A stretch of DNA of 56,790 nucleotides from an uncultured Veillonellaceae bacterium (GTDB lineage Bacteria > Bacillota > Negativicutes > UBA1444), in the NCBI GenBank assembly GCA_964386615.1, contig CAYLSL010000001.1, positions 1-56,790 on the forward strand, written 5' to 3'. The notes under the pieces were generated by a model. That model had not been told where the DNA came from. It was given only the letters and a program-made list of their open reading frames with translations, and searched no databases. Of the stretch, positions 1-56,790 are shown piece by piece. The position numbers and the translations under genes were made by a program. How positions within the stretch are numbered: the stretch's first letter is position 1; each line of letters begins with the position of its first letter.

Positions 1-1159
1 TCAACTTGACGCTGAGTAGTTTTGCCCCTGGCATATAATGCGGCTTGTCATAAGCAGCCACCATGACAGAGAAATACTCAAAGCCCAGCTCTTTGGCTTC
101 CTTCTCCGTCAGACCGGTTTTGCCGATATTCATTGTCACAATCCGCACAACGACAGTATTGAGCACACCACGGAACTTTTCATCACCGCCGCAGATATTG
201 TCGCCGATAATCCGCCCCTGCTTGTTGGCGGTGGAACCCATCGGCGCAAACACTTTGCGACCGGAAATAATATTGGTGTTTTCCACACAGTCGCCACCGG
301 CATAAATATCGGGGTCACTGGTCTGCATCCGCGCATCGACTGCAATCGCACCGGTTGCGCCAATTTCCAGACCGGCGTCGCGAGCCAGCGCCACGTTGGG
401 CCGCGCCCCCAGCGCCAAAATCACAAGATCAGCTGGAATACTGCGTTGGTCGGTCTCCACCGCCGAGACAGCCTGCTCGCCAACAAAACCAGTTACTTTT
501 TCGCCAGTCAACAGCTGGATTTTTTTCTCTGCCGCATACTTGCCAACCATGCCGGCCACATCGGGGTCCAGAAAGGCGGGGAAAACCTGCTGTTGCATTT
601 CAACTACGGTAACATCCAGTTCCCATTCTCGCAGCGCTTCCGCCATCTCCATGCCGACCAGTCCGGCGCCGATAATAACGGCCTTGGTGAATTTTCCGGT
701 TTGCACGCCTTTGCGCACCACTTCCGCATCACGCGGATGCCACAACGTAAAAATATTGGCCAGTTCGATTCCCGGCAGCGGCGGACGAACCGGCGAAGCA
801 CCTGTTCCGATCACCATTTTGTCATAAGGCAAAACCGATTCCTCACCAGTGCTCACGTTTTTTACCCGCACAGTTTTGGCCGAGCGATCAATTTTTACAG
901 CCTCTGTCTGTGTTAATACATCGATATTTTTAACGCTTTTGAAAAAGGCCGGCGTTCTGAGCGCGCCAGCTGGCGTTTTCATTAGATCACTGATCTGATC
1001 GACTTCGGCAGCCACAAAATACGGCATGCCGCAAGCGCCATAAGAAATCAGTTCGCCACGCTCGACCACTGTAATTTGAGCCTGAGGATCGTTGCGGCGG
1101 ACTTTTGACGCAGCTTTCAGCCCAGCGGCAACACCGCCGATTACTACTATTTTTTTCAT
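1..1159 (-). CDS. FAD-dependent pyridine nucleotide-disulfide oxidoreductase of the CoA-disulfide reductase / NADH oxidase / persulfide reductase family. Only the N-terminal 386 codons are present; the C-terminus lies beyond the window start.
   Basis: Absent from the ORF track because it has no stop in the window. My translation from ATG at 1159 gives MKKIVVIGGVAAGLKAASKVRR (GxGxxG). It has a single redox Cys in SYGACGMPYF, a second Rossmann motif AVIIGAGLVGMEMAEAL, and YAGGDCV. The frame stays open to position 2. The + strand ORF 38..916 is its antisense shadow. Confidence 0.8.
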   Translation of the reverse strand, partial: MKKIVVIGGVAAGLKAASKVRRNDPQAQITVVERGELISYGACGMPYFVAAEVDQISDLMKTPAGALRTPAFFKSVKNIDVLTQTEAVKIDRSAKTVRVKNVSTGEESVLPYDKMVIGTGASPVRPPLPGIELANIFTLWHPRDAEVVRKGVQTGKFTKAVIIGAGLVGMEMAEALREWELDVTVVEMQQQVFPAFLDPDVAGMVGKYAAEKKIQLLTGEKVTGFVGEQAVSAVETDQRSIPADLVILALGARPNVALARDAGLEIGATGAIAVDARMQTSDPDIYAGGDCVENTNIISGRKVFAPMGSTANKQGRIIGDNICGGDEKFRGVLNTVVVRIVTMNIGKTGLTEKEAKELGFEYFSVMVAAYDKPHYMPGAKLLSVKL

Positions 1160-1189
1160 TAGCCACAATCACCTTTTCTATAAATTTGC

Positions 1190-1696
1190 TTATTTGTGCC
1201 CGCCACAACAACAATGACCGTTTCCGTGTGAATGCCCCTGCCCATGTTGATGAGCGCCGCCGCAAGCCGTTTGGCTGCCATCAGCTTCTACTCTTGTTTT
1301 TTGCATGCTACCACACTTTGGACAGGGAATCTCATAGCCGTGTTTTCCGCCGGCGGTACATGGTTCTACTTCCCATTGTTCACCACAGTCGAGACACAAA
1401 AATTTTCGGTTTTTCATTTGATAATATCCTCCCTTTATACATATTTCGCTACCTTCGACCAGCGCCTGGGCAACTTTTGCCCGCGCTAAGTAAAGCAACC
1501 GCTGAAACGTTGGTCTGGACAGCCCCATCAAGGCGGCGCACTCAGTCTGGTCCTTGCCTTCCAGGTCTTTTAACCGCAATGCTTCCAGTTCTTCCATCCC
1601 CAGCTTGACCTGTCCCGGACTGCCGGTAGGCGTCGGAAAAAAGATTCGGCTGCAAGGGTCCAAATCCACCATACCGCAACAACGTTTTCGTACCAC
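1190..1696 (-). CDS. DUF134 (UPF0251) family putative DNA-binding protein with a C-terminal zinc ribbon and a Cys/His-rich tail
   Basis: DUF134 core: RKRCCG...ELEALRLKDLEGKDQTECAALMGLSRPTFQRLLYLARAKVAQALVEG..I.IKGG. Extension: FLCLDCGEQWEV...CPKCGS. Tail: HQHGQGHSHGNGHCCCGGHK. The GTG at 1696 has a GGAGG 7 nt upstream, so I prefer it to the track ATG at 1720, which has no RBS. Confidence 0.75.
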   Translation of the reverse strand: MVRKRCCGMVDLDPCSRIFFPTPTGSPGQVKLGMEELEALRLKDLEGKDQTECAALMGLSRPTFQRLLYLARAKVAQALVEGSEICIKGGYYQMKNRKFLCLDCGEQWEVEPCTAGGKHGYEIPCPKCGSMQKTRVEADGSQTACGGAHQHGQGHSHGNGHCCCGGHK

Positions 1697-1712
1697 ACAC
1701 CAACCTCCAGTT

Positions 1713-1728
1713 TTGAGCATATGCCCAA
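1713..1728 (-). promoter_or_regulatory. 16-bp imperfect palindrome (TTGGGCATATGCTCAA on the minus strand) located 4 nt downstream of the putative -10; candidate operator
   Basis: 7 of 8 symmetric base pairs. It has the same position and the same TTG..CAA ends as the palindrome at 12521..12536 upstream of the paralogous DUF134 gene. Confidence 0.35.
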
Positions 1729-1732
1729 TTCA

Positions 1733-1761
1733 ATTTTATGCTGGTTGTTTGAAAAATGCAA
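1733..1761 (-). promoter_or_regulatory. Putative sigma-70-type promoter for the DUF134 / disulfide-reductase pair
   Basis: On the minus strand: TTGCAT (1761..1756), a 17-nt spacer, then TAAAAT (1738..1733). Confidence 0.4.
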
Positions 1762-1846
1762 TATAAAAATGAGAAAAGCACTGTCACGCCAATCTTCGTC
1801 AGAACGATCCAGTGCTTTTCCCATATAAAATCATGGCTATATTATG

Positions 1847-2680
1847 CTAAAACTCGATCACAGTCCCCACGAAAGCCGAAATATACCGGGAACCAAATTT
1901 TTGGTAAAGAGCCGACATCATCGGAAACCCTGTACAATGATTTGCCGCTACAAAATCCGGGTTCCATTCGGCCAACTGATCAATCGTTTCATTTTGTTGT
2001 TTTTTTGATACAGGCCCCAAATGGGTCCCACCAATCCAACCTTTTAAACGAGTAGCACCAGTTACTGCAAACCCGTGCAAAACTGTATTTACCAAGCCGG
2101 AGTGGGTACAGCCACCGATTACAACGAGCTCTTCCCCCGCAGCGAAATAAATGGCCATATCATCAACGATCTCATCTTGGCAATCGCACCCCTCACATTT
2201 TATGACCAGATTAACATCGCCTTGCTCGAATTCGGACGCGCGAGGGACTTGTCCACTGAGCCATAGCTGCTCACCAATTTTCACCGGATCCGATACCCAT
2301 CGCCATTCCGCGCCCAGTGCCGATAATTGATCCAGCATGTAGGGAGACCCTATATACTGCCGAACTCCTCCCGCATTGGAATAGCGTGGCTTAAACATAT
2401 TCTCGTGTGCATATACCGGCATTTCTTTTCTGGCATGCTGCAAGATATGATACAATCCTCCAACGTGATCATAATGCCCATGACTAACAACCGCCAATGA
2501 AATCAGCTCTGGGGCAACTCCCAGCAAACTCAAATTGTTTACGATAGCTGCCGATTGCCCTGCGTCGAGCAAAATTTTCTTTTCACCTTCCTCGATCAAA
2601 AGGGAAAAGCCATGCTCACCCAAGAACGGCCTTTTGGAACTGATAGGCACAGTATTGTCCATTGCAACAGTAACCTTCAT
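1847..2680 (-). CDS. MBL-fold metallo-hydrolase (COG1237-type)
   Basis: N-terminus MKVTVAMDNT...GEHGFSLLIE..KKILLDAGQS and the metal motif VVSHGHYDHVGG. Length is 277 aa. Confidence 0.8.
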   Translation of the reverse strand: MKVTVAMDNTVPISSKRPFLGEHGFSLLIEEGEKKILLDAGQSAAIVNNLSLLGVAPELISLAVVSHGHYDHVGGLYHILQHARKEMPVYAHENMFKPRYSNAGGVRQYIGSPYMLDQLSALGAEWRWVSDPVKIGEQLWLSGQVPRASEFEQGDVNLVIKCEGCDCQDEIVDDMAIYFAAGEELVVIGGCTHSGLVNTVLHGFAVTGATRLKGWIGGTHLGPVSKKQQNETIDQLAEWNPDFVAANHCTGFPMMSALYQKFGSRYISAFVGTVIEF

Positions 2681-2710
2681 ATTCTCATCTCCCTATTTCA
2701 GTGTCCCAGT

Positions 2711-4048
2711 TCAGCCAACGACCATATTCAGCAGCAACAGTGCCAACAGTCCTACTACCGAAGCAATGGTCGTTGATAAAGTATAAGTTTTAAACAAATC
2801 CCCCATTGACATGCCAAAATACTCCTTGACGAACCAGAAACCTGGGTCATTGACATGCGATAATCCAATAGCGCCAGCACCTATGGCAACGGCAACCAGT
2901 GCAGGATCAAGTCCGGGGTACATCGGCAGCACCGGAGTTACCAGTCCGACAGCCGTAATCATCGCAATAGTGGCGCCCCCCACAGCTGCCCGCATGGCCA
3001 AGGCCACAATCCAGGCCAACACCAGTGGGTTGATATGCCAGGACATCAGCATTGTTTTAATTGCGGCGCCGATTCCGCTGTCCATCAGAATTTTGTTGAA
3101 GGCTCCACTAGCCCCGATGATCAGCAAAATAGCTGCCATCGGGCCGATTGCCACTTCGCTTAGTTTTTGCAGTTTTTCCATGTTCATGCCCCGGTTCAAG
3201 CCCAATGTCCAGTACGATAAGAACACGGCCAAAAACAGGGCGGTAACAGGATCACCAATAAAATTAACATAAACCATCATCGGGTGCGTTTTCCCGAGCA
3301 TAAACTCCAATGCGGTCTTGGAAATCATCAGTAATAATGGAAACAAAATAGTAAATAAAGTAATGCCAAACGGAGGAAGTTTGTCTTCCGGTGTTGGTTC
3401 TGCTTTGCAGAGGTGCGCCGGTGGATTTAACACAAATTTGTCACCAATCGCTTTGGCAAAAATTGGCCCTGCAAGAGCAGCGGCCGGCAAACCCACGAGC
3501 AATCCATAAAATATTACCTTCCCCAAATCAGCCTTTAATCCAATAGCAACTGCTGTCGCTGCAGGATGAGGCGGAACAATGCAATGAACCGTCAATAACC
3601 CAATAATCATTGGTATCCCGATGGTGACCAAAGACATTCCAGCTTCAATCGCAACACAGTATAACAGCGGCATTAACAACACAATGCCTACTTGAAAAAA
3701 GACGGGAATACCGCAGATATAACCAACTATCATGAGCGCCCAGTGGGCATTTTTCTTGCCCAACTTGTCAATTAATGTGCGAGCCAGCCGTTCTGCGCCC
3801 CCCGACACTTCCATCATTTTGCCTACAATGGCTCCAAGTGCCAAGATCGGCGCCAACATTCCTAAAAAACCACCCATTCCCAGTTCAATTGAGCTCAAGA
3901 TTTTGGTAAATGGCATTCCGGTTGCAAAGCCAATAAAAAAACAGGCTGTCAAAAGCGCTACAAAAGCATGCATTTTGACTCGGACGGTTAAAAGAATAAT
4001 TAAAGTAATAGCCAACAATAAAATGATCAGCATTCCTGTAGTACCCAC
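2711..4048 (-). CDS. GntP family permease (gluconate/glycerate-type H+ symporter)
   Basis: 445-aa polytopic membrane protein. The N-terminal region (GMGGFLG...LALGAIVGKMMEVSGGAERLA..L...GKKNA.WAL) is typical of GntP. It lies divergent to a CdaR-type regulator. Confidence 0.85.
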   Translation of the reverse strand: MGTTGMLIILLLAITLIILLTVRVKMHAFVALLTACFFIGFATGMPFTKILSSIELGMGGFLGMLAPILALGAIVGKMMEVSGGAERLARTLIDKLGKKNAHWALMIVGYICGIPVFFQVGIVLLMPLLYCVAIEAGMSLVTIGIPMIIGLLTVHCIVPPHPAATAVAIGLKADLGKVIFYGLLVGLPAAALAGPIFAKAIGDKFVLNPPAHLCKAEPTPEDKLPPFGITLFTILFPLLLMISKTALEFMLGKTHPMMVYVNFIGDPVTALFLAVFLSYWTLGLNRGMNMEKLQKLSEVAIGPMAAILLIIGASGAFNKILMDSGIGAAIKTMLMSWHINPLVLAWIVALAMRAAVGGATIAMITAVGLVTPVLPMYPGLDPALVAVAIGAGAIGLSHVNDPGFWFVKEYFGMSMGDLFKTYTLSTTIASVVGLLALLLLNMVVG

Positions 4049-4171
4049 AGTTTTCCCTCCCCACTTTTTGTACGATTTGCTACTATTGTTTAATCATCAA
4101 TCGTTCGCACACGCCTCCAGTCCAACGATAATTTCTATGCTAATCATAGATTTTAAGGCTTTTTATCGCAA

Positions 4172-4199
4172 TTGACGCAATATACCATTTTTTTATATT
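4172..4199 (+). promoter_or_regulatory. Putative sigma-70-type promoter for the cdaR-like gene
   Basis: TTGACG (4172..4177), a 16-nt spacer, then TATATT (4194..4199). It overlaps a direct repeat CGCAAT-tga-CGCAAT. Confidence 0.35.
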
Positions 4200-4268
4200 T
4201 GGGGTTGCGTTTTTTGTGCATTATGCTACATAATTAACTCGTTATCATTACGCAGGAGGAATGAAAGA

Positions 4269-5441
4269 ATGCTAATAAACAGCGACCTTGCTCAGCGTAT
4301 TGTCAATTCAACGATGTCCCTGGTTAACCGAAATGTTAATATTATGAATCGCGAAGGTGTCATTATCGCAACCGGGCATCCCCACAGAAAAAACACCTTT
4401 CATAAAGGAGCCAAAGATGTGATCGAAACCGGCATGGTTATTGAAATATACCCCGATCAACTGGATCAGTATCCAGGAGCTCTGCAAGGGATTAATCTTC
4501 CCATTGTGCTTGAAGAACAAGTTGTCGGGGTTATCGGAGTATTCGGGGTTCCCGACGAAGTCCGCGATACGGGGAAACTCGTAAAAACAATTACTGAACT
4601 AATCTTGGAACGCGAGTTATTGCAGGAAGAAACCAGATCCCGTTATCGACTGCGAGAACAGTTTCTGGAAACGGCTCTTTCTGTCGATGCAACAAGTGCT
4701 CTGCCCAAAATAAAAAGACTGGGAAAATCCTTAAATATCAATTTATCTTTGCCCCGTTCCATCTCGGTCACAAATGTCGGACCTTTTATCAAAAAAGCCA
4801 TATCTGGATACGGGTCCTCAGAATTGGTTTTGGAACGCTCCATAGAAGCCATTCTAACTCATATAGACCACTCTGGTCTCCTGAGCGAACAAGATCTAGC
4901 GGTTGTCTGGGACGAGCATTTGATCATGTTGAAATCATTTCCCGCTTCGTGGCAGCCGGATTCGCTACAGCACTGGGGTGAATCATTAATGAAAAGCCTA
5001 CAAGGACTCAGTCCTGAAATTACTTGCTGCGGTTCTGGAATGGTTGCAACTGCAGTCATCGATTATTCAACCTCATATCAGCAGGCGCTGTTCTGTCTTG
5101 GCAAATGCCATCCACCCAGTCGCTTACGAACCATCTATGACCGTGAGTTACTAGTAGGGTTTACCTTTGCAAAATCGACTAACTCTGTTATCAATACCGC
5201 ACTAGAACCCTTGGCCGGCAAATTTCAACATTACCTATGCAAAAAATCTGAAGGAAGAAAAACTATTGAGACTTTGCTTTCCTCCAATCTTAACCTTAGC
5301 AATGCCGCTAAGCTTTTGCACCTTCATCGCAATACACTTATGTTTCGATTAAATCAATTTCAAAACATAACCGGGCTTGATCCCGCTCATAATTTTGAAG
5401 ATGCCGTTTTGTGCCGGATTTTGCTTGATACAATCAAATAA
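4269..5441 (+). CDS. CdaR/PucR family sugar-diacid utilisation regulator
   Basis: N-terminal diacid-recognition-like region (AQRIV......N.NIMN..G.IIA.....R....H.GA) and a C-terminal PucR-type HTH (NLSNAAKLLHLHRNTLMFRLNQFQNITGLDP). AGGAGG RBS upstream. Confidence 0.85.
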   Translation: MLINSDLAQRIVNSTMSLVNRNVNIMNREGVIIATGHPHRKNTFHKGAKDVIETGMVIEIYPDQLDQYPGALQGINLPIVLEEQVVGVIGVFGVPDEVRDTGKLVKTITELILERELLQEETRSRYRLREQFLETALSVDATSALPKIKRLGKSLNINLSLPRSISVTNVGPFIKKAISGYGSSELVLERSIEAILTHIDHSGLLSEQDLAVVWDEHLIMLKSFPASWQPDSLQHWGESLMKSLQGLSPEITCCGSGMVATAVIDYSTSYQQALFCLGKCHPPSRLRTIYDRELLVGFTFAKSTNSVINTALEPLAGKFQHYLCKKSEGRKTIETLLSSNLNLSNAAKLLHLHRNTLMFRLNQFQNITGLDPAHNFEDAVLCRILLDTIK

Positions 5442-5519
5442 AAGGAAGTAATTGTATTGCAGGCTATCCAGCAACACAATCACTTCCTTTTATTACAACC
5501 CATTCAATGTTATTTTTGC

Positions 5520-6245
5520 CTATTCGACAACTTCGATCTTTTTCAGGCGATCTTGTTTGAACCGCTCGGAATAGGAATCATACGTGTAGATTGCCGCCAA
5601 CGGATTGTGACCCAAGGCCCGGTCCTTGACAGCAAAAACAGTCACCATCGCTTGGGAATATTTCATAAACATTGAATCGTGACCGACACATAGCCCCAGC
5701 AGAATGTTAAACTCGGTTTCGGCCGTATTCAGCACTTCCGCCTGGGCAATTGGATTGCACATCGGCTCATGCTGACCTATTTGGACCCGTTCGTGATCCG
5801 CCAAGTTCAGCGCAGCCTTGTCGATGCCGCCCACTTTACACATCACGGACACGACGGAAAATCCGTGGTCTTCGAGAATTTTACAAAAAACGGCCGCTTC
5901 TTTGTGCAATCCGCCGCAAAACGCCACGCCAAGTTTCTTGTAGCCCATTTTGCGGGAAAACTCAATGATTTCCTGTACCCGCGGCTTCACCGGGAATTTA
6001 TAGGCAGGTTGAGACATACGGTCAATGTAGCATTCTGCTTCCTGTACCGAGGCATTGTGGGCAAATAAATGAATGTCGGGCTTCGCGTATTCGGCAGCCG
6101 CATTTTCAATTGCATCGGGATACAGTTTAGTCGAGCAAAATGCCGGCGCAGAACCTTCCGGGCTCCTACAGATTCGGTTTTTCACCATACACTGGTCGCA
6201 TTTTCCTTCCCAGATTTTTTCAGTTTCAGTCGTAGACTTTTCCAC
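5520..6245 (-). CDS. DUF1847 domain protein (Cys-rich putative metal-binding protein)
   Basis: N-terminal CDQC...C....C motif, then LGVAFCGGL, MCKVGG and LGLCVGHDS, all typical of DUF1847. Length is 241 aa. Confidence 0.75.
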   Translation of the reverse strand: MEKSTTETEKIWEGKCDQCMVKNRICRSPEGSAPAFCSTKLYPDAIENAAAEYAKPDIHLFAHNASVQEAECYIDRMSQPAYKFPVKPRVQEIIEFSRKMGYKKLGVAFCGGLHKEAAVFCKILEDHGFSVVSVMCKVGGIDKAALNLADHERVQIGQHEPMCNPIAQAEVLNTAETEFNILLGLCVGHDSMFMKYSQAMVTVFAVKDRALGHNPLAAIYTYDSYSERFKQDRLKKIEVVE

Positions 6246-6297
6246 CCTATTCTCCCCCTAAAAAAATAATCATTCACGCCTGTGTTTGGCTCCGGGT

Positions 6298-7275
6298 CTA
6301 TTCTTCAGGCACGCACAATTTTCCTGCCCGAATTAATCCTAGAGTCTTAACCGCAACCAACAAAGTAACCAAGCTAGACAACATAAGTAATACAGTTCCA
6401 CTGTATTGAAAAAACACGAACTGCGTGGCCCTGAAGGCAATAAACTGAGCAATAGTAAGAGCACATAGCGGGAAAGTATAGGCCCACCAGGACATGAAAA
6501 ACGGCAACGCCAAAAATTTCTTATACATAGTGAATAGCAAGATGGCAATAAATAAAGCCAAATAAATCATAATACGTCCGGCTGCATCAAAACTGCCGGT
6601 GAGTCGAAAATAGGAAACAAATCCGATTGCTGGCGGCGCGATCAAAATAAACAGGGTTGGCACAAGCTTCCCCGGCAGGTCGCCGTGAAACCCCAATCGA
6701 TATATCATAATGGCAAATAAACTCAACCAAAACACTAATCCAATGCTATAAAAGAACCAGGATATTTCTTTCGAGGCAAACTCCACCCCGGCAATGGGTA
6801 CCAGGATATTGCCAACCACAGGAATAAACCAGGACGGGTTGAATTGTTGGATGCTATAAAGCCTGCCGATCCAGCGCGACACAGCAATTAGAGTAAATGT
6901 TAAATGCGCGATGGCCCCCGCCACCCACAAGCCCTTTGCCAAAGAAGGATTACTTTCCATCATGGCAATAGCAAGCAACAACAAACTGATGGAGATTGCG
7001 GGAAAGAAGTTAAACCGAACCGGATGATTAAATTCCTGCTGCGCCTCGTGAGGAAATCGGATAATTTTACCTATATAAAACCCGCAAATCACGAGGAATG
7101 CGCCAGAAGCCAGCAGCAACAACCCATTCCCCACACTATGCAGAATCGGATAGAGTTGTGCTGCCCGCATGAAAGCGATTGACAATCCTGTCAAACCCAT
7201 GATGCTGGCAAATACTGTGATGGGAAAAAATTGCACACTAAAACTCCTTTGCAAAAAAGCATCAAGGAACGGCAA
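6298..7275 (-). CDS. TDT/TehA/SLAC1 family anion transporter (tellurite-resistance / dicarboxylate transporter family)
   Basis: 325-aa protein with about 10 hydrophobic helices. The N-terminus FFPITVFASIMGLTGLSIAF is typical of the family. Confidence 0.75.
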   Translation of the reverse strand: MPFLDAFLQRSFSVQFFPITVFASIMGLTGLSIAFMRAAQLYPILHSVGNGLLLLASGAFLVICGFYIGKIIRFPHEAQQEFNHPVRFNFFPAISISLLLLAIAMMESNPSLAKGLWVAGAIAHLTFTLIAVSRWIGRLYSIQQFNPSWFIPVVGNILVPIAGVEFASKEISWFFYSIGLVFWLSLFAIMIYRLGFHGDLPGKLVPTLFILIAPPAIGFVSYFRLTGSFDAAGRIMIYLALFIAILLFTMYKKFLALPFFMSWWAYTFPLCALTIAQFIAFRATQFVFFQYSGTVLLMLSSLVTLLVAVKTLGLIRAGKLCVPEE

Positions 7276-7331
7276 AATCCTGACATCCTCTGATTTCTGC
7301 CGTTCCCCTGGTTCCCCTCTTAAATGCCAAT

Positions 7332-8519
7332 TTAGTGTCCGCAGCTATGACCATCGCCTTCTTCATGATTACATGCATTTTCCCCGCCAGTCAATACCCC
7401 GGTCAAATATTTTTTTACGATTTCCAGCGGTTCTTCCGGCACAATGCCGCAAACAACCGTAATCCCTTTGGATTCGAAGATTTGTTGGGCCCGTTCTCCC
7501 ATCCCGCCAACCAAAACTACGGTTGCACCTTGCTGCGAGAGCCATTCGGGAATCACGCCAGGTTCATGGGGCGGCGGCACCAGCATTTCCGTTGACACTA
7601 CCTTATTTTCTTCAACTGTTGCCAACAAAAATTGCTCGCAATGACCAAAGTGGGAACTCAAACTTCCTGCAACAACCGGAACCGCAACTTTTTGCTTTTC
7701 GTTCATTTTGTCTATCCCCTTCGCTTCCTCTTCTATAGATAGTCGGGAAACAATCGCCGATACCATCGTTTTCATGATTGCAGAACGTTCCAAAACGGAC
7801 GCGCCATCGTCGCCGGCACAGACCACCATCGGGTCAATCGGCATTTGGCCCAGAAATGGAACTTTGAATTCCTGCGCCAGTTTTTCGCCGCCGCCGACTT
7901 TGAAAATTGCGGCATGGTTACCGCAGGCAGGACAGACATAGCCACTCATGTTCTCAATGATGCCAACCACTTTCAGTCCGACTTGCTGGCAAAAATTCAA
8001 CGATTTTTTCACATCTGACAAGGCCACTCCTTGCGGAGTTGTTACAACAATCGCCCCACACCCTGGAATAAACTGGGCTACGGTCAACGGCTCGTCACCA
8101 GTTCCCGGCGGGCTGTCAATAATCAAAACATCGAGCGGCCCCCAGGCAACATCAGTCAAAAACTGCTTGATAACGCCGATTTTTAAAGGGCCGCGCCAAA
8201 TCACAGCATCATCCTGGTGCTGAAGGAATCCTTGCATCGAAATTACTTTTAGATTCTCCGTATATTGGTGAGGTTGAATCTTGCCGTTCACTGAGTCGAG
8301 CGCCAGCCCAGTCAGTCCGAGAATCCGTGCAATACTCGGTCCATGAACATCAATGTCCAGCAATCCCGTGCGCATTCCTTTTTCAGCACATTCTGTCGCG
8401 ATGGCGGCTGCCATAGTACTTTTCCCTACACCTCCCTTGCCGCTCATCACCATGAAAACCTGCTTTACACTTTTTAAAAATTGCTCCACTTCCGCATCTT
8501 GCTGTTGCCCGTGTTCCAT
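7332..8519 (-). CDS. Mrp/NBP35/ApbC-type Fe-S cluster carrier ATPase fused to a C-terminal NifX/NifB-like (Nitro_FeMo-Co) domain, ending in a Cys/His tail
   Basis: Deviant Walker A MSGKGGVGKST and the cluster-bridging motif YVCPACG. The C-terminal domain (VAVPV....LSSHFGHCEQFLL..V......STEML.....HEPGVIPEWL...GATVVLVGGMG..A..IF...GI.V) is followed by the tail CNHEEGDGHSCGH. Confidence 0.85.
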   Translation of the reverse strand: MEHGQQQDAEVEQFLKSVKQVFMVMSGKGGVGKSTMAAAIATECAEKGMRTGLLDIDVHGPSIARILGLTGLALDSVNGKIQPHQYTENLKVISMQGFLQHQDDAVIWRGPLKIGVIKQFLTDVAWGPLDVLIIDSPPGTGDEPLTVAQFIPGCGAIVVTTPQGVALSDVKKSLNFCQQVGLKVVGIIENMSGYVCPACGNHAAIFKVGGGEKLAQEFKVPFLGQMPIDPMVVCAGDDGASVLERSAIMKTMVSAIVSRLSIEEEAKGIDKMNEKQKVAVPVVAGSLSSHFGHCEQFLLATVEENKVVSTEMLVPPPHEPGVIPEWLSQQGATVVLVGGMGERAQQIFESKGITVVCGIVPEEPLEIVKKYLTGVLTGGENACNHEEGDGHSCGH

Positions 8520-8524
8520 TTTTC

Positions 8525-8893
8525 TCAGACCCCTTTTTTCTCATTTGGTGCAAAATATTCTTGATAGTGGCCTTCTAAAAATGCCGCCAGTACCTCACTG
8601 ACTTTACCGGGTTCGACGCAAAATACTTTGGCGTCGTTGGTCCGTAGTACCTGAAGTGCTTTCGGCCCAACATTCCCGGTAATCAACACTTTTGCTCCAA
8701 GCTTTTCTATGGTTTGAGCTGCTTGTATGCCTGCGCCGTGGGCCAAGTCGGCATTCGTGCTGTTTTCATAGACCGTCCAGGCTTTTTCCCGCGAATCAAA
8801 TACTAAAAAATAGGGAGAGCGACCAAACCGTCCGTCCATCATCCCGCCAGGGCTTTTCGTTGCCGCTGTAACTGCTATTTTCATTCTATTCAC
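8525..8893 (-). CDS. NifX/NifB-like dinitrogenase iron-molybdenum cofactor family domain protein (MTH1175-like)
   Basis: MKIAVTA......DGRFGRSPYFLVFD........EN........GAGIQAAQ.....GAKVLITGNVGPKA...L. Length is 122 aa. Confidence 0.8.
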   Translation of the reverse strand: MNRMKIAVTAATKSPGGMMDGRFGRSPYFLVFDSREKAWTVYENSTNADLAHGAGIQAAQTIEKLGAKVLITGNVGPKALQVLRTNDAKVFCVEPGKVSEVLAAFLEGHYQEYFAPNEKKGV

Positions 8894-8902
8894 CCCTTAT
8901 TA

Positions 8903-9781
8903 CTAACTATTTGCCAATCTAATTTCGAGTTGCTGCCACAACTTCACAACCTGCGACTTAAGTACTGCATCAGTCCCTGACATGACCGTCCGATTGTCTT
9001 GCAACGCCTGACGAAATTCATCCCGATAAGCGATTTCTCCGGCAATTTGAATACTATTTGTCGCGCACCAGTCATGGATTTGCTGGCGAACCCCGCTGTG
9101 TAAATCACTCTTGTTTATACAAACACAGAGCGGGATTCTAAAGTGTTCGGTTAGTTCAAACAATCGCTGCGCATCGTGTAACGCCGACAACGTCGGCTCC
9201 ACTACCGCCAAAACCAGCGATGCTCCTGTTATCGCCGCAATGGCCGGGCAACCAATACCCGGTGGACCGTCGGTCAAAATAAGCGGCGCGCTAAGCTCCG
9301 TCGCCATATCACGAGCCAGCCCCTTCACTTTACAAACCAGTTTGCCTGAGTTTTCTATCGCCACGCCCAAATCCGCATTCGCCATCATCCCGTAAGCAGT
9401 CTGCCAGGTTTTCCAGTCGCCCGCATTTCGCGGCTGCATCGCAATAGCCGCCGTCGGGCAATGATCGGCGCATACACCGCAACCTTCGCAAAGTAGCGGG
9501 CCAATGAGCTTCCCATTGTCGATAGCGCTAAATTGACAAAGTGCGCCACATTTATTGCACTGGATGCAGGCGGCAGAATCGACGCTGATTTCCCAGCCTG
9601 ACTCAAACGGACCAGTTGAGATTAGCTCACCGCCAAGAATCAACTGCAAATTCGCCGCATCTACATCGCAATCCGCTAGTACCTTATTGGGAATCAGCGT
9701 TGCCAGGGCACCGGTTATACTGGTCTTGCCTGTTCCGCCCTTGCCACTGACAACAACCAGTTCTTTTATCGGCATGCCCAT
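8903..9781 (-). CDS. MinD/ParA-type P-loop ATPase with an inserted 2x[4Fe-4S] ferredoxin domain (COG1149-type)
   Basis: Deviant Walker A SGKGGTGKTS. Cluster motifs CIQCNKCGALC and CEGCGVCADHCP. Its start overlaps the upstream paralog by 16 nt. Confidence 0.85.
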   Translation of the reverse strand: MGMPIKELVVVSGKGGTGKTSITGALATLIPNKVLADCDVDAANLQLILGGELISTGPFESGWEISVDSAACIQCNKCGALCQFSAIDNGKLIGPLLCEGCGVCADHCPTAAIAMQPRNAGDWKTWQTAYGMMANADLGVAIENSGKLVCKVKGLARDMATELSAPLILTDGPPGIGCPAIAAITGASLVLAVVEPTLSALHDAQRLFELTEHFRIPLCVCINKSDLHSGVRQQIHDWCATNSIQIAGEIAYRDEFRQALQDNRTVMSGTDAVLKSQVVKLWQQLEIRLANS

Positions 9782-10614
9782 TTCAACCTCACCTCTTCCC
9801 AGATTTTCCGCCCCATTGCAGCGGCTTCACCAGATAGAGCTCCCCCTGCATACTGTTCGGCCCAGCTACGGCTATAAGGAATATCGGCAATCAGCGGAAT
9901 CTGCCGTTTCATGCAGAGTTCCTGAATTTTTCGCCGCCAAACCCCTGCCTCGCTTTTATTGATCACAACGCCGCAATTCTTTACTCCGATTTCCTGCAAT
10001 ACATCGATTGCCAGTTCCAGGTCATGCAGCCCGAATGCATTGGGTTCCGTAACCAACAGGCAGCCGTCACTGCCCTGGACGGCCATGGCCATCGAACAAG
10101 AGGTGCCTGGCGGACAATCCAGAATCGTATTATCATATTGTTCCACTGCTGCTTTTAAGGCTTTAATTAACGGACCGCCAGCCGGAAATCCCGGATCGAT
10201 TTTCCCTGCCAGCCAGCGGACATGCTCATATGCGCCTGTGCCCCAACCTTTTTCCACTTCACCGATGCGGCGGGCTTGTTCTGCAATCGCCTGTTTTGTA
10301 CAAGCCAGTTGACAGCCGCCGCAGCTATGGCAAAGTTCGGGAAACACCATGGCTTTTCTTCCCGCCACCACTAGTGCAGCAAAGCGGCAAGCTTTGACAC
10401 AATCGCCACAGCCATCGCAACGCTCGGCCAGAATCGTCGGGGTGGTTATCGTCACCGCCACCATACCTTCCCGCTCGGGGTTCAGAAACAGATGGCAATT
10501 CGGTTCTTCCACGTCACAATCAACTAACTCCACCCGCACCGATCCCAACGCCATCATCAGCGCCACGGTTGTTTTACCTGTACCGCCCTTGCCGCTCGCC
10601 ACACTAACAATCAC
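9766..10614 (-). CDS. MinD/ParA-type P-loop ATPase with an inserted 2x[4Fe-4S] ferredoxin domain (COG1149-type), paralog
   Basis: Deviant Walker A SGKGGTGKTT. Cluster motifs CDGCGDCVKAC and CHSCGGCQLAC. Confidence 0.85.
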   Translation of the reverse strand: MIVSVASGKGGTGKTTVALMMALGSVRVELVDCDVEEPNCHLFLNPEREGMVAVTITTPTILAERCDGCGDCVKACRFAALVVAGRKAMVFPELCHSCGGCQLACTKQAIAEQARRIGEVEKGWGTGAYEHVRWLAGKIDPGFPAGGPLIKALKAAVEQYDNTILDCPPGTSCSMAMAVQGSDGCLLVTEPNAFGLHDLELAIDVLQEIGVKNCGVVINKSEAGVWRRKIQELCMKRQIPLIADIPYSRSWAEQYAGGALSGEAAAMGRKIWEEVRLKWACR

Positions 10615-10632
10615 TTAATCATCACCTCCCGT

Positions 10633-10881
10633 TTACTCCTGGGGTTTCCCCTGACGCATGGCATGCGCCTGGCTGCGTAGTCGCTCCGCCTGCTGCTGCA
10701 ACAATTCTGCCTGACTCTCCATCGTCTGTGGATCAGTAAAACGACCGCGGCCAACAAATCCACAGCCCATACCTCCGCCAAAACCTCGATTTCCTGTCAT
10801 ACATCCCCCACGACCTCTTCCCATCGGGCCCATCCCCATCGGGCCCATCCCCATCGGACCTGTTCCATCTCCTCTTGGCAT
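10633..10881 (-). CDS. DUF5320 family small protein (Gly/Met-rich N-terminus, C-terminal coiled coil)
   Basis: MPRGDGTGPMGMGPMGMGPMGRGRGG.. followed by ELLQQQAERLRSQ. AGGAGG RBS upstream. Confidence 0.7.
   Translation of the reverse strand: MPRGDGTGPMGMGPMGMGPMGRGRGGCMTGNRGFGGGMGCGFVGRGRFTDPQTMESQAELLQQQAERLRSQAHAMRQGKPQE
10821..10860 (-). repeat. In-frame 15-bp tandem repeat (2.7 copies) inside the DUF5320 gene
   Basis: ccatcgggcccatcc occurs twice, followed by ccatcggacc. It encodes the repeated GPMGM units. Confidence 0.9.
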
Positions 10882-10934
10882 TACAATTCCTCCTTTAAAC
10901 TTAAATGTTTTGAACTATATTTCATTACTTGTCT

Positions 10935-10960
10935 AAAAAAAAGGGCGCGCTACCCTTTTT
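10935..10960 (-). terminator. Weak hairpin with a T8 tract after the YeeE/YedE pair (possible terminator or attenuator)
   Basis: Minus strand: AAAAAGGG-tagcgcg-CCCTTTTTTTT. Only three GC pairs, so it is weak. Confidence 0.35.
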
Positions 10961-10984
10961 CATTATATTCCTCATGCAAAAAAA

Positions 10985-11515
10985 CTACAAGCCCTTTTTC
11001 TCCAGCCAGCGAAACAACAGCAGCGTCAAAATCACAAAAGGAATAATCACAAACCAATGATTGACGCCAAGGACTTGCGGCAAGGTGATCTTGCCAAAAT
11101 CGCCCCACTTCAGTACAGTGCTTTTCATCAAAGGGAAAGCTTCGGCATAAATCGCTGCGCCTGCAACCATGCCGGCAATTCCCCAAAGTCCATCTAGACG
11201 ACCTTCGCCGACTGCCCCCATCGAAGTACCGGGGCAGTAACCGAACAAACCCCAACCAATTCCGAACAGCAGTCCGCCGATGACGATCGCCCCAACAATC
11301 ATTGGCTTGATCGACAACTTTGCCAAACCAAGATCAACCAGCAAATAGGTTCCCACCATACCAACCACGATTGCCGACATCATGAATTTGACTATCGTCA
11401 TGTCCAGCATCCTCAATGCGCCAATCTGCTTGTCATAGCGCAACACCCGTCCTTTTTGCAACAGAAAACCAAACAAAATCCCGGTAATCAGTCCATACAG
11501 TTGATCGTTCGTCAT
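10985..11515 (-). CDS. YeeE/YedE family sulfur-compound transporter, half-size subunit B
   Basis: 176-aa membrane protein with GILFGFLLQKG and the conserved-Cys motif FGYCPGTS. Its ATG overlaps the stop of the upstream half-gene (ATGA). Confidence 0.85.
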   Translation of the reverse strand: MTNDQLYGLITGILFGFLLQKGRVLRYDKQIGALRMLDMTIVKFMMSAIVVGMVGTYLLVDLGLAKLSIKPMIVGAIVIGGLLFGIGWGLFGYCPGTSMGAVGEGRLDGLWGIAGMVAGAAIYAEAFPLMKSTVLKWGDFGKITLPQVLGVNHWFVIIPFVILTLLLFRWLEKKGL

Positions 11516-12039
11516 TTCGAGTCACCTCCGCCATAGAGCATCCGGGCTACAATGATCCCGCCGACGAAAAAGAACACCAGGGCAATAAACCCGCTGACCG
11601 CTAGCTGAAGCGAACCGCTCAGCCCATGACCACTCGGTCAGCCATCGGCCAAACGGGCGCCGAACATTGCGATCGTCCCACCAACGAAAGCAACCAGGCC
11701 TCGTTTGACCAACCCACCGCCAAACCGTTGCTGCCACATATCTGGCACCGCCTGAATCCGAAAACTGCCGGAAGAAATTGCCGCAATGAAGGAGCCCGCC
11801 AAGATTCCGACAACAAACATCCACTGCCAGTCAATTACCGGTTTTGTGCTAGCAAAATATTCTAATTGTTTGATTCGGGCCGGGTCAATCAGCTGTTCCA
11901 CATAGCCGGCGCCTCGCACAAATGTTGTCGATGCACCAAAGTACTTGCCGGTAAACCATACGGAACCAACAGAAACCAATCCTGCCAATGCTCCAGCCAG
12001 ATAAGGATTCCACGCGCCTGGATCTTTGTTTTTCTCCAT
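11512..12039 (-). CDS. YeeE/YedE family transporter, half-size subunit A, with an in-frame UGA (11640..11638) read as selenocysteine (candidate selenoprotein)
   Basis: The track ORF 11638..12039 ends ...FGARLADG-TGA. The same frame continues PSGHGLSGSLQLAVSGFIALVFFFVGGIIVARMLYGGGDSK to TGA at 11514..11512. My recollection of homologs is GGC(P/T)SGHG(L/I)SG, which puts the UGA at the Cys. The read-through product is 175 aa, matching the 176-aa partner. Confidence 0.65.
11604..11623 (-). promoter_or_regulatory. Candidate bacterial SECIS hairpin, starting 14 nt downstream of the UGA in the YeeE/YedE subunit A gene
   Basis: RNA: GCUGAGCG-GUU-CGCUUCAGC. The stem is 8 bp with one bulged U. The apical region reads G-GUU-C and is G/U-rich, as in known SECIS loops. 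Confidence 0.45.
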
Positions 12040-12081
12040 TGTCAGCCCTCCTTTTTTACTTCAATATTCTCTCGGGGTTAG

Positions 12082-12507
12082 CTAACGACGTCGGCTCACA
12101 GTATGACCTTTGCATTTCGGACAGCTCATCTCGCAGCCGCGCCCGCCATGTCCATGCGGCACTTCCCATTCATGCCCGCATGAATTGCAAATGAATTGTC
12201 TCAGCCCTATTGCACAAGGCTTCACACGGTAATTGCCACCCTCAATGCGTAAGGATTTACCCTGCCAAAGAAACTGAGCAATTTTCGCATGCGCTTTTGC
12301 AAGCACACGGTGGAAGGTTGGTCGGGAAATCCCCATCCGCTCGGCAGCTGGGCCTTGGTCAAGGCCTTCCATATCCGCTAAGCGAATCGCCTCCATCTCC
12401 TCTACGGAGATCACAATTTCATCCACCGCAAAAATCGGCACACCAACTGGTTTAAATTGCGCAATAGGCGGCAGTTGTTCGACATGCCTATCTTTGGTTG
12501 GTCGCAT
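12082..12507 (-). CDS. DUF134 (UPF0251) family putative DNA-binding protein with a C-terminal zinc ribbon
   Basis: MRPTKDRHVEQLPPIAQFKPVGVP...MEAIRLADMEGLDQGPAAERMGISRPTFHRVLAKAHAKIAQFL.QGKSLRIEGG. Extension: FICNSCGHEWEV...CPKCKG. Confidence 0.8.
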   Translation of the reverse strand: MRPTKDRHVEQLPPIAQFKPVGVPIFAVDEIVISVEEMEAIRLADMEGLDQGPAAERMGISRPTFHRVLAKAHAKIAQFLWQGKSLRIEGGNYRVKPCAIGLRQFICNSCGHEWEVPHGHGGRGCEMSCPKCKGHTVSRRR

Positions 12508-12520
12508 TGCGCCGCTCCTT

Positions 12521-12536
12521 TTGAACTATCTTTCAA
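12521..12536 (-). promoter_or_regulatory. 16-bp palindrome-like element (TTGAA-agatag-TTCAA on the minus strand) located 4 nt downstream of the -10; candidate operator
   Basis: Perfect 5-bp arms. Its placement matches the element at 1713..1728 upstream of the other DUF134 gene. Confidence 0.35.
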
Positions 12537-12540
12537 TTCG

Positions 12541-12569
12541 ATTATAAGAAAAACTCTCCGTTACGTCAA
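12541..12569 (-). promoter_or_regulatory. Putative sigma-70-type promoter of the DUF134-YeeE/YedE operon
   Basis: On the minus strand: TTGACG (12569..12564), a 17-nt spacer, then TATAAT (12546..12541). Confidence 0.6.
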
Positions 12570-12590
12570 TCATTATTACAGCATTACAGC

Positions 12591-13808
12591 CTAACCATGT
12601 TCTGACACAGGCAATAATCGCAAAATTTTCATTGCGGTTGCCAATGTCAGGCGAGTTTCCACATCATCAATCGATACGCTCAAAATCTCTTCAATTCTGG
12701 TTTTCCGTTGTAAAATAGTTTTATGATGAACAAAACTCCGCTCAGCAGCCTCCTTGAGTGTGGGCGCCGATAAAATTTCTTCCAGGGTTGCGACTAGTCC
12801 CGCTTTTTTTGTCTTGTCATACTGAATCAATTTGCCGATTGACTGGTCGACAAACTCCTGCAATTGGCCGGCATCTTGGAACTGAGTCAACAACTGACAA
12901 ATACCCAGATCTGCATAATGATACACATCATTGCCGCCCCAAACCCGTCGACCTACATTGGCAGCCTCTCTTGCTTCGCGATAGCAACGACGAATATCAA
13001 GAATATCGGTATAACTGGAGCTGACACCCACCGTCAGTCGAACTCCCGGCATATGCCTTATTACACGTTCTTTGCCGGACCTCGCTCTGGTCAGCGCATG
13101 GCCTTTGACATCAGCGCAAGGTTCTGGCAATGGGCACAATACTGCAAAGCCATCATAGCGGGTCCAGACGATCTTGTCCTGCTCTGCCGAACAGATTTGT
13201 GTGACCTGCCGCAATACTTCCTGCATGCCACGCTGGTCTTTCTGCAATTCTTCATAAGATTTTCCCGCATAATCATCAATACTGATCGCGAACAAAGCAT
13301 ACTTGGCCGCCAAATCGAGTCCCAGCGCCTTACCGCGCTGGATTGCCACTTCCCGGTTGTTAATTTCACCATCAGCCAATGCATTCAGCAAGTCAGCCCG
13401 TTGTTTTGCCTCGTCGGTTCTCAGTAAGGCTTCCGTTTCCAATTGTCGATCCTGCAGGTCCCGCACAAAGCAAAGCAAAAACTCCGGCTGTTCCGAATCA
13501 CTGTCAAGCACACTTACAATCAACCGGACCATAAAAGTCTCATCATTGCCTGCCTTGGCCTGCCCAAGCAGGTCGATAGCCCCGTGAGCCTCAGCCAGCG
13601 TTTTCCATCGTTCCGGCCCCAAGTCACCATTAGGGGGGAAAAAGCGTAATACAGACTCCCCCTTGGCATCGCTCGCAATGACGCCGAGTTGTTGTGTTGC
13701 AGCCTTATTCCATTCTGTCACGTGCAATTCATGATCAAAACAGATCATCGCCATCGGTGTTTGGTCAATGATTGCCCGTAGCCGGTTCAATGAACGGTCC
13801 TTTCCCAC
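12591..13808 (-). CDS. PucR-family transcriptional regulator with an N-terminal PAS-like domain
   Basis: PAS-like N-terminus (LRAIIDQTPMAMICFDHELHVTEWNKAA). C-terminal PucR HTH (LKEAAERSFVHHKTILQRKTRIEEIL). GTG start with a GGAGGGA RBS. Confidence 0.75.
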   Translation of the reverse strand: MGKDRSLNRLRAIIDQTPMAMICFDHELHVTEWNKAATQQLGVIASDAKGESVLRFFPPNGDLGPERWKTLAEAHGAIDLLGQAKAGNDETFMVRLIVSVLDSDSEQPEFLLCFVRDLQDRQLETEALLRTDEAKQRADLLNALADGEINNREVAIQRGKALGLDLAAKYALFAISIDDYAGKSYEELQKDQRGMQEVLRQVTQICSAEQDKIVWTRYDGFAVLCPLPEPCADVKGHALTRARSGKERVIRHMPGVRLTVGVSSSYTDILDIRRCYREAREAANVGRRVWGGNDVYHYADLGICQLLTQFQDAGQLQEFVDQSIGKLIQYDKTKKAGLVATLEEILSAPTLKEAAERSFVHHKTILQRKTRIEEILSVSIDDVETRLTLATAMKILRLLPVSEHG

Positions 13809-13827
13809 TTCGTCTCCCTCCGAATTC

Positions 13828-14283
13828 TTACTCCAGCGGCCGAATCATGGCAATTTCGTCACAGTTGGGAAATTTGCTGCAATTGATACAGTCTTTCCAA
13901 ACTTTCTGCGACAACTGTTCTTTAGGCACTTCATAAAAGCCGGCTTTAGCAAAGAAACCGGGTTGATAGGTCAGCGTGAACAAGGTTTTTACTCCCAGTT
14001 TCCGTGCATCTTCCATTAACTGCTGTACGATCTTAAACCCAATCCCGCGTCCGGCAAATTCCGGCGAAATCGCCATAGCGCGGATTTCCGCCAGCTCGTC
14101 CCATACAAGGTGTAACGCTCCTACCCCGACCACTTTGCCATCTTCTTCCGCCAACACAAAATCACGCAACGTCTCGTAGATGGAATTTCTGGACCTTGCC
14201 AGCATGAGCCCCTGCTCGGCATAATCATTAACAATCTTATGGATGCTTTCTACATCACGAAAAGTCGCTGTACGGTATTTCAT
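13828..14283 (-). CDS. GNAT family N-acetyltransferase (ArgA-like small acetyltransferase)
   Basis: Acetyl-CoA binding region AISPEFAGRGIGFKIVQQLMEDARKLG. Length is 151 aa. Confidence 0.8.
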   Translation of the reverse strand: MKYRTATFRDVESIHKIVNDYAEQGLMLARSRNSIYETLRDFVLAEEDGKVVGVGALHLVWDELAEIRAMAISPEFAGRGIGFKIVQQLMEDARKLGVKTLFTLTYQPGFFAKAGFYEVPKEQLSQKVWKDCINCSKFPNCDEIAMIRPLE

Positions 14284-14310
14284 TTCGCCACCCCCATATA
14301 TGATGAATAA

Positions 14311-14973
14311 TTATAACTTGTTATTTTGTTTTTTTCCATCATATTTTCCTGCAGCAGGACATAGCCTCGCCAAGGAGCACTCGCTACACAACGGATTACG
14401 GGCGCGACATATTTTTCGCCCATGCCAGATCAGCCAATGATGGGCGGCTGACCAATCTGTGCGGGGAATCAGTTTCATCAAACCCTGTTCAACTGCATCC
14501 GGCGTTTCACCGCGAGCCAGGCCCGTCCGATTGGCGACCCGGAATACGTGAGTATCGACGGCAATCGCCGGCACGCCAAACTGGTGGCTCAGCACAACAT
14601 TAGCCGTTTTGCGGCCAACACCTGGCAGTTTTATCAACGCTTCCAACGTTGCAGGGACTTCACCTTGCCAAACGTCGATCAGCATTTTGCAGGTAGCAAG
14701 AATGTTTTTGGCTTTTGCCCGGAATAAACCACAGTCACGGATCAGTTCCTCCAGTTGCTCAACAGTCAATTCCAGCATTTTGGCTGGCGTGTTCCACTGC
14801 GGAAACAACCGTTGTGTAATAATGTTTACCCGCACATCGGTACACTGGGCAGACAAAATTACTGCGATCAACAGTTCAAAAGAAGAGCTGAAAACCAGAC
14901 CCGTCGTTGCCCCTTGATAATCTCTGGCCAAAAGTTGCAGCATCTCTCTGCGGGCTGCCTGTGTCAATCGCAT
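14311..14973 (-). CDS. nth: Endonuclease III (DNA-(apurinic or apyrimidinic site) lyase)
   Basis: HhH-GPD motif LPGVGRKTANVVL plus the catalytic region, and the [4Fe-4S] loop CRARNPLCSECSLARLC. Confidence 0.9.
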   Translation of the reverse strand: MRLTQAARREMLQLLARDYQGATTGLVFSSSFELLIAVILSAQCTDVRVNIITQRLFPQWNTPAKMLELTVEQLEELIRDCGLFRAKAKNILATCKMLIDVWQGEVPATLEALIKLPGVGRKTANVVLSHQFGVPAIAVDTHVFRVANRTGLARGETPDAVEQGLMKLIPRTDWSAAHHWLIWHGRKICRARNPLCSECSLARLCPAAGKYDGKKQNNKL

Positions 14974-15120
14974 AAAAGCCTCCCAAACAATCTCTCCTTA
15001 ATGCTGGTTCAACAAATCTTGTACTCTTTCCTTCATTTTAGAAAGGATTTTTCGTTTTTAAGGGGAATTTAAAATTAAGTAACCGAAGCAACAACAATCC
15101 AAACGGAGAGGAGATTGCAC

Positions 15121-15387
15121 ATGTTTGGCTTAGGAATGCCAGAACTGATCCTGATTCTTGTTATTGCGCTAGTCATTTTCGGTCCTTCAAAATTGCCGGA
15201 AATGGGAGCATCTGTCGGCAAAGCGATCCGGGAATTCCGCAGTGCGACTAAAGAACCGGACCCGGAACCGGACCGTAAAGTAATCGTCGCTGAATATCAC
15301 GAGGCCCCCAAACAGATTTCGACAACTCCCGGTGGCGTTGATGCCGAAAAAGCAGCGGTCGAAAAGAAACCGGCTGTAAAGGAATGA
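15121..15387 (+). CDS. tatA: Twin-arginine translocase subunit TatA/E
   Basis: [43 protein letters not shown] at 15121 is preceded by GGAGAGGAG. The track start at 15115 is a TTG extension. Confidence 0.9.
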
Positions 15388-16061
15388 GTCACTTTAGTTT
15401 CAGCCGTCGCGATTTTGTAGTGGGAGCGATAGCGGGAACGGCTGCCGGCGCAACCATCGTTGCTGCCTTATTAAGAAAAAAAGCGCCTTCTGATGCCGCC
15501 TTGTCTGGAAACTCGGTCTTTAAGACTGACCGGGCTGCCCGCATCACAACGCCCAGCTTCATTGCCATAGATCATGCGCGTTGCAGCGGTTGTCGGATCT
15601 GCGAAGCAGAATGCGCTTTAGTCAGAGAGCATTCCTTTGATTTTTGGCGCAGCCGAATCAGAGCACATCGGTTTGAACCGCAACTTGATATCATTTCCCT
15701 TTGCGCAGGGTGCGCGGATGCCCCCTGCGTTTCTGTCTGCCCAAAAGAAGTTGTCGCACTGACCCGGGATACGCAAACTGGGGCAATCTTGCTGAACGAG
15801 AGCAAATGCATCGGCTGCCAGGCCTGCATAAATGCCTGCGCCAAAGATCGTACCGCTGTGCTTCGCATGAGCCGTGATGGCAAAAAAGCACTGGGGCTCT
15901 GCGATTTGTGCGGCGGAGACCCCGCCTGTGTCAAAGCCTGCCCCGAACAGTGCCTTTCCATCGTCCCCGCCAATATCGACGGCAAGGTGCTGGCGGCAAA
16001 GCCGGCCGAAATTGCACGTTCGCTTTCCCTGTCGGTCTATCGCGCGGGGGGGGATCGCTAA
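15384..16061 (+). CDS. Tat-signal 4x[4Fe-4S] polyferredoxin (DmsB/HybA/YdhX-like electron-transfer subunit)
   Basis: Twin-arginine signal [25 protein letters not shown]. Cluster motifs [15 protein letters not shown]...[17 protein letters not shown] and [14 protein letters not shown]. The start overlaps the tatA stop (ATGA). Confidence 0.85.
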
Positions 16062-17860
16062 TGGCTCACGGCTATACCGGACGCATTCTGGAAATTGATC
16101 TCAACCTGCGGAGTCACAAAACAAGCGACACAAATATGAAAGATGCCGAGCAATACCTCGGTGGTCGGGGACTGGGAGTTAAAACATTGTGGGACCGCTT
16201 GCCAACTGCCGGCCTTGACCCGCTGTCACCGGCTAATTTGCTGACATTCTGGCCCAGTCCGATTTCTGGCCTGCCCTTCGCCGGTCCTTCACGGGTCACC
16301 GTGGTAACAAAGGCAGCGAATACTTCGCCAATGGATTCAGGTTTACCGCATGCTTCGACATTAACCTGGTCTTCCCTCAGCGGCCACTTCGGGCCAGCCC
16401 TGAAACAGGCTGGCTACGACGGATTAATCATTAATGGGCGCGCCGATCAGCCGGTCATTCTGATTATTGACGAAAACAATGTATCGCTGCGTAATGCAGC
16501 CGATTTGTGGGGCCAGACGACTTCCGTCACGTTAGAACGCCTCAATCGTGAACTGGGAAGCGATTTCCGGCTCATGGCCATCGGTCCGGCTGGCGAAAAC
16601 GGCGTAAAATTTGCCGGCATCACCGGTGATGTAAAACGCACCACTGCCCGCGGCGGTGCTGGAGCCGTAATGGGCGCCAAAAATCTTAAAGCCATCGCGG
16701 TCCGCGGGTCGCTGCCTGTCTCGCTGCAGAATCCTGAAGGATTGATTACGTTACGGGGAAACATCACAGCGTTGCTGTCGGCCTGGAATAATTATGCGCA
16801 ATGGCGCCGTTGGGGCGCTGCACCGCTGCTGCTTTCTTCCGACAAGGCCGGCATGCTGACCACGCAAAATTATCGGGAAGGCTCTTGGCCGGACATTGCC
16901 AAACTAAGCCTGCCAACCGCCGAGCGAGAATTTTGGCTGCGCCATGCAGCCTGTGCATATTGTCCGCTCAAGTGCGTCAAAGTCGGAAAACTATCGCAGG
17001 GGCCCTGGAAGGGGGTTATTGCCGAAGGCCCTGGTTACAGCGCCGGAGCAATGCTGGGATCGAACTGTGGAGTCAAAGACTTCGGCGGGTTGATGAAACT
17101 GATTTCCCGCGCCGATGATTTGGGAATGGACCCCATCGCTGCCGGTAACGTCCTCGGCTTTGTAATGGATTTATTTGAACACGGCATTTTGCGCAGTGGT
17201 GATCTGGATGGATTGTCGCCTACTTGGGGGAATGTCCCCGTATTGTTGCAACTGATGGACAAAATCGCCCTGCAACAAGGCTGCGGTGCGGTTCTGGCCC
17301 AAGGCGTAAAAAAAGCCGCCGCCCAGATTGGTTCTGCCGCCATGCCTTTTGCCATGCATGTTAAAGGTCAGGAACTCGCCGGTTGGAATGTTCCTGCCAG
17401 CCACGACTTCGCCCTGGTTTATGGAACAGCCAACCGCGGTGGCAGTCACCAGGAAGGCGCCAGCATCCAGGAGCAACATCGCCGGACGTTTCTTGATGCC
17501 TTATGTGTTTGCCGTTTTGTTTATGGCGCGATCGGCACGGCCCCTTTTCAACGGGCTGTCTCGCTTGCCACCGGCTGGAACTGTGATGATGCAACCATGT
17601 TATCAACCGGCGAGCGAATCTGGAACTTGGAAAAATTATTCAACGCCCGCGAAGGGTTCCGCCGAATCGACGACAGACTGCCAGACAGATTCAGCAGCAT
17701 TACTTTCCGTAGCGGTCCCAAAGCCGGCGCCAAATTTCCTGCTGAAAAGCAAGATACCTTGTTGGACAATTATTATGAGGGGCGCGGCTGGGATAAGAAA
17801 ACCAGCCTGCCAACCACCGAAAAACTCAAGTCTCTCGGCCTCGACAAGCTGGTTACATAA
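16061..17860 (+). CDS. Aldehyde:ferredoxin oxidoreductase family tungsto/molybdopterin enzyme (AOR)
   Basis: [16 protein letters not shown]-terminus and the Fe-S motif CAYCPLKC. Length is 599 aa. ATG at 16061 overlaps the ferredoxin stop (TAATG). The first 51 residues of the track ORF from 15908 lie inside the ferredoxin gene and are spurious. Confidence 0.9.
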   Translation: MAHGYTGRILEIDLNLRSHKTSDTNMKDAEQYLGGRGLGVKTLWDRLPTAGLDPLSPANLLTFWPSPISGLPFAGPSRVTVVTKAANTSPMDSGLPHASTLTWSSLSGHFGPALKQAGYDGLIINGRADQPVILIIDENNVSLRNAADLWGQTTSVTLERLNRELGSDFRLMAIGPAGENGVKFAGITGDVKRTTARGGAGAVMGAKNLKAIAVRGSLPVSLQNPEGLITLRGNITALLSAWNNYAQWRRWGAAPLLLSSDKAGMLTTQNYREGSWPDIAKLSLPTAEREFWLRHAACAYCPLKCVKVGKLSQGPWKGVIAEGPGYSAGAMLGSNCGVKDFGGLMKLISRADDLGMDPIAAGNVLGFVMDLFEHGILRSGDLDGLSPTWGNVPVLLQLMDKIALQQGCGAVLAQGVKKAAAQIGSAAMPFAMHVKGQELAGWNVPASHDFALVYGTANRGGSHQEGASIQEQHRRTFLDALCVCRFVYGAIGTAPFQRAVSLATGWNCDDATMLSTGERIWNLEKLFNAREGFRRIDDRLPDRFSSITFRSGPKAGAKFPAEKQDTLLDNYYEGRGWDKKTSLPTTEKLKSLGLDKLVT

Positions 17861-17876
17861 AATCAGTCAGTGTATT

Positions 17877-19235
17877 TTAGTTGGTCAAGCTGCGAATCGG
17901 GGCCGGTATTCGTCCACCCCGGGCAATAAATACATCCGGCTGGAAGCGGTTGACTGCCATGATGGGAGCATGTCCCAGCAATCCACCAAACACGACGGAG
18001 TCGCCGACCGTTTTCCCCGGCACGGGAATGATCCTCACTGCAGTTGTTTTATTGTTAATCATGCCGATAGCGGCTTCATCGGCAATGATTGCCGAGATCG
18101 TTGCCGCCGAAGTATCGCCGGGAACCGCAATCATGTCCAGGCCAACCGAACAGACACAGGTCATGGCTTCCAGTTTCTCCAGTGTCAACGCGCCTCGTTC
18201 TACTGCCGCAATCATTCCTGCGTCTTCGCTGACTGGAATAAAAGCGCCTGACAATCCGCCAACGTGGGAAGATGCCATCAGTCCACCTTTTTTCACCGCA
18301 TCGTTAAGTAGGGCCAGCGCCGCGGTTGTGCCAGGCGCTCCGGTGCTTTCAAGGCCCATCTCTTCCAGAATCGCTGCCACACTGTCACCAATCGCCGGTG
18401 TTGGAGCCAGGGACAGGTCCACGATGCCAAATGGCACATTCAGTCGGCGGGAAGCTTCCTGCGCCACCAGCTGACCGACCCGCGTGATTTTGAAGGCAGT
18501 TTTTTTGATTGTTTCAGCGAGTACGCCAAAATCAGCGCCACGCACCTGTTCGATTGCCCGCAGCACAACGCCGGGGCCGCTGACACCAACATTGATACAG
18601 GCTTCCGCTTCGCCAACTCCATGGAAAGCGCCTGCCATAAACGGATTATCTTCTACAGCATTGGCGAACACAACCAACTTGGCGCAACCGATCGCATCAC
18701 GGTCTTGGGTCAGCAGCGCGGTTTGTTTGATGATTTTACCCATCCGGGCCACGCAGTCCATGTTGATTCCCGTTGAGGTCGAAGCCAGATTCACTGACGA
18801 ACAGACTCGTTCCGTCACCGCCAAGGCCTCTGGAATAGAATCGACCAATACCAGATCGCCTTTGGTAAATCCTTTGTGGACCAATGCAGAAAACCCGCCG
18901 ATGAAATTTACCCCGACAGTTTTCGCCGCACGGTCCAGCGCCTCGGCGACAGCGACATAGCTTTGGGTTTTGCAGGCTTCAGCCGCAATCGCAACCGGCG
19001 TAACGGAAATCCGCTTATTAATGATGGGAACCCCATATTCCGCTTCGATATCCTCGCCAACCTTGACTAAATGTTCAGCCTGGCGGGTAATTTTTTCATA
19101 TATTTTATTGCAAAATGTTGATAAATCCGGATCTGCACAGTCACGCAGGCTAATCCCCATCGTAATCGTCCGCACATCAAGATTTTGTTCCTTGATCATG
19201 CGATTGGTTTCTAATATATCATCCAGTGTGATCAT
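17877..19235 (-). CDS. PFL-like UPF0210 (DUF711) family protein
   Basis: [31 protein letters not shown]. Length is 452 aa. It sits in the canonical pairing with an upstream ACT-domain protein. Confidence 0.85.
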
Positions 19236-19247
19236 TGGTTTGCCCCC

Positions 19248-19517
19248 TTAAATCCGGTGCATGACTTGAAAAATATCAGCGTGCTGAACTCTGATTTCGA
19301 GCCCCAAAGCTTCGCCTTTAGTCTTCATGATCGTCTGTAGTTCTTTTAAGCTAATTGCAGCGCCGCTCATGTCGGCAGTCATAATCATGTTGAAGAATCC
19401 ATCTAAAATCGTCTGGTCAAGATTGAGAATATTTACTCCGTTTTCAGCCAGCACGGTGGCCACCATGGCAATAATGCCGACTCGATCGCGGCCGAGAACA
19501 CTGATTACAATTTTCAT
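19248..19517 (-). CDS. ACT domain protein (UPF0237 family)
   Basis: MKIVISVLGRDRVGIIAMVATVLAENGVNILNLDQT. Length is 89 aa. Confidence 0.85.
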   Translation of the reverse strand: MKIVISVLGRDRVGIIAMVATVLAENGVNILNLDQTILDGFFNMIMTADMSGAAISLKELQTIMKTKGEALGLEIRVQHADIFQVMHRI

Positions 19518-19633
19518 GGTAACGCTCCTTTTATATGTTTTGATCTCAGGGTAACTATTATTGTATTTTCCTGCCGTACATAATGCAAGCTTAAATCATC
19601 TCTTGCGGCAAAAAAAGTAAAGAAGGTGAACGG

Positions 19634-20302
19634 ATGAACCTCTTTGATGTCATTGGTCCTGTCATGATCGGTCCCTCTAGTTCACATACCGCCGGCGCAG
19701 TCCGGTTGGGCAGATTGGCCCGTGAACTGCTTGGTGAACCTGTGATTGCCGCCGATATCGGGTTGCACGGTTCGTTTGCCCGAACCGGCAAAGGTCACGG
19801 GACTGACCGTGCGCTTATAGCCGGCCTGCTTGGCTGGCAAACCGATGATGACCGCATCCCCCGTGCTTTTGAGTTTGCTCAGCAAGCCGGGCTTGTTTTT
19901 CATTTTGAAACCATTTGTTTAGGTGACAGCGCACATCCCAATACTGTTGTTTTCGCCCTGAAAGGAAAAAACGACGGTGTTCTGCGCATCACAGGCTGTT
20001 CAGTCGGCGGCGGGAGAATCCGGCTTACAGAAATCAACGGTTTCCCGCTTGAACTAACCGGCGATTTTGCCGCATTGGTTACATTGCATCAAGACCGCCC
20101 GGGGGTAATTCACACTGTAACGGGAATTTTAGCCGCTCGTGCCGTTAACATCGCAGAAATGCGGGTATCCAGACGCAAACGCGGCAGTACTGCTGTGATG
20201 GTCATCGATGTCGATGGTATGATCTCCGACGAAGTGGTGGCTGAAGTCGCCGCCTTACCGCAAATTTTTGCCGCCAGACGTCTCAATCCTGTGGTGGAAT
20301 AG
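19634..20302 (+). CDS. sdaAB: L-serine ammonia-lyase (iron-sulfur dependent), beta subunit
   Basis: MNLFDVIGPVMIGPSSSHTAGAVRLG, with a C-terminal ACT-like region. Confidence 0.9.
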   Translation: MNLFDVIGPVMIGPSSSHTAGAVRLGRLARELLGEPVIAADIGLHGSFARTGKGHGTDRALIAGLLGWQTDDDRIPRAFEFAQQAGLVFHFETICLGDSAHPNTVVFALKGKNDGVLRITGCSVGGGRIRLTEINGFPLELTGDFAALVTLHQDRPGVIHTVTGILAARAVNIAEMRVSRRKRGSTAVMVIDVDGMISDEVVAEVAALPQIFAARRLNPVVE

Positions 20303-20315
20303 GAGGAATTGCCGA

Positions 20316-21215
20316 ATGGATAAACTATCCCTGTCCCTCTGGATTCAGGATGCAATTGCCGCCGATGTTCGCTTCGGTCAATTCTGTTTGCAATCACAGG
20401 CGGCAGATTTGGAAATCAGCGAAAAACTCCTGTTGGCCCGGATGCAGGAAGCACTGTCAGTAATGCGGCAAGCCATCGATTACGGCTTGAGCGGCGTACG
20501 CTCAACCGGCGGATTGGTTGGTGGTGACGGGCTGCGTTTGCAGCAATACGGATCGGACCCATGCAATTCAACTCATCTTCTGGGACCATTATCTACCAAA
20601 GCTGCCGCATACGCCCTGGCCGCCAATGAGGCCAATGCCGCCATGGGAAAAATCTGCGCAGCGCCTACAGCCGGCTCCAGCGGTGTCATCCCTGGCGTGC
20701 TGTTCGCTATTGGGGAGGAACGCAATATTTCTTCTGACGAACTTGCCATTGCTTTGGCAGTTGCCGGAACCATCGGCATGGTCATTGCCTCCCGGGCATC
20801 TTTGTCCGGCGCTGAAGGAGGTTGTCAGGCCGAATGCGGCTCAGCCGCGGCTATGGCAGCCGGCGCCGCAGTCAATCTGCTTGGCGGGAGTCCTGATCAG
20901 GTCGGGCAGGCTACAGCGTTAGCCCTGAAAAATCTGTTGGGACTCGTTTGTGATCCGGTGGCCGGTCTGGTTGAAGTCCCCTGTGTCAAGCGAAATGCCG
21001 GCGCCGCGATGATTGCACTGCTTTCGGCAGATATGGCGATGGCCGGAATAAAAAGTGTCATTCCGGTTGACGAAGTCATTGATGCCATGGCAGCAGTTGG
21101 GCACGCCATGCAGCCAGCTCTGCGGGAAACCGGCATGGGTGGTCTGGCTGCCACACCGACCGGGATTGAATGCGCCGAACGAATATTTGGCGCGCGCAAC
21201 CATCCTCTTGACTAA
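20316..21215 (+). CDS. sdaAA: L-serine ammonia-lyase (iron-sulfur dependent), alpha subunit
   Basis: Motifs AAPTAGSSGVIPG, GGCQAECGSAAAMAA and VPCVKRNA. ATG at 20316 follows AGGAGG. The track start at 20268 overlaps sdaAB. Confidence 0.9.
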   Translation: MDKLSLSLWIQDAIAADVRFGQFCLQSQAADLEISEKLLLARMQEALSVMRQAIDYGLSGVRSTGGLVGGDGLRLQQYGSDPCNSTHLLGPLSTKAAAYALAANEANAAMGKICAAPTAGSSGVIPGVLFAIGEERNISSDELAIALAVAGTIGMVIASRASLSGAEGGCQAECGSAAAMAAGAAVNLLGGSPDQVGQATALALKNLLGLVCDPVAGLVEVPCVKRNAGAAMIALLSADMAMAGIKSVIPVDEVIDAMAAVGHAMQPALRETGMGGLAATPTGIECAERIFGARNHPLD

Positions 21216-21240
21216 ACTGCCGCTGATAGATCGACAAAGC

Positions 21241-21278
21241 AAAGGCCGGACTGTAAAAAAACAGTCCGGCCTTTTTTC
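21241..21278. terminator. Rho-independent, probably bidirectional terminator between sdaAA and the permease
   Basis: aaaggccggactg-taaaaaaa-cagtccggccttt followed by a T-run, with an A-rich tract on the other side. Confidence 0.8.
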
Positions 21279-21295
21279 TCTTTCACATTTCAGTA

Positions 21296-22585
21296 TTATG
21301 ACTCTGCGCCACCGTCATTCGCCAGTTGGAACTTATCCAGTGCATAAAACAGCAGACTGATCAAAATCGACACAATAGTCCCCAGCGCCATCCCTTTGAG
21401 TTCCACAGCGCCGACCTTGACCGCAGCGCCGCTGATCCCTGAGATGAGTACAACAGAGGTCAGGATCAAATTGCGCGACTTGGTATAATCAACCTTCTTT
21501 TCAATCAGCATCCGGATACCGGCAGCCGCAATAACACCGAACAACAGGATGCATACCCCGCCCATGACCGGAACAGGAATGCTGCGGATGATCGCGGCAA
21601 ACTTGCCGACAAAGGAAATGCCGATCGCAATGATCGCCGCCCCGCCGATGACCCATACGCTAAACACTTTCGTTATTGCCATAACGCCGATGTTTTCACC
21701 ATACGTCGTATTCGGAGTCGCGCCGACAAAACCGGATAACATATTGGAAATCCCATCACCAAGCAAGGAGCGGTCCAAGCCGGGGTCCTTGACCAAATCT
21801 TTTTCCACGATATTGCCGGTAACGACCAAGTGACCAATGTGTTCAGCCAAAACGACAAAAGCAGCCGGCATGATCATCAGCATGGCACTGACATTAAAGG
21901 TTGGCGAGTACAGTGTAGGCACTTCAAACCAGGCGGCAGAGGCAATACTACCGAAATCGACAATCCCCATGAAAATCGAAAACAGATAACCGGCAACCAC
22001 ACCCAATAAAACAGGAATCGCCGCCAAAAAACCGCGCAACAGTATTGAACACAGGATCGTTACTCCTAATGTAAACATGGATACAGTGACCGCTGTTGCG
22101 TAAGGGATTTTTAGTTGCTCAATCAATTTACCGGTCAGACCAGCCATATCGGTTGCTACCGGCGCCAATTCCAGACCGATGATGGCAACAATCGCCCCCA
22201 TCGCAGCTGGTGGGAAAATTACGTCGATCCAGCGGGTTCCCGCCACACGGACCAACTGAGAAACCACCACAAAAAATATGCCGAACATGATGAATCCACC
22301 TTGAGCGGCAGCATACCCGCCCAGACTGGGATCGGCCATAATTGCAAAAACCGGTGAAATGAATGCAAAACTTGAACCCAGATAAGCCGGAATTCTTCCT
22401 TTGGCGATAATCAGGTAAATGAGTGTACCAATTCCGTTCATCAACAGCGAAGTTGCCGGGTTGACCTTGAACAAAAATGGAACCAGTACCGTGGCGCCAA
22501 ACATGGCAAACAGATGTTGCAGACTTAGGGGAATCGTTTGGGCCAACGGCAGCTTTTCCTGGACCTGGATGATTCTTCTCTCCAT
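21296..22585 (-). CDS. NCS2 family uracil/xanthine permease
   Basis: LSLQHLFAMFGATVLVPFL and ..GENIGV.AIT.V.S. A polytopic protein of about 430 aa. ATG at 22585 (MERRIIQ) has a GGGAG upstream. The track start at 22603 is an alternative. Confidence 0.85.
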   Translation of the reverse strand: MERRIIQVQEKLPLAQTIPLSLQHLFAMFGATVLVPFLFKVNPATSLLMNGIGTLIYLIIAKGRIPAYLGSSFAFISPVFAIMADPSLGGYAAAQGGFIMFGIFFVVVSQLVRVAGTRWIDVIFPPAAMGAIVAIIGLELAPVATDMAGLTGKLIEQLKIPYATAVTVSMFTLGVTILCSILLRGFLAAIPVLLGVVAGYLFSIFMGIVDFGSIASAAWFEVPTLYSPTFNVSAMLMIMPAAFVVLAEHIGHLVVTGNIVEKDLVKDPGLDRSLLGDGISNMLSGFVGATPNTTYGENIGVMAITKVFSVWVIGGAAIIAIGISFVGKFAAIIRSIPVPVMGGVCILLFGVIAAAGIRMLIEKKVDYTKSRNLILTSVVLISGISGAAVKVGAVELKGMALGTIVSILISLLFYALDKFQLANDGGAES

Positions 22586-22772
22586 CTTTTTCGCTCCCAT
22601 CATCTAATAATAGTAGTCGCACGGCAGGAAAAAAGACGTCCACAATTCGTATACCCTACAAATCATGACACGCCTTTGTGTCTGATGATCTCCTCTCATC
22701 ATTAATTCCTGTTAGTTAAGTTCGGAGTCGAATACAAAAATCCTGTCAGCTGCAAAGAAATATTTTTTTAGA

Positions 22773-23540
22773 TTACATTTTTTTCTTGTTCGCCCGAAAA
22801 TACTCATAAGTCAGGGGCGTCCGGTCAGCCACAACCATGCCGCCGGTAATTTCCGCGACAAATAACCGATGGGTCCCAACGTCTAAAATTTTGTCCGGAA
22901 TAACATGTGCTTCCAGATATGCCATGCAGTTACACAGAATAGGGCAGCCATTCTGTCCCAACACATAATTGACTTCGGCGAACTTATCCATTAAGCGCCC
23001 TGATTTATAGCCAAAATTCCTGACCATATCAAATTGCTCCTGACCAAGAACTGAAACAGCAAAACATCCCGATTCAGAGATATATTCATGAGTCAGATTA
23101 TTTTTGTTCAGACAAATAGCAATCCGCAAGGGAGGATCCGTCAATTGAAAAACAGTGTTGCAAATCTGTCCATTCAACTTACCCTCTTTGACAGAGGCGA
23201 CGACGTAGAGTCCATAGCTGATTTTATCCAGCGCGGCGCGGGAAGTGCCATCGGTGGAATCGAGGATGCTGGCGGCCGAAAGTTGCCTGATCGTATCTTC
23301 CAGCAGCACAAACAGTTCCGGACCCACTCCGCAGATCGGACAAACATCTGGCGGTCCGTCACCTTCATGGATATAGTCGCAGATCGTACATTTCCAGCGT
23401 TTCGGCTTTGCACCAGGCGCGACCGCCTCTTCAACATACGGCACAAACTCTTCCGGACCAACACCACACAAAGGACAGGCATCCGGCGGGTTTTCCCCTT
23501 CATGAATATAGCCACAGACCTTGCAGCGCCATTTCTTCAT
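22773..23540 (-). CDS. Flavin reductase-domain protein with two N-terminal rubredoxin-like Fe(Cys)4 domains (high-molecular-weight-rubredoxin-like)
   Basis: Two rubredoxin-like units, WRCKVCGYIHEG..PPDACPLCG and WKCTICDYIHEG..PPDVCPICG, then a flavin-reductase-like domain (YGLYVV........NG.ICNTV.Q....P). ATG at 23540 lies 5 nt after GGAGGAG. Confidence 0.8.
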   Translation of the reverse strand: MKKWRCKVCGYIHEGENPPDACPLCGVGPEEFVPYVEEAVAPGAKPKRWKCTICDYIHEGDGPPDVCPICGVGPELFVLLEDTIRQLSAASILDSTDGTSRAALDKISYGLYVVASVKEGKLNGQICNTVFQLTDPPLRIAICLNKNNLTHEYISESGCFAVSVLGQEQFDMVRNFGYKSGRLMDKFAEVNYVLGQNGCPILCNCMAYLEAHVIPDKILDVGTHRLFVAEITGGMVVADRTPLTYEYFRANKKKM

Positions 23541-23628
23541 TCTTTCTCCTCCATCTGTCAAAAATAATCCTGCGATTCTTTAAATGAAATTCGCCACCTG
23601 ACCCGCCATTCCTGCAAAATTCAGCAAA

Positions 23629-23657
23629 TTGACAGGAATAGCTGAAATTGTTAGTAT
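23629..23657 (+). promoter_or_regulatory. Putative sigma-70-type promoter for the DUF896-mobB-mobA operon
   Basis: TTGACA (23629..23634), a 17-nt spacer, then TAGTAT (23652..23657). Confidence 0.5.
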
Positions 23658-23707
23658 GAAATTAAACTGCATGGAAAACTATTCTGCTTGTGATAGGAGA
23701 ATGGAAT

Positions 23708-23926
23708 ATGATAACTAAAGAACTAATTGCCCGAATTAATGAGTTGTCACAAAGACAAAAACAAGGCTGCCTGACCGAAGCGGAAATACAGGAGCAGGCA
23801 CTATTGCGACGGCAATATCTCGATGGCATCAAAGCACAGGTTCGGGCACAGATTGACACAACGGGCCTCGCAGCAAAACCTGCCGCCAAGTGTTCCTGCG
23901 GTTGTCACGGGGAACACCGCCATTGA
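23708..23926 (+). CDS. DUF896 (UPF0291) family small protein with an added C-terminal Cys/His tail
   Basis: MITKELIARINELSQRQKQGCLTEAEIQEQALLRRQYLDGIKAQV. Tail: KCSCGCHGEHRH. AGGAGA RBS before ATG at 23708. Confidence 0.75.
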   Translation: MITKELIARINELSQRQKQGCLTEAEIQEQALLRRQYLDGIKAQVRAQIDTTGLAAKPAAKCSCGCHGEHRH

Positions 23927-24417
23927 TTCCGGCAATCTCGTTTATTGGGCGTTCCGGAGTCGGTAAAACGACTTATCTCGAAAAACTGATCACTGAGTTA
24001 AAAAGCCGCAATTACCGTGTCGGCGTAATCAAGCACGATATTCATGGATTTGAGATGGACCGCCCGGGAAAGGACACTTGGCGTCATGCGCAAGCAGGTG
24101 CTGATGTCGTATGTATCTCCTCATTTGAAAAATTTGCCCTGATCAAAAAAATGCAGCGCGATATGCCGCTTGAAGAAATTATCGCAAAAATTGATGATGT
24201 GGATATCATTTTGGTCGAAGGCTATAAAAACCATAGTGCCCGTCGGGTTGAAATTTTTCGTCAGGATGCAGGGCGAGAGCCGCTGAACCGACCGGAAGAT
24301 TTGTTTGCTGTAATATCCGATATTCCGCTCTACCCCGGTTTGCCTCACTTCAGTTTAGATAATCCGAAAATCTTTGCCGATTTTTTACTGGCGAAAATCA
24401 ACGAGGGCTGGCAATGA
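23923..24417 (+). CDS. mobB: Molybdopterin-guanine dinucleotide biosynthesis adaptor protein MobB
   Basis: IPAISFIGRSGVGKTTYLEKLI and VGVIKHD.HGFE.D.PGKDTWRH. The likely TTG start at 23923 overlaps the DUF896 stop (TTGA). The track start at 23890 would overlap by 37 nt. Confidence 0.8.
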   Translation: MIPAISFIGRSGVGKTTYLEKLITELKSRNYRVGVIKHDIHGFEMDRPGKDTWRHAQAGADVVCISSFEKFALIKKMQRDMPLEEIIAKIDDVDIILVEGYKNHSARRVEIFRQDAGREPLNRPEDLFAVISDIPLYPGLPHFSLDNPKIFADFLLAKINEGWQ

Positions 24418-24992
24418 CAGGCGTTGTACTTGCCGGCGGCCGCAATTCCCGCATGGGGCGGGACAAGGCAGCGTTGCCTTGGCAAGAATCGGATTTCCTT
24501 CATGTCATCCTGCAAAACCTTGCCACAATATGTGATGAACTAATTGTTGTCACAAACACGGAACGCTCGGAAACACTGCCGGCTGTTCGCCATGTCGCTG
24601 ACATTATTCCGCATTGTGGCCCTTTATCAGGAATTCATGCCGGTCTTGTACATGCTTCTTCTGAATATGCTTTTGTTACGGCCTGTGATATGCCCTACTT
24701 TTCAGCTGCGGCAGCGAATTATATTATGGCGCAGAGTCCTGGCTGGGATGCAGTGGTTCCAGGGTCAACCGATTTTTTCGAACCGTTATTTGCCTGCTAT
24801 GCAAAAAGTTGCATTCCCGCCATCGAATCCCTGTTACAAAGCAACAACCGCAAAACGCAGGCGCTGTTTCCCTTACTTCGCTGTAAGCATGTTCCTTTGG
24901 ATGAATTAAAGCAGTTCGACCCTCAGTTACGTCTACTGCGAAATATTAATTCACCGTCTGAATATCGGGACGCCTTGCTTGAGATGAGATAA
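24414..24992 (+). CDS. mobA: Molybdenum cofactor guanylyltransferase MobA
   Basis: MTGVVLAGGRNSRMGRDKAALPW, with ATGA overlap to mobB. Confidence 0.85.
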   Translation: MTGVVLAGGRNSRMGRDKAALPWQESDFLHVILQNLATICDELIVVTNTERSETLPAVRHVADIIPHCGPLSGIHAGLVHASSEYAFVTACDMPYFSAAAANYIMAQSPGWDAVVPGSTDFFEPLFACYAKSCIPAIESLLQSNNRKTQALFPLLRCKHVPLDELKQFDPQLRLLRNINSPSEYRDALLEMR

Positions 24993-25044
24993 TAACCTTT
25001 TGATAATCATGCTTACCGGAACATAAACGATGGGGGGAATCAAG

Positions 25045-25674
25045 ATGGCATTTAACCTTAAACCCAAAGAGGAAAAATTTTTCAGCACATTGGGCGAACA
25101 CGCCTTGTTGGTCCGCGAAGCCACAGAATGCCTGCACCTGGCAATCATGAACCGGAATCAGGTCCCGGAAATGATGTTGAAGATCACCGAAACCGAACGG
25201 ATTGCCGATGAGATTGTGGACCGGATTCTGGTCAAACTACACAAAACATTCATTGCCCCGATGGATCGCGAAGATATCTTTACCCTGGCAAAGAAACTGG
25301 ATGACATCATCGACTGTATCAAAGCCGCCATCGAAAGAATGGACCTCTACAACATCGATGAACCAACAGAACGAATCCGCGAGATGGCTGAATTGATCCT
25401 GAAGAGCGGCAAGCAGGTGGAAAAAGCGATTTTCAGCCTGCAGGACCTGAAGAAAGAACGGCTGCGTCTGCAGGCTCGCTGTGAAAGGATTATCGCGCTC
25501 GAAGCTCGCGGCGATGAATTATATCGCCAGGAAATGGGCTTCCTGTTCCGCGAATGCAAGGATGCCATCGAAATCATTAAATGGAAAGAGATTCTGGTCA
25601 ATCTCGAAGAGGTCCTCGACCTTTCCGAAGATGTTGCCACTTCTTTAAAACGGGTAGTCATCAAATATGCCTGA
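25045..25674 (+). CDS. DUF47 family protein (PhoU-like partner of PiT transporters)
   Basis: MAFNLKPKEEKFF N-terminus and a helical repeat protein. It overlaps the downstream PiT gene by 8 nt. Confidence 0.8.
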   Translation: MAFNLKPKEEKFFSTLGEHALLVREATECLHLAIMNRNQVPEMMLKITETERIADEIVDRILVKLHKTFIAPMDREDIFTLAKKLDDIIDCIKAAIERMDLYNIDEPTERIREMAELILKSGKQVEKAIFSLQDLKKERLRLQARCERIIALEARGDELYRQEMGFLFRECKDAIEIIKWKEILVNLEEVLDLSEDVATSLKRVVIKYA

Positions 25675-26662
25675 TTTTTCGTTTGCCCTACTGTTAGTTA
25701 TCTTTCTTGCGCTGGCTTTTGACTATATCAACGGATTTCACGATACGGCCAATGCCATCGCCACTTCCGTCTCCACCCGGGCCCTGTCGCCGCGTCAGGC
25801 GATCTGGATGGCAGCTGCACTGAATTTTCTTGGTGCACTGTTTAGTACCGGAGTGGCCAAAACGATTGGCGGCGATATTGTCAAATCGGCTTCGATGGTT
25901 GATCAGCAAGTGATTACCGCCGCTTTGGTCGGCGCTATCATCTGGAATCTGGCCACCTGGTGGTTCGGCATACCCAGCAGCTCCTCCCATGCTCTGGTTG
26001 GCGGAATTATCGGCGCCGTGGTAGCCGGGCGCGGTTGGGATCCCTTGAACCTTGTCGGCATAGAAAAGATTTTTTTATCGCTTGTCCTCTCGCCGCTTGT
26101 CGCACTAATTCTCGGCTATTTGTTGTTGATCCTGATGATGTGGCTGTTTCGCGGTTTTCCGCCCCACGCACTAAGCACCGGATTTGCCAGGGCCCAGATC
26201 GGCACTGCTGCATTGATCGCCTTTTCGCACGGATCCAATGACGCCCAGAAAGCGATGGGAATCATTACCCTGGCTCTACTCAGCGCCGGTGAAATCGCCA
26301 CCTTGGATGTGCCGACCTGGGTCAAGCTGGCCTGTGCGTTGGCGATGAGCTTGGGAACAGCGGCTGGCGGCTGGAAAATCATCAAAACCATGGGCACCGG
26401 CATCGTCCGTTTGGAACCATTTAGCGGCTGTGCTGTAGAAGTCACCTCTTCGTTGGTCATTTTCGGCGCTACCCTGTTGCATCTGCCGGTCAGTACGACA
26501 CATGTCGTGTCTGGTTCCATCATGGGGATCGGCGCCTCTAATCGGATTCGTTCGGTTCGTTGGGGAGTCGCCCGCCAAATGCTGATGGCCTGGGTGCTGA
26601 CAATTCCGCTTAGCGCACTGTGCAGCGGCGGCGTCTATTTGATGATAAAAAAACTGCTCTAA
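25667..26662 (+). CDS. Inorganic phosphate transporter, PiT family
   Basis: FDYINGFHDTANAIATSV and the repeated GSNDAQK-type signature. Length is 331 aa. Confidence 0.9.
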   Translation: MPDFSFALLLVIFLALAFDYINGFHDTANAIATSVSTRALSPRQAIWMAAALNFLGALFSTGVAKTIGGDIVKSASMVDQQVITAALVGAIIWNLATWWFGIPSSSSHALVGGIIGAVVAGRGWDPLNLVGIEKIFLSLVLSPLVALILGYLLLILMMWLFRGFPPHALSTGFARAQIGTAALIAFSHGSNDAQKAMGIITLALLSAGEIATLDVPTWVKLACALAMSLGTAAGGWKIIKTMGTGIVRLEPFSGCAVEVTSSLVIFGATLLHLPVSTTHVVSGSIMGIGASNRIRSVRWGVARQMLMAWVLTIPLSALCSGGVYLMIKKLL

Positions 26663-26700
26663 TTCTGTACTATTTAATAGTCAAACTTTTAGCCAATATT

Positions 26701-26740
26701 AAACCCCCTGACTGACGCCCATGCGCCTGTCAAGGGGTTT
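26701..26740. terminator. Hairpin between the convergent PiT and radical-SAM genes
   Basis: aaacccc(c)tgac - 15-nt loop - gtca(a)ggggttt. Flanking T-runs are weak. Confidence 0.4.
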
Positions 26741-26743
26741 CTG

Positions 26744-28495
26744 CTAGTTTCTGCGAAGTCCACGCCACATTTCGCTGAGCGCAACCTGTATGCCCCGAAT
26801 GAAGTTGATCTTCCAAAGACCGGAAATCTGGGCTTCCAGCTCCCGTTTGTCGCACACAGTCGAAATATTTGCATCATCGACTTGTCCCTTGATTGCCAGC
26901 AGTAACTCTGCCCGCATTTTTTCATCCGGTTCGGCCAAGATCTCATCAATCCTCGCCATGAGTCGAATTGCCCGACGAATCCGTTCTTCCGTCGCCGCCG
27001 CCTGTTGCTCGCCAATCAGTCCATACTTGAGTTTCAATTGATTGAACCGCAACCCAGCTTCATAGGTCGCATTGGCAATCTCATCGCGATTCATCCAGCG
27101 GGTTTCATAATTGAGCACATGCTTCCAGCTCGGTTGCACCAGTGCCTGCCGGTGTTCTTCCAAGCTGTGCCACAACAGCTTGTACCCATAGCGTTCCGGG
27201 TCGTTGAACACTTCACTGCCCGGATCCAAAAACGGTGCAAATGGAGAAATAAACGGAAATAACCGCGGTGTGCCGCCGGTATTGAAGCGTTCCATCAACC
27301 GACCGCAATATTCGACCGTCTCCATGACTGATTCATAAGTCTGCTCCGGCAAGCCAATCATGAAAAACAGGTCGAACCGTTTGCAGCCTTCTGCCAACGC
27401 TGCAGCAATCGTTGCTTCAAGTTCTTCATTATTATAGGTGCGGCCAAAAGCCGCCCTGACTTTTTCGTCATGCGATTCGGGCGACATTTGCAAGATAAAA
27501 TCCGGTGCTGCCGCTCCCAACATTTTAAAGAAAGACTGCGGCGCTGGTGTCAGGACTTCCAGAATCAACTGGTCGGTTGCCCCTTTGACCAATGATAGGA
27601 ATTTCTCCGCATAATTGTCACTGCCAAACCGGATGTCGCCAAGAACAAATACCGGCCCACGGCTCCAGCGGGCCATGCTCCAGATGTCCGCGGCCAAATC
27701 TTCCGGTTTTCGATAAGCCGGGCGATCGCGTTTGCACATCGAATCCATCGCCATGGCTGACCCGCCGCAGGTCCGGCACCGGCAGGAGCAACCGCGGCAA
27801 CTCAGCGCTGCCATGATCGGATACCGCAGCCAGTCAATGAACGGCAATGCCCCGCTTAGGTCGCGGTTTCGCACCACGGAACGAACCACCTGGGAATAGT
27901 CCAGTCGGACATGGTCCAGATTCTGCGGGATATAGGCAAGCGGATTGACCTGTACGACTCCGCCGTGGTCTTTCCAGGTAAGGTTAGGAATATTACCTGG
28001 AGCTGCAGCATCAGCGTCCGGCGCCGCAATATGCCGCATTAGCAGTCGCATCGGCTCTTCCGTGGAATCGCCCCGCAGCACATAATCGACTTCCGGCCTT
28101 GCTGCCAGTTCAGCGTGAAAATAAGTGGAGGAAAAACCGCCGAAGATGACCGGGATCTCCGGATGAAGTTTCTTAAGAATGCCAGCCACAGCTAAAGAGC
28201 CATGCGCATGCGGCATCCAATGCAAATCAATGCCAAAAGCCTTCGGCTTAAGTTGACGCAAGAACACTTCCGCATCAAAATCGCGGTCTTTCATCATCAG
28301 TACTGCCAGGTTGACGATTCGTACCCTGAAACCATCCCGTTCAAGATATTCGGCCAGGGTGGTGAATCCGATCGGATACATTTCAAAAACCGGCGTCGAC
28401 GGAACCAGGTCACTGACCGGACCATACAGAATCGATTCTTTGCGGAAATCATAAACACTGGGGGCATGAATCAGGATTAAATCATCGTGTTTCAT
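26744..28495 (-). CDS. B12-binding-domain radical SAM protein
   Basis: N-terminal B12-like domain (LILIHAPSVYDF...RIVNLAVLM). Cys-rich core LSCRGCSCRCRTCGG. Length is 583 aa. Confidence 0.65.
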   Translation of the reverse strand: MKHDDLILIHAPSVYDFRKESILYGPVSDLVPSTPVFEMYPIGFTTLAEYLERDGFRVRIVNLAVLMMKDRDFDAEVFLRQLKPKAFGIDLHWMPHAHGSLAVAGILKKLHPEIPVIFGGFSSTYFHAELAARPEVDYVLRGDSTEEPMRLLMRHIAAPDADAAAPGNIPNLTWKDHGGVVQVNPLAYIPQNLDHVRLDYSQVVRSVVRNRDLSGALPFIDWLRYPIMAALSCRGCSCRCRTCGGSAMAMDSMCKRDRPAYRKPEDLAADIWSMARWSRGPVFVLGDIRFGSDNYAEKFLSLVKGATDQLILEVLTPAPQSFFKMLGAAAPDFILQMSPESHDEKVRAAFGRTYNNEELEATIAAALAEGCKRFDLFFMIGLPEQTYESVMETVEYCGRLMERFNTGGTPRLFPFISPFAPFLDPGSEVFNDPERYGYKLLWHSLEEHRQALVQPSWKHVLNYETRWMNRDEIANATYEAGLRFNQLKLKYGLIGEQQAAATEERIRRAIRLMARIDEILAEPDEKMRAELLLAIKGQVDDANISTVCDKRELEAQISGLWKINFIRGIQVALSEMWRGLRRN

Positions 28496-28510
28496 TTCGA
28501 CTCCATTTCC

Positions 28511-29380
28511 TTATTTGCCCAACTTGCGAAAGCCATAATCCAACAGGGCTGCAGAATCCTTGAAGCGGTTTTCTCCGCCATTGAGTACCACTGCAATCAA
28601 CAACACACCATTGCGCCGGGCAGAAGCGACCAGACATCGGCCTGCCGCTCGCGTCACGCCGGTTTTCACTCCATTGGCGCCCGGATAAGTCATAAGCAGT
28701 GAATTGGTATTAACCAGCGGAATTCCCTTGCGATTTTGAAATAGCACCGTATGATAAGGAGTTGAGACAAATTTTTCAAAACCGGGAATTTTAAACCCGG
28801 CATCTGCGATCATCGCCAGATCATAAGCTGTAGAAAAATGATTAACCGGATCCGGCAAGCCGTGCGGATTGCTGAAATGGGTCCGCAGCGCCCCGATTTT
28901 TTCCGCATCTTCATTCATCCAACTAACGAACTTTTTGTAAGATCCACCGCCCACATGCTCCGCCACGGCATGGGCGGCATCATTGCCAGATGGCAGCATT
29001 ACTCCATATAGCAGTTCATTTAGTGTCAGCCGGTCAAGCAGCCGGAGTTCCAGGCTGGACCCTTCGATGTCGACCGACGCCGGACCAACAACTACCGTAT
29101 CATTCAGATTTCCCCGCTTCAAAGCGGTAATCAGTGTCATGATCTTGGTGGTACTGGCTGGGTACATGATCTTGTGAGAATCCTTTTCAAACAAAATCTG
29201 CTTTGTTCCTGCCACGATCAAAATTGCTGTTTCACTACTTATCGCCGGCGCTGCTGCATTCACCACGGCCGATGTTGGCGCAGCGGTTGGTACTGCAGCA
29301 CCAACAGGCGTCAGCATACCCAGTCCAATAAAACTCCAGGCAACCACCATACTCAATAGTTTCTTATAAATGTTAAACAC
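28511..29380 (-). CDS. Serine-type D-Ala-D-Ala carboxypeptidase (peptidase S11, low-molecular-weight PBP)
   Basis: Signal peptide present. Motifs SxxK = ASTTK, SxN = PSGND, KTG = VKTGVT. The start is uncertain because the GTG at 29380 has poorly spaced RBS candidates. Confidence 0.85.
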   Translation of the reverse strand: MFNIYKKLLSMVVAWSFIGLGMLTPVGAAVPTAAPTSAVVNAAAPAISSETAILIVAGTKQILFEKDSHKIMYPASTTKIMTLITALKRGNLNDTVVVGPASVDIEGSSLELRLLDRLTLNELLYGVMLPSGNDAAHAVAEHVGGGSYKKFVSWMNEDAEKIGALRTHFSNPHGLPDPVNHFSTAYDLAMIADAGFKIPGFEKFVSTPYHTVLFQNRKGIPLVNTNSLLMTYPGANGVKTGVTRAAGRCLVASARRNGVLLIAVVLNGGENRFKDSAALLDYGFRKLGK

Positions 29381-29405
29381 TCCTATTCATATCCCCCGAA
29401 AGCAA

Positions 29406-29437
29406 ACAGAAGGCGGTTTTTCACAACCCCCTTCTGT
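29406..29437 (-). terminator. Hairpin downstream of the small Lys-rich ORF
   Basis: Minus strand: acagaagg - 16-nt loop - ccttctgt, followed by ttgctttc. Confidence 0.35.
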
Positions 29438-29481
29438 CCGGAACCTCACCAATGAAATCGCGGGTCACATCAAAACATTTT

Positions 29482-29571
29482 CAGTTGTAGGTTTTTTTCT
29501 CTTTTTTAACTTTCGTGTCACTCGGCTTCTTCTTGTCGGTTTTCTTGGCGGCTTGTTCTTTGTTTGCCACA
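29482..29571 (-). CDS. Candidate 29-aa lysine-rich small protein (MANKEQAAKKTDKKKPSDTKVKKEKKTYN)
   Basis: Not in the ORF track. The GTG start lies 8 nt after GGGAGGA, and a hairpin follows downstream. There is no homology evidence. Confidence 0.3.
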
Positions 29572-29757
29572 ATTAACATCCTCCCGTAGAATAAGTTCAT
29601 GCACCTTAACCTTAGTATTTATAATTTGACATTGATGTGAAAATTCCTACTGCAGGAAACCAAAAACCGCAAAGGAAATTTTCGCCGGCGAGTCGAATAG
29701 TTTCGGGAATGTATAAAGCAGTAAATTGGCAATCTCAACAGGATTGGAGGAAATATT

Positions 29758-31359
29758 TTGGCACGCAACCGAATCACTGCCCTGGTGGTTATTCTATTTC
29801 TCCTGCTGGCTTCGTTTGCCGCCAGTGGTTGCGGCAGTAAGTCCGGTCCCAAATATCTGCGGTTTTCTGTCGGCACCGAACCGGAAACCCTGGACCCGCG
29901 AAAATCGACCGGCATTCCCGAATCGACAGTGCAGGCGCAGCTATTCGAAGGTCTCACAACACTTGATGCAACAAACAAACCATTACCGGCAATGGCAGAA
30001 CGCTGGGAAATCAGCCCGGATGGCCTACGTTACAAGTTTTTTCTGCGTTCCGGCATAAAATGGTCCAATGGCGACCCAGTGACCGCCTATGATTTCGAAT
30101 ATGCCTGGAAAACAACCTTGTCGCCAGAGTTTGGCGCCAAATACTCTTATCAGTTGTTTTATGTCAAAAACGGCGAGGCTTATAACAAAGGGCTCACCAC
30201 CGCAGACCAGGTCGGTGTCAAGGCTTTGGATGACCGAACACTGGAAGTCTTGCTGGAAAAACCCACTGCATATTTCTTATCGCTGACTTCATTTCACACG
30301 TTATACCCGGTTCCCCGCCGCATCGTCGAAGCCAATCCAAAGTGGGCCGCAGAACCCAAGACCCTGATTGGCAACGGTCCGTTCAAAATCACCAACTGGG
30401 TTCACAACTCGCGGATCGAACTCGTCAAAAACGATCAGTATTGGGATGCTGCCAAAGTTAAAATGCCGAAACTCGATTTTATCCTGACTGAATCCAGCAG
30501 CACTGAAGTCGCCATGTTTGACAATAACCAGATCGATATGGGCGATAATGCACCGCCGGCCGAATATCCCCGGCTGAAAAAGGAAGGCCGGCTGCAGATC
30601 TCTCCCTATCTCGGCACTTACTTCTTTGCATTCAACGTGGAAAAGCCCCCCCTCGATAATGTCAAGGTGCGCCAGGCGCTTAGCCTAGCTATTGACAGGC
30701 AGTCCATCATCACCAACGTGGTGAAGGGCGAGCAGCGGGTGGCACTGGCCTGGGTGCCGCCCGGACTGGCAGACGCCACACCGAACAGCGATTTTCGCTC
30801 CGTTGGCGGCGATTATTTCAAAGACGGCAATGTCGAAGCCGCGAAGAAACTGTTGGCAGAAGCCGGTTATCCCGAGGGAAAAGGGTTGCCGGCGATTGAG
30901 TTGATCTATAATACGCATGATGTACATAAGGCTATTGCCGAAGCACTGCAGGAAATGTGGCGCAAAAACCTGGGCGTCGATGTCCGGCTTTCCAATCAGG
31001 AATGGAAAGTCTTTATCAACACCCGCAGCAAAGGCGCCTACCAGATTGCCCGCCATGGCTGGATCGGCGATTATGCCGACCCGATGACTTTTCTTGACAT
31101 GTTTGAAACCGGCAGTGGCAACAATGATTCCCAGTACAAAAATTCCCGCTATGATACACTGATCCGTCTGGCAAAATCGACCGGCAATCAAGAGATCCGG
31201 ATGAAAGCAATGCACGAAGCGGAACGCCTGTTAATGGAAGATGCCGTCATCGCACCGCTGTACTTTTATACCCGGGTAACCATGGTCAAACCCAACGTGA
31301 AAGGTTATCAACGTTCCGTACTCGGTCATGTTTATTTCAAGGAGGCCTATGTGGAGTGA
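29758..31359 (+). CDS. Peptide/nickel ABC transporter substrate-binding lipoprotein (family 5, Opp/Dpp-type)
   Basis: Lipoprotein signal LLLASFAASGCGS. The family 5 SBP body includes YKFFLR.GIKWSNGDPVTA.DF. TTG start after GGAGGA. Confidence 0.9.
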   Translation: MARNRITALVVILFLLLASFAASGCGSKSGPKYLRFSVGTEPETLDPRKSTGIPESTVQAQLFEGLTTLDATNKPLPAMAERWEISPDGLRYKFFLRSGIKWSNGDPVTAYDFEYAWKTTLSPEFGAKYSYQLFYVKNGEAYNKGLTTADQVGVKALDDRTLEVLLEKPTAYFLSLTSFHTLYPVPRRIVEANPKWAAEPKTLIGNGPFKITNWVHNSRIELVKNDQYWDAAKVKMPKLDFILTESSSTEVAMFDNNQIDMGDNAPPAEYPRLKKEGRLQISPYLGTYFFAFNVEKPPLDNVKVRQALSLAIDRQSIITNVVKGEQRVALAWVPPGLADATPNSDFRSVGGDYFKDGNVEAAKKLLAEAGYPEGKGLPAIELIYNTHDVHKAIAEALQEMWRKNLGVDVRLSNQEWKVFINTRSKGAYQIARHGWIGDYADPMTFLDMFETGSGNNDSQYKNSRYDTLIRLAKSTGNQEIRMKAMHEAERLLMEDAVIAPLYFYTRVTMVKPNVKGYQRSVLGHVYFKEAYVE

Positions 31360-31365
31360 TGCCCT

Positions 31366-32298
31366 GTGTTTAAATCGATTGTTGGTCGAATCTTGTCGAT
31401 GGTGTTGGTCCTCTGGGTCATCATCACCGTAACATTCGTCTTAATGCATGCCATTCCCGGCGGCCCATTCACTGCGGAAAAAGCCCTGCCGGAAGCAGTG
31501 ATGAAAAACATCGAAGCCCGTTACCGTCTGAATGACCCGTTGCCCAAACAGTACGTCGATTATTGGGCCAACCTGCTGCAAGGAGACCTTGGCCCCTCTT
31601 TCAAGTATGAATCACGCACTGTGAATGAAATTATCGCCGAAGGCTTTCCCGTGTCAGCAGAACTGGGCCTGATAGCGGTCTCGTTTTCCGTCCTGATCGG
31701 GGTTCCCGCCGGCATGGCTGGCGCACTTTACCAAAACCGCTGGCCGGATCATCTGGTTATGCTGCTGGCGACTGTCGGCATTTCCGTCCCCAGTTTTATT
31801 CTCGCCACCGTCCTGATTTATATCTTTGCGCTTTGGTTGCAGCTGTTGCCAGCCGCCATGTGGGGTTCACCGGAATATGTCATTTTGCCGGCGCTGGCTC
31901 TGGCCGGCATGCCGACCGCTTTCATCGCCCGCCTGACCCGTTCCAGCATGCTGGAAGTACTGGCGCAGGACTACATTCGCACCGCCAGGGCCAAAGGAAT
32001 TGCTCCGCTTAAAATCCTCTGGCTTCATGCACTGAAAAATGCCCTGTTACCGGTCGTAACCTACCTGGGACCGATGATTGCGGCAATTTTCACCGGCAGT
32101 TTTGTCATTGAGTCCATCTTTGCCATTCCCGGCCTGGGACGCCATTTTGTTACCAGCATTTATAACCGTGACTACACGGTCATCCTTGGCATTACTGTTT
32201 TTTACAGCGCATTATTGGTATTGATGAATTTTCTTGTCGATCTTGCCTATCTCTGGCTTGATCCCCGGATCAAAATGGATGGGGAGGATCAACACTGA
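31366..32298 (+). CDS. Opp/Dpp-type ABC transporter permease (OppB-like)
   Basis: Conserved N-terminus and the EAA-loop region YIRTARAKGI. Length is 310 aa. Confidence 0.9.
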   Translation: MFKSIVGRILSMVLVLWVIITVTFVLMHAIPGGPFTAEKALPEAVMKNIEARYRLNDPLPKQYVDYWANLLQGDLGPSFKYESRTVNEIIAEGFPVSAELGLIAVSFSVLIGVPAGMAGALYQNRWPDHLVMLLATVGISVPSFILATVLIYIFALWLQLLPAAMWGSPEYVILPALALAGMPTAFIARLTRSSMLEVLAQDYIRTARAKGIAPLKILWLHALKNALLPVVTYLGPMIAAIFTGSFVIESIFAIPGLGRHFVTSIYNRDYTVILGITVFYSALLVLMNFLVDLAYLWLDPRIKMDGEDQH

Positions 32299-33197
32299 TG
32301 GATTTTACGCCGCTAAAACCCACCGCCGAAATGATTCAGAAACAGACACGTCCCCATCTTGGTTTTCGTCAGGATGCCTGGCTGCGGCTGAAAAAAAACC
32401 GTGCTGCGCTCGCGGGGTTGTCGATTATCTTGTTTATCAGCGTCCTGGCAATTTTCGGACCGATGCTTTCCCCCTATTCCTACTCCGATCAAACACTGGC
32501 CAACGCCAACCAGCCGCCCTCAGCCGCGCATTGGTTCGGCACCGACAATCTTGGCCGCGACCTCGCCACCCGCGTTTGCTACGGCGCGAGGATCAGTTTG
32601 TCCATTGGTGTAGTTGCCAGTCTGATCAACTTGGGAATCGGCGTAATATACGGCGGCATCTCCGGCTATTTCGGCGGTCGGATTGACAGCCTGATGATGC
32701 GAATTGTCGACATTCTGTATGGAATCCCGCTTCTCTTGTATGTCATCCTGTTGATGGTCGTACTAAAACCCGGCCTGATGAATGTTTTCATTGCCCTAGG
32801 CCTGGTTTACTGGCTGCGGATGGCCCGTATCGTGAGAGCGCAGGTCCTTGGTCTCAAAGAGCTTGAGTTTGTTCTGGCCGCCCGAGTACTGGGCGCCAGC
32901 CCGCTCCGGCTAATCTTCGGCCACCTGCTGCCAAACAGCTTGGGACCGATCATCGTAACACTGACCCTGTCGATTCCTGAAGCGATTTTTATTGAAGCAT
33001 TCCTCAGTTTCATCGGGCTTGGGGTTTCCGCCCCCATGGCCAGTTGGGGCGTCTTGGCCTCGGAAGGCGTGGTAACATTGCGGTCCTATCCATTCCAGCT
33101 GCTTTGGCCGGCCGTGGCAATCAGCTTGACAATGCTCGGTTTCAACTTCCTCGGCGATGGATTGAGGGACGCACTGGACCCGCGCATGCGCCGCTAA
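32298..33197 (+). CDS. Opp/Dpp-type ABC transporter permease (OppC-like)
   Basis: HWFGTDNLGRD signature. Length is 299 aa. Abuts the previous gene. Confidence 0.9.
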   Translation: MDFTPLKPTAEMIQKQTRPHLGFRQDAWLRLKKNRAALAGLSIILFISVLAIFGPMLSPYSYSDQTLANANQPPSAAHWFGTDNLGRDLATRVCYGARISLSIGVVASLINLGIGVIYGGISGYFGGRIDSLMMRIVDILYGIPLLLYVILLMVVLKPGLMNVFIALGLVYWLRMARIVRAQVLGLKELEFVLAARVLGASPLRLIFGHLLPNSLGPIIVTLTLSIPEAIFIEAFLSFIGLGVSAPMASWGVLASEGVVTLRSYPFQLLWPAVAISLTMLGFNFLGDGLRDALDPRMRR

Positions 33198-33242
33198 AAC
33201 GTCTATTTTCACGCATCTTGCTTACTGGGAGGCCCGATTTCT

Positions 33243-34259
33243 TTGCAATCTGCTTTATTGACCGTCAAAAATCTGCATGTCCACTTCCGCACGTATGCGG
33301 GAACTGTGCAAGCCCTGCGCGGAGTCGATTTTTCGCTGGCTGCCGGTGAAATCGTAGGCATCGTCGGCGAGTCCGGCTGCGGCAAAACCGTCACCGCCAG
33401 TGCCATAATGGGAATCATTCCCTCGCCTCCCGGTGAAATCGTCGCCGGTGAAGCCTGGTTCGGCGACCGGAATCTGCTGAAACTATCAGAATCGGAGTCC
33501 CGCTCGCTGCGTGGCAACAAGCTCAGCATGATCTTTCAGGATCCCATGACTTCGCTTAATCCCGTGCTGAGCATTGGTACCCAGCTGATGGAACCGTTTA
33601 TTGAACATCAACACTTGTCACGCATCGAAGCCGCTGAACGGGCGACCGAATTGCTGAGCCTGGTCGGCATTGCCGATGGCGCAACCCGTCTGCGGCAATA
33701 TCCCCACCAACTCAGCGGCGGCATGCGTCAACGCGTCATGATCGCCATGTCCCTGGCCTGCAATCCCAGCCTGTTGTTTGCCGATGAGCCGACTACCGCA
33801 CTCGATGTCACTGTCCAGGCGCAAATCCTCGAATTGCTGAAACGGCTGAATCAGGAACTAAATACAACGCTGGTACTGATTACGCACGACCTTGGCGTGG
33901 TAGCCAGCTTATGTCAAAGGGTCATGGTCATGTATGCCGGCCAAATCGTGGAATCGGCGCCAGTACAGACCTTGTTTGCCGCTCCGCGTCATCCGTACAC
34001 CCTTGGGTTGCTGCAATCCGTGCCGCATCCCGATTTTCAGGGCAAGCGACTACTTGCCATCGACGGACATCCACCCGATCTGTTGGTCCCGCCAAGTGGC
34101 TGCGCTTTTTTACCGCGCTGTCGTTTCGCCATGCAGACCTGCCTTGATGCACCGCCGCTGTTTTCACTGTCGGAAAATCAACAGAGCCGCTGCTGGCTAA
34201 ATCATCCGGATTCGCCATACAACCCGTGCGAGGCGCTCGCTGTCCGAGGTGCGCCATGA
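33243..34259 (+). CDS. Opp/Dpp-type ABC transporter ATP-binding protein (OppD-like)
   Basis: Walker A GESGCGKT, signature LSGGMRQR, Walker [13 protein letters not shown]. Confidence 0.9.
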
Positions 34260-35242
34260 GCCGCCCGTTGGTCGAGGTCCGTAACCTGTCAAAGCACTTT
34301 ATCATCTCCCGCGCCTGGAACGGACGTCCGCTCAAAACCGTCCGGGCAGTCGATGCTGTGTCATTTACCATCATGCCGGGCGAGACTCTTGGCCTGGTTG
34401 GTGAAACCGGCTGCGGCAAATCAACCGTCGGACGCACGTTGGTTGGTCTGTATGAGCCCACTGCCGGCAGTGCCCTTCTGCAAGGATTGGACATCCACAC
34501 AACGCTTCGTTCAGCGGACAAAGCTGATTTTCGCCGCAGGCTGCAAATCATATTCCAGGACCCCTATGCCTCGCTTGATCCGCGAATGACGGTCGGCGAT
34601 ATTGTCGGCGAACCGTTGGACATTCATCAACTGGTTGCCAATTCCGAGCGCCGGGACCGCATCCAGGAACTGTTGCTGCAAGTAGGGCTGGATCCCGAAC
34701 ATGCCGCGCGTTATCCGCATGAATTTTCCGGCGGACAAAGGCAACGGGTCGGCATTGCCCGTGCGCTGGCGGCTCAACCTGATTTTATTGTCTGCGATGA
34801 GCCAATTTCAGCGCTGGATGTATCAATTCAGGCTCAGATCATCAACCTGATGCAGGATTTGCAAGAAAAAATCGGCCTGACCTATCTGTTTATCGCCCAT
34901 GACCTGTCGATGGTCCGGCATCTCAGTCATCGCATTGCCGTGATGTATCTCGGTTCGTTGGTTGAACTCGCCGATAGTGCATCCCTATTTAGCAAGCCGC
35001 AGCACCCATATACCCAGGCCTTGCTATCCGCCATCCCATTACCAGACCCCAATGTTCAGGCAACACGCGAGAGAATTTTCATGCCGGGTGAGGTCCCGAG
35101 TCCGATCAATCCCCCCTCCGGCTGCCGCTTCCGTACCCGCTGCAAACATGCCATGCCGGTCTGCACGGAAATCTGTCCGACATTGGTCGATGACGGTTTC
35201 GGACATCAGACGGCTTGCCACCTGGTTCATCCACTAGCCTGA
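34256..35242 (+). CDS. Opp/Dpp-type ABC transporter ATP-binding protein (OppF-like)
   Basis: Walker [10 protein letters not shown], signature FSGGQRQR, Walker [16 protein letters not shown] at 34256 overlaps the oppD-like stop (ATGA). Confidence 0.9.
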
Positions 35243-35260
35243 AAAATGGGAGGACATTAA

Positions 35261-36655
35261 ATGAATCAAGCTGTAACCTCGCTTGAACTCAAACCCCGAA
35301 TTCTTTATGAAGTGGCCAAAGCAGCCTGGGACGGCGCCCTTAGCGACCGCCGCGAAGAGATCTGCCGTCTGGTCTGTGAAGAGTTTGGTGACCGGGTCAC
35401 CCGCCACCGCGTTGCCAACCAGATTCGCGTCGCGATGGGGTTAGCACCGCACGAACTGGACAGCACCATCGGCGAAAACGATGAAGACGCCCTGATGGGG
35501 CTGATGAACGGACCTTTTATCGTCAATGATCCCGGCGCCTGTCTGCAATGTCCGGAGGCCGGGACCTGTTGCGGCCCCGATTGTCCGCTGCAGGCTTTAT
35601 CCAAACAACCCGGCGCTGGAATTCAGATTGATCAGGAAAAATGTCTCGGTGAGGGCCACTGCTTATCCCACTGTTCATTCGGCGGCTTAAGTGAAAAATC
35701 ACAGTTTGTGCCGTTGATTAACTTATTGCGGGATCATTCGGCGCCGGTTTATGCTTCTGTGGCTCCTGCATTCACCGGCCAATTTGGCGATGACGTAACA
35801 CCGGGAAAATTGCGCTCGGCACTATTGCAGCTGGGATTCACCGAAATGGTGGAGACTGCTTTGTATGCAGACCTGATCACGATGAAAGAAGCCTTCGAAT
35901 TTGACGAACACGTACAGGAAGCCGGTGATTTTCTAATCACCAGCTGCTGCTGTCCGGTCTGGATCAAATTGATCGAAGGGCGATTCAGTGAACTGGCCTC
36001 ACATATCTCACCTTCAGTGTCACCGATGATTGCTTCCGGACGAATTATCAAAACCTTGGAACCGGAAGCCAAAGTCGTATTCATCGGTCCCTGCATTGCC
36101 AAAAAAACTGAAGCAGCCTTACCCGATCTGGCCGGTGCGATTGACTTCGTGCTGACCTTTCAGGAGTTAGCAGCGATATTCCAGGCAACAGACGTTAATC
36201 CCGCTACCTTGCCGGATGAAGAAAACGCCTCCGCTTCCCGGGCTGGCCGTATCTATGCCAGAACCGGCGGTGTCAGTGAAGCGGTGGCGGAAACGCTGGC
36301 CCGGATTCTTCCCAAGCGTGCAAAGGACTTAGATGCCTTAAAAGTGGACGGCATTCCCAATTGCCAAAAAGTTTTGGAACAGGCTAAAACGGGCTCGTTA
36401 GCCGCTAATTTCATTGAAGGCATGGCCTGTGTCGGTGGTTGTGTCGGCGGACCAGGTCGAATCAAAGCGATTGAGACATCCACAAGTGCCGTGAATCTCT
36501 ATGGTGCAAAGGCCGCAGCGGCAACGCCGGTGGAAAACCCCCAGGTCTACCAGTTACTGACTCGTCTGGACCTCGAAATGTCAGCATCGGTTCTGACACA
36601 ACAAAGTCCGGCTGCTTCAGTTTTGTCACGCTGTATACAAAAACCATCTTCATGA
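35261..36655 (+). CDS. [FeFe]-hydrogenase-like protein (H-cluster domain with an atypical N-terminal region)
   Basis: All three H-cluster motifs are present: TSCCCPVW, GPCIAKKTE and EGMACVGGCVGGPG. The N-terminus carries degenerate Cys motifs CLQCPEAGTCCGPDCP and CLGEGHCLSHC. The gene starts 18 nt after the oppF-like gene, with a GGGAGGA RBS. Confidence 0.75.
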   Translation: MNQAVTSLELKPRILYEVAKAAWDGALSDRREEICRLVCEEFGDRVTRHRVANQIRVAMGLAPHELDSTIGENDEDALMGLMNGPFIVNDPGACLQCPEAGTCCGPDCPLQALSKQPGAGIQIDQEKCLGEGHCLSHCSFGGLSEKSQFVPLINLLRDHSAPVYASVAPAFTGQFGDDVTPGKLRSALLQLGFTEMVETALYADLITMKEAFEFDEHVQEAGDFLITSCCCPVWIKLIEGRFSELASHISPSVSPMIASGRIIKTLEPEAKVVFIGPCIAKKTEAALPDLAGAIDFVLTFQELAAIFQATDVNPATLPDEENASASRAGRIYARTGGVSEAVAETLARILPKRAKDLDALKVDGIPNCQKVLEQAKTGSLAANFIEGMACVGGCVGGPGRIKAIETSTSAVNLYGAKAAAATPVENPQVYQLLTRLDLEMSASVLTQQSPAASVLSRCIQKPSS

Positions 36656-36695
36656 GGTAAAATTAATCATATCTTTCATATGAAGGAGGATTCCC

Positions 36696-38051
36696 ATGAA
36701 TAACAGCCCTGTTAAAATTATGGAAACCGTCCTGCGCGACGGCCATCAATCCCTCGCGGCCACCCGTATGCGTACCACTGATATGATCGACATGCTGGAA
36801 CAACTGGATGATGTCGGTTATTTTTCTCTGGAAGCCTGGGGTGGAGCTACCTTCGACAGCACACTGCGATTCCTCAATGAAGATCCGTGGGAAAGATTAC
36901 GGATCATCAAGCGCCACTGCAAAAAAACACCGATTCAGATGCTGTTGCGTGGTCAAAATATTCTCGGCTACAACCATTACGCCGATGATGTGGTTTCTGA
37001 GTTTGTCAAACGGGCCGTCCATAATGGCGTTGGCATTGTGCGTATTTTCGATGCACTGAACGACGTCCGCAACCTGGAAGTTTCGATGCGGGTCGCCAAA
37101 GAAACCGGCGCCCATGTTCAAGGGGCTTTCGTGTATACAATCAGTCCTTTCCACACGACCGAAACATTCGTCAAGGTTGCCAAAGACCTGGTTTCCATGG
37201 GTGCGGACTCTATCTGCATCAAGGATATGGCCGGACTTCTGGCGCCTTATGTCGCATATGACCTGGTAACGGCGCTGAAAGCAGCAGTCCCTGTGCCGAT
37301 CGACATTCACTCCCACTATACCAGCGGCATGGCCGGCATGACTTATTTAAAGGCAATCGAAGCCGGTGTAGACATCATCGACTGCGCTCTGTCTCCCTTT
37401 GCCATGGGATCTTCACAACCGGCAACCGAAGCACTGGTAGCCGCCTTGGAAGGAACGCCGCGCGACACGGGAATCGCCAAGGAAACCCTGTTCCCGATTG
37501 CCGATCATTTCCGCGCTGTCAAGAAAAATGTGGCGGAAACATTCAAACTGAATACTGCAATCGACATCGACACCAAAGTCCTGTCATTCCAGATTCCCGG
37601 CGGCATGTTGTCAAACTTCCTCAACCAACTCAAAGAGCAGGGAATGGAAGACAAATATCAGGAAATGCTCGAAGAAATGCCGAAAGTTCGCGCCGATCTC
37701 GGCTACCCGCCGCTAGTCACACCGACCAGCCAGATCACCGGCTCGATGGCTGCCTTCAACGTCATGTTCGGTCGCTATAAAGTGGTACCGCGTGAAGTCA
37801 AGGACCTGGCTCGCGGTAAATATGGACGGACACCGGCGCCGATCAACCCGGAAGTCGCCGAGCAGATTCTCGCGGGGGAAGAGCTGATCACGCACCGCCC
37901 GGCGGACGATATTGCGCCGCAAATGGAAGCACTCACCGCGTCTCTGGCGGAAAAAGGCTACCCCAATGCTCCGGTGGAAGATGTCCTTAGTTATGCATTA
38001 TTCCCTGATGTCGCATTGAAATTCTTCGAAGCCAATCGGACCAAAGCATAA
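36696..38051 (+). CDS. Carboxyltransferase subunit (oxaloacetate decarboxylase alpha / transcarboxylase 5S-like) lacking a biotinyl domain
   Basis: METVLRDGHQSL and the HMGL-like/PYC_OADA regions. Length is 451 aa. There is no AMKM biotinylation motif at the C-terminus. Confidence 0.85.
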   Translation: MNNSPVKIMETVLRDGHQSLAATRMRTTDMIDMLEQLDDVGYFSLEAWGGATFDSTLRFLNEDPWERLRIIKRHCKKTPIQMLLRGQNILGYNHYADDVVSEFVKRAVHNGVGIVRIFDALNDVRNLEVSMRVAKETGAHVQGAFVYTISPFHTTETFVKVAKDLVSMGADSICIKDMAGLLAPYVAYDLVTALKAAVPVPIDIHSHYTSGMAGMTYLKAIEAGVDIIDCALSPFAMGSSQPATEALVAALEGTPRDTGIAKETLFPIADHFRAVKKNVAETFKLNTAIDIDTKVLSFQIPGGMLSNFLNQLKEQGMEDKYQEMLEEMPKVRADLGYPPLVTPTSQITGSMAAFNVMFGRYKVVPREVKDLARGKYGRTPAPINPEVAEQILAGEELITHRPADDIAPQMEALTASLAEKGYPNAPVEDVLSYALFPDVALKFFEANRTKA

Positions 38052-38102
38052 AAAAAGGAACTCCGTCTGGAATTCCTGTATTGCATCAATAAAACTAAAC
38101 GT

Positions 38103-38136
38103 GAGAAGGTATGGAAATCATACCTTCTCTTTTTTT
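38103..38136 (+). terminator. Rho-independent terminator
   Basis: gagaaggtatg-gaaat-cataccttctc followed by T7. Confidence 0.85.
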
Positions 38137-38144
38137 GCCGCGAA

Positions 38145-40172
38145 CTAAAGCGCTGTTCCGTTTGCCGGTCTGACATCAACCTTCGTATCATAGAAAGTGC
38201 TGCCCCGGCCTTGGTCGGTCAATCGTTGCGAAGTCAAGGCATTGATCGTGCGCTGCCCCGGTGCATCACGCAGCCAGGATACTCCATCGGCGACCAACAC
38301 GCCGCAAGGAACATCATCCGTCGTCTTTAATATAAAATTCACTTCGCCCAGTTCATTCCAGGCCACAACCTGTTGACCATCAACCAGCATCAATCGTTCG
38401 GCATCTGCCGGGTTCATTCTCAGTGCCATTGGGCCCTTTTTCGCAACCAGCTCCGCCGATTCATTGAAGGATGAGTTGAGTGAATACAAACTCGGTGCTG
38501 TCATCAGGCAAAAGGCGCCGCTGCCGCCATAGGGAGGAAACCAATCCGGTAACGGAACGGCCTGCCGCGGATTCACAATCTCGATTTTTCCCGAAGCCGT
38601 TTTAAACTGCTGTTTATAATTTTCTGGCAGCGGCAAGGTCACTGCTTCACCGGCCTGGAATTTCTGCCAGTCGATTTTTGCCAACCAGTCACCCGGTGTT
38701 GCAAACAGTTGATCCAGCAGTGCGTCGGCCGACTGCTGAAAAAAGGAATCCGTATAACCCATAGCCTGGGCCAGCAGACAAAAAGTTTCCCAGTTTGACT
38801 TTGCTTCAGCGACAGGCGCAATACAGGCCGGTACCCGTTGCAGTCCATAATGCCCGTAAGCACGATAAGCGTCGGCGTGTTCTGCCGAGGTCGTGGCCGG
38901 CAGCACGACATCGGCGTACAAAGCAGTGTCTGTCATAAAGCGTTCATGCACTACGGTGAATAGGTCTTCACGGGCCAGTCCGCGCAGAACTTGATTTTGG
39001 TCCGGGTACACTGAAGCCGGATTCGAATGGTATACATACAATCCCATGATCGGCGGATCACCGACTGCTCCGGTCAGTGCGTCACCCAATTGGTTAATAC
39101 TGACCAACCGCGTCGGTGTATCGATAAAGTCTTCCCTGGTAATGCAGCCAGTATTAAATGCATTACCTGTAGATAGATCTCCCAACGTTCCGCCACCGGG
39201 TTTTGCATAAGCGCCGACCAATGCCGGCAGGCAGCAGATTAAGCGAGCCGTCATCGCGCCATTCCCATACCGGTATAAGCCGCTGCCCTGCCGGATAAAC
39301 GGAGCGGCTGCCTTGCCATAGGCGCAGGCAAGTTCGGTCAGGACTTCGGCCGGCACTCCTGTTATCGCTGCAACTTTAGCCGGCGAATAACGCGGTAACA
39401 CTTCAGCGGCCAGTTGGTCGAAGCCCAATACATTTTCCTGTATATACTGATGATTGAGCAAGTTTTCTTGCCGCAAGACATGCATGATTCCCAGTGCCAG
39501 GGCGCCATCCGTCCCCGGCCTGATCAAAATCGTCCGGTCGGCAAACATTTTGGCGGTTTCGGTGATATGCGTCTCGATAATCCATACTTTGGCGCCACGT
39601 TTTTTTGCCTCTCTCAGCGGGTGTACGAAATGTATGTTTGTTGCCAGAGTATGAGCTCCCCAGATGACAATCAGGTCACTTTGCGCCGCTTCATCCGGTT
39701 CAGCTTGCAACGTCCCTCCCATAACTGCTTCCCAGCCATTTCCCTTGGCGGAAGAACACAGATTCCGTTCCAAGCGGGAGGCTCCCATCTTATGGAACAA
39801 AGCATGTCCCGCATTGCGCTGCAACATGCCCATTGTTCCCGCATACGAAACCGGCAGAATGGCCTCGCCGCCATATTCGGCAATGATCTGTTTCCAGCGC
39901 TGGGCAATGACCTCGACAGCCTCAGCCCATGAAGCTTCCCTGAATTTGCCGTCCCCTTTTGCCCCCACCCGCAACAAAGGACGCTTCAATCGCTCCGGCG
40001 AATGGATAATCTTTTCATAGCGGGCCATTTTGGGGCACAACACACCGCGGGTATAAGGATGGTCAGGATCACCCTTTACCGCGGTTACTGAGCCAGCTTC
40101 AATCTTCAGCAATAATCCGCAGGCATCGGGACAATCATAGGGACAGACAGATTTTTTCCACTCGCTGCTCAT
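38145..40172 (-). CDS. Cytoplasmic molybdopterin oxidoreductase (MopB superfamily, substrate unknown)
   Basis: N-terminal [4Fe-4S] motif CPYDCPDACG...LCPK. No Tat signal. Length is about 675 aa. ATG at 40172 (MSSEWKK) is preferred over the track start at 40184. Confidence 0.8.
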   Translation of the reverse strand: MSSEWKKSVCPYDCPDACGLLLKIEAGSVTAVKGDPDHPYTRGVLCPKMARYEKIIHSPERLKRPLLRVGAKGDGKFREASWAEAVEVIAQRWKQIIAEYGGEAILPVSYAGTMGMLQRNAGHALFHKMGASRLERNLCSSAKGNGWEAVMGGTLQAEPDEAAQSDLIVIWGAHTLATNIHFVHPLREAKKRGAKVWIIETHITETAKMFADRTILIRPGTDGALALGIMHVLRQENLLNHQYIQENVLGFDQLAAEVLPRYSPAKVAAITGVPAEVLTELACAYGKAAAPFIRQGSGLYRYGNGAMTARLICCLPALVGAYAKPGGGTLGDLSTGNAFNTGCITREDFIDTPTRLVSINQLGDALTGAVGDPPIMGLYVYHSNPASVYPDQNQVLRGLAREDLFTVVHERFMTDTALYADVVLPATTSAEHADAYRAYGHYGLQRVPACIAPVAEAKSNWETFCLLAQAMGYTDSFFQQSADALLDQLFATPGDWLAKIDWQKFQAGEAVTLPLPENYKQQFKTASGKIEIVNPRQAVPLPDWFPPYGGSGAFCLMTAPSLYSLNSSFNESAELVAKKGPMALRMNPADAERLMLVDGQQVVAWNELGEVNFILKTTDDVPCGVLVADGVSWLRDAPGQRTINALTSQRLTDQGRGSTFYDTKVDVRPANGTAL

Positions 40173-40196
40173 GTTCCACCTCACAAATAGTATCTA

Positions 40197-41843
40197 TCAA
40201 CCGATGAATTCGCGCAAAATTGAATTCAGCGGCACCATCGATTCCGGCGCCGACCGAAAGTGTCGCAAAAAACCGATCAGTTTGCGTGCTTCCAGATATT
40301 CCGGGTCCTTGGGCGATATTCTGGATAGGGGAGGTTCGGCATACGGGCGCAATACTGCCAATTCATAAATCAATGCCGAGTTGAACATCACATCCGCCTG
40401 TTCCTGGAACGGAAAAATATTGATCTCTTCGCCCCGCCGCACCGAGGGCCACATCCTTAGTGTTTGCAACGCATCATGGCCACGGAATTGATAGTCACGA
40501 ACAATTCGTCGCAACAGACGGGAATCCGTGGTAGAAATCCGATTGTGGCTATCAATTGCCAGCTGGGTCAATGCGCTGATATATACCAACAATTTGTGCT
40601 GGCGAGAAACTGCCGCTGTAAGTTCAGGATTCAACCCATGAATGCCTTCGACAACCAACACGTGCCGATCGCCTACCTGAAGAGTTTTGCCCGGATATTC
40701 CCGGCGGCCGGTTTTGAAATTATAGTGCGGTGGCTCGACGGGGCGTCCAGCCAGCAGCTGAACCAGATGTTCATTAAACAAGGGCAAGTCCAGTGCGTGG
40801 ATCGACTCAAAATCGTAGTTTCCGTCTGCATCGCGCGGCGTCTTTTCGCGGTCCAGAAAATAATCATCCAAAGAAATCGGCACGGGGTGGATTCCATGCA
40901 CGCGCAATTGAATCCCCAGTCGTTGGGCAAAAGTCGTTTTGCCGGAAGAAGACGGTCCCGCAATCAGGACGATTTTGACTTCATGCCGCTGATCAGCAAC
41001 CCGATCAGCAATTTCAGCCACTTTCTTCTCATGCAGAGCTTCGGCAATACGCAAAATTTCGAGAAAACCGCCGTTCATTACTGCCTCATTCAGTTCGGCA
41101 ACGGTAGGACAACCCAAGATTTCTCCCCAACGCTCTGCTTCCTGCAAAATCTGCGCCAACTTCGGTTGATCGACAAATGCCGGAATAACAGCAGGATTGC
41201 TTGCATCCGGAAAGCGCAGAATAAATCCGGGCGGATAGAATCGCAGTTCGAATTTTTTTAGATAGCCGGCAGAAGGAACCATCGGTCCATAAAAATAATT
41301 CATCATGCTGCCGCATTCATACAAATTGACATTATCCCGCTCAAGTTGCTGCAACAAACGTACTTTCCGGAAATTCCCCACTGCTTCCATTTGGCGGATC
41401 GCCTCAGCCAACGGCAGATTGCGCCGGACAAACGGCAGGTTTTCTTCAATAACACGTCCCATCTCTTGTTCCAATAGTTGAATATCCACTTCAGTCAACT
41501 CTCGGTCCAATTGCCATTCATAATATACACCACTGCCGAATGAATGCTCGACGACGATGTCTTTACCGGGAAACAAGCGCTCAGCCGCCACCAGCAGGAC
41601 AAAGGTCAGACTGCGCTCATAAACCTTGACGCCTCGCACCGTGGACAAATCAAAAAAATCGACCTCTGCATCCGTTTCCAAACGCGACTGCAAGTCGGTC
41701 AGTGTATTATTTACACTAGCGGCAACAATGAGACTGGCATGTAACGGTTGACGAAATTCGGCAATATTGCGCAATTGCGTCCCGTTTTCATATGTCTGTT
41801 CGCTGCCATCTGCGAACCGTACATGAATAGTTCCATTCCCCAT
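40197..41843 (-). CDS. Uridine kinase/PRK-family nucleoside kinase with an N-terminal TGS-like domain
   Basis: P-loop IAGPSSSGKTTFAQRL. N-terminal IHVRFADGSEQTYENGT. ATG at 41843 follows GGAGGG. Confidence 0.7.
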   Translation of the reverse strand: MGNGTIHVRFADGSEQTYENGTQLRNIAEFRQPLHASLIVAASVNNTLTDLQSRLETDAEVDFFDLSTVRGVKVYERSLTFVLLVAAERLFPGKDIVVEHSFGSGVYYEWQLDRELTEVDIQLLEQEMGRVIEENLPFVRRNLPLAEAIRQMEAVGNFRKVRLLQQLERDNVNLYECGSMMNYFYGPMVPSAGYLKKFELRFYPPGFILRFPDASNPAVIPAFVDQPKLAQILQEAERWGEILGCPTVAELNEAVMNGGFLEILRIAEALHEKKVAEIADRVADQRHEVKIVLIAGPSSSGKTTFAQRLGIQLRVHGIHPVPISLDDYFLDREKTPRDADGNYDFESIHALDLPLFNEHLVQLLAGRPVEPPHYNFKTGRREYPGKTLQVGDRHVLVVEGIHGLNPELTAAVSRQHKLLVYISALTQLAIDSHNRISTTDSRLLRRIVRDYQFRGHDALQTLRMWPSVRRGEEINIFPFQEQADVMFNSALIYELAVLRPYAEPPLSRISPKDPEYLEARKLIGFLRHFRSAPESMVPLNSILREFIG

Positions 41844-41921
41844 GTTATCCCTCCAACGCCTGCTCTTCCTGGTGGAAAAAAGGGCGGACCGCAAGCGATC
41901 CGCCCTTTCAAGCACTGACTG

Positions 41922-43166
41922 TTATTTCAGGGAGTCCATCGCTTGCTTCAGTTTGCCAGCCATCCCATGGATTTTTTGTGTCGGCACGGCGCAGACCGCA
42001 ATCCGAATTCCTTTGGCCAATGCAACCGCAAAAATATTCTCCGCATTGAGCTTTTCGCTGACAGCATCGGGATTCGCTGCAGGTACCGAGAGGAAGTAAC
42101 CGGCATTATATGGCAGCATCGCAAGATTGACCGCCGCCGCTTCCTGGACAAAAATATCGGCGCGTTTTTTAATCAGTTGATAATAGCCGTCGCGCTCTTT
42201 TTCGACCTGTGCATACAGCTCCTTGTCAGCGCAAATCGTCGCCATCATGCGCATGCAGCCGCGGTTGATGTTGGACCAGGTCGCCCGGTTGCTGAACTGG
42301 TTGATATCTTCAAATTCTTTGGCCACATCGGCATCGGCAGTAACGCCGATCATCGCGCCTACACGCTGTCCATACATCGTGTAGGACTTGGACATGCTGA
42401 AGCCCATGATGAACAGGAGGTTGGCCGGCATGTTGCCAAACTTGGCGAAGAACTTGCGGCTGACGTTACGCTCGCCGGAGAAATCCAAATAGGCAATGTC
42501 CACCACCACAGTGATTTTTTTAGCCGGGTTTTTCGCAGCATTCTTTAATACATCAATAATGCCGTCCCATTCTGCATCGGTCACCGAATAGCCGGTAGGA
42601 TTATGGGCCGGTGTGTTCAGAATAACCAGCAAGTTATTTTGTTTGACCAGTAATTCATTTACCTTGCTTTCAAAAGAAGGCATGTTGAATTGCAGTTTTT
42701 CGTCAAACAGAGAAAATGTCGTCAGCTTGCGCAGGACTTCTTCGCACAATACTTTGTAGGGACCCCAGTACCAGTCGGTAGTCAGAACCGTATCGTTAAG
42801 CTCGGTATAATTCCAGATGGCATGATGCAAAACTCCTGAACCGCCAGCAGTGGCCACAGCTTTGATATAACCTTCCGGACGGCTTTCACCGAAAACATGG
42901 TTGATTGCGGCATCCAGATAATCCGGCAAACCAGATATCGGTGCATAATTGATGATCTCGGTCATCGGCACACTGCGGAAAACTTTTTCCACAGTTGGCA
43001 AACAAACTAATTGTTCCTGATCATCAAGCAAGGCGCCGATTGTGGCATTGGTCACTTTCTCCTTGCCGAATTGGGCAACCGCTTTGACTGCCAGCGCGTT
43101 GGCGCCAAAGATTTTGTCCGTAGCGAATTTTCCGATGGAATGGGATGCTGCAACAGTATTAGACAT
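41922..43166 (-). CDS. Class I PLP-dependent aspartate/aromatic aminotransferase
   Basis: N.HNPTG and the PLP-Lys region GFSMSKSYTMYGQRVG. ATG at 43166 follows AGGAGG. Confidence 0.8.
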   Translation of the reverse strand: MSNTVAASHSIGKFATDKIFGANALAVKAVAQFGKEKVTNATIGALLDDQEQLVCLPTVEKVFRSVPMTEIINYAPISGLPDYLDAAINHVFGESRPEGYIKAVATAGGSGVLHHAIWNYTELNDTVLTTDWYWGPYKVLCEEVLRKLTTFSLFDEKLQFNMPSFESKVNELLVKQNNLLVILNTPAHNPTGYSVTDAEWDGIIDVLKNAAKNPAKKITVVVDIAYLDFSGERNVSRKFFAKFGNMPANLLFIMGFSMSKSYTMYGQRVGAMIGVTADADVAKEFEDINQFSNRATWSNINRGCMRMMATICADKELYAQVEKERDGYYQLIKKRADIFVQEAAAVNLAMLPYNAGYFLSVPAANPDAVSEKLNAENIFAVALAKGIRIAVCAVPTQKIHGMAGKLKQAMDSLK

Positions 43167-43210
43167 AGTAAACTCCTCCTGTTTTCTAATTCTATCTTGA
43201 ATATTGGCTA

Positions 43211-44497
43211 TCAAGGGTACATTTTATGCAGTAGACGCGGGAAGGGGATGGATTCACGAATATGATCAAGTCCGCAAATCCAAGCCACAGTTCGTTCAAT
43301 GCCCAGGCCGAATCCTGAGTGAGGAACCGAACCATACCGTCTTAGATCCAAATACCATTCAAAGGCTTCGCGGGGCAAATTGTGTTCAACCAACCGCTGC
43401 TCCAGCAGTTCCAGATCATCAATCCGCTGTCCGCCGCCGATGATTTCACCGTATCCTTCCGGTGCCAGCAAATCTGCTCCCAGTACAACTTTGGCATCAT
43501 CCGGATCCGGTTTCATGTAAAAAGCCTTGATCGCAGTCGGATAACGATGCACGAAGACTGGTGATTCAAAATGGCTGCCAATAATCGTTTCGTGCGGCGC
43601 ACCAAAATCATCGCCCCATTCAAAGGCTTCGCCCGCCTTGTTCAGCAATTCGACAGCATCTGTATAGCTAATTCGGGGAAACGGTTTTTTGATCGCTTCC
43701 AGTTTTGCAACATCACGTTCCAGCAGCTTCAGTTCATTGCGGCAGCGTTCAAGTACCCGCTCAATGACAAAGACGATCATGTCCTCCTGCAGCCGCATGT
43801 TGTCATCGACATCATAATATGCCGCTTCCGCCTCGATCATCCAGAATTCCAGCAGATGCCGCCGGGTTTTTGATTTTTCCGCCCGGAATGTCGGACCGAA
43901 ACAATAGATCCGCCCCAGCGCTGCAGCCGTTGCCTCATTATACAGCTGGCCGCTTTGGGAAAGATAACCTTTATCACCGTGGTAGTCAATCTCAAACAAG
44001 TTGGTTGTGCCTTCGCAGGCAGCCGGGGTGATGATCGGCGCGTCAGCCAATACAAAATCATTGCGATAAAAGAATTCGCGCAAAGCAAACTCAATTTCCG
44101 AACGAATCCGTAAAATCGCCGCCTGTTTTGGCGTACGAATCCAGAGATGGCGACGGTCAGCGAGAAATTCGACCCCATGCTCCTTCAGGCTGATCGGATA
44201 TTCCCCGGCAATACTGACCGGATATACTTCTGTCACATCGATTTCATAGCCACCAGCCGCCCGTGCCTCTGCCCGCACGGTCCCCCGCAGTCGCAGGGAG
44301 CTTTCCTGAGTCAATTTCTCTGCTGCGGCAAAAGCGGCTTCGTTCGCTTTAAGCAAAACCCCCTGAACCAAGCCTGACCCGTCCCGGACAATCAAAAACG
44401 CAATTTTACCGGAAGATCGTTTATTGAACAACCAACCGCGAATTTCCACTTCTTCGCCAACATGTCGGGACAGATTCTTAATCAATGTGGGAGTCAA
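43211..44497 (-). CDS. asnS: Asparagine--tRNA ligase
   Basis: Class IIb OB-fold N-terminus and motif 2 [21 protein letters not shown]. Ends ...[10 protein letters not shown]. Length is 428 aa. Confidence 0.9.
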
Positions 44498-44526
44498 TGG
44501 ATTCCCTCCTTTATTTGATCTGAAAA

Positions 44527-45762
44527 TTAGGCGCCAGGGCTGGAATCGCGGAAGAATGTGGCGTGAATCGCATTCACGGCATCTTTGGCACGTTCAGCCC
44601 GAATCAGGCAAGACAAGCTGATTTCGGAAGTGCTGATCACTTCAATATTGATACCGGCGCCGGAAAGTGCGCCAAACATTCTGGCCGCCATGCCGGGGCT
44701 GCCTAACATCCCCGCGCCGACAATCGACACTTTGGCAACATCTTCATCAACGACCACGCCAAGCACGCCGAGGTCTGCAGCGACTTTATCAAGAATTATC
44801 CGGGTCTGCTCCGCATCTCCTTTAGATACAGTAAATACAATATCATTAATTTTCTTGTCGGTATTACGAATGCTTTGCACAATCATATCTACATCAATAT
44901 TGGCTTCTGCCAGCGCGGAAAACACTTTAAATGCAATCCCCGGCTTATCAGGAACTCCCATAATCGCCGCTTTGGCAACATTCAAATCATGAGTTACACC
45001 ACGCACAATAAAATCTTTTTCTTCCACCGTATATCCCTCCCTGATCATTGTTCCCGCTTCGTTGGTGAATGTGGAACGCACATGAATCGGCACGCCGTAG
45101 CGAGCCCCCAGTTCAACCGAACGGGGTTGCATTACGCCGGCGCCCAAGCGGGCCAGCTCCAACATTTCATTATAGGTAATCTCCTTCATCTTGCGCGCCG
45201 TTGGCACGACTCGCGGATCGGCAGAATAAACGCCTTCCACGTCGGTAAATATTTCACAGACATTGGCGTTCAATGCTCCAGCCAATGCCACTGCCGTCGT
45301 ATCCGAACCGCCGCGGCCCAGCGTGGTCACGTCGCCATTCGGTGCTGCGCCCTGAAAACCAGCCACAACAACGACATTGCCTCTTGATAATTCCTCGAAC
45401 ACCCGATCCGGCTTGATCGCAGTAATTCTTGCTTTCATATGAACTGAATTCGTTCGGAACCCAGCCTGGGGACCGGTCAAAGAAACGGCCGGACAACCGA
45501 GGTCGGTTAATGCCATCGCTAGCAATGCAATAGAAATCTGCTCGCCGGTAGATAGCAGCATATCCATTTCTCTGCTGCGAGTAGCCCCGGTGACCTGTTT
45601 TGCCAGAGTAATAAGATCATCTGTGGTATCGCCCATCGCCGATACGGTCACGACAACCTGGTCATCCGGTTTCTTTTCCCGCACGATTCGCGCAGCAACC
45701 GCCTTAATTTTCTCGGGAGTGCCTACCGAACTCCCACCGAACTTTTTTACTACAATCCCCAT
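44527..45762 (-). CDS. Aspartate kinase (with two C-terminal ACT domains)
   Basis: [23 protein letters not shown] and the ACT repeats. Length is 411 aa. Confidence 0.9.
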
Positions 45763-45892
45763 CGATACTATCTCCTTACTGCACAGCTAAAAATATAATT
45801 TATTTATATTCGCCACATGTATTGGAATACCTGCCGGTTTAAGCCATTTTACCATACTAAACAGCCAATAATCTTTTTCGCCGCTGCCAGGA

Positions 45893-45925
45893 CAAAAAAA
45901 AAGAGTCCCGGACCTTCCGGGACTC
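45893..45925 (-). terminator. Rho-independent terminator after the superoxide reductase gene
   Basis: Minus strand: gagtcccgga-agg-tccgggactc followed by T9. Confidence 0.85.
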
Positions 45926-45946
45926 AAAACGAAAAACCGCTGAAAG

Positions 45947-46342
45947 TTATGCTTCCACCTTAATTTCCTGGCAACTTTCCCAAAAACCATGGATATTACA
46001 GTAGGCGACAGCCAATAAGGTTCCGGATCCCATCAGTTTCAACCCGACATTGACAACGGGCTCCGATAATACCGGTCCTTTGTTGGCGCCATCAACTGAT
46101 TCTGCATGGGCGCTGAAATCGTAGCTGCCCACTTCGTAAGCAAACTTGCCGGCCTCCGGCTTGAAATAAAGTTTGATCGAGCGAATGTGGTGTTCAGTCG
46201 TGTTCGGGTGCGCGATTTCTTTACCGACGGACAGTTCCACGACAAATTTTTCGCCCGCTTTTACCGAAGCTGGCGCCACAATGACCGGAACATGCTTTTC
46301 GGCTTTCCAATCTGCGGTTTGAATTACTTCTGCAAATTTCAT
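45947..46342 (-). CDS. Superoxide reductase (1Fe neelaredoxin/desulfoferrodoxin family)
   Basis: Motifs EKHVP, HPNTTEHHIRSI and CNIHGFWES. ATG at 46342 follows AAGGAGG. Confidence 0.85.
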   Translation of the reverse strand: MKFAEVIQTADWKAEKHVPVIVAPASVKAGEKFVVELSVGKEIAHPNTTEHHIRSIKLYFKPEAGKFAYEVGSYDFSAHAESVDGANKGPVLSEPVVNVGLKLMGSGTLLAVAYCNIHGFWESCQEIKVEA

Positions 46343-46441
46343 ACTGTTGCCTCCTTTTACTCTTTCGGTCATATTGTTGTTTCAATAAATTGACCAGATA
46401 GGAAAGTATTCCGCAACGTTCGTGAAAATTCCTGCCGGAAA

Positions 46442-47611
46442 TTAATTCTCTTCTACTATTTTGTTTCGCATCCCTGGAACAGCCCATTTAAAAATCTTAA
46501 TCCTCAGGGTGCGGATATCCTTGAGGTCCAGATCAGTCCATTCTTCTGGCTGTAACGGTTGAACCGGCATCAGTTTTAAAAATTCATCGCATTCATATAC
46601 TGCCGACAATCCCTGTACGGCCATCAATGCCGTTGATGCCCGTTGTACCTGTTCCAGCCGGGAACGGTCCAGTTGCATCGTCATCAAACACTCATCTTGT
46701 TTTCCTTCTTTGCTTATGCCGTTGACATATAACCGATCCACAACTGGAATACGGGAAAACAACACCGAACTGACCTGCATCAAAATACCGGCGCACAATT
46801 CCGCATACTGTTTATTAATTTCCAGCGAATCTTTTTTCTCGTATTGAATGCGGCCGGCTTCAGTTAATGAGGATCGTTCTGACGGTATCAACACTTTCGG
46901 CGGCAACCAGACTTTGATCACAAAAATGCGGCCACGCAAATTGATATCCATATCCAACGGGAATGGCAGCGCGATTTGCGGCATAAACTGATCCAACGTC
47001 AAAATAACGGCAGGCTCATCGCCATTCATCAAGCGAACATAAAATGAAACCCGATCTTCTTCCGCTGCATCATGCAGACGCCGTTGTTCCTCGATGGCCG
47101 ATTCTTGCGCCTGCAATTTGCTTTCGATCTCCAGCCGGGTATCTCGCTCAATTTTTGCCAATATCCTTGTCCGGTCCTGAAAGGTTTTGTATTGCAAAAA
47201 ACCAACTGCCGTGAGAAGCACGGCGACCAGCACAAAGGTCAGCAAATACGGCAGCACCGCAGCGCACAAAAGCAAGGCTACCATTCCAGCCCATTGTCGC
47301 GTAATGGGCTGGCGGAATTTTTTCTCTGCCGCCAACAGTCGTTCCGGCAACAGGGATTGATACTCCTGGCGGGGCGGTTCCCTGAACGGTTCTTTTACTA
47401 AAAATCGGACATAATCGACCGGATCATAGCTAAATTTACTTACATAGGCCAGTGCCTTTTCCACCGATTCGTTATGCTGATGCTCCGCCAACCAACGGTC
47501 TCTTTGCTCGTTTTGGCGGTAGTAGCGATCGCCGGCATATTCCTTGGCCACGCCGCTATGAACGGTATATTGTTCTTTGGCAGGCATACCGGAACCTGAA
47601 CTTTTCACCAT
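46442..47611 (-). CDS. Hypothetical membrane-anchored protein (N-terminal soluble region, hydrophobic segment, coiled coil, C-terminal domain of about 190 aa)
   Basis: Long ORF with AAGGAGG 7 nt before ATG at 47611. Hydrophobic segment WAGMVALLLCAAVLPYLLTFVLVAVLLTAVGFL. I recognise no family motif. Confidence 0.6.
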   Translation of the reverse strand: MVKSSGSGMPAKEQYTVHSGVAKEYAGDRYYRQNEQRDRWLAEHQHNESVEKALAYVSKFSYDPVDYVRFLVKEPFREPPRQEYQSLLPERLLAAEKKFRQPITRQWAGMVALLLCAAVLPYLLTFVLVAVLLTAVGFLQYKTFQDRTRILAKIERDTRLEIESKLQAQESAIEEQRRLHDAAEEDRVSFYVRLMNGDEPAVILTLDQFMPQIALPFPLDMDINLRGRIFVIKVWLPPKVLIPSERSSLTEAGRIQYEKKDSLEINKQYAELCAGILMQVSSVLFSRIPVVDRLYVNGISKEGKQDECLMTMQLDRSRLEQVQRASTALMAVQGLSAVYECDEFLKLMPVQPLQPEEWTDLDLKDIRTLRIKIFKWAVPGMRNKIVEEN

Positions 47612-47757
47612 GGGACTACCTCCTTGAGTACAATCGAATCTCACGAACACAAGCGGATATTTCCCCGATGATACGAGAGTTTTTACTTTACCTTTGTTAT
47701 TACTATATCATCTGCCTCATTATCAGGGCAACTCAAACAACGGGTTGAATCCACTTA

Positions 47758-47766
47758 TGATATAAT
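47758..47766 (+). promoter_or_regulatory. Extended -10 element (TGaTATAAT) upstream of the aldolase gene
   Basis: TG at 47758..47759 and TATAAT at 47761..47766. There is no clear -35. Confidence 0.4.
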
Positions 47767-47806
47767 GAAACACGAAATCTTGAAAATATTTGGGGAGGGA
47801 TTTACT

Positions 47807-48736
47807 ATGCCATTGGTCACTTCAACCGAGTTGTTCAGAAAAGCGTATGCCGGAAACTATGCAGTCGGAGCGTTCAACGTCAATAATATGGAGATCATCC
47901 AGGGAATCGTGGACGCCGCCAAGGAAGAAAACGCACCGCTGATTTTGCAAGTTTCGGCGGGCGCCAGAAAATATGCCAAACATATATACCTGATGAAATT
48001 GGTGGAAGCAGCCGTAGAAGATTCCGGCCTGCCAATCTGTCTGCACCTTGATCACGGCGAAGATTTCGAAGTTTGCAAATCCTGTGTGGATGGCGGCTTC
48101 ACTTCGGTCATGATCGACGGTTCCAAACATTCTTTCGAAGAAAATATTGCTCTGACCAAACAGGTCGTTGAATACGCCCATGCCCGTGGCGTAGTGGTTG
48201 AAGCGGAACTGGGCCGCCTGGCTGGCGTTGAGGATGCCGTCAAAGTAAATTCCAAAGATGCAACGTATACTGATCCGGATCAGGCAGTCGAGTTCGTTGA
48301 ACGGACCGGTGTCGACTCACTCGCCATCGCCATAGGTACCAGTCATGGCGCCTATAAATTCAAAGGGGATCCCTCCCTCGATTTTGTCAGGCTTGAAAAA
48401 ATCTCATCCTTGCTGCCAAACTTCCCGTTGGTCTTGCATGGCGCCTCCACCGTGTTACCCGAATTTGTTGCCAAATGCAACCAATACGGCGGTAAAATCG
48501 ATGGAGCGCAAGGAGTCCCGGAAGATATGCTGTTAAGAGCCGGCAAGTCGGGGGTCTGCAAAATCAACATCGATACCGATCTGCGGTTGGCGCTCACCGC
48601 TGCTATCCGTGAACATCTGGCCCTCCATCCGGGAGATTTTGATCCGCGTCAATATCTCAAACCTGCCCGCGATGCAATTAAAGGCATGGTGCAGCACAAG
48701 ATCAAAAATGTCCTGAACTGTAGCGGCAGAGCTTAA
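47807..48736 (+). CDS. fba: Class II fructose-1,6-bisphosphate aldolase
   Basis: MPLVTSTELFRKAYAGNYAVGAFNVNNME, LHLDHG and GTSHGAYKF. ATG at 47807 follows GGGGAGGG. Confidence 0.9.
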   Translation: MPLVTSTELFRKAYAGNYAVGAFNVNNMEIIQGIVDAAKEENAPLILQVSAGARKYAKHIYLMKLVEAAVEDSGLPICLHLDHGEDFEVCKSCVDGGFTSVMIDGSKHSFEENIALTKQVVEYAHARGVVVEAELGRLAGVEDAVKVNSKDATYTDPDQAVEFVERTGVDSLAIAIGTSHGAYKFKGDPSLDFVRLEKISSLLPNFPLVLHGASTVLPEFVAKCNQYGGKIDGAQGVPEDMLLRAGKSGVCKINIDTDLRLALTAAIREHLALHPGDFDPRQYLKPARDAIKGMVQHKIKNVLNCSGRA

Positions 48737-48748
48737 TTATCAATAATA

Positions 48749-48786
48749 AAACCGGATGTGGCTATGCTCATGTCCGGTTTTTTGTT
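48749..48786 (+). terminator. Rho-independent terminator after fba
   Basis: ccggaugug - 8-nt loop - cauguccgg (including two G-U pairs), followed by TTTTTTGTTT. Confidence 0.7.
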
Positions 48787-48957
48787 TCAGCCCGTTTCTC
48801 TGCAGCCTGTCACACAACGATGCCAGTCCCCTTTGCGTTCGATTTCTCAAATGCCGGCTTTCCCATAACCGGCTGCCAATAATTACTGCGCAATTATTTT
48901 TGCAATTTTTTCGCAATACAGCAGGATTTTATGGGGTGTTTGTGTAAAATACTATGG

Positions 48958-48977
48958 TAGGTTCGTTTAGGTTCGTT
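48958..48977 (+). repeat. Perfect tandem 10-bp direct repeat (taggttcgtt x2) in the TRAP operon leader
   Basis: Read directly from the sequence. It lies just downstream of an extended -10-like TGTGTAAAAT (48941..48950). Confidence 0.8.
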
Positions 48978-49021
48978 AAGTCCCGAACTGTGTCGAAAAA
49001 AAACTGAAAGGAGCTTCTATT

Positions 49022-49522
49022 TTGACGGGTTGGAAAAAGGCTTTACTGGCAGTGGACTCATTTGTCGAATCTTTTTGTCTGCTTAGCATGTTAACGATGG
49101 TCCTCATCGTTTCTGTGCAAGTCATTACGCGGAAAATGTTCAACTTCGTTTTTTTCTGGTCGGAAGAGGTCACTTTATTGTTGCTGGCTTGGTTTGCGTT
49201 TATGGGCATCGCCATTGGTTGCCGTGAAAACTTGCACCTTGCTATGGATGTGATGGAGTCTTTCGCCTCCAAGAACGTTTTAAAGTGGCTGGATAAACTA
49301 ATCCAAATTACTACATTTGTTTTTGGCATCTACCTCATCCTGTACGGTTGGGAGTTTACATCGCTAATGAGCGAATCCACCCTCCCCGCAACAAAAATGC
49401 CCAACAGTGTGCTCTATGTAGTCATGCCCTTGACTGGAGTAATGGTTTGCGCTTACTCACTGCTTCAGTTGTTTGGCATTGATACCCGGCGCCACAAAAA
49501 CCTGGGGGGAGGACTCGAATAA
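49022..49522 (+). CDS. TRAP transporter small permease (DctQ-like)
   Basis: 166 aa with four hydrophobic helices, located immediately upstream of the DctM-like gene. TTG start after AAAGGAG. Confidence 0.8.
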   Translation: MTGWKKALLAVDSFVESFCLLSMLTMVLIVSVQVITRKMFNFVFFWSEEVTLLLLAWFAFMGIAIGCRENLHLAMDVMESFASKNVLKWLDKLIQITTFVFGIYLILYGWEFTSLMSESTLPATKMPNSVLYVVMPLTGVMVCAYSLLQLFGIDTRRHKNLGGGLE

Positions 49523-50814
49523 TGCCTGATCAAACTACCGCCAGCTGGATTCTGGGATTCAGCTTCGTAATTCTACTGATTCTTCGCTTCCCAGTAGCAC
49601 TCACGCTTGTTGGTTCAACCGTGATCACGTTATGGTACCTTGACCTGCCGTTAATTGTTGCATCGCAGCAAATGATTCAGGGGATAACCAATTATTCATT
49701 GCTGGCGATTCCGTTTTTCATTCTCACCGGACAAATCTTGCAAGAAGGCGGACTGGCACATCGCATTGTTGCAATGACCAATGTTTTTGTCGGTCGTATC
49801 CGTGGTGGGCTGGCACTTGCCAATAGCGTCGCCTGCATGATTTTTGGCGGCATGTCCGGGTCAGCTGTTGCTGATGCCTCCGCCGTTGGTTCCGTAATGA
49901 TCCCGATGATGGTAGAAAAGGGTTATGACCCCGATTACGCAGTCGGAGTTACCATTTCTTCAGCCATCCAGGGTGTCATTGTCCCTCCCAGTCATAACAT
50001 GGTTTTATACTCTATTGTTGCTGGCGGAGTTTCGGTTGGCAGCATGTTTCTGGCCGGCATGTTTCCTGGCTTGATTATGTTGGCGTCCCTAATGATCACA
50101 GGGTATCTAATCGGCATAAAGCGCGGTTACGGTTATGGCGAAGCTGTGATCAAAAAGCAAATCCCCAGCATCCTGATCCATGGAATGCTATCATTCACTC
50201 CGGCTGTAATCATCGTCAGCGCGATCATTTCGGGTTGGGCCACTGCTACAGAGGCTGGAGCAATTGCCGCAGTTTACGCCTTCATTTTAGCGTTCCTGGC
50301 TTATCGGGAAGCGCCACTGAAAAACATCTGGGGCGTGCTAATCCGAACCTTCCGTACCGTTCTGATGGTATTTTTCCTGATTGCCGCCTCGCAGGCATTC
50401 GGCTGGGTCATGGCCTACCTCCACCTGCCTGACATTATCACCGACTGGTTTCTTGGCGTATCCGACCAACCCTGGATCATTCTGCTGATGATCAATGTTC
50501 TGTTGCTGCTACTAGGCGGTCCGATGGATATGGCGCCGATGATTCTGATCCTGACACCGATTCTGCTGCCTGTTTGCGTCAAGCTCGGTATGGATCCGAT
50601 CCAGTTTGGCATTATCATGATTTTCAATTCTGGCATGGGCCTATTGACGCCGCCGGTCGGCACGGTATTATTCGTAGGCTGCGCCATCGGCAAAGTTTCG
50701 GTGGAAGCGGGAACCAAAGCTATGTTGCCATTCTTTTACGCCATGTTTGTTGTCCTTATGGCTATCACCTATATCCCGGCGATTACGATGTGGTTGCCCA
50801 AGATGTTCATGTAA
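49522..50814 (+). CDS. TRAP transporter large permease (DctM-like)
   Basis: 430-aa polytopic protein with LLAIPFFILTG and GG.SGSAVAD motifs. Confidence 0.9.
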   Translation: MPDQTTASWILGFSFVILLILRFPVALTLVGSTVITLWYLDLPLIVASQQMIQGITNYSLLAIPFFILTGQILQEGGLAHRIVAMTNVFVGRIRGGLALANSVACMIFGGMSGSAVADASAVGSVMIPMMVEKGYDPDYAVGVTISSAIQGVIVPPSHNMVLYSIVAGGVSVGSMFLAGMFPGLIMLASLMITGYLIGIKRGYGYGEAVIKKQIPSILIHGMLSFTPAVIIVSAIISGWATATEAGAIAAVYAFILAFLAYREAPLKNIWGVLIRTFRTVLMVFFLIAASQAFGWVMAYLHLPDIITDWFLGVSDQPWIILLMINVLLLLLGGPMDMAPMILILTPILLPVCVKLGMDPIQFGIIMIFNSGMGLLTPPVGTVLFVGCAIGKVSVEAGTKAMLPFFYAMFVVLMAITYIPAITMWLPKMFM

Positions 50815-50889
50815 GCCCCAATGAAACAGGGAGTTTTTCCTTTCGGGGAAATTGAGACTTCAAGACAAAATAACAAGGAGGTCAAATTC

Positions 50890-51912
50890 ATGAGTAAACA
50901 TCGTTCCCTTGCACTCCTGGTCGTTGCCCTGTTTGCCCTTTCCCTGCTTGCTGCCGGTTGCGGCGGCGACAAAAAGCCCGCTACCCCTGCTGCTCCTGCA
51001 GCGGCGGCTCCCATCGTTCTCAAACTTGCTGAAACCCATCCACCTGATTACCCCACCACGCTGGGTGACAAAAAATTTGCCGAACTGGTTACTGAACGTT
51101 CCAAAGGCCGCATTAAGGTTGAAGTGTATCCTTCCTCGCAATTAGGTGAAGAAAAAGCTGCCATCGAGCAAGTTCAACTCGGCGCGTTGGCCTTCACCCG
51201 CGTAAGCTCCGGTCCGCTTGCCGAATTCAACAAGCCGCTCGGCGTCTTCTCGTTGCCGTACATCTTTGACTCCTCCGAACACATGTGGAAATTCCTTGAA
51301 GGCCCGGATGGCCAGAAAATGCTGGATGGACTGCAGTCGGCCAAATTCGTCGGACTGTGCTATTATGATCCAGGCGCCCGCAGTTTCTATTCCACAAAAC
51401 CGATTAAGGAACTGGCTGACCTCAAAGGGTTGAAATTCCGCGTTATCCAGAACAAGATCAACATGGACATGGTTGCCGCGGTTGGCGCCAGCGCCACTCC
51501 GATGCCTTATGGACAAGTGTTCAGCGCATTGCAGACCGGTGTTATCGACGGTGCGGAAAACAATGCCCCCAGCTATCTGACCTCCAACCATTATCAAATC
51601 GCCAAATTCTATCTGCTTGACATGCATCAACGCGTTCCCGAAGTTCTGGTCATGAGCAAAGTTGTCTGGGACAAACTGTCGCCCGATGATCAAAAACTGG
51701 TTAAACAAGCCGCTATCGATTCAGTCAAAACTCAGCGCGAACTGTGGAACAAATTTGAAAAAGAAGCGATGGATAAAGTGAAAGCAGCCGGATCCACCGT
51801 TACCGAAGTAAAAGATGTAAAACCCTGGCAAGCAGCTGTTAAACCCGTCATCGACAAATATCGCGCGGATTACAAAGAAGCACTCGAAGCAATCGACAAA
51901 GCCCGCAAATAA
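50890..51912 (+). CDS. TRAP transporter substrate-binding lipoprotein (DctP family)
   Basis: Lipobox LLAAGCGG. DctP-like body (LKLAETHP, FRVIQN). ATG at 50890 follows AAGGAGG. Confidence 0.85.
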   Translation: MSKHRSLALLVVALFALSLLAAGCGGDKKPATPAAPAAAAPIVLKLAETHPPDYPTTLGDKKFAELVTERSKGRIKVEVYPSSQLGEEKAAIEQVQLGALAFTRVSSGPLAEFNKPLGVFSLPYIFDSSEHMWKFLEGPDGQKMLDGLQSAKFVGLCYYDPGARSFYSTKPIKELADLKGLKFRVIQNKINMDMVAAVGASATPMPYGQVFSALQTGVIDGAENNAPSYLTSNHYQIAKFYLLDMHQRVPEVLVMSKVVWDKLSPDDQKLVKQAAIDSVKTQRELWNKFEKEAMDKVKAAGSTVTEVKDVKPWQAAVKPVIDKYRADYKEALEAIDKARK

Positions 51913-51932
51913 AACATCGTCTTTTCTCGAAT

Positions 51933-51980
51933 AAAGGGAGAGTATCGCATTACTATGTGATACTCTCCCTTTTCCTGTTG
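51933..51980 (+). terminator. Hairpin terminator after the TRAP operon
   Basis: aaagggagagtatc - 12-nt loop - gatactctcccttt. The T tract that follows is imperfect (ttcctgtt). Confidence 0.6.
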
Positions 51981-52105
51981 CCGGGCAGGAATTTGTTCGT
52001 TGCGACAGAATATATGAAGTAACAGAAATATAGCTTAGCAGGGGATTATGAACTTGTCAGCAAGCACCATCCCCTGCTGGAAAAATGCAAGAAGGAAGGT
52101 TCATC

Positions 52106-52678
52106 ATGCAGAAATCACTACAAACCCTCTTATCATTTTTGTTTAGCGCCCTACTTATATTCTCTTCTCCATTGGCCGCAGAAGCTGCTGCCAACCCCAT
52201 TACGCCGACCACCGCCCCGTCAACCATCGTGGTAACCCCGACAACTCCACCGGCCTCTTACCTGCAAGCCGTAAAAACATTACAGCAGAACAAATATGGT
52301 GAGAATGAAATCAAAAGTTTTGTCTATCAGGTCTTCTCCCTATTTGACCGACATGCAGAGCTCAGTCAACTATTGCTGCTATTTGCCGAAGATGTCAATA
52401 TGGTCGTGCCGGAAGCAAAAATCACTTCACACCAGGAGTTTGAAAAATGGTACAAGGATGTTGGCGCACGGTACCAATCCAATATTCACACCATAGAGCG
52501 AATTGACGTGCAGATTCCTGCAAAAGGGGATTACAGAGTCGATTTAATCGTAAATTGGCAAGCCATGGGCATCGACGGAAAATACACTGCATTCAAAGCC
52601 CGCCAACAATGGAAGATCGTCGATGGCGGTGGCTACTGGCCGCGAATTGTCAGTTATGTTGTCGAACCTGCCCACTAA
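52106..52678 (+). CDS. Secreted hypothetical protein with an NTF2/SnoaL-like C-terminal domain
   Basis: Signal peptide LLSFLFSALLIFSSPLAAEA and a Pro/Thr linker. The C-terminal pattern is consistent with an NTF2-like fold, but this is a weak call. Confidence 0.55.
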   Translation: MQKSLQTLLSFLFSALLIFSSPLAAEAAANPITPTTAPSTIVVTPTTPPASYLQAVKTLQQNKYGENEIKSFVYQVFSLFDRHAELSQLLLLFAEDVNMVVPEAKITSHQEFEKWYKDVGARYQSNIHTIERIDVQIPAKGDYRVDLIVNWQAMGIDGKYTAFKARQQWKIVDGGGYWPRIVSYVVEPAH

Positions 52679-52730
52679 ATAACCGACTACGACAAGAACA
52701 TCGTCAGCCGATCCCCAAAAATCCGATGAT

Positions 52731-52778
52731 AAAAGTGCGCAAACACTTTACATTTCTCTAAAGTGTTTGCGCACTTTT
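52731..52778. terminator. Perfect 20-bp-stem hairpin between convergent genes (bidirectional terminator candidate)
   Basis: aaaagtgcgcaaacacttta-catttctc-taaagtgtttgcgcactttt. Confidence 0.7.
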
Positions 52779-52812
52779 ATCCAGAAGAGTGGAATTCTCG
52801 TCGCATAGATCT

Positions 52813-53277
52813 TTACGCTTGTTGGTTTGTCTCAATCTTATGCCGTGCTTGCCCCTGCGCGATTACGGTTCGCCAGTTGCCACTTACAATCGGTTCTCCC
52901 GCTGCCCAACAGCGAGCTTCTGCTTGGGGAGGGCAAAGATAAACCCAGGCATTTGCCTCGCCTCCCTGTTGGTCCGTAACGGCAACCAGACAACGTTCAT
53001 AGTAATTCCGGGGATCGCCCGGCCCGACAAATCCTTCCAGCGGATCAAGCAAGGCAAGAGCAGTTGCCGCATCCGTCAGATATACCAATTCACCATGAAC
53101 GATTTCATCCCCGGAAAACAGCATTGGATACCCTTCGCCTGTCAACTCCAACAAACGTCCTCGCACCGTTGCCGGATTGACCGTTTTCACGTAGGGAGCA
53201 AGCAGGAAATGATTCTCCATTCCCTGCATCAAACTTCCATAAACAAAAATTTTGTCGATGTATTGTTCGTTTTGCAC
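52813..53277 (-). CDS. Gamma-glutamylcyclotransferase (AIG2/GGACT-like) family protein
   Basis: IFVYGSLMQG motif. The GTG at 53277 lies 6 nt after GGGAGGC. The track start at 53310 adds an unlikely hydrophobic extension. Confidence 0.7.
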   Translation of the reverse strand: MQNEQYIDKIFVYGSLMQGMENHFLLAPYVKTVNPATVRGRLLELTGEGYPMLFSGDEIVHGELVYLTDAATALALLDPLEGFVGPGDPRNYYERCLVAVTDQQGGEANAWVYLCPPQAEARCWAAGEPIVSGNWRTVIAQGQARHKIETNQQA

Positions 53278-53385
53278 GAGTAGGCCTCCCCAAAATAAAA
53301 AGAAGCACAATTGAATAAAGCTGCCAATTATTTATGACAGCTTCTAACTCATCCTGTTTTCTCCATTGCTTAATGCCGGCTAAAT

Positions 53386-53694
53386 TCAGTTGATTCGTTC
53401 GCGATTTTTTTGTTCCATAAAAACTTGAAATTCATCCAATAATTTATTGTGAGACAGAAATTCAAATAAATATTTTGTCATCGTCCGGGCTTCCAATAAG
53501 TGTCCTTCGATTTCATCCAAACTTTGACTTATTTCTTCACATTCCTGACTAGCTTCAACAAAACTCTGCATGGCCATAGGAAACAACTGCCGAACAACAT
53601 CTTCGGCATTCAGCTCGCCCCGGTTCATCCGCCGGACAATTTCATCCATCTTCAGCGATAGTTCATGGGTCTTGCTGATCGTCCGACTCATCAT
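53386..53694 (-). CDS. Hypothetical small helical acidic protein (102 aa)
   Basis: ORF only. I recognise no motif. It lies divergent to fdhA. Confidence 0.45.
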   Translation of the reverse strand: MMSRTISKTHELSLKMDEIVRRMNRGELNAEDVVRQLFPMAMQSFVEASQECEEISQSLDEIEGHLLEARTMTKYLFEFLSHNKLLDEFQVFMEQKNRERIN

Positions 53695-53885
53695 TTCTCC
53701 TATTCGCTTTCACTGGGAAAGCAGCACTTTCTTTCGCATTGACACAACTTTGCTTTGACATAATAATTCGACATTCCCCTTTGATAATTCCTGCAAAATC
53801 AAACGAGAAAAAGAATATTTCGCGCCAGACAGGAACCGAACAATTGGCAACGAATATGATAATATCAGCTCCAAGGAGGTGTCGT

Positions 53886-56591
53886 GTGGATTTTATACAA
53901 CTAACCATCGACGACAGATCAGTGACTGTTTCACCAGGAACTTCCGTCCTGGAAGCGGCCCGGCAAGTCGGAATCAAAATTCCTACCCTCTGTCACCTGG
54001 CTGACTTGACCCCCACTGGCGCCTGTAGGATTTGCGTCGTCGAGATCGATGGAATGAAAACTCTGGCTGCAGCCTGCTCTATGCCGGTCAGCGCAGGCAT
54101 GTCCGTGCACACCCACTCTCCGGCTGTCTTGGAAACACGGCGCATGGTCCTTGAGTTAATGTTGGCCAACCATCCCGCCGATTGCTTTTCCTGCGGCCGC
54201 AATTTGAACTGCGAATTGCAGGAACTTGCCGCAGAATTGGGGGTTAAAAAAATCCGTTTTGATGGAGAGCGCCGCCATTATACAGTCGATGACAGTAATC
54301 CATTTATCGTGAGGGACAATGAAAAGTGCATCCTTTGCGGCCGCTGCGTTCGGACTTGTCAAGAGCTGCAAGTCTGCAACGTGCTCGATTTTACCGGTCG
54401 CGGCTTCGACACCAAACTCGCACCAGCATTTGACAGTGCTACACGCGAATCTGATTGTGTTTTTTGCGGCGCTTGTGTATCCGCCTGCCCGGTCGGCGCC
54501 TTAACAGAAAAAGTGCTCTGCCAGTCGGGACGACCTGACCAGAAGGTGCGAACGACCTGTCCATTCTGTGGTGTCGGCTGTAATTTTGACCTGAATGTCA
54601 AAGATGGTAAAGTGATTGGCGTCACTTCCACGCCAGACAGTCCGGTCAACGGGCGCCTGCTCTGCGTCAAAGGCCGGTTTGGCGTTGATTATATTCACAG
54701 TCCACAACGCCTAACAACACCGCTGATTCGCAAGAACGACAAGTTGGAACCGGCCTCCTGGGATGAAGCGCTGAATCTGGTTGCCCATCGATTCAAGGAA
54801 ATCCGATCGCAGCATGGGTCGGATGCTTTAGCGGCTCTCAGTTCGGCTCGCTGTACCAATGAAGAAAACTATGTCCTGCAAAAATTCATGCGCGCGGCGA
54901 TCGGCACCAACAGTGTTGATCACTGCGCCCGAACCTGACACAGTCCCACCGTGGCCGGTCTGGTCACAGCATTTGGTTCTGGCGCCATGACTAACTCCAT
55001 TAATGAAATCAGCGACAGCAAAATGATGTTTGTTATCGGCGCAAATCCCTCAGAAGCCCATCCGGTCATTGCAGCAAAAATGCGTCAGGCTCGCCGCAAA
55101 GGCGCCGGCTTGATCGTGGCTGACCCGCGAAAAACTGAACTCGCAGCCATGGCTGATGTTTGGCTGCAACTAAAACCCGGCAGCGATGTCGCTCTACTGA
55201 ATGGTCTGATGCATATTATCCTGCGCGACGGCCTGCAGGATAGCGACTTCATTGCCCATTGCACAAGCGGCTTTGATTCGGTAGCCGCCACTGTCGCCAA
55301 CTATCCGCCCGATGTCGTCGAGCAAATTACCGGCGTCAGCTCCTGCTTGCTGGAACAAGCTGCGCATCTGTATGCCAAGGCGGAACGGGCCCAGATTTTT
55401 TATACTCTGGGCATTACCGAACACTGCTGGGGAACAGACAACGTCCTGTCGATCGCTAACCTGGCCATGTTGACCGGTAATGTCGGCAAACCTTGCTCCG
55501 GCGTCAATCCACTGCGCGGGCAAAACAACGTGCAGGGGGCTTGCGACATGGGTGCGCTGCCTGATGTCCTGCCGGGTTATCGTAAAATAACCGACGAAGA
55601 TGAACGGAAAAAATTTGAGCAGGCTTGGCAAATCAGCCTACCTGCTCTGCGCGGCTTCACTATCCCGGAAATGTTCACTGCTGCTGTAAATGGCGAAGTC
55701 AAAGCCATGTATATCGTTGGTGAAAACCCGGTGCTGTCAGACGCCAACGCCAATCACGTTTCCCATGCACTGCAGTCGCTCGATTTTCTGGTGGTGCAGG
55801 ATATTTTTCTGACGGAAACTGCTCTGTTGGCTGATGTGATACTGCCAGCCGCCTGTTTTGCCGAAAAAAATGGCACTTTCACCAATACCGAACGCCGCAT
55901 CCAAATGGTGCGAAAAGCAGTGGAACCGCCCGGACAAAGCCGGACCGACCTCGAAATCATCACGGACCTCGCAGGCCGCCTCGGTTATCCGATGCACTAC
56001 GCTGGCCCGGAAGATGTCATGCGGGAAATTTCCACCCTGACCAGGATTTATCACGGCGTGACCTATGAGCGCCTGCAAGAACGCGGTCTGCAATGGCCGA
56101 TACCTGATATTACCCATCCCGGCACTCCGTTCCTGCATGAGAATGGTCAGTTCACCTGTGGCCTGGGTTGGTTCACTTCGGTTGAATACCATCCGCCGGC
56201 AGAAGGGCCCGATGCAGAGTATCCGTTAGTTCTTACAACCGGTCGACGGCTCTATCATTACAATGTCAGTACCTTCGGCAAGTCCGCTGCGTTATCCGAA
56301 CAGCTGCCGCAAGAACGGCTCTGGATTCACCCCGCCGATGCCCGCCAGCTAGGGTTAAGCGACGAGCAATGCGTCAATGTCGAATCCCGCCGCGGCAGCA
56401 TTCAGACAAAAACCTGGCTTACCGAAGCCGTCCCGCCGGGACTGGTATGGCTGTCCTTTCATTTTCCCGATGCACCGACCAATCAGATTACCAATGATGC
56501 CGGCGATCAGATCACCCGGACCTATGAGTACAAAGTCTGTGCCGTAAGAATTACCGTTCCACCTGCCGCAGTCAATACAAGCTCCTGTTAA
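53886..56591 (+). CDS. fdhA: Formate dehydrogenase alpha subunit (NuoG-like Fe-S N-terminus plus molybdo/tungstopterin domain), selenocysteine at UGA 54936..54938
   Basis: Track ORFs 53739..54938 and 54951..56591 are in the same frame. Across the junction the sequence reads [29 protein letters not shown], the classic FdhA/FdhF Sec motif. The N-terminus carries 2Fe-2S and 4Fe-4S motifs (CRICVVEI, CILCGRCVRTC, CVFCGACVSACP, CPFCGVGC). The GTG at 53886 lies 6 nt after AAGGAGG. Confidence 0.9.
54951..54967 (+). promoter_or_regulatory. SECIS hairpin of fdhA
   Basis: GUGGCC-GGUCU-GGUCAC, starting 12 nt after the UGA. The apical loop contains GGUC, as in the E. coli fdhF element. Confidence 0.7.
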
Positions 56592-56595
56592 TTTT

Positions 56596-56643
56596 GTAGG
56601 CGTTATTGCACTTTTTGTATGCAATAACGCCTACATCTTTTTT
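56596..56643. terminator. Rho-independent terminator after fdhA (between convergent genes)
   Basis: gtaggcgttattgca-ctttttgta-tgcaataacgcctac (15-bp perfect stem) followed by atctttttt. Confidence 0.85.
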
Positions 56644-56788
56644 AGCACTTTCTGCTGTATTCATCCATCAACGGCTCCGTAACAGCGGCAAATAATTCGG
56701 CCGACTGGAGCCTTCGGACCGTTTGATGCTGCTCGCCGCTGGTCATTTTGATCAGGACAAGCAATTCACTCAGCAACTCTTCACGCAT
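56642..56788 (-). CDS. Small or partial ORF of unknown function at the window edge (MREELLSELLVLIKMTSGEQHQTVRRLQSAELFAAVTEPLMDEYSRKC)
   Basis: My translation of the minus strand. It may be the C-terminus of a longer gene that starts beyond the window. Confidence 0.3.
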   Translation of the reverse strand: MREELLSELLVLIKMTSGEQHQTVRRLQSAELFAAVTEPLMDEYSRKC

Positions 56789-56790
56789 CC

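Follow-up and report, generated by a model that had tools for sequence, protein, structure and literature searches.

An orange-protein gene set and a selenocysteine-containing split YeeE transporter in a composite gene array of a Sporomusaceae lineage

The ten genes found between positions 5520 and 12569 of the window (the whole stretch of 56,790 nucleotides that was analysed) are a composite of modules and not one unit. With a probability of roughly 0.6, a known orange-protein (ORP) system and a known selenocysteine (Sec)-containing split YeeE transporter are brought together here, in one Sporomusaceae lineage, as three modules that are apparently controlled by DUF134 proteins through a palindrome. 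The ORF list contains the ten minus-strand ORFs of the original prediction, in the same order and with the same junctions, which are a 42-nt gap, an ATGA overlap, a 103-nt gap and an 18-nt gap, followed by a 16-nt overlap between the two ATPase genes and by gaps of 9, 5, 56 and 52 nt. The identical ten-gene array is found on L001 and L002, metagenome contigs that are independent of each other, and, therefore, it is not an assembly artefact. The predicted protein families were all upheld by Pfam with the exception of DUF5320, which stays below its gathering score (19 versus 27 bits).

Five genes of the array correspond to the ORP ("orange protein") set of Desulfovibrio, namely Orp5, Orp3, Orp4, ORP and MrpORP:

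10633..10881, minus strand: Orp5-like DUF5320 protein with a Gly/Met/Cys-rich N-terminus and a coiled-coil C-terminus (PF17253, 19 bits, under the cut-off)
9766..10614, minus strand: Orp3-like P-loop ATPase of the MinD type (COG1149 type), into which a 2x[4Fe-4S] ferredoxin domain is inserted (CbiA/ParA and Fer4)
8903..9781, minus strand: Orp4-like P-loop ATPase, likewise of the MinD type and with a 2x[4Fe-4S] ferredoxin insertion
8525..8893, minus strand: orange protein (ORP/Orp8) homologue of the NifX/MTH1175 fold (PF02579, 72 bits)
7332..8519, minus strand: MrpORP (Orp9), a fusion of an Mrp/NBP35 P-loop Fe-S carrier with a NifX-like (Di-Nase) domain (PF10609 and PF02579)

The eighth gene passes the NCBIfam MrpORP equivalog NF041136 (489.3 bits against a cut-off of 450), and its motifs CPAC, HFGHCE and PPPHEPGVIP match the description of MrpORP (PMC6345978). 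The top solved match of the NifX-like seventh gene is 2WFB, the ORP of D. gigas (E = 5.5e-19, residues 4-117). Two CxxCxxCxxxC motifs are present in the translation of the Orp3-like ATPase, and the two ATPase genes are paired in 36/36 orp-anchored loci; the orthology of this pair to DVU2103/DVU2104 was judged by architecture and synteny. The DUF5320 protein is 43-47% identical to those encoded in L020, L024, L047 and L072, of which the L047 gene reaches 45 bits with PF17253, and its N-terminus, MPRGDGT, resembles the MPYGDGT encoded by the dvu2105 primer. The cluster had been described as having no characterised function, and its COG1149 and DUF5320 members as lacking an experimental role; both statements have to be abandoned, given that these genes belong to the published ORP complex, with Orp3, Orp4 and Orp5 among its members.

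In Desulfovibrio, the ORP proteins form a physical complex, Orp3 and Orp4 receive Fe-S ([4Fe-4S]) clusters from MrpORP in vitro, and the orange protein binds non-covalently the Mo-Cu-S cluster [S2MoS2CuS2MoS2]3- (PMC6345978). The function proposed for the system is the positioning of the septum in cell division, and not metal-sulfide trafficking (PMC6345978). Five structural components are common to the window and to the ORP cluster of D. vulgaris Hildenborough, DVU2103-DVU2109 (Fievet 2011; Pardoux 2019, PMC6345978), whereas the two divergent operons of D. vulgaris are replaced by one co-directional array, and OrpR and sigma-54 by DUF134 genes, a sigma-70 promoter and a 14-bp palindrome. Indeed, neither an OrpR enhancer-binding protein nor a sigma-54 promoter was found in the window. 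The host also differs, being one of the Negativicutes (Sporomusaceae), as do the flanks of the set, with the Sec-containing split YeeE transporter on one side and the TehA-type channel and DUF1847 on the other. By analogy with Desulfovibrio, in module 2 (10924..7332), which is a complete orp set of Orp5/DUF5320, Orp3, Orp4, orange protein and MrpORP, the latter may load [4Fe-4S] clusters onto Orp3 and Orp4, while the orange protein would hold a Mo-Cu-sulfide cluster.

The transporter that precedes this set is encoded by two half-size genes, the first of which is interrupted by an in-frame TGA:

11512..12039, minus strand: YeeE-A, PmpA-type half transporter of 175 aa with Sec134 (PF04143 profile positions 175-310, the YeeE C-terminal half)
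10985..11515, minus strand: YeeE-B, PmpB-type half transporter (PF04143 profile positions 18-149, the N-terminal half, and DUF6691)
11638..11640, minus strand: in-frame TGA, the Sec codon in ARLADG-U-PSGHG, aligned with an invariant Cys
11593..11642, minus strand: bacterial SECIS hairpin (fold of -31.2 kcal/mol, z = -2.7)

Gene callers stop at the TGA (11640..11638) and report YeeE-A as an ORF of 133 aa; its full-length Cys homologues have 172-175 aa, and the ATGA overlap with YeeE-B holds only with read-through of this codon. At the Sec position, 80 species loci from several phyla have TGA (52/80) or TGC or TGT (28/80). The upper helix of the SECIS (11603..11624, apical loop GUU) is paired in 99.8% of the cells of an alignment of 49 sequences, and two of its pairs show compensatory changes at synonymous positions. 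A second Sec gene in the window is that of FdhA. The original prediction mentioned neither the Sec codon of YeeE-A nor a separate regulatory site heading the orp block.

Sec-containing YeeE/YedE thiosulfate transporters (PF04143, GUxSG) have already been catalogued (PMC13188914, PMC9312934; for example WP_012471001.1), and YeeE-A shows no essential difference from them, with an in-frame TGA in G-U-x-S-G that pairs with the Cys of homologues and is followed by a SECIS. What is added to this family is the correspondence of Sec to the Cys293 site, the frequency of TGA (52/80 loci) and the compensatory changes in the SECIS. Sec134 aligns with the essential pore Cys293 of StYeeE, and Cys94 of YeeE-B aligns with StYeeE Cys91 (alignment to 6LEO). 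As in PmpA/PmpB of Serratia (PMC11582611), compared together with YeeE/TsuA (6LEO, PMC7449682), the pair consists of adjacent half-size genes with equivalents of Cys293 and Cys91, and YeeE-A adjoins YeeE-B in 80/80 loci. The halves are longer than those of PmpA/PmpB (175/176 versus approximately 130 aa), and Sec and Leu occupy the positions of YeeE Cys293 and Cys22, respectively. By this analogy, the two halves presumably form a heterodimer with the hourglass pore of YeeE. No TusA/YeeD-like partner gene was found beside the pair in the window. Module 1 (12569..10985) comprises DUF134-1 and a PmpA/PmpB-type split YeeE/YedE transporter, both behind the sigma-70 promoter; in the transporter, the outward-facing substrate-binding position, Cys293 in the crystallised YeeE, is a Sec decoded via the SECIS. 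The imported substrate is most likely a sulfane-sulfur or thiosulfate-like species, and possibly a selenium species.

Two genes follow the orp set:

6298..7275, minus strand: SLAC1/TehA/TDT-family anion channel or transporter (PF03595, 179 bits)
5520..6245, minus strand: DUF1847, an alpha/beta protein rich in Cys, eight of which are invariant (PF08901, 197 bits; alignment A5)

The first is a full-length match to the SLAC1-family domain shared by E. coli TehA, plant SLAC1 and yeast SSU1 (TDT, PF03595), while it remains below the cut-offs of both the TehA equivalog (137 versus 342) and the TDT subfamily (175 versus 237). For DUF1847, the structural model (pLDDT 84.6) gave no real structural match (TM <= 0.32), no mention was found in the searchable literature, and the neighbours of its homologues at other loci are unrelated. 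Besides the window, TehA is near orp in L127 only, where orp occurs together with DUF1847, TehA and TauE. The channel and DUF1847, which make up module 3 (7275..5520), are occasional accessories and rare partners of the other modules.

The elements that may control the array, and a second DUF134 gene elsewhere in the window, are the following:

12082..12507, minus strand: DUF134-1, of the DUF134/UPF0251 family, with an HTH resembling sigma-70 region 4 and, at the C-terminus, a CxxC...CxxC zinc ribbon (PF02001, 77 bits)
12541..12569, minus strand: sigma-70-type promoter TTGACG-17-TATAAT, 5' of DUF134-1
12522..12535: DUF134 box 1, TGAAAGATAGTTCA, which begins 5 nt past the -10 hexamer and overlaps the expected start of transcription (PWM 13.7)
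10911..10924: DUF134 box 2, TGAAATATAGTTCA (minus strand), heading the orp block, 30 nt 5' of the DUF5320 start codon
10930..10960, minus strand: weak terminator-like hairpin and T-run, 3' of YeeE-B, with an L003 counterpart in the same place
1190..1720, minus strand: DUF134-2, a second paralogue with a His/Cys-rich tail (44% identity to DUF134-1; probable start near 1693)
1714..1727: GC-type box TGAGCATATGCCCA at DUF134-2 (box score 11.0)

The promoter, as predicted, matches at 11/12 positions. DUF134-1, for which weak Zn_ribbon_8 and FmdB matches were also obtained, is a putative regulator, a role that had not been assigned to DUF134 before. A 14-bp palindrome, TGAAATATATTTCA / TGAGCATATGCTCA, newly described here, is found 5' of DUF134 genes across lineages; of 21 such genes, most have it in their leaders. 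Box 2 is the top match in the window to a PWM that was trained without the window sites (18.1; 0/300 shuffles equal), and it is identical in L024 and L072, 30-32 nt 5' of DUF5320. The score of box 1, 13.7, is alone not significant, being reached by 48% of shuffles; its geometry is that of the boxes in the DUF134 leaders of other loci, and no counterpart is recognisable in the DUF134 leader of L003. DUF134 heads the orp cluster in 11/36 metagenome loci and in 6 Negativicutes loci, and the Negativicutes orp loci have 2-5 palindrome boxes each. Those of S. ovata precede DUF134-orp, CDF-DUF5320-TSCPD-NifX and DUF364.

It is clear from the nearest relative, L003, that the array can be taken apart. 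This locus reads DUF134–YeeE-AB–DUF1847, without the six middle orp/TehA genes, which form an indel in the alignment of the two loci, and it retains a shortened DUF134-2 remnant. The ten genes are not co-conserved, either here or among 36 orp-anchored metagenome loci, where the YeeE pair was found near 0/36, TehA near 1/36 and DUF1847 near 2/36. For this reason, it is improbable that the genes are one dedicated operon whose products take up a sulfur or selenium species and either make a metallocluster for the nearby Mo/W/Fe-S enzymes (AOR, FdhA, the MopB enzyme and the hydrogenase-like protein) or deliver it to them. Ten co-directional genes with short gaps and a single strong promoter would fit such an operon, as would the metal-sulfur theme among recurrent orp neighbours (IscU-like, radical SAM, NifX, CDF) and the presence of MobA/MobB, AOR, FdhA and the MopB enzyme in the window. 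Nonetheless, DUF1847 has unrelated neighbours at other loci, the array is split after YeeE-B by a separate box and by the predicted hairpin of the 103-nt gap, which is indeed weak (-12.1 kcal/mol, z = -1.0, with a T-run after it), nothing links the proposed client enzymes to the cluster, and no related locus provides a comparative connection.

The recurrence near orp of CDF cation exporters (9 loci), DUF364/DUF4213 "heavy-metal chelation" genes and TauE, which also follow DUF134 boxes in S. ovata, would be in line with chalcogen-oxyanion and thiometalate homeostasis, the least probable of the explanations considered. The locus would then protect against toxic metal-chalcogen species without building a cofactor, the ORP proteins sequestering thiomolybdate/thiotungstate-copper, as the non-covalent cluster of the orange protein may indicate, and the YeeE pair and TehA moving S/Se/Te anions, in agreement with the family annotation that links TehA to tellurite resistance. 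However, the in vitro behaviour of MrpORP is that of an Fe-S maturation factor, and TehA is under the equivalog cut-off and seldom linked to orp.

That the modules stand on one strand by rearrangement alone, and are functionally independent, is rather unlikely. Two genes outside the array belong to families that recur beside the YeeE pair or orp:

1..1189, minus strand: CoA-disulfide-reductase-like flavoprotein, cut off by the window start (rhodanese fusion in L003)
1847..2680, minus strand: MBL-fold protein, a recurrent orp-cluster neighbour (21/56 loci)

The neighbour met most often beside the YeeE pair is a CoADR-type flavoprotein (11 loci, and also the window and L003) and not orp, so that the pair could serve sulfane sulfur or thiosulfate together with CoA-disulfide-reductase/rhodanese genes, and ORP its published role in cell division, with TehA and DUF1847 as passengers. 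The indel agrees with this, as does the lack of the pair in most orp clusters. Conversely, 11/80 species loci of the YeeE pair, from two distant phyla, have orp no more than 10 kb away, while the chance of such proximity for two single-copy loci is approximately 0.5% per genome. The linkage is co-directional in Geobacteraceae, and has been kept through rearrangements in Negativicutes, where it is convergent, divergent or co-directional. DUF134 genes and boxes flank both the YeeE and the orp modules, and in L024 and L049 DUF134 and YeeE-A share one divergent intergenic region. TehA and TauE, moreover, are embedded in orp clusters elsewhere.

The coupling of YeeE and orp is, therefore, facultative, given that no orp-anchored metagenome locus has the pair and that 69/80 YeeE loci lack orp. 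Sec has no special part in it, since 11/11 orp-linked YeeE-A genes elsewhere encode Cys. The metal-sulfur and chalcogen-transport theme of the original prediction is retained, through the Fe-S transfer by MrpORP, the Mo-Cu-S cluster of ORP and the repeated position of orp beside small-anion/sulfur transporters, namely the YeeE pair in Negativicutes and Geobacter and TehA and TauE in L127.

In the composite reading that we favour, DUF134 proteins would act at the palindrome in place of the sigma-54/OrpR of Desulfovibrio, with one copy over the DUF134-1 transcription start and a stronger one 30 nt 5' of DUF5320. To judge from its recurrence and placement, the palindrome is probably bound by DUF134. 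Box 2 is intercistronic, with no clear -35/-10, and so may exert its effect as a roadblock or on the RNA. The palindrome 5' of DUF134 genes, together with the top window match ahead of DUF5320, suggests that orp clusters lacking OrpR/σ54 are regulated by DUF134, and we infer that the transporter may supply chalcogen for the metal-sulfide handling of the ORP proteins.

The window comes from an uncultured member of the Sporomusaceae (Negativicutes). The ten consecutive minus-strand genes of the original prediction appear in the ORF list between 12507 and 5520 with the junction lengths it had given, and its family calls agree with Pfam and NCBIfam scans of the ten products, the DUF5320 match being weak. 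In gene order, the products are a DUF134 protein with a zinc ribbon (DUF134-1), two Sulf_transp half proteins (YeeE-A and YeeE-B), the weak DUF5320 match, a pair of CbiA/MinD-type ATPases that carry 4Fe-4S ferredoxin motifs as insertions, a Nitro_FeMo-Co protein (gene 7), a fusion of ParA (NUBPL) and Nitro_FeMo-Co domains (gene 8), a SLAC1/TehA protein, and a DUF1847 protein. The proposed promoter, TTGACG-17-TATAAT, matches at 11 of 12 positions. The ten-gene array was found on two independent metagenome contigs, and the nearest genome match to the window is the MAG SM1-B11.1 (locus L003), with a YeeE-A product that is 96% identical and DNA that is about 82% identical. Regulators of the PucR/CdaR type lie on both sides of the cluster.

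Features of the window
12591..13808 (-), PucR/CdaR-type regulator with PAS, GGDEF_2 and HTH_30 domains, upstream of the cluster
12569..12541 (-), promoter
12507..5520 (-), ten-gene array
11640..11638 (-), in-frame TGA of YeeE-A
10911..10924, top match of the 14-bp palindrome
4269..5441 (+), PucR/CdaR-type regulator with Diacid_rec, GGDEF_2 and HTH_30 domains, downstream of the cluster
1847..2680 (-), MBL-fold gene
1..1720 (-), DUF134-2, a second DUF134 gene, heading a CoA-disulfide-reductase-like gene that is cut by the window start
53739..56591 (+), FdhA, with an in-frame TGA at 54936..54938

The best-supported reading, to which we assign a probability of roughly 60%, is a composite locus of three modules. 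In the first, a DUF134-controlled, selenocysteine (Sec)-bearing split YeeE would import a sulfane-sulfur, thiosulfate-like or selenium species. In the second, which comprises the ORP complex genes, MrpORP would mature the Fe-S ATPase pair and the NifX-fold proteins would hold inorganic metal-sulfide clusters. The third would contribute accessory anion-channel and Cys-rich proteins. The cluster core and the selenoprotein transporter are both already described, and do not constitute an unknown or new pathway.

The core is recognized mainly from genes 7 and 8. Gene 8 scores 489.3 bits against the cut-off of 450 of the NCBIfam equivalog MrpORP (NF041136), joins an Mrp/NBP35 P-loop domain (PF10609) to a NifX-like Di-Nase domain (PF02579) as MrpORP does, and its translation contains the motifs GKGGVGKST, CPAC, HFGHCE and PPPHEPGVIP, in agreement with those published (PMC6345978). 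Gene 7 is a single-domain orange protein (Orp8, NifX/MTH1175 fold), with the Desulfovibrio gigas orange protein 2WFB as its best PDB match (E = 5.5e-19, residues 4-117 versus 5-119). Each of the two MinD-like ATPases has CbiA/ParA/MinD and Fer4 matches and two CxxCxxCxxxC motifs, and by domains, motifs and pairing in loci this pair with two [4Fe-4S] motifs each is of the Orp3/Orp4 type. The DUF5320 protein, a candidate Orp5 (DVU2105-type), reaches 19 bits in Pfam, under the gathering score of 27; it is 46% identical to a gene product of Sporomusa ovata DSM 2662 that itself scores 45 bits, its gene order is conserved, and its N-terminus, MPRGDGT, shares the pattern MPxGDGT with the MPYGDGT encoded by the dvu2105 primer. 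In D. vulgaris, the ORP complex consists of Orp3 and Orp4 (MinD-like, two [4Fe-4S] motifs each), Orp5, Orp8, which is the orange protein with its Mo-Cu-S cluster, and MrpORP, also named Orp9 (Pardoux et al. 2019, PMC6345978). MrpORP passes Fe-S clusters to Orp3-Orp4-Orp8 in vitro, and the physiological role of the complex is given as "putatively cell division" (PMC6345978). Physical association of the proteins and a cell-morphology phenotype also belong to the definition of the Desulfovibrio system. Since the core genes are those of this published complex, the claim that these families lack any experimental characterization fails.

YeeE-A and YeeE-B are of the PmpA/PmpB half-size YeeE type, in which adjacent half-size genes encode the C-terminal and N-terminal halves; the Pfam profile ranges are indeed 175-310 for YeeE-A and 18-149 for YeeE-B. 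The ATGA overlap described for the two genes is present, only when YeeE-A is read through the in-frame TGA, which the original prediction had omitted. Homologues of 172-175 amino acids cover the full read-through product, and the TGA falls at the invariant Cys in ARLADG-C-PSGHGLSG, as in the Sec-containing YeeE/YedE family, where an in-frame UGA stands opposite the conserved Cys (GUxSG). Upon alignment to the crystallised YeeE (6LEO), Sec134 of YeeE-A corresponds to Cys293, the outward-facing thiosulfate-binding residue, and Cys94 of YeeE-B to the essential Cys91. At this codon, 52 of 80 species-level loci have TGA and 28 have TGC or TGT (the codon totals of 54, 18 and 10 are the tally with the same-species contigs L001 and L002 counted in), and the TGA forms are spread over Bacillota, Desulfobacterota, Nitrospirota and further phyla. 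Directly 3' of the UGA, the RNA forms a hairpin of -31.2 kcal/mol (z = -2.7), in the position of a SECIS. Over 49 distinct sequences, 99.8% of the cells in the upper helix are paired, with two fully compensatory pairs at synonymous codon positions, CG<->UA in 14 sequences and GC<->AU in six. An Rfam scan of positions 1..20000 gave no match, which places this SECIS outside any curated family; the selenoprotein family itself (PF04143, GUxSG) is already in published catalogues (PMC13188914, PMC9312934).

Neither sel genes (selA/B/C/D) nor tRNA-Sec were found within the window. FdhA in the window has the canonical HCART-U-H (HCART-TGA-H) Sec site, which suggests that the organism decodes Sec. Gene calling breaks this gene into two in-frame ORFs at the TGA in VDHCART-U-HSPTVAGL; it encodes one formate dehydrogenase alpha subunit with Sec and is the window's second selenoprotein gene.

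The conservation of the unit was evaluated from both sides, with 80 genome loci anchored on YeeE-A and 80 metagenome loci anchored on Orp4, of which the 36 of at least 8 kb are tabulated; partners without preset families were counted in 56 orp-anchored loci. YeeE-A and YeeE-B are neighbours in 80/80 loci, and orp-type genes lie within 10 kb of the pair in 11/80. In five of these 11, all Geobacteraceae, orp is downstream and co-directional; in the other six, from Negativicutes/Bacillota, orp and the pair may be convergent, divergent or co-directional. The Sec form of YeeE-A beside orp occurs only in the window's own lineage, the other orp-linked copies having Cys in 11/11. With no YeeE pair among the 36 Orp4-anchored loci, co-conservation of the ten genes as a unit is not borne out.

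Gene families at orp loci
Orp4-anchored loci of at least 8 kb
Orp3+Orp4 pair: 36/36
NifX-fold gene: 30/36
Mrp: 20/36
DUF134: 11/36
DUF1847: 2/36
TehA: 1/36
YeeE pair: 0/36
Orp-anchored loci, no preset families
MBL-fold proteins (in the window at 1847..2680): 21/56
DUF5320: 20/56
IscU-like scaffolds: 16/56
Radical-SAM proteins: 13/56
FmdB zinc ribbons: 11/56
CDF exporters: 9/56
OrpR-like activators: 7/56
TauE: 4/56

The MBL-fold gene of the window, which lies outside the predicted cluster, may have been displaced from an orp neighbourhood to which it belongs; in Geobacter, an MBL-fold gene sits between Orp4 and Mrp. The small FmdB-type zinc ribbon is of the same type as the C-terminus of DUF134 proteins, and FmdB is itself a catalogued selenoprotein family, UxxU (PMC13188914).

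DUF1847 and the TehA-like gene join orp clusters only occasionally, as accessories. A conserved partnership of TehA is ruled out, given that it was found at 0/80 YeeE-A loci and at a single orp locus; among the YeeE-A loci, DUF1847 is confined to L003 and to a partial match in L072. The TehA-like product stays under the curated cut-offs (137 versus 342 bits for TehA, NF008032; 175 versus 237 for TDT, TIGR00816) and reaches only the broad SLAC1 family PF03595. The more than 5,600 homologues of DUF1847 bear no label beyond "uncharacterized metal-binding protein"; the protein has eight invariant Cys, and its alpha/beta model is confident (pLDDT 84.6). A sequence search of the PDB gave no match for it, a fold search with the model gave just generic Rossmann-like matches (TM <= 0.32), the neighbourhoods of three homologues elsewhere are unrelated, and no mention was found in the searchable literature. 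The only other locus found with DUF1847 and a TehA-type gene together beside orp is an independent one-strand cluster on a metagenome contig (Ga0315543_1002369, 1..13021), in the order ARMT1-like, two DUF5320, NifX-DUF5320-ferredoxin fusion, PanD, DUF1847, SLAC1/TehA, TauE/SafE, Orp3, Orp4 and Mrp, with a few unassigned ORFs between.

Three segments of the window (10912..12521, 5521..6270 and 1..1432) align to L003, which defines indels at 6271..10911 (DUF5320 through TehA) and 1433..5520. The first falls cleanly inside the YeeE-B/DUF1847 spacer. For the second, a gain by insertion in the window is ruled out at the DUF1847/DUF134-2 junction: right after the DUF1847 stop codon, L003 retains a DUF134-2 remnant (11913..12086, residues 95-152 only), so that L003 lost DNA there and, at this point, the window preserves the older arrangement. 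The block lost from the MAG lineage holds the MBL-fold gene, a gene for a GntP permease and one for the CdaR-type regulator. This regulator adjoins the permease, which is probably its target, rather than the cluster.

The gene most often found near the YeeE pair encodes a CoA-disulfide-reductase-type flavoprotein. In the window, such a gene follows DUF134-2, whose product is 44% identical to DUF134-1 and has a His/Cys-rich tail, ...HQHGQGHSHGNGHCCCGGHK; in L003, the flavoprotein orthologue is fused as Pyr_redox_2+rhodanese, and a further rhodanese gene comes after it.

The orp genes of Desulfovibrio lie in two divergent operons controlled by sigma-54, OrpR and IHF; the window has a sigma-70 promoter instead. 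A search for TGGCAC-N5-TTGC sigma-54 promoters gave chance-level matches, with none in the leaders, and no gene for an enhancer-binding protein (OrpR-type) was found in or beside the cluster. Both DUF134 proteins belong to PF02001 (77.3 bits for DUF134-1 and 73.6 for DUF134-2, cut-off 27); solved relatives were not found in the PDB, and a literature search returned only unrelated DUF134x matches. In most of the 21 DUF134 upstream regions compared, a 14-bp palindrome lies past the -10 hexamer and ahead of the ribosome-binding site; Negativicutes have the form TGAAATATATTTCA, and the remaining lineages TGAGCATATGCTCA. With a weight matrix trained on 12 sites, all outside the window, the top match in the whole window scores 18.1, which was reached by 0/300 Markov shuffles. 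This site lies 30 nt upstream of DUF5320, just 3' of a terminator-like hairpin after YeeE-B at 10930..10960, and loci L024 and L072 carry an identical site 30-32 nt before DUF5320; being intercistronic, it could act as a roadblock or an RNA element. The copy in the DUF134-1 leader, at 12522..12535, is weaker (13.7) and starts 5 nt past the -10 hexamer, and that in the DUF134-2 leader, at 1714..1727, is GC-type (11.0). Over all loci, 39 sites score at least 14, versus 11-19 in shuffles, and they cluster in Negativicutes orp loci with 2-5 per locus. The 11-mer ATAGTTCAAAA, which the comparison of the 21 leaders identifies as a portion of the palindrome, gives by itself three matches in 14% of shuffles and is missing from the L003 DUF134 leader. 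The search pattern TGANNATATNNTCA was abandoned for the matrix, being out of register for the Negativicutes form.

In S. ovata DSM 2662 (chromosome 1405979-1426500), boxes at 13201, 13314, 18310 and 19313 of the locus precede three units: DUF134-Orp3-Orp4-ORP-MrpORP-NifX, CDF exporter-DUF5320-TSCPD-NifX, and a DUF364/DUF4213 "heavy-metal chelation" gene. The CoADR-rhodanese and YeeE-AB genes run convergently towards this stretch. From these patterns in sequence we infer that DUF134 proteins, with a sigma-70 region-4-like HTH and a Cys4 zinc ribbon, would bind the palindrome and control the orp regulon where OrpR is absent. The wider proposal is tentative and on balance doubtful: that DUF134/UPF0251 proteins may be the transcription factors so far missing for orp-type metal-sulfur clusters outside Desulfovibrio, acting through both palindrome forms, and may place the Sec chalcogen importer and the ORP complex of the window lineage under common control.

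A facultative functional coupling of transporter and ORP complex is plausible, judging from gene arrangement, given their linkage in two independent lineages, its persistence through rearrangements, and the DUF134 genes and boxes in common. The recurring but facultative link of orp to small sulfur/anion transporters (YeeE pair, TehA, TauE) and to metal exporters/chelators points to metal-sulfide handling. The ORP complex is limited to anaerobes and has been under study since 2011; what this analysis mainly adds are two handles on its function, the DUF134-box lead and the transporter link. DUF134 is a candidate regulator with an operator-like palindrome, which, if true, would be the first function for the DUF134/UPF0251 family, and the cultured acetogen S. 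ovata, with the same regulon features at its locus, is usable as an experimental model. Should the common control hold, the ORP complex would act in sulfur/selenium-dependent metal-sulfide trafficking, instead of or besides septum positioning.

Follow-up and report, generated by a model that had tools for sequence, protein, structure and literature searches.

An in-frame UGA in one half of a split YeeE/YedE-type channel almost certainly encodes selenocysteine at the counterpart of the outer thiosulfate-binding cysteine

A short gene on the minus strand of a 56,790-nucleotide stretch of DNA from an uncultured Veillonellaceae bacterium (contig CAYLSL010000001.1; termed the window) ends at a TGA beyond which its reading frame stays open, raising the question of whether this codon terminates a 133-residue protein or is read as selenocysteine (Sec) within a longer one. 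The 133-codon ORF starts with the ATG at 12039..12037 and runs to ...FGARLADG-TGA (11640..11638), and gene callers shorten the gene to this 133-aa form (12039..11638). Past the UGA the frame continues for 41 codons (PSGHGLSGSLQLAVSGFIALVFFFVGGIIVARMLYGGGDSK) up to a TGA at 11514..11512, which overlaps the ATG of a partner gene (11515..11513) as ATGA. The read-through gene, termed here the Sec half (11512..12039, minus strand), comprises 175 codons plus stop with the candidate Sec at codon 134. This arrangement of stop, extension and overlap had been set out in the preliminary description and is confirmed in the sequence. The match to PF04143 (Sulf_transp) covers residues 8–163 of the read-through product and extends across the UGA with 84.8 bits (E = 1e-23), the Pfam gathering threshold of 27 being passed by both halves of the gene pair. 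The exact 133-aa truncated product was found on 111 contigs in the collection searched, where close members of the 133-aa cluster are named 'hypothetical protein', and the read-through form with X at residue 134 yielded no exact match there. Scanning the window for other split ORFs joined by a TGA gave no further convincing candidate. By our own estimate, a 41-codon open run has a chance of about 1 in 8; the features of the single locus, namely the open frame and the hairpin described below, are weakly beyond chance, and the comparative evidence is decisive.

Residues 59–169 of the Sec half align to residues 229–328 of the YeeE protein of Spirochaeta thermophila (StYeeE), placing U134 (11638..11640, minus strand) opposite C293. 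This residue is the outer thiosulfate-binding cysteine of StYeeE and, together with Cys91, is essential (PMC7449682). Alignment of 37 full-length homologs showed cysteine at the UGA column in all of them, within an invariant motif G-C-P-S-G-H-G-L-S-G, so that the sequence ADG-C-PSGHG of the homologs corresponds to D-G-U-P-S-G-H-G in the window, as had been claimed from the single sequence. Among loci from genomes and protein look-ups, the codon at this column is TGY in 11 and TGA in 32, and 120 metagenome contigs likewise have TGA there. Such an exchange of Cys and UGA at one position is a hallmark of Sec.

The same in-frame TGA recurs elsewhere in about 150 loci, belonging to Negativicutes, Desulfobacterota, Nitrospirota and Leptospirales. 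In the initial set of 46 loci, all TGA loci with a complete flank have 39–42 more codons before the next stop, which in most of them overlaps or abuts the start of the partner. The 120 further metagenome contigs yielded 104 distinct downstream peptides, all of them in frame. Purifying selection is equally strong on both sides of the UGA, the 41 codons past it having dN/dS values of 0.03–0.2, as do those on its 5' side. The frame is free of frameshifts and second stops in these loci, except for a long-read assembly artefact in one Cys-form locus (L043); in the orthologs, both the UGA and the frame beyond it are retained, and random stops are not observed. Closely related Cys forms are present in the same clades as the TGA forms, which far outnumber them in the sampled loci, the sampling itself favouring TGA forms. 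Together, these observations effectively refute the reading of the locus as a pseudogene, in which a nonsense mutation would have cut a former Cys-containing YeeE half and left the 41 codons as a decaying remnant: the 133-aa product reported by gene callers and an open run that is not rare by chance would fit it, but a remnant is not expected to recur with the same TGA in at least four phyla, with frame, length (39–42 codons in nearly all) and stop/start overlap kept and with the downstream codons still under constraint.

The sequence around the UGA forms a putative bacterial Sec insertion (SECIS) element (11593..11642, minus strand). Its lower helix pairs 11642..11635, including the UGA, with 11600..11593, and its upper helix spans 11624..11603. 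The upper hairpin, GCUGAGCG-GUU-CGCUUCAGC, begins 14 nt 3' of the UGA and contains one bulged U, in agreement with what had been noted previously. The apical loop is GUU (11615..11613), or GGUUC upon opening of the closing G-C pair. The published bSECIS consensus (PMC13188914) asks for an apical loop of 3–9 nt, an upper stem of 4–16 bp, a G at loop position 1 or 2, a distance of 16–37 nt from the UGA and a minimum free energy (MFE) of at most −7.5 kcal/mol. With a 3-nt loop opening with G and then U, 9 bp with one bulge, a UGA-to-loop distance of 22 nt and an MFE of −10.3 kcal/mol, the hairpin lies within this consensus on every count. Its fold z-score was −2.4, and 4–6 of 200 shuffled sequences folded as well. 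The comparison across loci was more informative: in 29 distinct sequences the upper helix was 92% paired, compared with 19–51% when the pairing partners were slid, and compensatory changes were found at two stem pairs (C-G to U-A in 10 distinct sequences and G-C to A-U in 2). The lower helix was 77% paired and exhibited no compensatory change. Sec forms share the hairpin whereas Cys forms lack it, and only in the former are the synonymous sites frozen, as seen from a third-codon-position entropy of 0.2–0.5 bits for codons +5 to +9 in Sec forms versus 0.85–1.8 bits in Cys forms. Searches against Rfam, at gathering thresholds for the whole window and up to E = 10 for a 161-nt region, returned no family for the hairpin; a match to isrK in this region with 11.3 bits is attributed to chance.

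These data also bear on a reading in which translation genuinely ends at the UGA, the functional protein has 133 residues and the hairpin and downstream sequence serve mRNA stability or the coupling of termination and reinitiation. Placed between two genes with linked translation, a stable hairpin might in principle be regulatory, but the downstream part is conserved as amino acids, with synonymous variation outside the hairpin, and it comprises the pore-loop motif and the last transmembrane helix of YeeE. Moreover, in Cys forms these 41 residues belong to one continuous protein and the hairpin is missing, and a 133-aa product would be devoid of a counterpart of the essential Cys293. We consider termination at this codon exceedingly improbable.

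Independent evidence on decoding in this organism is provided by an fdhA gene in the same window (ORF 53739..56591, plus strand), carrying an in-frame UGA at 54936..54938 within the canonical Sec-site motif HCART-U-HSPTVAG. The hairpin GUGGCC-GGUCU-GGUCAC follows 12 nt 3' of this UGA, and the apical GGU of the Sec-half hairpin resembles that of this element. Judged by its motif, fdhA is independent evidence that the organism would decode UGA as Sec, in line with the preliminary description. A molybdopterin oxidoreductase at 38145..40184 had also been considered as fdhA; it lacks a UGA, and the true Sec-fdhA is the ORF at 53739..56591. None of selA, selB, selC or selD was identified among the window ORFs scanned, and ARAGORN found no tRNA in the window, so that Sec competence is argued here solely from fdhA.

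Whether Sec or a standard amino acid such as Cys or Trp is inserted at the UGA, through near-cognate or suppressor decoding, always or when selenium is scarce, is a separate matter. Sequence analysis does not identify the inserted residue, and no genes of the Sec machinery turned up in the window, as would be compatible with standard-residue insertion. Against it stand a hairpin with the properties of a bacterial SECIS element and an apical GGU like that of fdhA, the Cys/UGA pair at the site in an organism with a canonical Sec-fdhA, and the retention of the hairpin in UGA forms only, which would be pointless for SECIS-independent decoding. Read-through with a standard residue is hence very unlikely in our assessment, and selenocysteine is almost certainly what the apparent stop encodes in this half of a two-gene membrane channel, presumably for sulfur anions. 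A literature search for 75Se labelling, peptide or reporter data revealed none for any member of the family.

The preliminary description had put the gene forward as a candidate new selenoprotein; its newness is not supported. A Sec-containing YeeE/YedE family with the motif GUxSG and the RefSeq example WP_012471001.1 is listed in Supplementary Table S3 of Peng et al. (2016, ISME J) and appears in reviews of 2022 (PMC9312934) and 2026 (PMC13188914). As for its primary description, the GOS paper cited by the review does not mention the family in its main text, and we found it only in this supplementary table. The Sec half shares with the catalogued family the PF04143 domain, the motif (G-U-P-S-G) and a UGA followed by an in-frame SECIS element, and likewise occurs in anaerobes rich in selenoproteins; compared by family and motif rather than by alignment to WP_012471001.1, no difference in kind was detected. 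The catalogues come without a SECIS element, structural mapping or distribution analysis. The present ortholog is on a Sporomusaceae-like metagenome contig, with JAHDPL010000014.1 and CAZFSM010000008.1 as the closest relatives. The Sec-half gene is almost certainly a genuine selenoprotein gene and a mis-annotated member of a catalogued family, not a discovery.

The partner gene (10985..11515, minus strand), whose start is coupled to the Sec half via the ATGA, encodes a 176-aa YeeE/YedE half-protein of the PmpB-like, N-terminal-half type, whereas the Sec half is of the PmpA-like, C-terminal-half type. It scores 58.4 bits against PF04143 and 31.8 bits against PF20398 and aligns to StYeeE residues 5–121. 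Its Cys94 (TGC at 11234..11236, minus strand), located in the motif GYCPGT, aligns with the essential Cys91 of StYeeE, and this column is Cys in 43 of 43 partners and TGA in none. The position of StYeeE Cys22 is V/L here (LQKGRVLRY). The partner is found directly downstream of the Sec half in essentially every locus.

This organization resembles PmpA and PmpB, short YeeE/YedE proteins of Serratia sp. ATCC 39006 and relatives for which a heterodimer has been proposed (Li et al. 2024, PMC11582611). The pair in the window is likewise split into a C-terminal half with the Cys293 equivalent and an N-terminal half with the Cys91 equivalent, and in both systems each half contributes a single pore chalcogen residue while Cys22 has no equivalent. 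Likened by their published description, the two differ in that the Cys293 equivalent is Sec in the window and the gene of the C-terminal-half type comes first; moreover, the window halves have 175 and 176 aa as compared to about 130 aa for PmpAB. The fold family is also that of TsuA/YeeE (E. coli; S. thermophila structures 6LEO, 6LEP and 8J4C), with which the pair shares the pore motif G-C/U-x-x-G-H-x-L-x-G and the occupied positions of the essential Cys293 and Cys91. TsuA, however, is one chain of 330–350 aa that has nine helices, carries three cysteines in its pore and needs an adjacent TusA-like YeeD/TsuB, whereas the pair consists of two chains, lacks a neighbour resembling YeeD and has two pore chalcogens, one Sec and one Cys. 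Both halves remain far below the cut-offs of the NCBIfam TsuA models, with 35.7 bits for the Sec half and 33.2 bits for the partner against NF041049 (cut-off 645 bits) and 47.7 and 44.6 bits, respectively, against NF052577 (cut-off 400 bits).

In the window the pair is flanked by genes for DUF134 and DUF5320 proteins. The DUF134 (UPF0251) protein (12082..12507, minus strand; PF02001, 77.3 bits) is a predicted DNA-binding protein with a zinc-ribbon-like C-terminal tail; its gene lies upstream of the Sec half and is probably part of the same transcription unit. A promoter-like site upstream of it (12541..12569, minus strand; TTGACG, 17 nt, TATAAT, 11 of 12 matches) and a terminator-like palindrome just past the partner gene (10938..10960, strand unassigned; AAAAAGGG...CCCTTTTT followed by a T-run) are consensus matches only, and the palindrome would close a unit of DUF134, Sec half and partner. 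The DUF134 gene occurs by the pair in seven loci only (L001–L006 and L043), its link being limited to Negativicutes. Across 161 loci, the partner half alone was universal. An idea that the pair feeds adjacent metallocluster-type genes was dropped because only the partner half is universal and the DUF134, MinD-Fer4 and NifX genes that surround the pair in the window accompany it in Negativicutes only. A survey of the neighbours in the 161 loci found no recurring small TusA-like family and no obligatory TusA/YeeD, rhodanese or selD gene, and the commonest extra neighbour was a CoA-disulfide-reductase-like flavoprotein (15 of 161 loci).

The neighbourhood and family scores are informative for a reading that accepts the selenoprotein but lets the pair import selenium, as selenite, selenide or selenosulfide, in the way predicted for the YedE/FdhT subfamily. 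Comparative genomics ties YedE-type proteins to the metabolism of selenium (PMC5322559), and PMC11582611 cites work in Methanococcus that implicates a YedE-like protein in transport of the element. In addition, sulfur and selenium anions are chemically alike, and Sec can form Se-Se or Se-S bonds. The YedE/FdhT proteins share the superfamily and the conserved pore cysteine; they are, however, Cys proteins linked to selD and yedF and, unlike the Sec half, not selenoproteins. The link to this subfamily drawn in the preliminary description was not borne out by the scores, which are far under the cut-offs both for NF033796 (Sec half 28.0 and partner 37.7 bits; cut-off 350 bits) and for TIGR04112 (partner 25.1 bits; cut-off 200 bits). 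Neither selD, yedF nor any other selenium gene recurs by the pair in the 161 loci, whereas the flavoprotein is the commonest extra neighbour, and closely related Cys forms exist in the same clades. Selenium import is thus an unlikely function of the pair. We hold with high confidence that the region encodes a selenoprotein, the PmpA-like half of a split, two-gene YeeE/YedE-type membrane channel; the heterodimer and a sulfur anion as the substrate are proposed.

For such a channel, we infer the following course. SelB bound to the hairpin would bring Sec-tRNA to the UGA, and the ribosome would complete the last transmembrane helix and stop at the ATGA overlap, coupling translation to the partner. 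The two four-helix halves would then assemble into a heterodimer rebuilding the hourglass pore of single-chain YeeE, with Sec134 at the outer substrate-capture position (StYeeE Cys293), Cys94 of the partner at the central position (Cys91) and presumably no counterpart of the dispensable inner Cys22. The substrate would most likely be a reduced sulfur anion, either thiosulfate or a sulfane or polysulfide species, and the more nucleophilic selenolate, largely deprotonated at neutral pH, would stand in for the thiol at the entry site. The 133-aa product made without read-through would have no pore loop and no last helix and could not form a pore. An AlphaFold2 model of an 80%-identical Cys homolog (P0001), calculated from the 37-sequence alignment, was too poor to use (pLDDT 60.6, pTM 0.34), and Foldseek returned only meaningless matches for it against the PDB (E > 4), so that the structural mapping is based on sequence alignment to 6LEO. 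In that structure C293 and C91 are separated by about 7 Å along the pore axis, and a similar distance would be predicted for U134 and C94 of the partner.

The pore cysteines of StYeeE have been proposed to act as S-H hydrogen-bond donors; if this were their only role, a selenolate, being mostly deprotonated, would serve poorly in their place. More tentatively, and with a rather low probability in our view, these pores would act by transient covalent chalcogen exchange and not merely by S-H...S hydrogen bonds guiding thiosulfate. Selection would then have repeatedly put a selenolate at the outer position where a YeeE-type pore captures its substrate, and there it might form a Se-S bond with thiosulfate, a polysulfide or a selenium species before hand-over to Cys94 of the partner. 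If true, the Sec pair would be the first membrane transporter with a selenium-catalysed translocation step.

For annotation, the collection searched lists the gene as a fragment of 133 aa, with the exact truncated product on 111 contigs, and about 150 related loci have the same TGA. Anaerobic Negativicutes and Desulfobacterota are therefore under-counted in their selenoproteomes and in their capacity for sulfur transport. The scientific gain is modest but real, and no new class of system is opened. A family that was so far only a catalogue line now has its Sec mapped to the essential outer thiosulfate-binding Cys293 and a SECIS element defined with covariation, and its natural Sec/Cys pair offers a test of hydrogen bonding versus covalent sulfur relay in YeeE-type pores.

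The Sec half, a PmpA-like YeeE/YedE half-gene of 175 codons on the minus strand (12039..11512), starts with an ATG at 12039 that is preceded by a good AGGAGG ribosome-binding site and runs for 133 codons up to ...FGARLADG-TGA, placing the UGA at 11640..11638 (residue U134). Past this codon the frame stays open for 41 further codons (PSGHGLSGSLQLAVSGFIALVFFFVGGIIVARMLYGGGDSK), and its final TGA (11514..11512) shares the tetranucleotide ATGA with the ATG of the partner, the adjacent PmpB-like half (11515..10985, minus strand, 176 aa). A hairpin, GCUGAGCG-GUU-CGCUUCAGC, with one bulged U, begins 14 nt 3' of the UGA. Stop, open frame, overlap and hairpin were thus all as the preliminary description had reported them. 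An open run of 41 codons alone is not rare and the z-score of the hairpin fold is about −2.4; taken alone, frame and hairpin are weak evidence, and the comparative data carry the case.

Judged by fdhA, encoding the formate dehydrogenase alpha subunit (53739..56591, plus strand), the organism reads UGA as Sec, as had been proposed: the gene contains an in-frame TGA (54936..54938) at the canonical Sec site HCART-U-HSPTVAG, with a hairpin GUGGCC-GGUCU-GGUCAC located 12 nt 3' of it. In ORF lists fdhA appears as two pieces of 399 and 546 aa. A second molybdopterin oxidoreductase (38145..40184, minus strand, 679 aa) is devoid of UGA; together with an aldehyde:ferredoxin oxidoreductase of the AFOR family (15908..17860, plus strand) it is consistent with an anaerobic, molybdenum- or tungsten-dependent lifestyle.

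The closest full-length homologs (172–175 aa, identity up to 80%) all read ADG-C-PSGHGLSG, and G133 C134 P135 S136 G137 H138 G139 L140 S141 G142 are invariant in an alignment of 37 sequences. Nine protein clusters end at ARLADG, each at exactly 133 aa and 86–97% identical; these are the same gene cut short by gene callers. We assembled orthologs from 42 loci of GTDB species representatives and 4 metagenome loci, including Sporomusaceae, other Negativicutes, many Desulfobacterota, Nitrospiraceae and Leptospirales, where the codon at the U134 column, in readable flanks, was TGA in 32 and TGY in 11. Every TGA locus with a complete flank had 39–42 codons after the TGA, the stop usually overlapping the partner start, and the layout of the Cys forms was identical. 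A DNA-pattern scan of metagenome contigs added at least 120 loci, with an upstream frame of at least 120 codons and mostly 40–42 downstream wherever the contig was long enough; at least 104 distinct downstream peptides occurred among the matches listed. The dN/dS ratio after the UGA was 0.03–0.2 and cannot be told from that of the 40 codons preceding it. Sec and Cys forms intermingled in a neighbour-joining tree, which is the usual picture of Sec/Cys exchange. One Cys-form ortholog, from a long-read Negativicutes MAG (L043, 3001..3526), has a frameshift inside the gene, probably an assembly indel and not a pseudogene.

The minimum free energy fold of the minus strand paired 11642..11635, UGA included, with 11600..11593, a lower helix enclosing the upper hairpin (11624..11603) with its apical GUU loop. 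Compared with the published model of bacterial SECIS elements (PMC13188914), the loop is 3 nt long (model, 3–9 nt) and starts with G, then U (G within the first two positions), the upper stem has 9 bp and one bulge (4–16 bp), the loop lies 22 nt from the UGA (16–37 nt), and the energy is −10.3 kcal/mol (−7.5 kcal/mol or lower). In a set of 29 distinct TGA-form sequences, pairing in the upper helix reached 92% and fell to 19–51% when partners were slid by 1–3 columns. The helix covaries: at one pair U-A replaces C-G in 10 sequences, and at the next A-U replaces G-C in 2. Where alignment column 36 is C instead of U, the adjacent U pairs and the bulge moves one position. The core GAGCGGUUCGCU is nearly invariant among TGA forms, and third-position entropy at codons +5 to +9 was 0.2–0.5 bits for these versus 0.85–1.8 bits for Cys forms, which neither retain the core nor form the hairpin. 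Divergent TGA forms (L041, L042, L038, L045) have other sequences, which nevertheless fold at this position into a hairpin whose loop is G-rich. The lower helix is weaker, 77% paired and devoid of compensatory changes; its predicted pairing joins the UGA codon itself, within GCUGACCG (11635..11642), to CGGUCAGC (11593..11600, Val-Ser codons). Most Sec forms retain its UGAC/GUCA, most Cys forms having GUGAG there. An Rfam search of the hairpin region returned no family match.

Read-through inserting a standard amino acid is possible by sequence, but leaves unexplained a SECIS kept solely in UGA forms. A pseudogene and a true stop are both excluded by the conservation data, the TGA orthologs retaining UGA and frame rather than showing random stops or frameshifts. 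With Cys in the homologs at this column, the conservation, the SECIS and fdhA, the comparative evidence strongly supports the earlier reading of UGA 11640..11638 as a Sec codon, which we consider very probable. The claim of a new selenoprotein is not supported: Peng et al. 2016 (Supplementary Table S3) list a 'YeeE/YedE family' comprising 5 selenoproteins from 5 organisms, a 2022 review enters 'YeeE/YedE family protein, pfam04143, WP_012471001.1' (PMC9312934), and a 2026 review names the family, with motif GUxSG, among predicted Sec-containing transporter proteins (PMC13188914). Because the family is already catalogued and the gene shares this motif (G-U-P-S-G), it would be a further, mis-annotated member of a known family of predicted selenoproteins. 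Its truncated product, in the exact 133-aa form, is present on 111 contigs, and close 133-aa members of its cluster are named 'hypothetical protein'. The literature found on Sec-containing YeeE/YedE consists of catalogue entries; the searches turned up no experimental work, no account of the SECIS and no mapping onto a structure.

With Cys put at the UGA, the 175-aa product matched PF04143 (Sulf_transp, YeeE/YedE family) with 84.8 bits over residues 8–163, so that homology is continuous across the UGA; the partner matched PF04143 (58.4 bits) and PF20398. Residues 59–169 of the Sec half aligned with 229–328 of Spirochaeta thermophila YeeE (StYeeE, 6LEO), ARLADG-[U]-PSGHGLSG lying opposite AVTAGG-C-NIGHFLTG; U134 is therefore the equivalent of Cys293, in line with the proposed conserved pore cysteine. 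The partner aligned with StYeeE residues 5–121, its Cys94 (GYCPGT) opposite Cys91 and V/L at the Cys22 position. In StYeeE, position I is the outer site, where Cys293 touches the bound thiosulfate, and function is lost in C293A and C91A, while C22A is tolerated (PMC7449682). Li et al. 2024 describe short PmpA as the YeeE C-terminal half (Cys293) and PmpB as the N-terminal half (Cys91), and propose a PmpA/PmpB heterodimer (PMC11582611); our pair shares this two-half architecture, PmpA-like gene first, as likened by the published description only. Modelling a Cys homolog with AlphaFold2 gave a low-confidence structure, and a Foldseek search from it was uninformative.

A promoter-like site (11/12 consensus matches) precedes the gene for DUF134, and 3' of the partner lies a terminator-like palindrome, which together suggest a three-gene unit DUF134/Sec half/partner. 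The DUF134 (UPF0251) predicted DNA-binding protein (12082..12507, minus strand) ends in a CxxC...CxxC zinc-ribbon-like tail and has weak sub-threshold FmdB-family matches (TIGR02605, 18 bits versus a cut-off of 31.3). Downstream, 5520..10881 (minus strand) encodes DUF5320, two MinD-type 4Fe-4S ATPases, a NifX-like protein, an Mrp(/NBP35)-NifX fusion, a SLAC1/TehA-type anion channel and DUF1847. Among 161 oriented loci, DUF134, MinD and NifX neighbours occurred in Negativicutes only; as the partner half is the sole universally linked neighbour, the functional unit is the gene pair. The second commonest neighbour (15/161) is a CoA-disulfide-reductase-like flavoprotein, a pyridine-nucleotide-disulfide oxidoreductase of CoA-disulfide-reductase/NADH-oxidase type directly down- or upstream of the pair (L005 5162..6523, L012 1471..2865, L043 4073..5731 and 12 more loci), which hints at persulfide or polysulfide handling. 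Rarer are a metallo-beta-lactamase-fold protein, a universal stress protein and a probable Sec-peroxiredoxin, which belongs to a known selenoprotein family; it adjoins the pair in about 7/161 loci (L004 856..1632, TGA 1174..1176 at the peroxidatic cysteine, FTFV-U-PTELAA; also L005, L041, L042).

Both proteins of the pair score far below the cut-offs of the TsuA equivalog and selenium-YedE models. No YeeD-like gene lies beside the pair in the window, and no small TusA-like family recurs among the neighbours in the 161 loci. A selenium-specific transporter appears unlikely, neither family models nor gene neighbourhood lending it support. The computational evidence comprises a conserved UGA at the Cys column, a conserved, covarying SECIS, a translated tail and an obligatory partner with the Cys91 equivalent. 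Sec would be inserted by a SelB-dependent route, translation of both halves may be coupled via ATGA, and the two halves would form a heterodimeric hourglass pore with Sec134 as outer capture site and partner Cys94 at its centre. The substrate, the least certain step, may be a reduced sulfur anion. Selenocysteine has a pKa of about 5, compared with about 8 for cysteine, so that at physiological pH Sec134 is expected to exist as a selenolate. For StYeeE, S-H...S hydrogen bonding has been proposed, whereas the present pair would have Sec at the Cys293 site, where a selenolate would suit nucleophilic or covalent capture better than such hydrogen bonding.
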